This document shows positions 1-38,291 of a DNA stretch of 38,291 nucleotides, one piece after another. The stretch is from Pseudomonadota bacterium. GTDB taxonomy: Bacteria; Pseudomonadota; Alphaproteobacteria; Rhizobiales; Xanthobacteraceae. The stretch covers positions 1-38,291 of the forward strand of contig JAFEFK010000895.1 of the NCBI GenBank assembly GCA_018240625.1, in the 5' to 3' direction. The stretch's first letter is position 1, and each line of letters begins with the position of its first letter. Position numbers and translations under genes: made by a program. Below the pieces are notes generated by a model. It was not told the origin of the DNA. It did not search any database and saw only the letters and a program-made list of their open reading frames with translations.

Positions 1-596
1 GGATCGGACTTCAGCGGCAGGGGATCGCCGTTGTGATCCGCAATCGCAAATTTGTAGCGGTCGCCAACCGCCGCGCCGGGCACAAACAACTCCCAATATC
101 CGTTATTTCGGACGCGCATCGGGTGGCGGCGCCGATCCCAAAAATTGAAATCGCCGACGACCGCGACGGCCTTCGCATTCGGTGCGAATACGACGAAGCC
201 GACACCCTCGACGCCGTCCATTGTCATCCGGTGAGCGCCGAGTTTGTCATAGAGCCGCTGGTGGGTACCTTCACCGAGCAGATAGAGGTCGAAGTCGGTC
301 AGGATCGGCGGGAAACGATAGGGATCCTCCAACTCGACTGTGTCGGCCCCATAGCGGGCCCGAAGGCGGTAGCGTTCACCATCATTGGATAAGGCGCCCA
401 GAAAAAGGCCGGCGTCGTGAACGCGCGTTAGCGCGGTTTCGCCGCCTTGCTCGTCGATGACGCGCACCTCGGACGCTTCCGGCAGATAGGCGCGGATCAC
501 CTGACGGTCATTCTCGCGGTGACGGCCAAGGTAATGGAACGGGTCTGAATGCCGCCCCTCGATAATGGCGCGTCCTTCGGAAGAAAGTTCGGTAAT
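1..596 (-). CDS. glgB: 1,4-alpha-glucan branching enzyme, 5' part (runs off the left edge); start codon uncertain (ATT at 596, or first in-frame GTG at 500)
   Basis: Not in the ORF track. Manual minus-strand translation from 596 gives [24 protein letters not shown]...[33 protein letters not shown]...[21 protein letters not shown]...GYWELFVPG...YKF...LKSDP, a typical GlgB N-terminus/CBM48. It lies directly downstream of treS. Confidence 0.93.
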
Positions 597-610
597 ACAA
601 GGTTCCGATC

Positions 611-3600
611 TTATTTGCGCAACACGCGGAGTGCACCGCCCAATGCGACACGAAGCCAATCGTGACGGTGCGCCAGTTCGTAGTCGATCTCGTAGAACGC
701 CTTTTCGAGCAGGAAGAATTGCAAGGTTCTATCGGTGCCATCGTCATCCTGTGGCCAGAGCCGGGAATCGGACATCGCCTCGCGATAGGCCGTGAGGAAA
801 GTCTGCGTCGCTTCCTCGCGCCACGCGGACAAAGCGTCACCGAGACGTCCGTCTTCATCCGGGGCGATCTTCAGCGCTCGCTGGTGAGCAGACGTCACTG
901 AATAATCGATCGACCGGATCAGACCGGCGACGTCGCGCGCGGCTGGTGCCTTCATTCGCCGTTCGGCCAGGCTTCGCCGCGGCTCACCCTCGAAATCGAT
1001 GATAAAGATATCATCCCGCACGACGAGAATTTGCCCGAGGTGGAAGTCGCCGTGATGCCGAATATTGTACATCTCAATGTTGGGCGGAAGCAGCTCGGTG
1101 AGCCGTCCGTGCAACATCGTGCGGATGCTCAGCACTTCGTCGGCCAAAAGCCGATCCGCCTCGGGCAACTTGGCGTGAGCGAGGCGGTCGAACGTCTGTT
1201 CGGCGCGAACCATCAGTCGATCGATGACGCGCACGACGTCGGAAGGTGTCATCGGTTCGGGACGGAAGTCCGCGATGTCGTCTCGGCTGGCCAACGCAAC
1301 TTGCATTTCCGCGACCCGTTTGCCGGTTTGCGCCATGTAACGCTGGTAGACGGCTTTTTCCTCGATCGCCGGCGTCGAGTCGCTGGCGTCCATTAGCCGC
1401 TGTTCATCGACGAACCGATCGAGCGCCGCGCTGGTGACCGTCCACGCGTCGCCCTGGTTTCCCACGAAGGAATGGACGATCGCGACAGAGGCCTCTGTAT
1501 CCGGTCCGGATAACTCGACGCTTCCCAACAACGCTGGCGTGTTGGCGAAATTCGCAACATCGGTCAGAAAGCGTCCGACCTCGACCTCCGGATTAATGCC
1601 GTTTTCGAGCTTGCGGTAAAGTTTTACGACGAACTTTTCGTCCACCAGCGCGGTGCTGTTGGATTGCTCGGTCTGCACCGCACGGACGTTGTCGATCGGC
1701 TCGTCTGCGATCGCGGCAAGTCGCCCCGTGGGAACGTAGGCGATCTCCAGATCATGTTCCTTGAAGACCGCACGGTGCCGAAGATTATGGATGATGCCGG
1801 CGATCAGGTCCTTTTCTTGCGCAGCATCGATCAGCGTCCCTTCACGCGAACCTTGCCGGACCGCGGCAATCGCATTCGAATCGTAGTTGTGACGGTCGAT
1901 ACGATCCCATCGAATGCGGATCGGCATCGCATAGCGGCCAGACTGCCCGTGATGGGTGACGTCGAAGATCACCAGCCATGGCCGCGAAATCTGGTCGTCC
2001 ATGAGCGGGATTGCCGCCGGAACCCGCGCAGTGATTGCGTTGGCCGACCGCTCGGGGAACCAGCGCGACCGCGCGAGATGCGAGGGGAGGACATCGCGTT
2101 CGAAAATCGACCGGGTGCGCGCGAGCGACATCCAGGTTGCGCCGAGGGGAACGACCAATGTTTCGTATTCCGGTACGACCATCGGCGCGACATTCGGCGA
2201 GGCCGGCTTCTCCATGAGGCGGAACCAATAGAAGCCGTAGGGGGCCAGCGTGATCAGATACGGCAAATCGCCGATTCCGGGGAAAGTTGTTCGTCCCAAC
2301 ATCTCCTGAGGCGAACGTCCCTTCCAATGCGCCAAGTCAAGTTCTGAGGCTTGTGCCGACCGCGACAGGTTGGCGACGCAGAGCAGGACCTCACCTTCGT
2401 ACTGGCGAAGATATGCAAGCACGCTTCGGTTCGACGAGCGTACGAAAGACATGGTTCCGCGGCCGAATGCGTGGCTGGATTTGCGAACCGAAATCAGTTT
2501 CTTGGTCCAGTTCAGAAGCGATGACAGGCTGCGTGACTGGGCTTCAACGTTGACGGATTCGTAGCCGTAAACGGCATCCATAACGGGAGGCGCATAAAGG
2601 CGCGCGGGGTCGCACCGCGAGAAGCCGCCATTGCGATCCGGCGTCCACTGCATCGGGGTGCGAACGCCGTTGCGGTCGCCGAGATAGATATTATCGCCCA
2701 TCCCGATCTCGTCACCGTAGTAGATGATGGGTGTGCCGGGAAACGACATCAACAGCGAGTTCATCAACTCGATCTTGCGGCGATCGTTATCCATCAAGGG
2801 CGCAAGGCGGCGGCGGATACCAAGATTAATACGTGCGCGGGGATCGGCGGCGTAGGTCGACCAGAGATAGTCCCGCTCGATATCCGTCACCATTTCGAGC
2901 GTCAGTTCGTCGTGGTTACGCAGGAACATCGCCCACTGGCAGTTCGCTGGAATGTCCGGCGTTTGACGCAGGATATCGGTGATCGGAAAACGGTCCTCCT
3001 GCGCGATCGCCATATAAATCCGCGGCATCAGCGGAAAATGATAGGCCATATGGCATTCGTCTGCGTCGCCGAAGTAGGATTGAACATCTTCCGGCCATTG
3101 GTTGGCTTCGGCGAGCAGCACCTTGCCCTTGGCATACGCATCAAGCTCGGAGCGGATGTGTTTGATGACCGCATGAGTCTCGGGAAGATTCTCGTTGTTG
3201 GTGCCGTCGCGCTCGCAGAGATATGGAATGGCATCAAGCCGGAAGCCGTCGACGCCTGCGTCGAGCCAGCGCTTCATGACCTGTACGACGGCGCTGACCA
3301 CGCGAGGATTGTCGAAATTCAGGTCAGGCTGATGCGAAAAGAACCGGTGCCAGTAGTAGGCGTTGGCTTCGGCATCCCAGGCCCAGTTGGATTTTTCGGT
3401 ATCGGTAAAGATGATCCGGGTTTCCTGGTATTTCTTGTCGGTATCGCTCCAGACGTACCAGTTGCGCGCGCTTGATCCCGGCGGACTGCGTTGCGCGCGC
3501 TTGAACCATTTGTGCTGGTCGGACGTGTGGTTGATGACCAGTTCCGTGATGACCCGGAGGCCGCGTCGTTTTGCTTCGGAGATGAGGCGCCGGAACTCCT

Positions 3601-3877
3601 TCATGGTGCCGAAGTCGGGATTGATCGAGCCGTAATCGGCAATGTCGTATCCGTCGTCACGCCCTGGAGATGGATAAAATGGCAGCAGCCACAGCGTCGT
3701 GACCCCCAATTCCTGAAGATAATCGAGCTTGTTGGTCAGGCCGGCGAAGTCGCCGATGCCATCATTGTTGCTGTCGGCAAAAGCTTTCACATGCAGCTGA
3801 TAGATGATGGCATCCTTGTACCAAAGGTCATCCGCCTCTACGTGTTTGTCCGCCTCGATATGAGTCATCTCATTCAT
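611..3877 (-). CDS. treS: Trehalose synthase (maltose alpha-D-glucosyltransferase) fused to maltokinase (TreS-Mak/Pep2)
   Basis: GH13 motifs [44 protein letters not shown]-terminal kinase motifs [33 protein letters not shown] at 3877 preferred over GTG at 3886. Confidence 0.95.
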
Positions 3878-3886
3878 GCTGTGCAC

Positions 3887-5860
3887 TCAAGCCAGACAGC
3901 GAAACAAAAGCGCGGGATCTCGCAATGGATCGATCCTCAGGCGGACGCCGCCCCATTCGATGGCATGACGTTCGCTGGTCATGAGGTTTTCCAGCGCGAC
4001 CGGAGCGCGCGGTCCAAGGGCGGTTTGGATTTGGATTGAGTCCAACGGAAGCCAGATGTCGCAGGCGTCGCGCGTGATCGCGATGGCGCCGACGACCGTA
4101 TTGCCGCCGTCGGTGGATTGTTTGGCGAAGGCGACGATCTGATCGTTGTCGATGGCCAAGAATTTCAGGTTGCGGGTTTGTAGCAAAGCCGGATTAGCGC
4201 GGCGCGCCTGATTGAGCTCGGTAATGTAGGTCTTGATGTTGCCTGGCGCATTCCAATCGCGGGTTCTGATCTCGTACTTTTCCGAGTTGAGATACTCCTC
4301 TTTGCCGGGAATTGCCTCGTGCTCCAGCAACTCGAAGCCGTTATAGATTCCGTAATTGCTCGACAACGCCGCCGCCAGCGCCACGCGGGACTTGAACATC
4401 CAGGATTCGCCGCTCTGCAGGTGATAGGGCAGGATGTCCGGCGTGCTGACAAAGAAGTTGGGCCGGTAATAGTCGCGCTCGGGATATCCCGTCAGTTCGT
4501 TGAGATAGGATTCGATCTCCCATTTCTGGGTGCGCCAGGTGAAGTAAGTGTAGGATTGCGAGAAACCGAGCTTCGCCAGCCCTTTCATCACCTTCGGCCG
4601 TGTGAATGCCTCGGCGAGAAAGATCACGCCGGGATCCGCGGCTTGCACTTCCTTGATCAGCCATTCCCAGAAATGCAGCGGCTTAGTGTGCGGATTGTCG
4701 ATACGGAAGATGCGGACACCCTGGTTGACCCAGAACAGGATCACGTCGCGCAACGCGTTCCATAGCGAGCCGGCATCGTCGCAATTGAAATCGGGATTGA
4801 CGATGTCTTCGTACTTTTTCGGCGGGTTCTCCGCATAGCGCATCGAGCCGTCGGGACGCCGCTTGAACCAGTCCGGATGCTGCGTCAGCCATGGATGATC
4901 GGGCGAGCACTGCACGGCGATGTCGAGCGCGATCTCCAATCCATGCGCCTTGCAAGCGGAAACGAGATCGCGAAAATCGTCGAAGGTTCCGAGATCGGGG
5001 TGAATCGCATCGTGTCCGCCTTCGCGAGCGCCGATGGCGTAGGGACTACCCGGATCGCCCTCGGTCGAGGTGAGCGAATTGTTGCGTCCCTTGCGGTTGA
5101 TCCGGCCGATCGGATGAATCGGCGTGAAGTAAAGCACGTCGAATCCCATCGCGGCGATATCGGGGAGGCGTGCGATGCAGTCGCGGAAGGTGCCATGTTG
5201 TCCGGGAACGCTGCTCTGGCTGCGCGGGACCATCTCGTACCATGCTCCCGCTACCGCCAAGCCGCGGTCGACCGTCAGTGGGTAAAGCTGCGATCGCGTG
5301 AGGTCGTTGCGTTCGCGGCCCTCGCGCATGGCGCCTGCCAATTCTGGCACGAGCAGGCTCTCGGGATCGCCGCTTCGCAGATATTCCTCGCACTGGCGGA
5401 CGATGGTGGCTGTCGAATCGGCGCTGCCGTACTGCGCACGCGTCAGCAGGGCGGCTCCTTCGAGCGCATCAAGGGCGACGTCCTGCCCAGCCTTCTGCTT
5501 CAGCTCAAAACCGTGCTTCCAGGTCGCGAATTCATCGGTCCAGGCCTCGATGGCGTAGACATAGCGGCCGGGTTCTTTCGGCGTGAAGCTGCCAGACCAG
5601 CGGTCGTTTTCGTGAAGGGTCATCGGCGACCGGTGCCAATCGCGATCTTCCTCGCGCCGCCAGATGAGTTGCGAGGCGATAATGTCGTGACCGCTTCGGA
5701 AGATATCCGCCCAGACGTCAATAGCTTCGCCTACAGGTCGCTTGACCGGAAATCGGCCAGCGTCGATGCAGGGGTACACATTCTCGATATGAAAGGCGCC
5801 AGCCGTCGCACCGCGCTCGCCTGCCCGCAATGGCATGTTTTTCTGCGTCGATACCGACAT
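3887..5860 (-). CDS. glgE: Alpha-1,4-glucan:maltose-1-phosphate maltosyltransferase
   Basis: WYEMVPRS, PIHPIG..NRKGRNN, YAENPPKKYEDI, FRIDNPHTKP, LAEAFT, NSEKYEIR; adjacent to treS-mak and glgB. Confidence 0.95.
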   Translation of the reverse strand: MSVSTQKNMPLRAGERGATAGAFHIENVYPCIDAGRFPVKRPVGEAIDVWADIFRSGHDIIASQLIWRREEDRDWHRSPMTLHENDRWSGSFTPKEPGRYVYAIEAWTDEFATWKHGFELKQKAGQDVALDALEGAALLTRAQYGSADSTATIVRQCEEYLRSGDPESLLVPELAGAMREGRERNDLTRSQLYPLTVDRGLAVAGAWYEMVPRSQSSVPGQHGTFRDCIARLPDIAAMGFDVLYFTPIHPIGRINRKGRNNSLTSTEGDPGSPYAIGAREGGHDAIHPDLGTFDDFRDLVSACKAHGLEIALDIAVQCSPDHPWLTQHPDWFKRRPDGSMRYAENPPKKYEDIVNPDFNCDDAGSLWNALRDVILFWVNQGVRIFRIDNPHTKPLHFWEWLIKEVQAADPGVIFLAEAFTRPKVMKGLAKLGFSQSYTYFTWRTQKWEIESYLNELTGYPERDYYRPNFFVSTPDILPYHLQSGESWMFKSRVALAAALSSNYGIYNGFELLEHEAIPGKEEYLNSEKYEIRTRDWNAPGNIKTYITELNQARRANPALLQTRNLKFLAIDNDQIVAFAKQSTDGGNTVVGAIAITRDACDIWLPLDSIQIQTALGPRAPVALENLMTSERHAIEWGGVRLRIDPLRDPALLFRCLA

Positions 5861-5902
5861 CAAGCGCTGCCAATCCAGTTATGAATGAAGACCCGTTGCT
5901 TT

Positions 5903-5927
5903 AACACTCGCGCTGCGGCAAAGTTCC
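5903..5927 (-). promoter_or_regulatory. Putative sigma-EcfG (general stress ECF sigma) promoter for glgE-treS-glgB
   Basis: Minus strand GGAAC(5927-5923)-N16-TGTT(5906-5903), about 40 nt upstream of the glgE start; matches the alphaproteobacterial EcfG consensus GGAAC-N16/17-(C)GTT. Confidence 0.7.
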
Positions 5928-5931
5928 CTAT

Positions 5932-5956
5932 GGAACCGCGAGTGCGCCGGCGCGTT
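5932..5956 (+). promoter_or_regulatory. Putative sigma-EcfG promoter for malQ
   Basis: GGAAC(5932-5936)-N16-CGTT(5953-5956), an exact consensus match, about 60 nt upstream of the malQ ATG. Confidence 0.78.
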
Positions 5957-6018
5957 AGTTCTCTCCCGGGGAAACACAACCCAAGCGAGACCTTTGAATG
6001 CTTGCCCAGATTTGAGGC

Positions 6019-7968
6019 ATGACAATGGATGTTTACTCCAAAGCTCGCGACCTTGGCATCGAACTGGAATTTCAGGATGGGCAGGGCCACCGTCACGCGG
6101 TGAGTGCGGAGCGTGTGCGCGCTATTCTTGATGGTCTGCCGCCTCCTGCGCGACATCCTTACCTGAAACAACCGGTGATTTTCGCAGCTAACTCCGGCGA
6201 TTTTCCCGTCGCAATTGATCCGGCAGCGAACGGGATACGCTGGCAACTCCGCGATCATGGCAAGGTGCTCGCGTGCGGTCGCGTCGCTGATGCGACGATC
6301 GATCTGCCGCGATCGATTGAAATGGGCACCTATCGGCTGGAGCTTGAAGACGATAGCGGCAACACAATCGATTCAGCGACCTTGCTGGTGACGCCGCCGG
6401 CAGCATATCAAGGGTCGTTCGATCGGGTATGGGTGCTGTCGGTTCAGTTGTACGGTTTGTCGTCATCGCGTAACTGGGGGATTGGCGATTTCACGGATCT
6501 CGCCGCGCTGCTCGAATTAAGTACAGATTGGGGATGCGCGGGCATTGGGCTCAACCCTTTGCATGCGCTGTTTGATGATCGCCCTCGCGAATGCAGCCCC
6601 TACGCACCGAACAGCCGGCTGTTTCTTAATCCGCTCTACATTGATCCAGAGCGGCTGCCGGATTTTCCGCGCGGGTGGTTGGCGCAGCATCGCGAAAAAC
6701 TCGATGTTGCCCGCAACGGTGAACTGGTCGATTACGTTGCTGTTGCGGAACTGAAATTCGCCGCTCTCAGGCATGCGTTTTCGTTGTTCGATGGTGGAAG
6801 CGCGGGGCATGACGAATTCGACGCCTTCAGGCAGGAGCGCGGCGAGCTGCTCCAACGCTTTGCCTGCTTTGAAGTGCTCCGAAAGCAATTTGGCCCATTG
6901 CCGTGGTGGCAATGGCCGGAGGAGTGGCGCCGTCCCGACGATGTGCAAATTCAAGCTTTCCGAAACGGTCCGCTACGTGACGAAGTTGAGTTCGTCGAGT
7001 TCGTGCAGTGGGGCGCGGCAACTCAACTGAAATCATGCGCCGACCTTGCAGACGAATGCGAAATGGCTGTCGGGCTTTATCTCGATGTCGCAGTCGGTGT
7101 TCAGGCCAGCGGGTTTGATGCATGGAACGAGCAGGGTGCTATCTCGCGCGGGCTTTCCGTTGGCGCCCCTCCCGATCAACTCAACACGGATGGACAGGAT
7201 TGGGGGCTTGCAGGATTCAATGCGAGCGGGCTCGAGGCGAGCGACTACGCGCCGTTCCGGGAGATGCTGCGAGCCTCGATGCGATTCGCCGGCGCTATAC
7301 GGCTCGACCACGTTCTCGGTCTCAATCGGCTCTATTTAATTCCGTCAGGTTCATCGCCACACGATGGTGTCTATGTGGAGATGCCATTGGCGGCGTTACT
7401 GGCCGTCATCGCGCAGGAAAGTGTCAGTCAAAACTGCATTACGATCGGAGAAGACCTCGGAACTGTGCCGGCTGGCTTTCGCGACATCCTCGCTAAATGG
7501 GGTGTGTGGTCTTACAAGGTGATGATGTTCGAGCGCGGCCACGATGGCGCGTTTATCGGTTCGTCGGATTATGCGGAAAATGCGCTTGTTACCTTTAACA
7601 CGCACGACCTCGCGTCTTTTGCAGGCTGGCAATCGCATCACGATCTCAATGTTAAACGTGAACTCGGCATGGATCCCGGCGAGACGGACGAGCAGCGGGC
7701 GCAGGCGGTGCGATCGTTCGAATGGAAGCTTGGAGAGGAGCACATCGCGCCCAGGGATTTCTTCGGCGCCGTTGAGTTTCTCGCACACTCTCCATCACGC
7801 ATTCTTGCGATTTCGATCGACGATCTTCTGGGATTGAAGGATCAGCCGAACATTCCGGGCACCGTGGATGAGCATCCCAACTGGCGCCGGCGGCTCCCGG
7901 TTGATCTGAATGATTTGACCCGTCGCATCGACATTGATGCGTTTCGGCGAGCGCTGCGCACTCGCTGA
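6019..7968 (+). CDS. malQ: 4-alpha-glucanotransferase (amylomaltase, GH77)
   Basis: QLYGL...WGIGDF, SPYAPNSR, LYLDVAVG, GAPPD, GQDWGL, IRLDHVLG, GEDLGTVP, THD, QPNIPGT..EHPNWRRRLP. Confidence 0.95.
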   Translation: MTMDVYSKARDLGIELEFQDGQGHRHAVSAERVRAILDGLPPPARHPYLKQPVIFAANSGDFPVAIDPAANGIRWQLRDHGKVLACGRVADATIDLPRSIEMGTYRLELEDDSGNTIDSATLLVTPPAAYQGSFDRVWVLSVQLYGLSSSRNWGIGDFTDLAALLELSTDWGCAGIGLNPLHALFDDRPRECSPYAPNSRLFLNPLYIDPERLPDFPRGWLAQHREKLDVARNGELVDYVAVAELKFAALRHAFSLFDGGSAGHDEFDAFRQERGELLQRFACFEVLRKQFGPLPWWQWPEEWRRPDDVQIQAFRNGPLRDEVEFVEFVQWGAATQLKSCADLADECEMAVGLYLDVAVGVQASGFDAWNEQGAISRGLSVGAPPDQLNTDGQDWGLAGFNASGLEASDYAPFREMLRASMRFAGAIRLDHVLGLNRLYLIPSGSSPHDGVYVEMPLAALLAVIAQESVSQNCITIGEDLGTVPAGFRDILAKWGVWSYKVMMFERGHDGAFIGSSDYAENALVTFNTHDLASFAGWQSHHDLNVKRELGMDPGETDEQRAQAVRSFEWKLGEEHIAPRDFFGAVEFLAHSPSRILAISIDDLLGLKDQPNIPGTVDEHPNWRRRLPVDLNDLTRRIDIDAFRRALRTR

Positions 7969-8116
7969 AATTTTGTTTTTGTCCAGTTGGTCCTTGGGGG
8001 AGGCTCAAGTGCTCCCTTCGGCCAAAGCCGTAGCTCATCCTGCGTTGTTGGCGTTCGGCAGGCGTCGCGTTCTCATATCCGCGGCATGCCAGAAGACCGT
8101 GCTTCCTCTCTCTGTC

Positions 8117-8257
8117 CTATCCCCGCGCACGCATGGTATCGAGAGTTGCCGCAAGGCGTCTGGAGGTCGCTGCCGTAACAACCGATGTCCGAAATCTCAT
8201 GTCGTCGTTCAGGATCAGCAGGATATTGGGACTACCGGTTTTTGTGCCGTTGAGCAT
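8117..8257 (-). pseudogene. Arylsulfatase/sulfatase N-terminal remnant (frameshifted, truncated)
   Basis: GAGGG RBS, then ATG at 8257: MLNGTKTGSPNILLILNDDMRF. After a 1-nt frameshift near 8192 it reads DIGCYGSDLQTP. This matches the sulfatase start motif PNILLILxDDMGFSDIGCYGxEIxTP; similarity ends near 8154. Confidence 0.8.
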
Positions 8258-8419
8258 TTTGTGCCCTCGTTTTGTCGTGCGGTCTTGTCAGGAATGGCGG
8301 CGCGTCAGGCGGAAATATTTTGGCAGGCAGACTGCGCGCAATAATTCAAGCGCCCGTCCGAGCCGAGGGCAGGCGCGGTTCACCCGGCCGCTCTCGTCCA
8401 GGTGGGCGGGCCGTCGTCG

Positions 8420-8447
8420 TTTCGTTTTTCCTATCGGCGGCTTCGAT
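8420..8447 (+). promoter_or_regulatory. Putative LysR-type operator upstream of the amidohydrolase pair
   Basis: TTTCGTTTTTCCTAT-N7-TTCG contains T-N11-A and the dyad ATCG-N7-CGAT (8433-8447); a near-identical motif occurs at 13143-13169. Confidence 0.6.
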
Positions 8448-8559
8448 CAATCGGAGTTAGCGGCTTTTTCCCGCTTCAACTAACGTTTGAGTGCCGCGGC
8501 TCGATCGGCAGTCACCGTTCGGATCGCTGCCGTGGATTGGCCTGCTTGTTACCAGAGAG

Positions 8560-9918
8560 ATGACAATGACTGACAAAGTCTTCCAAGGAACGGTTGTTCT
8601 GCCCGATCGGATCATCGACAACGGTTACGTTCTGGCGGGCGACGGGATGGTGCAATCGGTCGGGTCGGGCGGCGTGCCGGCCGGCGAAAAGCACGGCGGC
8701 CCGGGATTTTTCGTGTTTCCCGGCGCGATCGACGCGCAAACTCACAGCCGCAGCCAGCTTGGACAAGAGGACTTCATCTGGTCGACGCGTAGCGCGGCGG
8801 CCGGCGGCGTTACGACGATCGTCGACATGCCCTACGACGACAACTGCCTGATCGCGACGGCCGAGCGATTCCGAACCAAGGCGAAGGAAGCGGGCGCGCA
8901 GGCGCGCGTCGACTTCGCACTCTACGCGACGATTGACCCTGAGGAGGGCGCTGCCCGGATCGACGAGCTGGTCGATGCCGGCGCAGCGGCCTTCAAGTTC
9001 TCGACCTTCGGCACACACCCGACGCGCTTTCCGCGGATTTCGCCGCACATGCTGTATGAAAGCTTTTGCGCCGTCGGGCGGCGGGGGCTGATCGCCGGCA
9101 TTCATAACGAGAATGACGAGATGGTCCGCGCCTTCATGGCGGATGTCGAGGCCAAGGGCATCACCGACTACACCGCGCACGGACTTTCGCGACCACCGAT
9201 TTCCGAAGCGCTGGCGACGGCCGAGGTGTATGAGCTTGGCGCAGGAGCAGGCTGCCCGGTGCATATCGTTCACAGCTCGATCGGGCGCGGCTATGAGCTC
9301 GCCGCAGCCTATCGCGCGCAGGGACACGGCGCGACCATCGAAGCCTGCGTTCATTATCTGACGCTCGATGAGGACAACGACGTCCGCCGTCTCGGCGGCA
9401 AGGCCAAAATCAATCCGCCGCTGCGGCCGCGCCGCGAGGTCGAAGCGCTGTGGCATCATCTGGCCGCCGGCAATGTTACGATCGTTTCGACCGATCATGT
9501 GAGCTGGTCGGAAGACCGCAAGACCGATCCAAACATGCTGAAGAATTCGTCGGGCATTCCCGGTCTCGAAGCGCTGTATGCGCTACTTTTGAAGGGACTG
9601 GATGAGCGCAAGCTGTCTCTCAGTCATGCCGCGCGCCTGCTAGCTCACAATCCCGCTGCGCTGTTCCGGATAACGCACGCCAAGGGCGCGCTAGAGGTCG
9701 GCCGCGATGCCGATGTGGTGCTGATGCGGCGCGATCCCTATCGCTACAACGCGGCGGCCAGCGGCAACAATTTCGTGTCGTGGAGCCCGTATGACGGGAT
9801 CGAACTGCCGTTCCGCGTCGTTGAAACCTATCTGCGCGGCGCGTGCGTCGCAGCCGACGGCCGTGTGCTCGGCGAACCCGGGCAAGGCCGGTTTGTCAGC
9901 CCACGCCGTGTTCAATAG
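8560..9918 (+). CDS. Cyclic amidohydrolase (dihydroorotase/allantoinase/hydantoinase family); candidate hydantoin-propionate hydrolase
   Basis: PGAIDAQTH, SAAAGGVTTIVDMP, FKFS, IHNEND, HIVHSS, KINPPLR, STDH, GRDADVV. Start at ATG 8560 or 8566 after AGAGAG, rather than GTG 8491. Confidence 0.85.
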   Translation: MTMTDKVFQGTVVLPDRIIDNGYVLAGDGMVQSVGSGGVPAGEKHGGPGFFVFPGAIDAQTHSRSQLGQEDFIWSTRSAAAGGVTTIVDMPYDDNCLIATAERFRTKAKEAGAQARVDFALYATIDPEEGAARIDELVDAGAAAFKFSTFGTHPTRFPRISPHMLYESFCAVGRRGLIAGIHNENDEMVRAFMADVEAKGITDYTAHGLSRPPISEALATAEVYELGAGAGCPVHIVHSSIGRGYELAAAYRAQGHGATIEACVHYLTLDEDNDVRRLGGKAKINPPLRPRREVEALWHHLAAGNVTIVSTDHVSWSEDRKTDPNMLKNSSGIPGLEALYALLLKGLDERKLSLSHAARLLAHNPAALFRITHAKGALEVGRDADVVLMRRDPYRYNAAASGNNFVSWSPYDGIELPFRVVETYLRGACVAADGRVLGEPGQGRFVSPRRVQ

Positions 9919-9940
9919 CCGTGTTCGTCAGGCCCGGACG

Positions 9941-11209
9941 ATGAAAACCAATCTTCCGCTCGATGGGGACCGCCTCTGGGCGGATGTGATGGCGCTGGCC
10001 GAGATCACCGATCCGGCACGACCCTATACCCGGCGCTCGTTCACGCCATTGTTTCGCGAAGGCCGCGCGTGGCTTGCCCGGCGCTTTGCCGACGCGGGGT
10101 TGACGACCCGGATCGATACGGCCGGAAATCTGATCGGACGGCTCGAGGGCACCAATCCGGCGCTCGGCGTCATCGCAGTGGGATCGCACAGCGACACGGT
10201 CCCCTCAGGAGGCCGTTTCGATGGCGTCGCCGGGATCGCGACCGGGCTCGAGATCGTCCGTGCGTTGCGTCAGTCGGGAACGCGGCTCAGTCACACCCTC
10301 GAGATCATCGATTTCCTCGCCGAAGAGCCCAGCGAATACGGCCTGTCTTGCGTCGGTAGCCGAGGCATGACCGGCTCGCTCGACGGCAAGATGCTCGATT
10401 TCACGGAGCCGGCAGGCGAATCGCTGCGGGATGCGTTGCGCCGCGTCGGCGGCGATCCCGACCGGCTTGCCGAGGCCCGGCGCGGGGATATCCAGGCGTT
10501 CCTGGAATTGCACATCGAGCAGGGCATCGTGCTGGAGTCGCGGTCGCTCGATGTCGGAATCGTCACGTCGATCGCCGGCATTCGCCGGATCGAGGTGGTC
10601 TTTCAAGGTGAGGCCGATCATGCCGGCACGACGCCGATCGATCTGCGTCACGATGCGCTTGTGGCGGCAGCCAACACAGTCGCGACCGTCCGCCGCCTCG
10701 CCGAACAACTCGCCGTCGAGGGGGCGGATTATTTCGTCGCGACCGTCGGTATCCTGACCGTCGAACCCTCGGCGTCCAACATCGTGCCGGGCCGGTGCCG
10801 GCTGATCATCGATGCCCGGACAACGAACGCGGCCCTGACTAAGCAGTTTGTGGAGACTATTGATCGTGAAAGCGCGGCGCATGCAGAAGCGGCGCGCGTA
10901 AGCCGAACCTCGTTCGAAACGCTGTCGGATGGACCGCCGGTCGCCTGTGACACGGATTTGCGCGCGGCGTTACGGCAGGGCGCGCGGGATCTCGGCCTTA
11001 GCGAGATGGACCTGCCGAGCGGCGCCGGCCACGATGCCGCGTTCATGAGTCGCATCTGCCGATCCGCGATGGTGTTCGTTCCTTGCCGCAAAGGTAAAAG
11101 TCACGCTCCCGAGGAATGGGCAGACAGGGAAGCGCTCGCCACCGGTGCCGCAGTCATCTATCAGGCGGTCAGGGCGCTCGACCAGTCGCTGCCGCAAGCT
11201 GCACGCTAG
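9941..11209 (+). CDS. M20-family Zn amidohydrolase (N-carbamoyl-L-amino-acid/allantoate amidohydrolase type)
   Basis: GSHSDTVPSGGRFDGVAG, AEEPSEYG..CVGSR, FLELHIEQG, DHAGTTP, SGAGHDA, GKSHAPEE; start ATG 9941. Confidence 0.9.
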   Translation: MKTNLPLDGDRLWADVMALAEITDPARPYTRRSFTPLFREGRAWLARRFADAGLTTRIDTAGNLIGRLEGTNPALGVIAVGSHSDTVPSGGRFDGVAGIATGLEIVRALRQSGTRLSHTLEIIDFLAEEPSEYGLSCVGSRGMTGSLDGKMLDFTEPAGESLRDALRRVGGDPDRLAEARRGDIQAFLELHIEQGIVLESRSLDVGIVTSIAGIRRIEVVFQGEADHAGTTPIDLRHDALVAAANTVATVRRLAEQLAVEGADYFVATVGILTVEPSASNIVPGRCRLIIDARTTNAALTKQFVETIDRESAAHAEAARVSRTSFETLSDGPPVACDTDLRAALRQGARDLGLSEMDLPSGAGHDAAFMSRICRSAMVFVPCRKGKSHAPEEWADREALATGAAVIYQAVRALDQSLPQAAR

Positions 11210-11233
11210 ACAAGTTTTCCAGCACCGCGGGCG

Positions 11234-13084
11234 TCAGGTGGTGTGACGCGGCTCGGACAATTTCCTGCGTAACGAATTGACCAGTTCGCGCTCCGATGCG
11301 CTCAACATGCGTTCACCCGAATAGATCACGAACAGCCGCCGGGAAACCGCTGGCTCGACGATCGGATGTGCGACCAGATCGCCGGCAGCGATTTCACGTT
11401 CCACCGCCGACGGCGGCAGCACCGCGCAGATCGGCAAGCGGCCGAGCATGGTGACCGCCATCGTCAGTGCATCGATCTCCATATAGGGCCGCAGCCTGAT
11501 GTCATGCTGTTCGGCCGCCGCATCCAGCAGTTGCCGCAATCCGAAGCGGTTTGTCGGCAACGCGAGCGGCAGGCGAGCCAGATTGGCGAGCGTCACCGGA
11601 CCAGGTGGAAGCATTTTGTGACGGGAGTGGGCGATGGCGGCGAGCCGCTCGGACGAGCCGAGCGGCAGACGCGGCATTTGCGGAAGGATGGTTTCCACGA
11701 TCGCCACGCCGACCAGGCCGCGGATCACCCAATCCTGCAGCGTTCCGTTCGGTGCTTCCCGGATCATGAGTTTGAGCGATGGGTGACGTTCCTGGACGTC
11801 CAGGATCGCCTCGGTGATCTGATTAACCAGGAATCCGTGCTGATTGACCGAGGGCAGGATGCCGACGGCGATCCTGCGGCTTTGAGGTGACGCCGCGCCA
11901 TCGTCACCGCTGGAAAGCCGCCGGAAGCCGGCGTCGATCAGGCGCGACATCCGGTCAAACCGTTCGCCTCTGTCCGTCGGAATCATGCCGTCGCTCCGCC
12001 GTTCGAAAAGCGCGCCGCCGAGGGATGTTTCCAGCTTGTGGATCTGTTCGCTCAAGGCTGGCTGGCTGATATTGGCCCCACGGGCCGCCGCCGATACGCG
12101 CCGCAGCCGTTGCAAGAGGTTGAAATAGCGAATTTGCCGGAGGCTGATGACCGGGCGTTCCGCGGGGACCAGTTGCTGGTCGGCCAGCGCATGCCGCAAT
12201 TTTCGCACGAATAGGGATGTTACGGCGTTCGGCTTCGCCGTGCGGGCCACGATCCGGGTGGCCAGCGGTTTGCTCGGCGCAATCACTGCGATGTTCGTCA
12301 GCCCGAGGCGCGGAGAGACCAAGCTGGCCGGTACAAATAAGGCGGCCTCCGGATAGTCGTCCATGATACGCGGCAGATCGCCCGGATGATCGTTGAGGAA
12401 CCGCACGCCGCTGATCTTGTGCTGGCTGAAATAGCGTTCCGCCTGTTCGATCAGAGGTGACGACAATAGCGGCACGACGAGACGGCCCGTCGCCAGATCG
12501 GCGGCCGTGGGAAAACTGCGCGTTCCGGCCGGCATGCGGCAGGCGAACACCCAGCGGTCCCTCAACAAGATTGTGGCACGCTTGGAAGCTTCCGCGCTCT
12601 CGGAGTCGAGTGCAATCTCGATGCGACTGGATTCAGTGTCATGCCAGTCGTCGGCAACGCTACCGGGATGGGGAGCATCCTTTTCGTCGGCCCATACTGC
12701 GCCGACAAAAACATCGGAACGCGCGGCACCCATCTGATCGATGGCGTGCCTGACTGCCTTGCTCAATCCGCCAATTGTGAAACTTAGACCGATCTCGACG
12801 GTCAACCGCTTCAGCGAGGCTCTCGTCGGCGCTGCGGTCCATCGTCGGGCGAACAACTCAGCCGTCAGCAGCGGATCCGTGCTGCGTATCAGTGCGCGCG
12901 CGGCCTCGGTCGGATAAAGATTGTTCTTGATCCGCCGGAACAGCGAAGTGCCGACCTCGCGCTCGAGCGCCTTCATCGTGGTGCTGAGCGTCGAGACGGC
13001 AATGCCGAGATCGTCGGCGGCTTGCGCAAAGCTGCTGGACCGGCACACGGTCGCGAAGTAGGCGAGGCTGCGCAATTCAATCAT
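11234..13084 (-). CDS. Tandem double LysR-family regulator (two HTH plus two effector domains, 616 aa)
   Basis: HTH1 ELRSLAYF..SSFAQAADDLGIAVSTLSTTMKALEREVGTSLFRR; HTH2 near aa 315 SLRQIRYF..VSAAARGANISQPALSEQIHKLETSLGGALFER; typical LysR substrate-binding C-terminus. Confidence 0.88.
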   Translation of the reverse strand: MIELRSLAYFATVCRSSSFAQAADDLGIAVSTLSTTMKALEREVGTSLFRRIKNNLYPTEAARALIRSTDPLLTAELFARRWTAAPTRASLKRLTVEIGLSFTIGGLSKAVRHAIDQMGAARSDVFVGAVWADEKDAPHPGSVADDWHDTESSRIEIALDSESAEASKRATILLRDRWVFACRMPAGTRSFPTAADLATGRLVVPLLSSPLIEQAERYFSQHKISGVRFLNDHPGDLPRIMDDYPEAALFVPASLVSPRLGLTNIAVIAPSKPLATRIVARTAKPNAVTSLFVRKLRHALADQQLVPAERPVISLRQIRYFNLLQRLRRVSAAARGANISQPALSEQIHKLETSLGGALFERRSDGMIPTDRGERFDRMSRLIDAGFRRLSSGDDGAASPQSRRIAVGILPSVNQHGFLVNQITEAILDVQERHPSLKLMIREAPNGTLQDWVIRGLVGVAIVETILPQMPRLPLGSSERLAAIAHSRHKMLPPGPVTLANLARLPLALPTNRFGLRQLLDAAAEQHDIRLRPYMEIDALTMAVTMLGRLPICAVLPPSAVEREIAAGDLVAHPIVEPAVSRRLFVIYSGERMLSASERELVNSLRRKLSEPRHTT

Positions 13085-13142
13085 CGGATCCTGCGAGGTT
13101 TACGGGGCGACCATAGGACTTGCGCCGCTCAGCGTCACCTGC

Positions 13143-13169
13143 TTTCGTTTTTTCCTATGGACTGGTTCG
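13143..13169 (+). promoter_or_regulatory. Putative LysR-type operator between lysR and ubiD
   Basis: TTTCGTTTTTTCCTAT-N7-TTCG (T-N11-A core) in the divergent intergenic region; same motif as 8420-8447. Confidence 0.6.
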
Positions 13170-13279
13170 TCTGAAGCGGACGTGGACCGCGCAGCGAGGG
13201 TCGATATGATCCTCGTGCATAATTCGCATCCCGATTGCCGAATCCGGATGCCTATAACGGGTTGCGAGGGCAGGCAGAC

Positions 13280-14683
13280 GTGAACGGCATGGACGCCATC
13301 TCGAGCGAGATCGGACATTCCCCGCAATCGATGCGTGCGTTTCTGTCTGCGCTGCGCGCCGCCGGTGAATTGGTGTCGATCGCGCAACCCGTCAGGCTGG
13401 ACTATGAAATCGCGGCCTGCCTCGCGGAAATCGATCGCGGTCCCGCATTGCATTTCACCAATGTCGGGGGATCGTCGGGAGCGATCCCGATGCCGGTCGT
13501 CGGCAACCTGCTCAATTCGCTGCTACGTTTTGCCGCAGCTTTGAACACCACGATCGAACAGATGCAGGCAGCGCTGCTTGCGGCGATCGAAAAGCCGTTG
13601 CCGCATCGCGTGCTATCGTCTGGGCCATGTCAGGATGTGGTCGTCAAAAATCCGGCATTGACGGACGAACTTCCGATCCCGCGCTTTTTTGAGAAAGAGG
13701 GTGGTCCCTACATCACCGCCGGTTGCATTGTCGCAAGAGACAAGGTCAGCGGCCACACCAACTTGTCGATTGCGCGGCTGATGCCGCTCGGCGGAAGCCG
13801 CGCCTTTGTAGGTATCGCCCCCAACCATCATCTTGCGATTCTGGCGCGCGCGGCGCAGGCACGCGGTGAAAAGCTGGATATTGCGGTCTGCATCGGAAAT
13901 CACCCGGCAGTTCTGCTGGCGGCCTGCCTTTATCTCGGGCTCGGTGAGGATGAATTGCCGGTCGCGGGTGGGCTGCTCGGTGAATCGCTCGACGTCGTCC
14001 GCACGGACTCCGATCTGCTGGTGCCGGCGCACTGCGAATGCGTTCTGGAAGGTGTGCTCGACGCGGGCGAACTCTTCATGGAGGGGCCGGTCAGCGAATT
14101 CCACGGCATGTATGAAAATTACGGCACCGGTATCGTCGCGACGTTTTCCCGGTTGACGCGGCGTCGCGATGCGCTCTTCCAGGTTATTCTGCCGGGCTAT
14201 CATCCCGAGCATTGCTTGCTCGGTGGTGTCGCGATCGCCGCCGGTCTTATGCGTGCGATCCGCGGCGCGGTGCCGTCGGTTGCAAGCATCGCGGTCGGTG
14301 TAGGCGGCGCTGGCCGGCTCCACGCGGTCGTTGCGCTGCGGACACCGCGCGCCGGCGAGGCGCAAAAGGCCATGTTCGCGGTCTGGGCCGCCGTCAACCT
14401 GATCAAGCAGGTGACTGTCGTCGATGACGACATCGATCCCTGGGATCCTGTTCAGGTCGAGTGGGCGCGCGCGACGCGGAGCAAGCCGGAGCGCGATTTC
14501 ATCATCGTTCCCGGCGTGCGGGCGGATCGTTCCGAGCCGCTCGATCAGAACGGCACCATCGGCAAGCTCGGAATCGATGCGATCCGCAAGCCGGAGGATC
14601 GCCCGGATTGGGAACTTGCCCAACCGCCACAAACGGCGCGCATGCGTGCGTGCGAAATATTAAGCGAGAACCAACTCGCATAG
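13280..14683 (+). CDS. UbiD-family prFMN-dependent (de)carboxylase, probably a heteroaromatic-acid type
   Basis: PVVGNL, LPIP....EGGPYITAG, NLSIARL, EGPVSEFHG (ExxxxE acid motif), VVDDDIDP...VEWA.ATR, KLGIDA. Start GTG 13280 (GAGGG RBS) or ATG 13289. Confidence 0.9.
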   Translation: MNGMDAISSEIGHSPQSMRAFLSALRAAGELVSIAQPVRLDYEIAACLAEIDRGPALHFTNVGGSSGAIPMPVVGNLLNSLLRFAAALNTTIEQMQAALLAAIEKPLPHRVLSSGPCQDVVVKNPALTDELPIPRFFEKEGGPYITAGCIVARDKVSGHTNLSIARLMPLGGSRAFVGIAPNHHLAILARAAQARGEKLDIAVCIGNHPAVLLAACLYLGLGEDELPVAGGLLGESLDVVRTDSDLLVPAHCECVLEGVLDAGELFMEGPVSEFHGMYENYGTGIVATFSRLTRRRDALFQVILPGYHPEHCLLGGVAIAAGLMRAIRGAVPSVASIAVGVGGAGRLHAVVALRTPRAGEAQKAMFAVWAAVNLIKQVTVVDDDIDPWDPVQVEWARATRSKPERDFIIVPGVRADRSEPLDQNGTIGKLGIDAIRKPEDRPDWELAQPPQTARMRACEILSENQLA

Positions 14684-14708
14684 GCCGTGACGAGATAACG
14701 ATCTTTCA

Positions 14709-15905
14709 ATGGAGAGCGCCATGTTGAAGCAAACCATCAAAATGCCGAACCCCCGCAGAAAATTGTCACTCGGATTCGCCAGCGCCCTGATGCTCGGGGT
14801 CGCGACCATGATGCCCGCGCATGCCGACATCAAGATCGGTTTCCAGGTGCCGCTGACGGGCCCTGCCGCCACCGACGGCAAGTCGGCCCAGATCGCGGGA
14901 GTCATGGCGGTCGAGGACATCAATGCTGCGGGCGGTGTGCTCGGCCAAAAAATCGAGCTCGTGACTTACGACGATCAGGCTAAGTCCGATCAGGCGATCT
15001 TCACCGCCAACAAGCTGATCGGCGAGGACGGCGTCAAGCTGGTGGTCAACGGCAGCTATTCAGCGTCGGGCCGTGCCGCCGCGCCGGTGTTTCAGAAGGC
15101 GGGTGTCGTCATGATCTCGGCTTATGGCGTGCATCCGGACATCACCAAGGCCGGCGATTACATGTTCCGTCTTGTTCATCTCGGTCCGCAGCAGGGCGCG
15201 GCGACCGCGCTCTATATTGGCAAGAATCTCGGATTGAAGAAGATATCCACCATCACGATGGACAACGACTACGGCCAGGCGACGATGAACGGCTTCATCG
15301 AGGCTTCCGGCAAATACGGCATCACCGTTGTCAACAAGTACAGCTATTCGCTCAAGGACCGTCAGTTCGGCTCGATCGTGGCGAGCGTGAAGCGCGATAA
15401 TCCCGACGCGGTATACGCGACCGGTTACTTCTTCACCGGCGGTCCGCTGGTCTCCCAGTTGCGCGCCGCTGGGATCACCGTGCCGATCATCGGTTCGCAA
15501 GCCTTCGATTCCGAGAAGTTCATCGAGATCGCCGGGCCGGCTGCCGAAGGCGTTTACATCATGGACAGCTTCGACCGCGATCGGAAGGACGAAACCCTCC
15601 AGCACTTCTTCACGGAATTCAAGAAGCGAGCCGGCTATGCGCCCGAAGGCGTCGCGGCGATCACCTATTCTGCGGTCAAGCTGATGGCGGACGGAATCAA
15701 GCGCGCCAACAGCACGGATCCGGCCAAGGTGCGCGATGCGCTGGCGGCAACCAAGAATTTCCCGATGCTCGAAGGGACGCTCAACGGCTTCAACAGCCTG
15801 CATGAGATGATCATGCCGATCAGCGTCAACGTCATCAAGGACGGCAAGTTCAAGCCTGCCGGCGTCCTCACCGATCTCTCCGCGTTCGCGCCGCCCGAGA
15901 AATAA
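14709..15905 (+). CDS. Branched-chain-amino-acid-type (Liv) ABC transporter substrate-binding protein
   Basis: Signal peptide ending PAHA-D; IKIGFQVPLTGPAA, EDINAAGGVLGQKIELV.YDD, NDYG. Start could be 14721 or 14742. Confidence 0.9.
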   Translation: MESAMLKQTIKMPNPRRKLSLGFASALMLGVATMMPAHADIKIGFQVPLTGPAATDGKSAQIAGVMAVEDINAAGGVLGQKIELVTYDDQAKSDQAIFTANKLIGEDGVKLVVNGSYSASGRAAAPVFQKAGVVMISAYGVHPDITKAGDYMFRLVHLGPQQGAATALYIGKNLGLKKISTITMDNDYGQATMNGFIEASGKYGITVVNKYSYSLKDRQFGSIVASVKRDNPDAVYATGYFFTGGPLVSQLRAAGITVPIIGSQAFDSEKFIEIAGPAAEGVYIMDSFDRDRKDETLQHFFTEFKKRAGYAPEGVAAITYSAVKLMADGIKRANSTDPAKVRDALAATKNFPMLEGTLNGFNSLHEMIMPISVNVIKDGKFKPAGVLTDLSAFAPPEK

Positions 15906-15969
15906 GCCATGAGGGAAACGGAGAATGGGCGGCGGCAATGGCGCGTCGCCCACGGCAGAGGATGACGCG

Positions 15970-16839
15970 GTGTACTACTTCGATCTGGCCGTAACCGGTA
16001 TCAGCTTCGGCTGCATGTATGCCATGATGTCGGTGGGCCTGACCCTTGTGTATGGCCTGCTGCGCATTTTGCACGTGGCTCATGCCGCAGTATTCACGCT
16101 CGGCGCCTATGTCACGGTTCTCGTGGCGAACGCCACGGGCAGCATATTGCTAGGCTTTCTGGCGGCGATGATCGTCACACCGCTGTTTGGAATGGCGATC
16201 TATCGCGTCATGTACGAGCCTCTGCTGAAATACCGCCCGGATGTGCCGATGATCGCCTCGATTGGGCTGCTGATTTTCATGCAGGACGCGTTCCGTATCG
16301 TCTTCGGCGAGCAAGGCATCACCTTTCACAGAAACGCCTTCGCGTTTACGACTTTCAACGTCTTCGGCGTCACCGTCAGCGCGGTGCAGATCGCGACGAT
16401 CATCGCCGCGGCGGTCGTCTTTACCGCGCTGCATCTATTCACAACGCGAACCAGAATCGGAATCGGCTGGCGGGCGACGGTGTCGAAGCCGCAAATTGCC
16501 GCGAGCTTCGGCATCGATCCGATCAAGGTTCGTTATCTGAACTTTGCCGTCGGATCGGTGCTCGCCGCCATCGCGGGCGGTCTGGTCGCGGAAATGAACA
16601 ATCTGGTCGATCCCGGCATCGGTTTCGTCGTCAGCTATAAGGCATTGGCCATCATCGTTCTCGGCGGCCTCGGTAGCGTGCGCGGCACCCTGATCGCAAG
16701 CCTTGTGCTCGGTCTTGTCGAGGCCTACGGCACGATCTTCATCGGCGCGTGGCTTGATCGCGACGCCATCGCCTTCCTCGCACTCATCGTCTTGCTCATG
16801 ATCCGCCCGCAAGGCTTCACCGGAGCGCGGACGGCATGA
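15970..16839 (+). CDS. Liv-type ABC permease (LivH-like)
   Basis: GCMYAMMSVGLTLVYG..ILHVAH, TRIGIGWRA, IIVLGGLGS; GTG 15970 preceded by GAGGA. Confidence 0.9.
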   Translation: MYYFDLAVTGISFGCMYAMMSVGLTLVYGLLRILHVAHAAVFTLGAYVTVLVANATGSILLGFLAAMIVTPLFGMAIYRVMYEPLLKYRPDVPMIASIGLLIFMQDAFRIVFGEQGITFHRNAFAFTTFNVFGVTVSAVQIATIIAAAVVFTALHLFTTRTRIGIGWRATVSKPQIAASFGIDPIKVRYLNFAVGSVLAAIAGGLVAEMNNLVDPGIGFVVSYKALAIIVLGGLGSVRGTLIASLVLGLVEAYGTIFIGAWLDRDAIAFLALIVLLMIRPQGFTGARTA

Positions 16840-17684
16840 GCGCCTACGAAATTAGCATCATTTCCATCATCGGCATCAACGTGATCCTGGCGGTGAGCCT
16901 CAACATGATCAGCGGATTCTGCGGGCAGATCAGCATCGGGCACGGCGCCTTCTTCGGCACTGGCGCCTATGCCGCAGCTTTGACGATGGTTGGAACCGGA
17001 AGCGTTCCGCTGGCGATCCTTGCTGCGCTCGTCACCGGAAGTTTGCTCGGGCTTGCGGTCGGGTTCGCCTCGCTGCGTGTCCGAACGGACTTTCTGGCGG
17101 TTACCACGATCGGCGTGAACTTCCTGTTTGTCGGATTCGTCCGCAAGCAGGCCTGGCTCGGCGGCGAGATGGGGATCAGCGGCATTCCGGCGACCGGTTT
17201 CGGTCCTGTCGGCAACATGACGATGATCCTGCTGTTCGCGGCAGCGACCATCGCGCTCAGTCTTTACATCAGCCGGTCGTGGATGGGCTTTGCTTTCCGC
17301 GCCGTTGGAGAGGACGAGGGCACGGCCGCGACGCTCGGTATCAATGCCGGCGCCTACAAGCTTGCCGCTTTCGGCATCGGCACCGCGCTCGCCGGACTGG
17401 CCGGTTGCCTCTACACGTTCTTCACGCAGTTCATCGCCGCCGATGCTTTCGATTTCATCTTCTCGGTGATGCTGATGGCGATGGTCGTGATCGGTGGCAT
17501 CGGATCGACCTGGGGTGTGGCGGTCGCAGCCGTCGGGTTGACGCTGCTGCCTGAGGCGATCCGCTTCGTGAACGATTACCGGCTGCTCGTGTTCGGAGGG
17601 CTGCTGGTGCTGGTGATCCGCCTGGCGCCGAGCGGCCTTGCGGGCCTCGTTCAAAAAGCCTTTCTGGCGGTGAGGCGGTCATGA
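16836..17684 (+). CDS. Liv-type ABC permease (LivM-like)
   Basis: GFCGQISIGHGAFFG.GAY, LGGEMGISGIP, RAVGEDE..AATLGIN, MVVIGGIGS; ATGA overlap with the previous gene. Confidence 0.9.
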   Translation: MSAYEISIISIIGINVILAVSLNMISGFCGQISIGHGAFFGTGAYAAALTMVGTGSVPLAILAALVTGSLLGLAVGFASLRVRTDFLAVTTIGVNFLFVGFVRKQAWLGGEMGISGIPATGFGPVGNMTMILLFAAATIALSLYISRSWMGFAFRAVGEDEGTAATLGINAGAYKLAAFGIGTALAGLAGCLYTFFTQFIAADAFDFIFSVMLMAMVVIGGIGSTWGVAVAAVGLTLLPEAIRFVNDYRLLVFGGLLVLVIRLAPSGLAGLVQKAFLAVRRS

Positions 17685-18434
17685 GCGCAGCGCTTCAGCT
17701 CGATGATGTGGCGATCCGGTTCGGCGGTGTTCAGGCGGTCGGCGGCGTCTCCTTCAGTGTCGAAGAAGGCGATTTCGTCGGCCTGATCGGGCCGAATGGT
17801 GCCGGCAAGACGACGCTGATCAAGATCATTGCGGGTCTGCTGCGTCCGGACAAGGGCCGCGTGCAACTCTCGGGCGTTGAAGTGACGGCGGATGGAACCG
17901 CTGCGCGCGTCCGTCAGGGGCTTGCCTTGACCCACCAGATCGTCCGGCCGTTCCGCGAAATGACCGTGCTCGACAATGTGACGCTCGGTGCGGGCTATCG
18001 CCACACGTCATCGCCGTTCCGGGCCTTGATGCATCTCGACAGGCGCCGTGAATCCGAGCGCGCCGCCGAGATCATCGCGCAGGTCGGTCTGGCCGGAACG
18101 GAAAGAAAGCTCGCTGGTTCCTTACCGCTCGGCCAGATGAAGCGTCTGGAGGTTGCGCGCGCGCTTGCGGTCGAGCCGCGGGTGATTCTGCTCGACGAGC
18201 CGCTGGCAGGACTGAACCATACCGAGGCATCGAAGCAGGTCGAGGCGATCGCCGCGGTTCATGCACGCGGCATCACCGTGGTACTGGTCGAGCATAATCT
18301 CGAAGAGGTCATGCGAATCTGCCGGCGCCTGATCGTGCTGAACAATGGACTGGTAATTGGAGACGGCGAGCCGCGGGAAGTAATGGCCGATCCTGTCGTC
18401 CACGAGGCCTATATCGGCGGAGGGATGGCGAGCC

Positions 18435-18448
<14 letters not shown>
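17681..18448 (+). CDS. Liv-type ABC ATPase (LivG-like)
   Basis: Walker A GPNGAGKTT, LPLGQMKRLE, LLDEPLAG, VEH, EAYIG. Confidence 0.92.
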
Positions 18449-19145
<697 letters not shown>

Positions 19146-19186
19146 GCATTTTTGAAAATCCGCGTTGCGGGTGAAAGGGACTGACG

Positions 19187-20254
19187 ATGGCGCGAATGCT
19201 GACGGCGGACGATGTGGAAGCGGGACTGGTCGGCGGATTGTTTCTGTCGGCTGGCGGCAGCGGCCGGAACGCGGTCGTCAAGAATCGCGGTCTCGGCCAG
19301 ATGGCGCTGGACTACGGCGGCGTGCGCCTGGTTGCGCTCGACGAACTGAATCCCGACGATACGGTCATCACCGCGACGGCGGTTGGCGCGCCCGGGTTTG
19401 CCAATTGGGCGATCCGGCCGCGCGATTCCATCAACGCAGCGCGGCGCCTGATCGAAAAACTGCCGAAGCCGCCGGTCGGCGTGATCTGCGGACATGTGCC
19501 CGGCTTCAATGCATGGCTGGTGGCGTCTGCGCTCGGGCTTGACTACATCGATGCCGCGTCGAACGGACGCGGGCATCCGACCGTCAAGATGGGCGGCATG
19601 GGGCTGGCGTCGCGGCTCGACTTGTCCATCACGCAGATCGGTTGCAGCGGCAGCAATGTCGAGCAGAATGAATTTTCCGTCATGGCTGAAGGCGACATCG
19701 TCCGCACCTCCAACGCGATGCGTCAGGCGGCGGTGATCAACGGCGGATTGATCTATGCGGCACGCGGTCCGTTGAGCGCCGGTTTCATCAAGGAGAATGG
19801 CGCGGCGGGCGCCATCACCTTCCAGCTCGATCTCGGCCGCGCGATGCTCGCGGCCAACGGACCGGACCGCGTTCGGGCGACGGTTGAGTTCCTGGGCGGC
19901 GAGTTGCTGGTCGAAGGGGAGGTCACGGCCAACAGCGTGGCCTACGGCGGCGGCTTCGATCTCGGCCAGATGACGGTGCGCGGCACGACCGGCGAGGCGA
20001 TCCTCGGGGTCTATAACGAGTTCATGACCGCAGACTTCGCGGGCAAGCGGGTCGCGACGTTCCCCGACATGATCGGGACGCTCGATCCGCAGACCGGCGA
20101 GGTCGTGTCGATTTCGGAATCGAAGCCCGGCAGCCGCGTCGCCGTCATCATCGCGCATCGGTCGAAATTTCCCGTGGGCAAGGGCGCGCTGGATCCGGCG
20201 GTCTTCCCCGAGGTCGAGAAGGCCATGGGCGTCGATATGCGATCTTATCTTTGA
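19187..20254 (+). CDS. DUF917-family protein (thiohydantoin desulfurase-like)
   Basis: N-terminal LTADDVEAGLVGGLFLSAGGSG, TAVGAPG, DAASNGRGHPT, GGFDLG, YNEFM, ATFPDMI match the DUF917 pattern as I recall it; 355 aa; same operon as a urocanase paralog. Confidence 0.78.
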   Translation: MARMLTADDVEAGLVGGLFLSAGGSGRNAVVKNRGLGQMALDYGGVRLVALDELNPDDTVITATAVGAPGFANWAIRPRDSINAARRLIEKLPKPPVGVICGHVPGFNAWLVASALGLDYIDAASNGRGHPTVKMGGMGLASRLDLSITQIGCSGSNVEQNEFSVMAEGDIVRTSNAMRQAAVINGGLIYAARGPLSAGFIKENGAAGAITFQLDLGRAMLAANGPDRVRATVEFLGGELLVEGEVTANSVAYGGGFDLGQMTVRGTTGEAILGVYNEFMTADFAGKRVATFPDMIGTLDPQTGEVVSISESKPGSRVAVIIAHRSKFPVGKGALDPAVFPEVEKAMGVDMRSYL

Positions 20255-20268
20255 GAGGGCGAACCGCC

Positions 20269-20874
20269 ATGCTGCGTCTCTATGATAGCCGGTTGTCCGG
20301 CAATGCCTGGAAAGTGCGCATTCTGCTGACGCAACTCGGCATTCCCTTCGAGCGCGTCACTCTCGATCTGGCCAAGGGCGCAACCGGCGATCCTGCGTTT
20401 CGTGCCAAGAGTCGTTTTGCGCGGGTGCCGGTGCTCGAACTCGAGGATGGGCGCACCATCGTGGAATCGGCGGCGATCATGCTCTACGTCGCCGAGGGCT
20501 CGCCATTGTTGCCCGACGACCGCTACTTGCGCGCCGAGGTCACGAGCTGGCTGACATTCGAGCAGGCGGACCTGCTGCGCGCGCTGGCGCTGCCGCGGTT
20601 CTACACCATGCGCGGCATGGCCGATCAGATGAAGAGCCGGATCGCCGATTTCCAGGAGGGCGCTTACGCCGCGCTCGCCAAGCTCGAGGCCTGGCTTTCC
20701 ACTCACGACTGGCTTGTCGATGACCGTTACACCATCGCCGACATCGGTGTGTTCGGCTATGTCGCGATGGCGGGCGAGGGCGGCTACGATATGGATAAAT
20801 TTCCGGCGATCCGCGCCTGGCTCGCGCGGGTCAAGGCCCGGCCCGGCTGGGTTCCGCTGGTTGAGGAGGCCTGA
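20269..20874 (+). CDS. Glutathione S-transferase family protein
   Basis: LYDSRLSGNAWKVRILL, RVPVLEL.DG..IVESAAIMLY, YTIADI, FPAIRAWLARV; ATG 20269 after GAGGG. Confidence 0.9.
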   Translation: MLRLYDSRLSGNAWKVRILLTQLGIPFERVTLDLAKGATGDPAFRAKSRFARVPVLELEDGRTIVESAAIMLYVAEGSPLLPDDRYLRAEVTSWLTFEQADLLRALALPRFYTMRGMADQMKSRIADFQEGAYAALAKLEAWLSTHDWLVDDRYTIADIGVFGYVAMAGEGGYDMDKFPAIRAWLARVKARPGWVPLVEEA

Positions 20875-20876
20875 CA

Positions 20877-22535
20877 ATGACAATTCCCGTACGCCGCGGC
20901 AAAGAGGTGAAGGCCGAGCGCGGCAACGTCCTGCGCTGCAAGGGCTGGCGGCAGGAGGCGATCCTGCGCTTGCTGGAGAACAACCTCGAAAATGGCGAGG
21001 ATCCCGAAAATCTCGTCATTTACATGTCGATTGCGCGGGCGGCGCGCGATTGGAAAAGCTTCGATCGCATCGTCGCGACGCTGTCGACGATGCGTGAGGA
21101 TCAGACGTTTGTGATGCAGTCCGGTAAACCGGTTGGCGTCTTTCCGGGCCAATCCACGACGCCGCTCGTCATCATGGCCAACGGCAATCTCGTCGGCGAG
21201 TGGAGCGGCGAGGATAGCCGCCGCAAGCTCGACGACATGGGACTAACCGTTTATCCTGGCATGACGGCGGCGGCCTGGCAATACATCGGCAGTCAGGGAA
21301 TCCTGCAGGGAACGTTCGAAACCTTCATGGCGATCGCGCGCCAGCATTTTGGCGGCACGCTCGCAGGACGATTGCTGCTGACGTCCGGTTGTGGCGGCAT
21401 GAGCGGCGCGCAGCCGCTTGCCGGAAAGCTCGCAGGTGCTTCGACCCTGGTGATCGAGGTCGACCGGGCTCGCATCGACCGGCGCATCGCGTCCGGCTAT
21501 TGCGATGCCGTCACGGACAACCTCGACGAGGCCATCGCGCAATGGACAGCCGCGCGTGACCAGCGACGCCCGCTGGCGCTGGCGTTGTGTGCGAACGCCG
21601 CTGTGGTGCTGCCCGAACTGGCGAGGCGCGGGATCCAGCCCGATATCGTCACCGACCAAACCTTCCCCGATCCTTTGAAAGGATATGTGCCGGCCGAATT
21701 GTCGCTGGAAGAAGCACGCGCGATGCGGTCCAGCGATCCCGGGAAGCTGATGGAGCTGGCGCGGCGATCGGTTGCGACGCATGTCCGCGCGATGCTGGGA
21801 TTCATGGATCGCGGCGCGATCGTGTTCGAATACGGTAACAGCCTGCGTGCCGAAGCGAAGGCCGCCGGTGTCGACGATGCGTTCCGCATGCGTTCCTTCG
21901 TCGATCTCTATATCCGTCCGCTGTTCTGCGAGGGCATAGGTCCGTTCCGCTGGATCGCAGTCTCCGGCGATCCGAAGGACATCTACACCATCGACGACAT
22001 GATCCTCGACACCTTTTCGTCCAACCATCCGATTGCGTCATGGATCGAAAAGGCGCGCGAACATGTCAAGTTCACAGGACTTCCGGCGCGGATCGGCTGG
22101 CTCGGCTATGGCGAGCGCAGCCGTCTGGCGTTGCTGGTCAACGACGCGGTGGCGAGCGGCAGGACTTCCGCGCCTATCGCGTTTACCCGCGATCATCTGG
22201 ACTCCGGCTCCGCCGCGCTTCCGCATCGAGAGACCGAGAACATGAAGGACGGCTCGGATGCCATCGCGGACTGGCCGATCCTGAATGCGCTGCTCAACTG
22301 CTCGTCCGGCGCCGATCTCGTCGCGGTTCATGGTCTTGGCGGGCGTGGCGTCAGCGCAGGGGTCACCATCGTCGCGGACGGCAATCCGGCGACTGCCGAA
22401 CGGCTCAAGCGGGTTCTGGATGGCGATCCGGGGATTGGTGTGCTGCGACATGCAGACGCCGGTTACGATATCGCGATCGAGCAAGCCAAACGTACCGGTT
22501 TGTCCGCGACGCTCCCGCTGGGATTGCCCGGCTGA
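20877..22535 (+). CDS. Urocanate hydratase paralog (divergent; candidate thiourocanate/substituted-urocanate hydratase)
   Basis: Colinear with HutU (AARDWKSF, QSGKPVG, YIGSQGILQGT, GGMSGAQP, TDQT, YGN, IRPLFC.GIGPFRW, RDHLDSG, RETE.MKDGSDA.ADWP.LNALLN, RHADAGY) but with substitutions at conserved active-site motifs. Confidence 0.88.
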   Translation: MTIPVRRGKEVKAERGNVLRCKGWRQEAILRLLENNLENGEDPENLVIYMSIARAARDWKSFDRIVATLSTMREDQTFVMQSGKPVGVFPGQSTTPLVIMANGNLVGEWSGEDSRRKLDDMGLTVYPGMTAAAWQYIGSQGILQGTFETFMAIARQHFGGTLAGRLLLTSGCGGMSGAQPLAGKLAGASTLVIEVDRARIDRRIASGYCDAVTDNLDEAIAQWTAARDQRRPLALALCANAAVVLPELARRGIQPDIVTDQTFPDPLKGYVPAELSLEEARAMRSSDPGKLMELARRSVATHVRAMLGFMDRGAIVFEYGNSLRAEAKAAGVDDAFRMRSFVDLYIRPLFCEGIGPFRWIAVSGDPKDIYTIDDMILDTFSSNHPIASWIEKAREHVKFTGLPARIGWLGYGERSRLALLVNDAVASGRTSAPIAFTRDHLDSGSAALPHRETENMKDGSDAIADWPILNALLNCSSGADLVAVHGLGGRGVSAGVTIVADGNPATAERLKRVLDGDPGIGVLRHADAGYDIAIEQAKRTGLSATLPLGLPG

Positions 22536-22569
22536 TGCTGGATTGTTGACTTCCTCAGCCCCTGCAATA

Positions 22570-22581
22570 ATGTATAGACAT
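22570..22581. promoter_or_regulatory. HutC-type operator overlapping a likely sigma70 promoter of the OCD-like gene
   Basis: ATGTATAGACAT near-palindrome; its core TGTATAGACA is the exact reverse complement of the core at hutI/hutF. TTGACT at 22546-22551 and TAATGT at 22568-22573 are plausible -35/-10 elements. Confidence 0.75.
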
Positions 22582-22631
22582 ATTGAATTGCAGTGCCGAC
22601 GACCGACCGCGGCCGCCGGCGAGGAGGTTCC

Positions 22632-23633
22632 TTGCCGCCGATCTACATCACCTATCTGAACCGTCTCGATATCGAAGAACTGAAGATCACCGACGACGAA
22701 ATCCTGTCGGCGATCGAGGCGAGCCTTGCCAGCCAGGGCCGGGGCGAGACGGTGATCGAACCGCGCATGCATCTCGAACCGGGTGTCGCCAACGGCCATT
22801 TCAACGTGCTGCGCGGCGCGATCAAGGAACCGATCGACAGCGCGGGCGTGAAGATCGTCGGTGACTTCGTCGATAACTACAAGCTCGGTTTTCCGTCCGA
22901 ACTCGCGATCCTCGCCCTGTTCGATCCGCGAACCGGAGCGCCCAAAGCGATCCTTGATGCGAGCGGCATCACCGACATGCGCACCGGCGCAGTGACCGCC
23001 ATCGGCGCCAAGCATCTGGCGCGGAAGAATTCCAAAATACTCGGTCATGTTGGCGCGCGAGGGACGGCCTACTGGAACGTGCGGCTGCTCAATCACCTGT
23101 TCGACTTCGACGAAATCCGCGTGCATTCGCGTCGCGAGGAAAGCCGTAACAGCTTTGCGGAGCGATTGAGCCGCGATCTCGGCAAGAAAGTCATTGCAAC
23201 GAGCGATTGGCAGAGTTGCATCGAAGGCGCCGATATCGTTGTGGAAGCATCGCGGCTCGACAAGCCGACGCCGATGTTGAAAACGTCCTGGATTAAGAAA
23301 GGGGCCTTCGTCGTTCCCTATGGCACCATGAGCGCGATCGAGCTCTCGCTCACCGACATCATGACGAAACTGGTCGTTGACGACTGGGGTCAGTGCAAGG
23401 GCGGCAAGTTCGGCAGCCTGCGCGCGCACGTCGAGGCAGGCAAGCTGTCGGAAAAGACCTTGCACGCCGAACTCGGGCAGATCGTAGCGGGTTTGAAGCC
23501 GGGGCGGGAAAGCGACGCCGAGACCAATCTGTTCTGGCACCGCGGCCTGTCCCTGTCGGATATCGCGCTCGGACATGCCATGCTGGAGAAATCGAAACGG
23601 CTCGGTCTCGGACAGCGGCTGCGCTTCGCATGA
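22632..23633 (+). CDS. Ornithine cyclodeaminase/mu-crystallin family protein
   Basis: GVKIVGDF.DN, ALFDP.TG.P.AILDA..ITDMRTGA, Rossmann GHVGARGTA, GADIVV, ELGQIVAG.KPGRE, GLSLSD; TTG 22632 after GAGGAGG. Confidence 0.88.
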   Translation: MPPIYITYLNRLDIEELKITDDEILSAIEASLASQGRGETVIEPRMHLEPGVANGHFNVLRGAIKEPIDSAGVKIVGDFVDNYKLGFPSELAILALFDPRTGAPKAILDASGITDMRTGAVTAIGAKHLARKNSKILGHVGARGTAYWNVRLLNHLFDFDEIRVHSRREESRNSFAERLSRDLGKKVIATSDWQSCIEGADIVVEASRLDKPTPMLKTSWIKKGAFVVPYGTMSAIELSLTDIMTKLVVDDWGQCKGGKFGSLRAHVEAGKLSEKTLHAELGQIVAGLKPGRESDAETNLFWHRGLSLSDIALGHAMLEKSKRLGLGQRLRFA

Positions 23634-23641
23634 GTTGAACC

Positions 23642-24454
23642 ATGCCTTACCTCGCAAACGCGCGGATGTATTCGGTCAATCCCGGCGCGGCGTTTGCGTG
23701 GAGGGACTTGTTTGCGTGGCTGGCGGAGGCGAGCGGTGTCGACCTGAATATAATCGATCACGCTTTTCCTGCGCCGCTGGCGGCGTTGTGGTCGCGCCCC
23801 GATCTCGGCTGCGCGTTCATGTGCGGCTTTCCCTACAAGCTGTCGGATCATCCGCCGAAGCCGGTGGCGGTTCCGATTCCGTCGCAGGGGCCGGTCATCG
23901 GGCGGGCGCTTTATGCGACACGGCTCATCGTGAAGGCGAATTCTCGCTTTCAGTCGCTGGAGGAGACGTTCGCCGGCCGGCTCGGCTACACGGTCTCGGA
24001 CTCGCATTCGGGCTACAATGCGTTGCGTCACCATCTGTTGGGCTATCGGCGGAAAGCGGGCGGCAACCTCTACCGTGAAAGCATCGGGCCGCTCACGACG
24101 CCGCGGCGGGTGATCGAGGCGGTTCTTGCCGGCGAGATCGATATCGGGCCGCTCGATAGCTATGCGCTCGATTTGATGCGGCGGCACGATCAAGCTCTCG
24201 CGTCACAGATAAGGGTCGTCGCGACGACGGATGTCGCGCCCATTCCGTTCCTGATCGCGGGGAGGGACTGCCCCGATGATGTGGTGCTGGCCTTGCAGGC
24301 AGCGTTGTTGAAATTCGGTGACGTTGCGGCGTGCGCCGACCTCAGGGATCGGCTTTGCCTGAAAGGCTTCGCTCCGGTCGCAGTCGGGGATTACGATTTG
24401 ATGCTGCGCTGGGATGCCGAGGCGCGCGCTGCGGGCTATGGGTGTCCGGGCTGA
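23642..24454 (+). CDS. PhnD/SsuA-like binding-protein-fold protein lacking a signal peptide
   Basis: FMCGFPY, Y.TRLIV.A.S.FQSLE, DSHSGYNALR, V.AG.IDIGPLDSY, IRVVATT..APIPFL are typical of PhnD-like proteins; the N-terminus MPYLANARMY has no hydrophobic signal. Confidence 0.7.
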   Translation: MPYLANARMYSVNPGAAFAWRDLFAWLAEASGVDLNIIDHAFPAPLAALWSRPDLGCAFMCGFPYKLSDHPPKPVAVPIPSQGPVIGRALYATRLIVKANSRFQSLEETFAGRLGYTVSDSHSGYNALRHHLLGYRRKAGGNLYRESIGPLTTPRRVIEAVLAGEIDIGPLDSYALDLMRRHDQALASQIRVVATTDVAPIPFLIAGRDCPDDVVLALQAALLKFGDVAACADLRDRLCLKGFAPVAVGDYDLMLRWDAEARAAGYGCPG

Positions 24455-24498
24455 TCTCGGGTTAGCGAGAGCAGGTCGCCAGCATTCGCCCTGACCGA

Positions 24499-25074
24499 TT
24501 ATTGGGCCGTGAGCCAGATCAGATGGCAATTGCTCGTGGCTGGCACGATCCGAAAATCGGTCGTTGTTGCGCGGTCGATAAGAGCCGCGTCGCCGTGTTC
24601 GAGTGTTGCTGTGTTCTCGCCGGCGATGATTTCGGTCGTGCCGTTGAGCGATAGAACGACGGCGATCTGGTTATCGCCGAAATCGCAGGACATCGACGTC
24701 GAGACCCGCACCAGATGGTGCCGGAAGCAGCCATGCCGCGTCATGATGTTCAGGTCAGTGATTTCGCCGGCGGTCAGGCGTGCCGACGTCGGCGTATCGC
24801 CGGCGAAGCTGATGGGGGCCGTTCCATCGGCCAGCGTCACCGGCGCGCGGTTGCCGATGGTCAGTATCAGGCCATTCCCCTTAACGACCGCGAGCGTGCG
24901 GTCGATGCCGGGGAAATTGGAGAACGGTCCATCGGAGGCGACCACCGCCATGCTGATGCGCCAGTCGAAATCATCCAGAGATGCATCGGCCGGCGCGACC
25001 GCGATTTCCGTGGTCGAGCCGCCGCCGTTCTTCCACGGCGTCATCTTGCAGTCGCTGGCGCGAATGATCCGCAC
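24499..25074 (-). CDS. hutD: HutD/Ves family protein
   Basis: PWKNGGGSTTEIA, FDWRISMA.V..DGPFS.FPGIDR, DLNIMTR; GTG 25074 just after the hutU stop. Confidence 0.92.
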   Translation of the reverse strand: MRIIRASDCKMTPWKNGGGSTTEIAVAPADASLDDFDWRISMAVVASDGPFSNFPGIDRTLAVVKGNGLILTIGNRAPVTLADGTAPISFAGDTPTSARLTAGEITDLNIMTRHGCFRHHLVRVSTSMSCDFGDNQIAVVLSLNGTTEIIAGENTATLEHGDAALIDRATTTDFRIVPATSNCHLIWLTAQ

Positions 25075-25081
25075 GGCAATC

Positions 25082-26746
25082 TTATGCCAGACCGGGCAGG
25101 TCGAGATGGTGCTGCCGCGCGCAGTCGATTGCGATGTCGTAACCGGCGTCGGCATGACGCATCACGCCGCTCGCCGGATCGTTCCACAGGACGCGCTCGA
25201 GACGGGCCGCCGCCTCGGGCGTGCCGTCGCAAACGATCACCATGCCGGCGTGTTGCGAAAAGCCGATGCCGACGCCGCCGCCATGATGCAGCGAGACCCA
25301 GGTGGCGCCGCTCGCACAGTTCAGTAGCGCATTGAGCAGCGGCCAATCAGAGACGGCATCGGAGCCGTCCTTCATCGATTCCGTCTCGCGGTTTGGCGAG
25401 GCGACCGAGCCGGAATCGAGATGGTCGCGGCCGATTACGACAGGCGCCTTCAATTCGCCGTTCGCCACCATCTCGTTGAAGGCAAGTCCGAGCCGATGGC
25501 GATCGCCGAGGCCGACCCAGCAGATGCGCGCCGGCAGGCCCTGGAATGCGATGCGTTCGCGCGCCATGTCGAGCCAGTGATGCAGCGGCGCATTGTCGGG
25601 CAGCAGTTCCTTGACCTTGGCGTCGGTGCGATAGATATCCTCGGGATCGCCGGACAGCGCCGCCCAGCGGAACGGACCGATGCCGCGGCAGAACAGCGGC
25701 CGGATATAGGCCGGCACAAAGCCCGGGAAATCGAAGGCGTCCTTGACGCCTTCCTCGAACGCCATCTGGCGGATATTGTTGCCGTAATCGACCACGGGAA
25801 TGCCCATGCGGTGAAAGTCCAGCATGGCGCGGACGTGTTCGGCCATCGACTTCCGCGCCGCCGCTGCGACGCCTTTCTGGTCGGTCTCGCGCCGGGCTTC
25901 CCATTCGCCGGGCGTCCAGCCTTTCGGCAGATAGCCGTTGACGGGATCGTGCGCCGACGTCTGGTCGGTGACGGCGTCGGGCCGCACGCCGCGCCGTACC
26001 AGTTCAGGAAATATCTCGGCGGCATTCCCGAGCAATCCGACTGAAACCGGCTTCCGGTCGCGGCACGCCTGTTCAATGATTGCCAGCGCCTCATCGAGGT
26101 TCTTGGCCTGACGGTCGAGGTAGCGGGTGCGCAGCCGCATCTCGATTCGAGACGGCTGGCATTCGACGGCGAGGCACGATGCGCCGGCCATCACGGCGGC
26201 GAGCGGCTGCGCCCCGCCCATGCCGCCAAGTCCCGCCGTCAAAATCCATTTGCCCGAGAGATCGCCACCGAAATGCTGCCGGCCCATCTCGACGAAGGTT
26301 TCATAAGTGCCTTGAATAATGCCCTGGCTGCCGATGTAGATCCAGGAACCGGCCGTCATCTGGCCGTACATCATGAGACCTTTGCGGTCGAGCAAATTGA
26401 AATGCTCCCAAGTGCCCCAGTGTGGCACCAGGTTCGAGTTGGCGATCAGCACGCGAGGCGCATCGGCATGGGTGCGAAAGACGCCGACCGGCTTGCCCGA
26501 CTGCACGAGGAGCGTCCGGTCACCTTCCAGCCGTTTCAGTGTCGCGACGATCCGGTCAAAGCTTTCCCAGTCGCGCGCGGCGCGACCGATGCCGCCATAG
26601 ACCACGAGCTCGCTCGGCTTTTCGGCGACGTCAGGATCGAGATTGTTCATCAGCATGCGCATCGGCGCTTCGGTGAGCCAGGATTTTGCGGTCAACGTAT
26701 TGCCGTGTGCCGCACGGATCACGCGGGCATTGTCGATGCGAGTCAT
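25082..26746 (-). CDS. hutU: Urocanate hydratase (canonical)
   Basis: MTRIDNAR start at 26746; [54 protein letters not shown]. Confidence 0.97.
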
Positions 26747-28008
26747 GTCATAATTCCTTGGCGGCAATGATCTCGGTTGCGGGGCACGGGAGGACGGGAG
26801 ATACCTCGCCACACCCGGGCGTAAAGCGGATTGAACCCAATTCGGTAGACCAGTTCGGCAGGCCGCTCGATATTCCAGATTGCGAGATCGCAGGATTTGC
26901 CCGCATCCAGGCTTCCGACCTGATCGAACAGGCCGAGCGCGCGCGCGGCCTCGCGCGTTACCGCGGCAAGGCATTCGTCGACGGTGAGACGGAACAAGGT
27001 CGCGCCCATGTTCATCGTGAGCAGCAACGAGGTCAGCGGCGATGTGCCCGGATTGCTGTCGGTCGCAAGCGCGATAGCCACCCCGTGACGGCGCATCGCC
27101 TCGATCGGCGGCATCTGGTGCTCGCGGATGAAATAGAAGGCGCCCGGCAAAACAACCGCGACGGTGCCGGCGCGGGCCATGGCTGCGATGCCGTCGTCAT
27201 CGGTATATTCGAGATGGTCGGCCGATAGCGCGCCGAAACGGGCCGCGAGCGCCGCGCCATGCAGGTTCGACAACTGGTCGGCATGCAGGCGAACCGGAAG
27301 GCCGAGCGATTTGGCCTTTGCGAAGACCTGTGCGGTCTGCTCCACCGAAAACGCAATGCCTTCGCAGAAGGCGTCGACGGCATCGGCAAGCTGGTCGGCG
27401 GCGATCGCGGGCAGCATCGTATCGCAAACCGTATCGATATAGCCGGATTTGTTGCCGGCCATCTCCGGAGGGAGAGCGTGGGCGCCGAGAAAAGTCGTGC
27501 GAACGGAAATGTCGCGCTGGTCTGGGAGGCCACGCGCGGCCCGCAACTGCCGGCGTTCGGTCTCGAGTTCGAGACCATAGCCGGACTTGATCTCAATGGT
27601 GGTCACGCCTTCGGCGATCAGCGCATCGAGCCGGGGCAGCGCCGCCGACATCAGTTCCTCGGTGCTCGCCTGGCGTGTCGCCTTCACCGTCGAGACGATA
27701 CCGCCGCCTGCGCGCGCGATTTCCTCGTAGCTTGCACCGGCCAGACGCTGCTCGAATTCCTGCGCGCGGTTGCCTCCGTAAACCAGATGCGTGTGGCAGT
27801 CGATCAGACCGGGCGTGATCCAGCGGCCGTCGCAATCGGTTCGCTGCTTTGCATCGATCTCCGATGGCGCATCGGCGGCAGGGCCGGCATACACGATACG
27901 GCCGTCACGGGCGGCGATCAGGCCGTCATCGATCAGACCGAGACCCTGGCGCGAGGGCGAAAGCGTAGCAAGACGACACCGGTGCCAGATATGGTCGACG
28001 AGGGTCAT
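26743..28008 (-). CDS. hutI: Imidazolonepropionase
   Basis: [60 protein letters not shown]. Confidence 0.97.
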
Positions 28009-28056
28009 GAGGCATGCGCCGCTTTACTGCAGGGAACGCTTGGCAAGTGCGTTTAT

Positions 28057-28068
28057 TTGTCTATACAT
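28057..28068. promoter_or_regulatory. HutC operator between divergent hutI and hutF
   Basis: TTGTCTATACAT matches the known HutC TGTA-N2-TACA-type palindrome and sits in the expected position. Confidence 0.85.
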
Positions 28069-28120
28069 ATTATAGCCGTCCGAGGCTGTCCAGAGCTTCG
28101 CGCGGGATTGGGAGAAGAGG

Positions 28121-29479
28121 GTGGCCGGACTGTTCTTCGATGAAGCGCTGCTGCCGCAAGGCTGGGCGCGCAATGTCAGGCTGGCGATCGATGGCGGCCG
28201 ATTTGCGAGCGTCGAGACGAACGTTTCGCCGGCTCCCGGTGATGAGCGTCATCGGATCGGGCTTCCCGGAATGCCCAATCTGCACAGCCATGCGTTCCAG
28301 CGCGGCATGGCGGGGCTCGCGGAAATCAGGGGCGGCGCATCGGACAGTTTCTGGACCTGGCGCGAGGTGATGTACCGCTTCGTCGGGCGCATGACCGCCG
28401 ATGATATCGAGGCGGTGGCGGCGCAGGCCTATGTCGAGATGCTGGAAGCCGGGTTCACTCGCGTCGGCGAATTCCATTACATCCATCACGATGCGTCGGG
28501 CGCGCGTTATGACAACATCGGCGAACTGGCCGAGCGCGTCGCGTCATCGGCGCAAACCACCGGCATCGGACTCACCCTGCTGCCGGTGTTCTATGCCCAT
28601 GCGGGATTCGGCGGCCGCGCGTCCGAGCAAAACCAGCGCCGTTTCATCAACAGCATCGACGGATTTTCGAAACTGATGGCAGCTTGCAGGCGCGCCATCG
28701 CCGGCCAGCAGGGCGCAATTCTCGGGTTTGCTCCGCATTCCTTGCGCGCAGTGACGCCGGACGAACTTGCGGCGCTTCTGCAGTTGGACGACGAATGCCC
28801 CGTTCACATGCATATCGCCGAGCAGACCCGCGAGGTCGATGACTGCATGCAATGGAGCGGTCAACGGCCGTTGCAATGGCTCTTCAACCATGTGGAGATC
28901 GATCGCCGCTGGTGTCTCATTCATGCCACGCACGCAACGCCCGATGAAGTCGCACGTCTGGCGCGAAGCGGCGCCGTCGCCGGACTGTGCCCGGTGACCG
29001 AGGCCAACCTGGGCGACGGCACGTTCAGCGCCGCGGAATTCTGTGATCATGGCGGCGCATTCGGCGTCGGTTCGGATTCCAACGTACTGATCGGTGTCAG
29101 CGACGAACTCCGTCAGCTGGAATATTCGCAGCGGCTGGCGCATCGGGCGCGCAATGTCCTCGCGGGATCGGCGGCCTCCACCGGCCGAACATTGTTCGAA
29201 GGTGCGGTGACCGGCGGATCGCAGGCGCTTGGCGTCGCTTCCCCGGGTCTTGTCGAAGGCGGGTTTGCGGATATCGTCAGCCTCGATCCCGAACACGTTG
29301 CGCTTGCCGGCCGGTCTGGCGATGCGATACTCGATAGCTGGATCTTTGCGACAAGCCGCTCGCCGGTGGATTGCGTCTGGGCACGCGGCCGCAATGTCGT
29401 GCGCGGCGGCCGTCATCGTGCGAGTGACGCGATCGCACGGCGCTTTCGGCAAGTACTACAGGGGCTGCTCGGCGCATGA
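28121..29479 (+). CDS. hutF: Formiminoglutamate deiminase
   Basis: PNLHSHAFQR, SFWTWREVMY, GEFHY.HH, APHSLRAV, HIAEQ..EV, HATH, TEANLGDG, GSDSN. Confidence 0.96.
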   Translation: MAGLFFDEALLPQGWARNVRLAIDGGRFASVETNVSPAPGDERHRIGLPGMPNLHSHAFQRGMAGLAEIRGGASDSFWTWREVMYRFVGRMTADDIEAVAAQAYVEMLEAGFTRVGEFHYIHHDASGARYDNIGELAERVASSAQTTGIGLTLLPVFYAHAGFGGRASEQNQRRFINSIDGFSKLMAACRRAIAGQQGAILGFAPHSLRAVTPDELAALLQLDDECPVHMHIAEQTREVDDCMQWSGQRPLQWLFNHVEIDRRWCLIHATHATPDEVARLARSGAVAGLCPVTEANLGDGTFSAAEFCDHGGAFGVGSDSNVLIGVSDELRQLEYSQRLAHRARNVLAGSAASTGRTLFEGAVTGGSQALGVASPGLVEGGFADIVSLDPEHVALAGRSGDAILDSWIFATSRSPVDCVWARGRNVVRGGRHRASDAIARRFRQVLQGLLGA

Positions 29480-30210
29480 GACTGGAAGCGAAACGGGGCG
29501 TGCCGGGCGCGGCGCTTTATCAGCGGATTCGCAACGACCTCGAGACCAAGATCATGTCTGGTGCGTGGCCGCCCGGGCATCGGGTGCCGTTCGAGCACGA
29601 ATTGATGGAGACTTATTCCTGTTCCCGGATGACCGTGAACAAGGTGTTGTCGACGCTCGCCGACGCTGGTCTGGTGGTGCGCCGGCGCAGGGCGGGCAGC
29701 TTTGTGTCGCGGCCGCGGGTGCAATCCGCCATTCTGCAGATTCCCGACCTGAAGGCGGAGATTGAAAAGCGCGGCGAACGCTACGGCTATCGGTTGCTCG
29801 ATTTGCAAAAGCGTAACGCCACGGCACAGGACCGCATCCGGCTCGGTATCGGCGGCCGTGCAACCGTGCTGGCGTTGCGCTGCCGTCATGAAGCGGAAGA
29901 GCAGCCGTTCGCGATCGAGGACCGGCTGATCAGCGTTCAAGCGGTGCCCGATGTGCTCAAGCAGGATTTTTCGATCACACCGCCGAACACCTGGCTTGTC
30001 GGTCACGTCCCCTGGACCGAGGCCGAGCACCGCATCACCGCCTGCAATGCGGACAACGACGTCGCCGCAGAGCTGGGTATTGAACCGGGCGCGGCGTGCC
30101 TTGTGATCGAACGGCAGACGTGGCGCAACGGTGAGCCGATCACCGCGGTGCGGCTCATCCATCCCGGCCGGCTCTACGATCTGATCGCCCGGTTCACGCC
30201 GACCGCTTGA
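29476..30210 (+). CDS. hutC: Histidine utilization repressor (GntR/UTRA)
   Basis: SGAWPPGHRVPFEHEL..YSCSRMTVNK, PWTEAEH.I.A, CLVIERQTW; follows hutF with an ATGA overlap. Confidence 0.93.
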   Translation: MRLEAKRGVPGAALYQRIRNDLETKIMSGAWPPGHRVPFEHELMETYSCSRMTVNKVLSTLADAGLVVRRRRAGSFVSRPRVQSAILQIPDLKAEIEKRGERYGYRLLDLQKRNATAQDRIRLGIGGRATVLALRCRHEAEEQPFAIEDRLISVQAVPDVLKQDFSITPPNTWLVGHVPWTEAEHRITACNADNDVAAELGIEPGAACLVIERQTWRNGEPITAVRLIHPGRLYDLIARFTPTA

Positions 30211-30237
30211 TCGGCGGCGTGGATCGGTCTGCGCGAT

Positions 30238-31275
30238 CTACTTTTTGCCGGCCTTCTCGACGAAGCTGTTGGTCCACACGTCGTTCTGTGACGTTGCCGC
30301 GTCGAATTCCTTGTCGTATTTGGTGCCGACCTCCTTGGAGAACTGCAGTTGATTGCGGACCGCCTCGACGTCTAGCGCGCCGCCGCCGGCGATCCCGCTG
30401 TTGAGCGCCTTGACAGCTGAAACAATGGCGGCGGGATCGGCCTTCGCGAAGAACTGCTTCTGGATTTTCATCGCGTTCGGCTCGGGGTCTTTGACAAGGG
30501 TTGCGCTTGCCGCCTGCATTGCCCCCACGGCTTTGACGATCAAACCCGAGGTCTTGTCGTCGATCGGCTTCTTGGCGACCATCACGAGGTAGGGCTGGTT
30601 GGCCAACAACGGAAATTCGTCGCCAAGTGAAACCAGGATCACCCCATCGCCGGCTTTGGTTGCTATGTAACCCGCCGGGGGCGAGAGCATGAAGGCGTCG
30701 ATGCGTTTTTGTTCGAGCGCCGCCTGCAGCGCGGGCGGGCTGCCGACCTGCGCAATCTTGATATCCGCCTTGGGATCGAGGCCGCCCTTTTCCGCGAGCC
30801 AGCGCGTCGCTGTTTCCTGGGTGCCGCCGATGGCGCCGACGCCGATCGTGGCGCCTTTCAGGGCCGCAATGCGTTTTTCCAGCGGATCGGCCGGCTTGAC
30901 GCCGGCTTTTTCGAGGAATGATTTCGAGACCACGAGTTCCAGCGTCACCTTCGACATCAGGTTGTAGACGATCTCGAACGGCTGACCCTTGCCGATGGCG
31001 CGTAACGCCGATTCCGTTCCGACGGCGGCGAGATCTACGTCGCCGGCGTCGAGAGCGGCAAGCGCTGCCGGATCACCGCCGGGCTGGACGATGGTGGCCT
31101 GAATGCCTGCCGCCGGAAACGTATCGAGCGCGCGGGCCGCCCAGATCGGCAGGAAACTCAACGCGGGGAAGCCTTGAGCGATGCGCACGGTCTGCTGCGC
31201 ATGCGCCAGTGTCGGAACCAGAAGCAATGTCGCGGCAAACACCGCCGCACGAGTCAGACCGGAGATGGAACGCAT
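30238..31275 (-). CDS. NitT/TauT (SsuA/TauA-like) ABC substrate-binding protein
   Basis: Signal peptide ending AHA-Q; FLPIWAA, ALDAGDVD, LKGATIGV, GGLDPKADIKI, RIDAFM, WTNSFV. Confidence 0.85.
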   Translation of the reverse strand: MRSISGLTRAAVFAATLLLVPTLAHAQQTVRIAQGFPALSFLPIWAARALDTFPAAGIQATIVQPGGDPAALAALDAGDVDLAAVGTESALRAIGKGQPFEIVYNLMSKVTLELVVSKSFLEKAGVKPADPLEKRIAALKGATIGVGAIGGTQETATRWLAEKGGLDPKADIKIAQVGSPPALQAALEQKRIDAFMLSPPAGYIATKAGDGVILVSLGDEFPLLANQPYLVMVAKKPIDDKTSGLIVKAVGAMQAASATLVKDPEPNAMKIQKQFFAKADPAAIVSAVKALNSGIAGGGALDVEAVRNQLQFSKEVGTKYDKEFDAATSQNDVWTNSFVEKAGKK

Positions 31276-31302
31276 GCTGTCCTCCTGTTTCGGATCGTCG
31301 AT

Positions 31303-32145
31303 CTAGATGTCGTTCGGAGCGGCTACGGTCAGCGTTTTCCAGCGGAGCAATCGCCGCTCCAGCCGTCCGGCCAGGAAATTGGCGATGGCTACAAAGACGA
31401 GCAGAATAACGATGCCCGCGAACACGCCGGCGGGGTCGTAGGTCGCAGATGCTTCACGAATGAAGAGACCGAGCCCCTGGATCGAGGACGTGAACTCGCC
31501 GACGATCACGCCGATCACGCTATAGGGCACGGCCATCCGCATGCCGAGCAGGACGTAAGGCGCAGCCGCCGGGAAATAGACGTGATAGGTGAGTTGGCGC
31601 TGGTTGGCGCCCATCACCAGGGTGAGGTTCGCCAATTCGCGATCAACGCTGCGAACGCCGGTATAGACGTTATAAAACACGAGGAAGAAAACCATGATCG
31701 CGGCGAGCGCGATCTTCGATCCGATGCCGATGCCGAACCAGATGATGAACAGCGGCGCCAGCGCGATCTTGGGAATGCCGTAGAACGCCATGACATAGGG
31801 TTCGAAGATACTGGCGATCCGCGGCGAGCGGCCGAGCATATAGCCGCCGATAATTCCGCCGGCGACGCCGATGACATAACCCAGCACCAGTTCCTGACCC
31901 GTCGTCCAGAGATGCGGATAGATCTCGCCGGACGCGAACAGCTCATAAAGCCGCGCCGCCACCGCGGTCGGCTTGCTGACATAAGTCTCCATGATCCAGC
32001 GTCCCGACGCCCATTGCCAGAATCCGAGAAGCGCGAGCCCCGGAAGCAACCTCATCAGGCCCCTGGCCGCCTTGCTCGCAAGCGACCGTCGTGCCGAGGG
32101 CTTTCCGGCAAGGGGTTGATCGGCTGTGGTGGCAAGGTCGTTCAT
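31303..32145 (-). CDS. NitT/TauT ABC permease
   Basis: IPKIALAPLFIIWFGIG..SK, EAA-like loop MGANQRQ, VIVGEF, GLG; ATG 32145. Confidence 0.9.
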   Translation of the reverse strand: MNDLATTADQPLAGKPSARRSLASKAARGLMRLLPGLALLGFWQWASGRWIMETYVSKPTAVAARLYELFASGEIYPHLWTTGQELVLGYVIGVAGGIIGGYMLGRSPRIASIFEPYVMAFYGIPKIALAPLFIIWFGIGIGSKIALAAIMVFFLVFYNVYTGVRSVDRELANLTLVMGANQRQLTYHVYFPAAAPYVLLGMRMAVPYSVIGVIVGEFTSSIQGLGLFIREASATYDPAGVFAGIVILLVFVAIANFLAGRLERRLLRWKTLTVAAPNDI

Positions 32146-32161
32146 GAGCCGACGATCGCTT

Positions 32162-32956
32162 TCAGTGGGGTTGCTGGCGGATGCCGATCTGGGATCGGAA
32201 CACGGTCCAGACCGCATCATAGGCGTCCTCGAAGCCGGGGTTCTTGAACGGCTCGAAGACGTTCCGCGGGCGTGGCAGATTAATGGCAATGTTGGCCAGC
32301 AGCTTGGACGGGCGCTGGCTCATGATTGCAACATTGTCGGCGAGCAGCACGGCTTCCGTAATGTCGTGGGTAACAAACAGCACCGTCGCGCTCGCGTCGC
32401 GCGACAACATCTGCAAGTCGTTCTGCATCACCATCCGGGTCTGCGCATCGAGCGCGCCGAAAGGCTCGTCCATCAAGATCACGTCGGGGCGGTATACCAG
32501 GGTTCGGGCGATGGAGCCTCGCTTCTGCATGCCGCCCGATAGCTGGCTGGGAAAATAATGATCGAATCCCGACAGGCCGACGGCATCGAGCGCCGCAGCA
32601 ACGCGCTCGCGGCGCTCGTCCGCACCAACGCCGCGCAGCAGCAGCGGAAGCTCGACGTTTTGAGCCAGCGTCTTCCAGGGAAACAACTGGGCCTGCTGCG
32701 GCACGAAACCGACTTCACGATTAATGGTGGCAATCGCGCGGCCGCGGTGATGCACCGTGCCGCGGGTCGGCATCAGAAGTCCGGCGGCCATCTGCAGCAG
32801 CGTGCTCTTGCCGCAGCCGCTGGGGCCGATCACCGCGACGAAGCGCCCATGGCCGACGTCCAGATCGATGCCGTCGATGACCCGGATTCCGACGTCGCTT
32901 CCCGGCGCAGGAAACTCCTGCCGGATGCCGCTGAACGAGAGCACTGCGTCATTCAT
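32162..32956 (-). CDS. NitT/TauT ABC ATPase
   Basis: GPSGCGKSTLL, FPSQLSGGMQKR, LMDEPFGALDAQTR, FVTHDI.EAV; ATG 32956 after AGGTGG. Confidence 0.92.
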   Translation of the reverse strand: MNDAVLSFSGIRQEFPAPGSDVGIRVIDGIDLDVGHGRFVAVIGPSGCGKSTLLQMAAGLLMPTRGTVHHRGRAIATINREVGFVPQQAQLFPWKTLAQNVELPLLLRGVGADERRERVAAALDAVGLSGFDHYFPSQLSGGMQKRGSIARTLVYRPDVILMDEPFGALDAQTRMVMQNDLQMLSRDASATVLFVTHDITEAVLLADNVAIMSQRPSKLLANIAINLPRPRNVFEPFKNPGFEDAYDAVWTVFRSQIGIRQQPH

Positions 32957-32979
32957 ATCGCGTCCCACCTGACCGGGAG

Positions 32980-33012
32980 TATGTCTAGACATAAATCAAT
33001 TGTCTAGACATA
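32980..33012. promoter_or_regulatory. Tandem GntR/HutC-like operators between the divergent ABC ATPase and ubiX
   Basis: Perfect 14-bp palindrome TATGTCTAGACATA (32980-32993) and a second TGTCTAGACA (33001-33010); each core is one mismatch from the HutC boxes at 22571 and 28058. Confidence 0.72.
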
Positions 33013-33122
33013 ATGAAAAGATACGCATCGCTGCTGCAGGAGATGATAGGCAGGGGGTCGTCCGTTTGCGAGGCGTCGGACAACCCGTCTTTAGACAAAG
33101 CCGACCGGTGCGGGAGCTCAAC

Positions 33123-33749
33123 GTGAAGGCAGCATCAGTTCCAGCCCAGCGCCGGTTGATCGTCGGCATTTCCGGCGCATCCGGCGTCATCTACGGTCTG
33201 CGTATCCTGCAACTGCTGCGCAATTCCGGCGTCGAGACGCATCTCGTGATGTCCAAGGCCGCTGAATTGACGTTTGCCTACGAGACCAAGGTCAAGATCG
33301 CGGACGTCAAGGCCGCTGCGCATACGGCTTACGGTATCGACGATATGGCAGCCGCGATCGCGAGCGGCGGATTTCGCACCGCCGGCATGATCGTTGCGCC
33401 GTGCTCGATCCGCTCGATGTCCGAAATCGCAAGCGGCGCGACCAGCACGCTATTGACGCGGGCTGCGGACGTCACGCTCAAGGAGCGGCGGCGGCTGGTC
33501 CTGATGGTGCGGGAAACCCCGCTGCACGGCGGTCACCTCAGATCGATGGCCGCGCTGTCCGATATGGGCGCCATCATTGCGCCGCCAGTTCCCGCATTCT
33601 ATGCGAAGCCGGACACGATCGAGGACATGGTGGATCATACGGTCGGGCGGATGCTGGATCTGTTCGAGATCGATGTCGGCACTGTGCGCCGCTGGGGCGA
33701 AGATCAGGATCTGCGCGCTCGCCCACCCAAGGGCCGGCTGACTGACTGA
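33123..33749 (+). CDS. ubiX: Flavin prenyltransferase (UbiX/Pad1)
   Basis: LIVGISGASG..YG, ETHLVMS, IASG, VAPCS, RAADV.LKERRRLVL.VRETP, PPVPAFY; GTG 33123 after GGGAG. Confidence 0.94.
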   Translation: MKAASVPAQRRLIVGISGASGVIYGLRILQLLRNSGVETHLVMSKAAELTFAYETKVKIADVKAAAHTAYGIDDMAAAIASGGFRTAGMIVAPCSIRSMSEIASGATSTLLTRAADVTLKERRRLVLMVRETPLHGGHLRSMAALSDMGAIIAPPVPAFYAKPDTIEDMVDHTVGRMLDLFEIDVGTVRRWGEDQDLRARPPKGRLTD

Positions 33750-33786
33750 TGCGGCCCCGTCATAAGTACGCGTATTGGAGTTGCTG

Positions 33787-35484
33787 ATGGATCGTTTCAA
33801 CCTTGGCGCATATTCCAGAACGGTCTCGACAAGTTCGCCCGACGCACAACGCTGGTTCGATATGGGATTGAACTGGTGCTTTGCCTTCAACAAGGGCGAA
33901 GGCGTCAAATGCTTTCGGAGAGCGCTCGAATCCGATCCCGAATGCGTCATGGCGCATTGGGGCGTCGCTTACGGGGCAGGGCCTTTTTACAACATGACAT
34001 GGCGCGACCACGGCGAAGAAGAGGCCAACACCGCGACGAGGCTGGCCTGTGAGCATATCGACAAGGCACGGAGTTTCGCGCACCGGGCGACGGAGCTTGA
34101 AAACCGGCTGGTTGAAACGCTCAGCTATCGTGTTCAGAAGCCGCATGCAGTTCAGCCCGAAGACTACGATCGTTGGGATGACGATTACGCTGCGGCCTTG
34201 CGCAGGCTCTACCATCGATATCGGGACGATCGCGATGTCGCGGCGCTCTTCGTCGAAGCCCTGATCATGCGGACGCCGAGGCGGTTGTGGGATATCAAGA
34301 CCGGAGTGCCGGCGGCAAATTCAGACGCCCTCGAAGCCCTTGATGTTTGCGAGCGGGCGATCACCGCAGCGGATCAGAATGGTCTGAAACCTCATCCGGC
34401 GCTGCCGCATCTGCATATTCATATTCTTGAGATGTCGAACGAACCCGAGCGCGCCAAGGCCTCGGCAGCAGTTCTTGCGACGCTGTGTCCTGACGCCGGA
34501 CACATGAACCACATGCCAGGGCATGTCCATGTCCTGTGTGGTGAATATCAGCAGGCGAAGATTGCCAGTGAACGGGCGATAGCCGCAAATGACATCTATC
34601 TCGCTTACGCAGGCTCGCTTACGCCGTACACGACGGCATGCGCACACGACCTCCTTCTGATGATGCATACGTGCATGTTCATGGGCAGGTATGAGGATTC
34701 GATCGGCGCTGCGAATAAATTACGTGGCATGCTGACGAAGGACGTTCTCAGCGTGAAGGAACGTCCGAAATTCTCAACCAGCCTCGAAGGCTACTATTCG
34801 ATGAGCGCTCATGTGATGGTGCGCTTCGGCCGGTGGCAGGACATCATCGACGCTTCGCTGCCGGACGACCCCGAGCTCTATCCGGTTTCGACCGCGATGC
34901 ATCACTATGCGAAAGGCGTGGCTCACGCATCGCTTAAGCGGTTCGAGGATGCCGACCGCGAGCGTGCGCTGTTTCATGAGAGTCTGAAGCGCATCCCGGC
35001 GAACCGCAAAGTCTTCAATAACACCGCTCTCAGCATCCTGGCGGTCGGTGAGAGGATGCTGGACGGCGAACTGGAATACCACAAGGGCAACCATGAAGCC
35101 GCCTATGCCCATCTGCGCGAGGCGGTCGATCGGGATGACAATCTGGAGTACATCGAACCCTGGGCCTGGATGCATCCGCCGCGGCATGCGCTGGCGGCGC
35201 TGCTTGCCGAGCAGGGTCACTATGAGGAGGCCGAGGATGTCTACCGCGACGATCTTGGCTTGAGCGGCCGGGTTCAGCGTTGCGCCCAGCACCCGGACAA
35301 TGTCTGGGCGCTTCACGGGCTGGCGGAATGTCTACAGCAACGCGGAGATGTCGACGAACTGGCGGTGGTCAAGCGAAAGCTTGCATCCGCGATGGCTTTC
35401 ACCGACGTACCAATCACGTCGTCATGTATGTGCCGGACATCGGCCCGATCTGAACCAAGCGGCTGCTGCGGGCAAAAAATATAA
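33787..35484 (+). CDS. TPR/helical-repeat protein of unknown function with His-rich motifs and a Cys-rich tail
   Basis: AQRWFDMGL.W..AFN..E...CF.RA...DPECVMAHWG.AY, HLHIH..E, GHMNHMPGH, EPWAW.HPPRHAL.ALL, HPDNVWALHGL, tail SSCMCR...GCCG; ATG 33787 after GGAG. Confidence 0.8.
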   Translation: MDRFNLGAYSRTVSTSSPDAQRWFDMGLNWCFAFNKGEGVKCFRRALESDPECVMAHWGVAYGAGPFYNMTWRDHGEEEANTATRLACEHIDKARSFAHRATELENRLVETLSYRVQKPHAVQPEDYDRWDDDYAAALRRLYHRYRDDRDVAALFVEALIMRTPRRLWDIKTGVPAANSDALEALDVCERAITAADQNGLKPHPALPHLHIHILEMSNEPERAKASAAVLATLCPDAGHMNHMPGHVHVLCGEYQQAKIASERAIAANDIYLAYAGSLTPYTTACAHDLLLMMHTCMFMGRYEDSIGAANKLRGMLTKDVLSVKERPKFSTSLEGYYSMSAHVMVRFGRWQDIIDASLPDDPELYPVSTAMHHYAKGVAHASLKRFEDADRERALFHESLKRIPANRKVFNNTALSILAVGERMLDGELEYHKGNHEAAYAHLREAVDRDDNLEYIEPWAWMHPPRHALAALLAEQGHYEEAEDVYRDDLGLSGRVQRCAQHPDNVWALHGLAECLQQRGDVDELAVVKRKLASAMAFTDVPITSSCMCRTSARSEPSGCCGQKI

Positions 35485-35540
35485 GTGTGCTGGCTCGGTC
35501 AGACGGGTGAAAAAGAATCGGCGCTCTATCTCTCCGCGCC

Positions 35541-35798
35541 CTCGTGCCATTGGGGTTTAGCCCGGGATAGACCATCTTCATACAGCGCGGCGTTCTTGGC
35601 GGTCGTATTTTTTGTCAGGATTTTGACGAGTTCGGCTTTTGGTGCTTTGTCTCTGAGCACGTCATTGTAAAAGCGAACACCCTTCAGATAGGCAATCATG
35701 AAGCGTTCAGCGATTTGCGGTCACTTGGGCATGCTCGGACCGTACATTAGATTGACATATTGCTGCGAGGGATAGACCCCATCGCCGCGTTCCAAATC
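35541..35798 (-). pseudogene. Decayed fragment of a NitT/TauT-type ABC substrate-binding protein
   Basis: Manual translation: ERGDGVYPSQQYVNLMYGPSMPK*PQIAERFMIAYLKGVRFYNDVL...ELVKILTKNTTAKNAALYE, then a frameshift to KMVYPGLNPNG. This resembles the C-terminal half of SsuA/TauA-like proteins, with an internal stop, a frameshift and no 5' half. Confidence 0.72.
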
Positions 35799-35820
35799 AT
35801 GACTCAAATAAGCGATTGAT

Positions 35821-36807
<987 letters not shown>

Positions 36808-36852
36808 CACGCCGTCTCATATCTGCGTGCCGTGGCGTATTGCGATCGGATG

Positions 36853-37365
36853 TCAGGGATAGCCGTGAAGCATCAGCCGGTCTGCTCGGACCTCCCAACT
36901 TTCGAGCCGGTTGAGGAAGCTCATTCCCAGCAGGTTGGTTTTCATCTGGCCGCGCGGAACGACGAGGGCAGGTACGGAGCGCTCGACGAGTTTTCCGATG
37001 GCCAGGCGATCGAGCGTCAGCCGCGCGGCGCGCGCATGTCCACCAGCGGTCTCGACATCGACATCGTAATCCAGCAATTCCAGCGGCAGGCCGGCTGCCT
37101 TCGCGGTTTCATAGGTGAGTACGACGGATGTTGCTCCGGTGTCGATGACCATCGGCGTGTTCACGCCGTTAATTCTTGCATGCAGCGTAAATTCCCCATT
37201 CTGGGCGCGGGGGATCTGCACGCTGCGCGCAGGTCCGGCACTGGCTTTGCGCAGCATATGTGAGACCATGCCGCCGGCCGCCGAAATTCGTGCGGGATCG
37301 CCGTAGGCGACAACCGCTCCCGCTGTTGCCGCCAGCATCATAAAAACCAGCAGGATACGGCTCAC
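36853..37365 (-). CDS. Clan AA aspartic protease (TIGR02281-like)
   Basis: N-terminal hydrophobic segment; INGV...MVIDTGAT.VVL, VETAGG, NLLGMSFL. Confidence 0.88.
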   Translation of the reverse strand: MSRILLVFMMLAATAGAVVAYGDPARISAAGGMVSHMLRKASAGPARSVQIPRAQNGEFTLHARINGVNTPMVIDTGATSVVLTYETAKAAGLPLELLDYDVDVETAGGHARAARLTLDRLAIGKLVERSVPALVVPRGQMKTNLLGMSFLNRLESWEVRADRLMLHGYP

Positions 37366-37387
37366 AGCACACCTGCCGTGTTTTCGG

Positions 37388-37594
37388 CTATGGTGCGGTT
37401 TTCACACGCGCCGCCATTTGCGGCAAACCTGCTTTTTCCATGCGCGCCGGAAGCGTTGCCATGATCGCAAGCCGTTCTGCGCTTGCGATCCGGTGCCATC
37501 TTGCGATTTCGGGAAGCGTGCGACCGCAGCCATAACAGAGGCTGGTTTTGGGATCGATCATGCAAACTGCAATGCACGGTGTTTCGCTGCTCAT
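37388..37594 (-). CDS. DUF1289 family small Cys-rich protein
   Basis: TPCIAVCMID....CYGCGRT..EIARW.......ER..IM. Confidence 0.85.
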   Translation of the reverse strand: MSSETPCIAVCMIDPKTSLCYGCGRTLPEIARWHRIASAERLAIMATLPARMEKAGLPQMAARVKTAP

Positions 37595-37652
37595 TCAAGA
37601 CTATGATGGTCATTCGTTTGTTTTCGCAAGCCTCGGCCTTATCCATTTGATC

Positions 37653-37703
37653 GGGCATGATCTATCCTGAAAACCGGTCTCCACTTTTCAGGATCATGCT
37701 CTA
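37653..37703. repeat. Rhizobiales-type intergenic palindromic repeat (REP/RIME-like); may act as an mRNA hairpin
   Basis: Minus strand reads TAGAGCATGATCCTGAAAAGTGGAGACCGGTTTTCAGGATAGATCATGCCC, with inverted repeats GCATGATC/GATCATGC and TCCTGAAAA/TTTTCAGGA. It resembles the common AGAGCATGATCC.GAAAAGTG...CGGTTTTC...GATCATGC element and overlaps the kinase stop codon. Confidence 0.75.
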
Positions 37704-38291
37704 AAGGCCGGTGCCAGCATTCATGATCGGTTTGTTCCGCGGACGGCGTCTCTCCTCCGCTGTTACATCGGCAGTTCGTTCGGGCTGAAGTGGTGGAGCT
37801 TCCTCCGCCATGGGCGCGAGAGCGGACATCACGCGCTCGGGCGGGAAGGTGATAATGACCTCGGTGCCGATCCGCAGCTTGGACCGCAGCGTAAACGTGC
37901 CGCCGTGCATGTCGATCAGGCTCTTCGCGATCGGAAGTCCGAGACCTGCGCCTTGCTCGGCGGATTTGATCGAATTCGAGCCCTGGCCGAACGACGCGAG
38001 CACGATCGGGATTTCATCTTCCGGGATTCCGGAGCCGTTATCCTTGACGCTCATGTATTGACCGCCGGAGGCAGTCCATCCGACTTTCAACCAGATCTCA
38101 CCGCCCTGCGGCGTGAACTTGATCGAATTCGACAAGAGATTGAGAACGATCTGGCGCGCGGCGCGCTCGTCGCCCCAGATTCGTGGCATGCCCTGTTCGA
38201 ACACTTCATGAATGGTGATGCCGCGGCTGGACGCGCGCAGTTTCAGGAGGTGATGGCAGTCGGCAACGACGTGCACGAGAGATACGGCCTC
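37701..38291 (-). CDS. Sensor histidine kinase, C-terminal HATPase part (runs off the right edge)
   Basis: QIVLNLLSNSIKFT (N box), DNGSGIP (G1), F box, GAGLGLPI (G2), HGG; the frame is open to 38291. Confidence 0.92.
   Translation of the reverse strand, partial: EAVSLVHVVADCHHLLKLRASSRGITIHEVFEQGMPRIWGDERAARQIVLNLLSNSIKFTPQGGEIWLKVGWTASGGQYMSVKDNGSGIPEDEIPIVLASFGQGSNSIKSAEQGAGLGLPIAKSLIDMHGGTFTLRSKLRIGTEVIITFPPERVMSALAPMAEEAPPLQPERTADVTAEERRRPRNKPIMNAGTGL

Follow-up and report, generated by a model that had tools for sequence, protein, structure and literature searches.

A HutC-boxed OCD/mu-crystallin gene beside a hut cluster points to a probable reductive desulfonation of 2-sulfo-urocanate

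We consider it fairly probable that an OCD/mu-crystallin-family oxidoreductase encoded next to a hut cluster in a Xanthobacteraceae genome works as an NADPH-dependent reductive desulfonase, converting 2-sulfo-urocanate to urocanate and sulfite as the desulfonation step of ergothioneine-sulfonate catabolism, ergothioneine being an antioxidant of fungi. The gene (22632..23633, plus strand; 333 aa; hereafter OCD) lies in a stretch of DNA of 38,291 nucleotides, which we call the window. In most carriers of OCD, a MIO-less lyase would strip trimethylamine from ergothioneine sulfonate, as its observed pairing with OCD and its residues suggest, leaving 2-sulfo-urocanate as the trimethylamine-free product. 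OCD would then transfer hydride to C2 of the imidazole ring, a C=N carbon of amidine type, with loss of sulfite, a step we base on the imine-reductase chemistry of the family and on a reported precedent. Such an attack on the C2 of an imidazole-2-sulfonate would follow naturally from the reduction of C=N bonds. HutU, HutI and HutF, whose genes are all present in the window, would carry urocanate on to glutamate, and urocanate would lift the HutC repression predicted from a box at the OCD promoter.

In 2022, Yan, Huang and Zhang reportedly described in ACS Catal a pathway of Agrobacterium radiobacter in which an ergothionase-type lyase and an OCD/mu-crystallin reductive C-S lyase yield urocanate for hut, the second enzyme being an NADPH-dependent desulfonase that makes urocanate and sulfite from 2-sulfo-urocanate. 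Compared with that ergothioneine sulfonate pathway, the window unit has neither a lyase nor a betaine importer, whereas it lies inside a hut block with an NMT1-type importer and appears to be controlled directly by HutC. The lyase-less, HutC-boxed version and its uncharacterised cytoplasmic AioX-like Cys protein appear to be new; neither was found in the literature searched. Other publications cite Yan, Huang and Zhang (ACS Catal 2022) for an A. radiobacter ergothionase.

OCD probably starts at the TTG at 22632, behind a GAGGAGG at 22621, where its relatives also begin; a longer version starting at the GTG at 22593 was rejected. The protein matches PF02423 (E 2e-54) and passes the profile cut-off. 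None of the NCBIfam equivalogs for OCD, AlaDH, SbnB, EutC, LhpI and BhcD was reached; the best score was 188 bits, where 409 would have been needed. In databases the family goes only by 'ornithine cyclodeaminase family' or 'alanine dehydrogenase', there was no named entry among the listed members of its cluster, and our literature search found nothing on this enzyme. The structure model (pLDDT 94.9) is at most 30% identical to a solved structure. In fold (TM 0.87-0.90) and in the placing of the catalytic Lys/Arg/Asp it agrees with the P2C reductase of T. litoralis (6t3e), the alanine dehydrogenase of A. fulgidus (1omo), SbnB and BhcD, but is only 25-30% identical to these imine reductases, differs from them in gene context, and has a GxRG loop, a WHRG motif and extra invariant Arg and His residues.

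Residues R45, R61, K74, R117 and D310 of OCD align with K41, R52, K65, R108 and D297 of 1omo, which we take to have catalytic roles, and K74, R117 and D310 occupy the catalytic Lys/Arg/Asp positions of the superfamily. R143 in the GARG loop, together with H303, R304, H47, H56 and N58, is invariant in 105 of 105 homologues. The atypical GARGTA Rossmann loop pointed out in the initial annotation is therefore real. Residues that follow the second Rossmann strand are generally linked to cofactor choice. In OCD this position reads HSRR with no acidic residue, which suggests a preference for NADP(H). A predicted, very basic pocket would fit a dianion carrying both a carboxylate and a sulfonate.

The likely OCD promoter (22546..22573, plus strand) consists of TTGACT at 22546 (-35), a 16-bp spacer and TAATGT at 22568 (-10); a strict sigma-70 scan called no sites there. 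With the promoter placed in this way, a predicted HutC-type operator, TGTATAGACA (22571..22580, plus strand), would cover the -10 region. The same 10-mer recurs between hutI and hutF (28058..28067, minus strand), in agreement with the early observation that both sites have one core. Two palindromic HutC-type boxes, TGTCTAGACA (at 32982 and 33001, together 32982..33010), precede an NMT1/SsuA-type ABC importer. Three copies of TGTATAGACA occur in the 4.58-Mb genome against 0.73 expected under an order-3 Markov model, and two of them are inside the window. The 10-mer has one mismatch to the HutC consensus TGTA-N2-TACA; this consensus, and urocanate as the effector of HutC, are given in PMC12977541.

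The box is conserved. Of the 20 closest loci, 16 have it, with at most one mismatch, in the 200 bp preceding OCD, and in 14 of these 16 a TTGAC stands exactly 25 bp before it. By comparison, it is present in 240 of 10,000 windows of 200 nt taken at random from these loci (2.4%). The four unboxed loci comprise two with a decayed box and two with an additional gene in front. Loci elsewhere show a similar association, as hutC paralogues or boxes are present in the lyase operons of Rhizobium johnstonii pRL12, Martelella and Burkholderia. Judging from the box, HutC likely controls the OCD unit, as had been proposed.

OCD and its box lie next to a hut region. On the minus strand, hutI, hutU and hutD (24499..28008; Pfam, NCBIfam) have no hutH between hutI and hutU. 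They are followed by hutF and hutC (28121..30210, plus strand; NF006683 and TIGR02018 above cut-off) and by the NMT1/SsuA-type importer (30238..32992, minus strand; TIGR01728 weak and below cut-off), a candidate for the uptake of urocanate or sulfo-urocanate.

We determined how OCD is associated with other genes by scanning GTDB genomes; of 600 stretches, at least 573 proved to hold a relative. We kept the best 80 (75-98% identity), and all counts out of 80 refer to these best 80 of at least 573 and include kin, so that they are not independent. The commonest neighbour was a PF00221 protein without the ASG motif, located within 8 kb of OCD in 42/80 loci. hutU adjoins OCD in 22/80, and lyase and hutU occur together in only one. 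The best 80 loci thus fall into lyase-paired (42) and hutU-paired (22) kinds of neighbourhood, which link the family both to an ergothionase-type lyase and to hut. An ASG-type hutH was near OCD in only 4/80, an NMT1 importer adjoined it in 21/80, and a betaine-type OpuAC importer was nearby in 22/80. NtaA/DmoA-type flavin monooxygenases were found near OCD in 21/80 loci and a PhnD-like gene in 34/80.

Annotated plasmids carry the same module with its genes arranged differently. R. johnstonii pRL12 has an exporter followed at some distance by hutC, lyase, OpuAC, OCD, PhnD-like and ABC genes, and Polaromonas JS666 has YeiH-lyase-TTT-OCD-PhnD-like. Rhizobium plasmids combine the lyase with an OCD about 69-70% identical to that of the window, a PhnD-like gene, a betaine importer and hutC, while Burkholderia and Martelella have gene sets akin to this lyase-OCD module. 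A YeiH/putative sulfate or sulfite exporter is encoded in four unrelated OCD loci (L008, L081, L083 and L177), which makes exporter support for desulfonation sparse; the source genome has a single YeiH gene, which belongs to an unrelated cluster.

OCD was present in 23 of 300 genomes drawn evenly from the order. Every one of the 13 best matches of a partner-lyase profile (at least 630 bits) was in an OCD genome, and 12 lay no more than 8 kb from the gene. This shows tight pairing, but the result is partly circular because the profile was built from OCD-adjacent lyases. Among more divergent OCDs (62-69% identity) a nearby lyase is often missing and the neighbours are mixed, and no lyase was found nearby in six of ten sampled divergent or lyase-distant loci (a sample that included L123, L130, L131 and L133-L136), several of which have unrelated genes around OCD. 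Some cluster representatives seem to show OCD-lyase or OCD-PhnD fusions; these resemble broken or frameshifted gene calls and were set aside.

The partner lyase lacks the MIO-forming Ala-Ser-Gly and scores below the hutH cut-off, so that many 'hutH' annotations beside OCD are in fact MIO-less lyases. Its best solved relative is the ergothionase of T. denticola (E 5e-76, versus 2e-64 for HutH). We read its residues in 63 MIO-less frames over 110 loci. All 60 readable frames have a Lys at the position of ergothionase Lys384 (numbered K383 in the PDB chain, treated as a one-residue offset), and Arg replaces the His of the HutH/ergothionase SH motif in 58 of 60. In ergothionase Lys384 binds the thiolate, and its counterpart in a hercynine-specific lyase is Asn, according to a preprint (bioRxiv 10.1101/2025.08.13.670108). 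The Lys/Arg pair near the ring would therefore suit an anionic sulfur group such as a 2-sulfonate. It also implies that the lyase senses the sulfur and would thus act first. An ergothionase-like, MIO-less lyase as the commonest neighbour points to a sulfur-bearing urocanate as the OCD substrate.

Which sulfur group would be lost is a separate question, raised by the operon upstream of OCD. This S-methyl-thiourocanate operon (13235..22535, plus strand; NF058532 and NF058531 above cut-off) encodes UbiD, a Liv-type ABC transporter, S-methyl-thiohydantoin desulfurase, a GST and S-methyl-thiourocanate hydratase, but no lyase. It stops 96 bp upstream of OCD and lies outside the boxed unit. Further upstream, ertD and ertE (8491..11209, plus strand; NF058538 and NF058540 above cut-off) encode the final part of the route from ergothioneine to glutamate. 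The window thus holds two routes for urocanate-type compounds, both without an entry lyase. Like the proposed OCD route, the thiourocanate/S-methyl-thiourocanate hydratase routes (ErtD/ErtE; NF058529-NF058540) deal with C2-sulfur urocanates and are lyase-less here. They differ in that the ring is hydrated first and the sulfur removed later, whereas OCD would remove the sulfur reductively and join the classic Hut pathway.

With this operon as a neighbour, OCD might instead reduce thiourocanate, its sulfinate or an S-methyl sulfoxide or sulfone, releasing sulfide, sulfoxylate or methanesulfinate. The flavin monooxygenases seen in 21 of the best 80 loci could make sulfones, and Lys384 serves plain ergothioneine too, as stated in bioRxiv 10.1101/2025.08.13.670108. 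However, the S-methyl operon, which itself encodes a hydratase and a desulfurase, adjoins OCD in only 6/80 loci, and the extra Arg of the lyase would suit a sulfonate better than a neutral thioether. In addition, the operon exists without the OCD block in another genome (L017), where it continues directly into ubiX and a TPR-like gene. In the window the OCD-hut-importer block separates these two genes from the rest of the S-methyl operon, so it looks inserted there and the adjacency would be secondary. We therefore regard a different leaving group as unlikely. OCD was also rejected as a member of the S-methyl operon itself, given its own promoter and box, the 6/80 adjacency and an operon that is intact without OCD in locus L182.

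The lyase-less genomes bear on the order of the steps. A trimethylamine lyase was sought in the source genome (89% complete) and not found, so the complete pathway was not recovered there. A MIO-less lyase was found in none of the 20 closest genomes, and no PF00221 gene in 10 of them. With no lyase found either in the source genome or in those nearest to it, these bacteria would have to take up the finished substrate, sulfo-urocanate, probably via the boxed NMT1/SsuA-type importer. Alternatively, desulfonation would come first, with OCD turning intact ergothioneine sulfonate into hercynine, on which the lyase would then act. Betaine importers in the operon (22 of the best 80 loci) would fit this order, and the pathway attributed to Yan et al. 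does not by itself fix the sequence of steps. Conversely, in the 10 of 20 close genomes where no lyase of any kind was found for hercynine, that product would be a dead end while urocanate would be usable. Where OCD persists without a trimethylamine lyase, its substrate must already be a urocanate in skeleton, barring lyases that escaped detection in all of these genomes; many of the lyase-less relatives are represented by drafts or MAGs of unstated completeness. The partner lyases also keep Lys384, which is missing from the hercynine-specific lyase (bioRxiv 10.1101/2025.08.13.670108). Desulfonation before trimethylamine loss is, in our judgement, quite improbable.

The initial annotation had read the unit as an alternative entry into the Hut pathway that makes up for a missing hutH. 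The absence of hutH from the adjacent hut cluster was borne out, in that no PF00221 (hutH-family) match was found in the source genome, which is 89.2% complete. We also searched for PF00221 in 36 genomes selected for having no MIO-less lyase beside OCD: 14 had no match and 22 had at least one, with MIO-less lyases in three by motif and a fourth suspected by score. The 10 of the 20 closest genomes with a PF00221 gene have only ASG-bearing hutH, two of them in pieces. For comparison, 9 of 10 sampled genomes of the same family without OCD had a HutH-level match. That hutH is missing more often in OCD genomes favours entry into Hut below histidine.

OCD could then bypass HutH by deamination or elimination from D-histidine, imidazole-lactate or -pyruvate, or a cyclic or opine-like histidine. 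The HutC box agrees with this, as do the 10 close genomes that resemble the source genome in having no detected hutH-family gene, and the OCD family does include amino-acid dehydrogenases and SbnB-type lyases. Yet the other 10 close genomes possess an ASG-type hutH, and in Paracoccus saliphilus and on a Comamonadaceae plasmid, both distant, OCD, PhnD-like genes and an ASG-bearing hutH share one cluster. OCD thus coexists with hutH even within a cluster, which rules out simple HutH replacement, and a bypass leaves the pairing with a betaine lyase unexplained; its probability is as low as that of the hercynine order. Of the initial annotation, the feeding of urocanate into Hut likely stands while the role as a HutH substitute does not. 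The suggested co-occurrence with hut genes holds for hutU (22/80 of the best loci) and mutual exclusion with hutH does not. Substrates such as D-histidine or imidazole-lactate are disfavoured, none bearing the sulfur to which the lyase pairing points.

An anionic betaine or urocanate derivative without sulfur, for instance a ring-carboxylated or oxidised histidine, whose C=N or C=C OCD would reduce, seems less probable still. The change from His to Arg in the lyase agrees with it, since Arg in place of an imidazole-binding His could mean a non-imidazole or carboxylated substrate, and a UbiD decarboxylase is encoded directly upstream of OCD in two loci (L041 and L042) as well as in the neighbouring operon of the window. 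This would leave the sulfur-linked neighbours (exporter, NtaA/DmoA monooxygenases and SsuA-like importer) unexplained, and we know of no abundant natural substrate of the ring-carboxylated or ring-oxidised histidine kind. Finally, an ordinary ornithine/lysine cyclodeaminase or pyrroline-2-carboxylate reductase that is near hut by chance has the fold and the database names on its side, but is very hard to reconcile with at most 30% identity to solved members, scores under all NCBIfam cut-offs, the conserved box and a context of histidine derivatives.

The second gene of the unit (23642..24454, plus strand) begins 8 bp after OCD and encodes a putative accessory protein of 270 aa with an AioX/PhnD-type fold, that is, the type II binding-protein fold (PF12974, E 2e-19; TIGR03431 gave 21 bits against a cut-off of 261). 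It has no leader peptide. Its peak 11-residue hydropathy of 1.3 falls below the values of two normal binding proteins encoded in the window (2.0 and 2.6), and its homologues begin at the same ARMY motif, so the protein is indeed signal-less as first described. Its fold resembles that of the arsenite-binding protein AioX (Z 26.5, rmsd 3.0 A over 253 aligned residues, 24% identity), with which it shares a CGxP Cys motif. Unlike AioX/ArrX, which bind arsenite and arsenate, and PtxB/PhnD, it has an invariant N-terminal Arg-x-Tyr but no signal peptide, sensor kinase or dedicated ABC permease, and so lacks the export signal and the cognate transporter or kinase of the periplasmic PhnD/AioX proteins. 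R8, Y10, C61, S121, S123 and D172 are invariant in a close set and in a distant alpha/beta-proteobacterial set.

An obligate two-subunit enzyme of OCD and the PhnD-like protein was rejected. The PhnD-like gene was found in 9 of the 23 OCD genomes of the draw and not in the other 14, and it occurs without OCD in six genomes of one genus (g57), where it lies behind a nitrile hydratase alpha gene (seen in two loci) or an Ldh2-racemase pair. A complex prediction for the two proteins (score 0.00) counts neither for nor against this. We guess that the protein is an optional cytoplasmic accessory that handles a sulfinate-level compound or binds sulfite at Cys61. A cytoplasmic sulfite binder is plausible because sulfite, arsenite and phosphite are all oxyanions of pyramidal shape. 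A bolder option is that it may be a DszB-like desulfinase. DszB-type desulfinases have a binding-protein fold with a catalytic Cys and Arg, of which the invariant Cys61 and Arg8 are at most candidate counterparts. DszB was not among the best 50 rows of a wide fold search nor among the Foldseek matches listed, which excludes nothing.

A wider and decidedly tentative picture is that lyase-less soil bacteria of the Xanthobacteraceae/Bradyrhizobium type scavenge urocanate, S-methyl-thiourocanate and sulfo- or sulfino-urocanate that other microbes set free in an ergothioneine food chain. The AioX-like protein would then be a new C-S-cleaving enzyme, a Cys/Arg desulfinase on an arsenite-sensor fold that serves the sulfinate, and OCD would act on the sulfonate. 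PhnD-like genes and flavin monooxygenases occur in 34/80 and 21/80 of the best loci, respectively, and together in only 1/80, a comparison that lineage confounds; on this picture the PhnD-like protein would be another means of handling the lower oxidation state.

Reductive desulfonation of 2-sulfo-urocanate offers a testable substrate for a tightly conserved OCD subfamily that goes under the wrong database names, ornithine cyclodeaminase or alanine dehydrogenase, and that occurs in at least 573 genome stretches and in 23 of the 300 genomes drawn from the order. With the lyase-less version, the sequence of the pathway steps can be probed by genetics alone, and the AioX-like partner in the cytoplasm is a good place to look for a new enzyme or a sulfite-handling protein. 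The lyase-less, HutC-boxed unit would imply cross-feeding, with the substrate for desulfonation scavenged from neighbours. Soil microbes may thus feed one another with oxidised products of ergothioneine, in a part of the sulfur cycle that has been charted little.

The block comprising the OCD/mu-crystallin-family (OCD) gene, the PhnD-like gene, the hut genes and the ABC importer genes appears to have been inserted (22546-33010 of the window) between the S-methyl-thiourocanate hydratase gene and ubiX, since these two genes are adjacent in the related locus L182. There, UbiX (window 33123-33749, +) belongs with the S-methyl-thiourocanate operon. This operon begins in the window with UbiD (13235-14683, +), and a UbiD gene was also found upstream of OCD in loci L041 and L042. 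Candidate roles for the prFMN enzyme in thiourocanate catabolism are decarboxylase, cis-trans isomerase and desulfinase. Between the desulfurase and the hydratase lies a GST (20251-20874, +), which is conserved in six loci and in L182; we guess that it is possibly a cis-trans isomerase or a methanethiol handler.

The operon is closed in L182 by a homologue (71%) of a 569-aa TPR-like protein (window 33775-35484, +), and in L177 and L131 (45%) further homologues adjoin the OCD gene and its PhnD-like companion. The protein carries the His-rich motifs HLHIH and HMNHMPGH and is possibly a metalloenzyme. Ascomycota clusters were among its Atlas look-alikes, and a PDB search by sequence returned no real relative.

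Divergent from the S-methyl operon in the window is a double LysR regulator of 616 aa with two HTH domains (11234-13084, -). Similar copies of a TTTCGTTTTTTCCTAT motif lie at around 13140 and 8420, the latter preceding ertD, a late ergothioneine catabolism gene. Two more HutC-like sites lie elsewhere in the window's genome (G000:C843:12978-12998 and C378:2127).

Other arrangements were found in related loci. In L141 and L144 (genus g57), the gene immediately before the PhnD-like one encodes the alpha subunit of a nitrile hydratase, and no OCD lies nearby. Lyase-distant OCD operons (L021, L023, L039, L085, L128 and L129) contain a Dpp importer, an Ldh2-family reductase and a mandelate-racemase-family enzyme, and possibly include a betaine racemase step. 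In the plasmid records L081, L178 and L180, the ASG motif is missing from genes annotated 'hutH, histidine ammonia-lyase'; these encode MIO-less lyases.

Because the window's genome encodes an EgtD-type methyltransferase (G000:C896:4271-5161), it may synthesize its own ergothioneine or hercynine, while no lyase for degrading the product was found.
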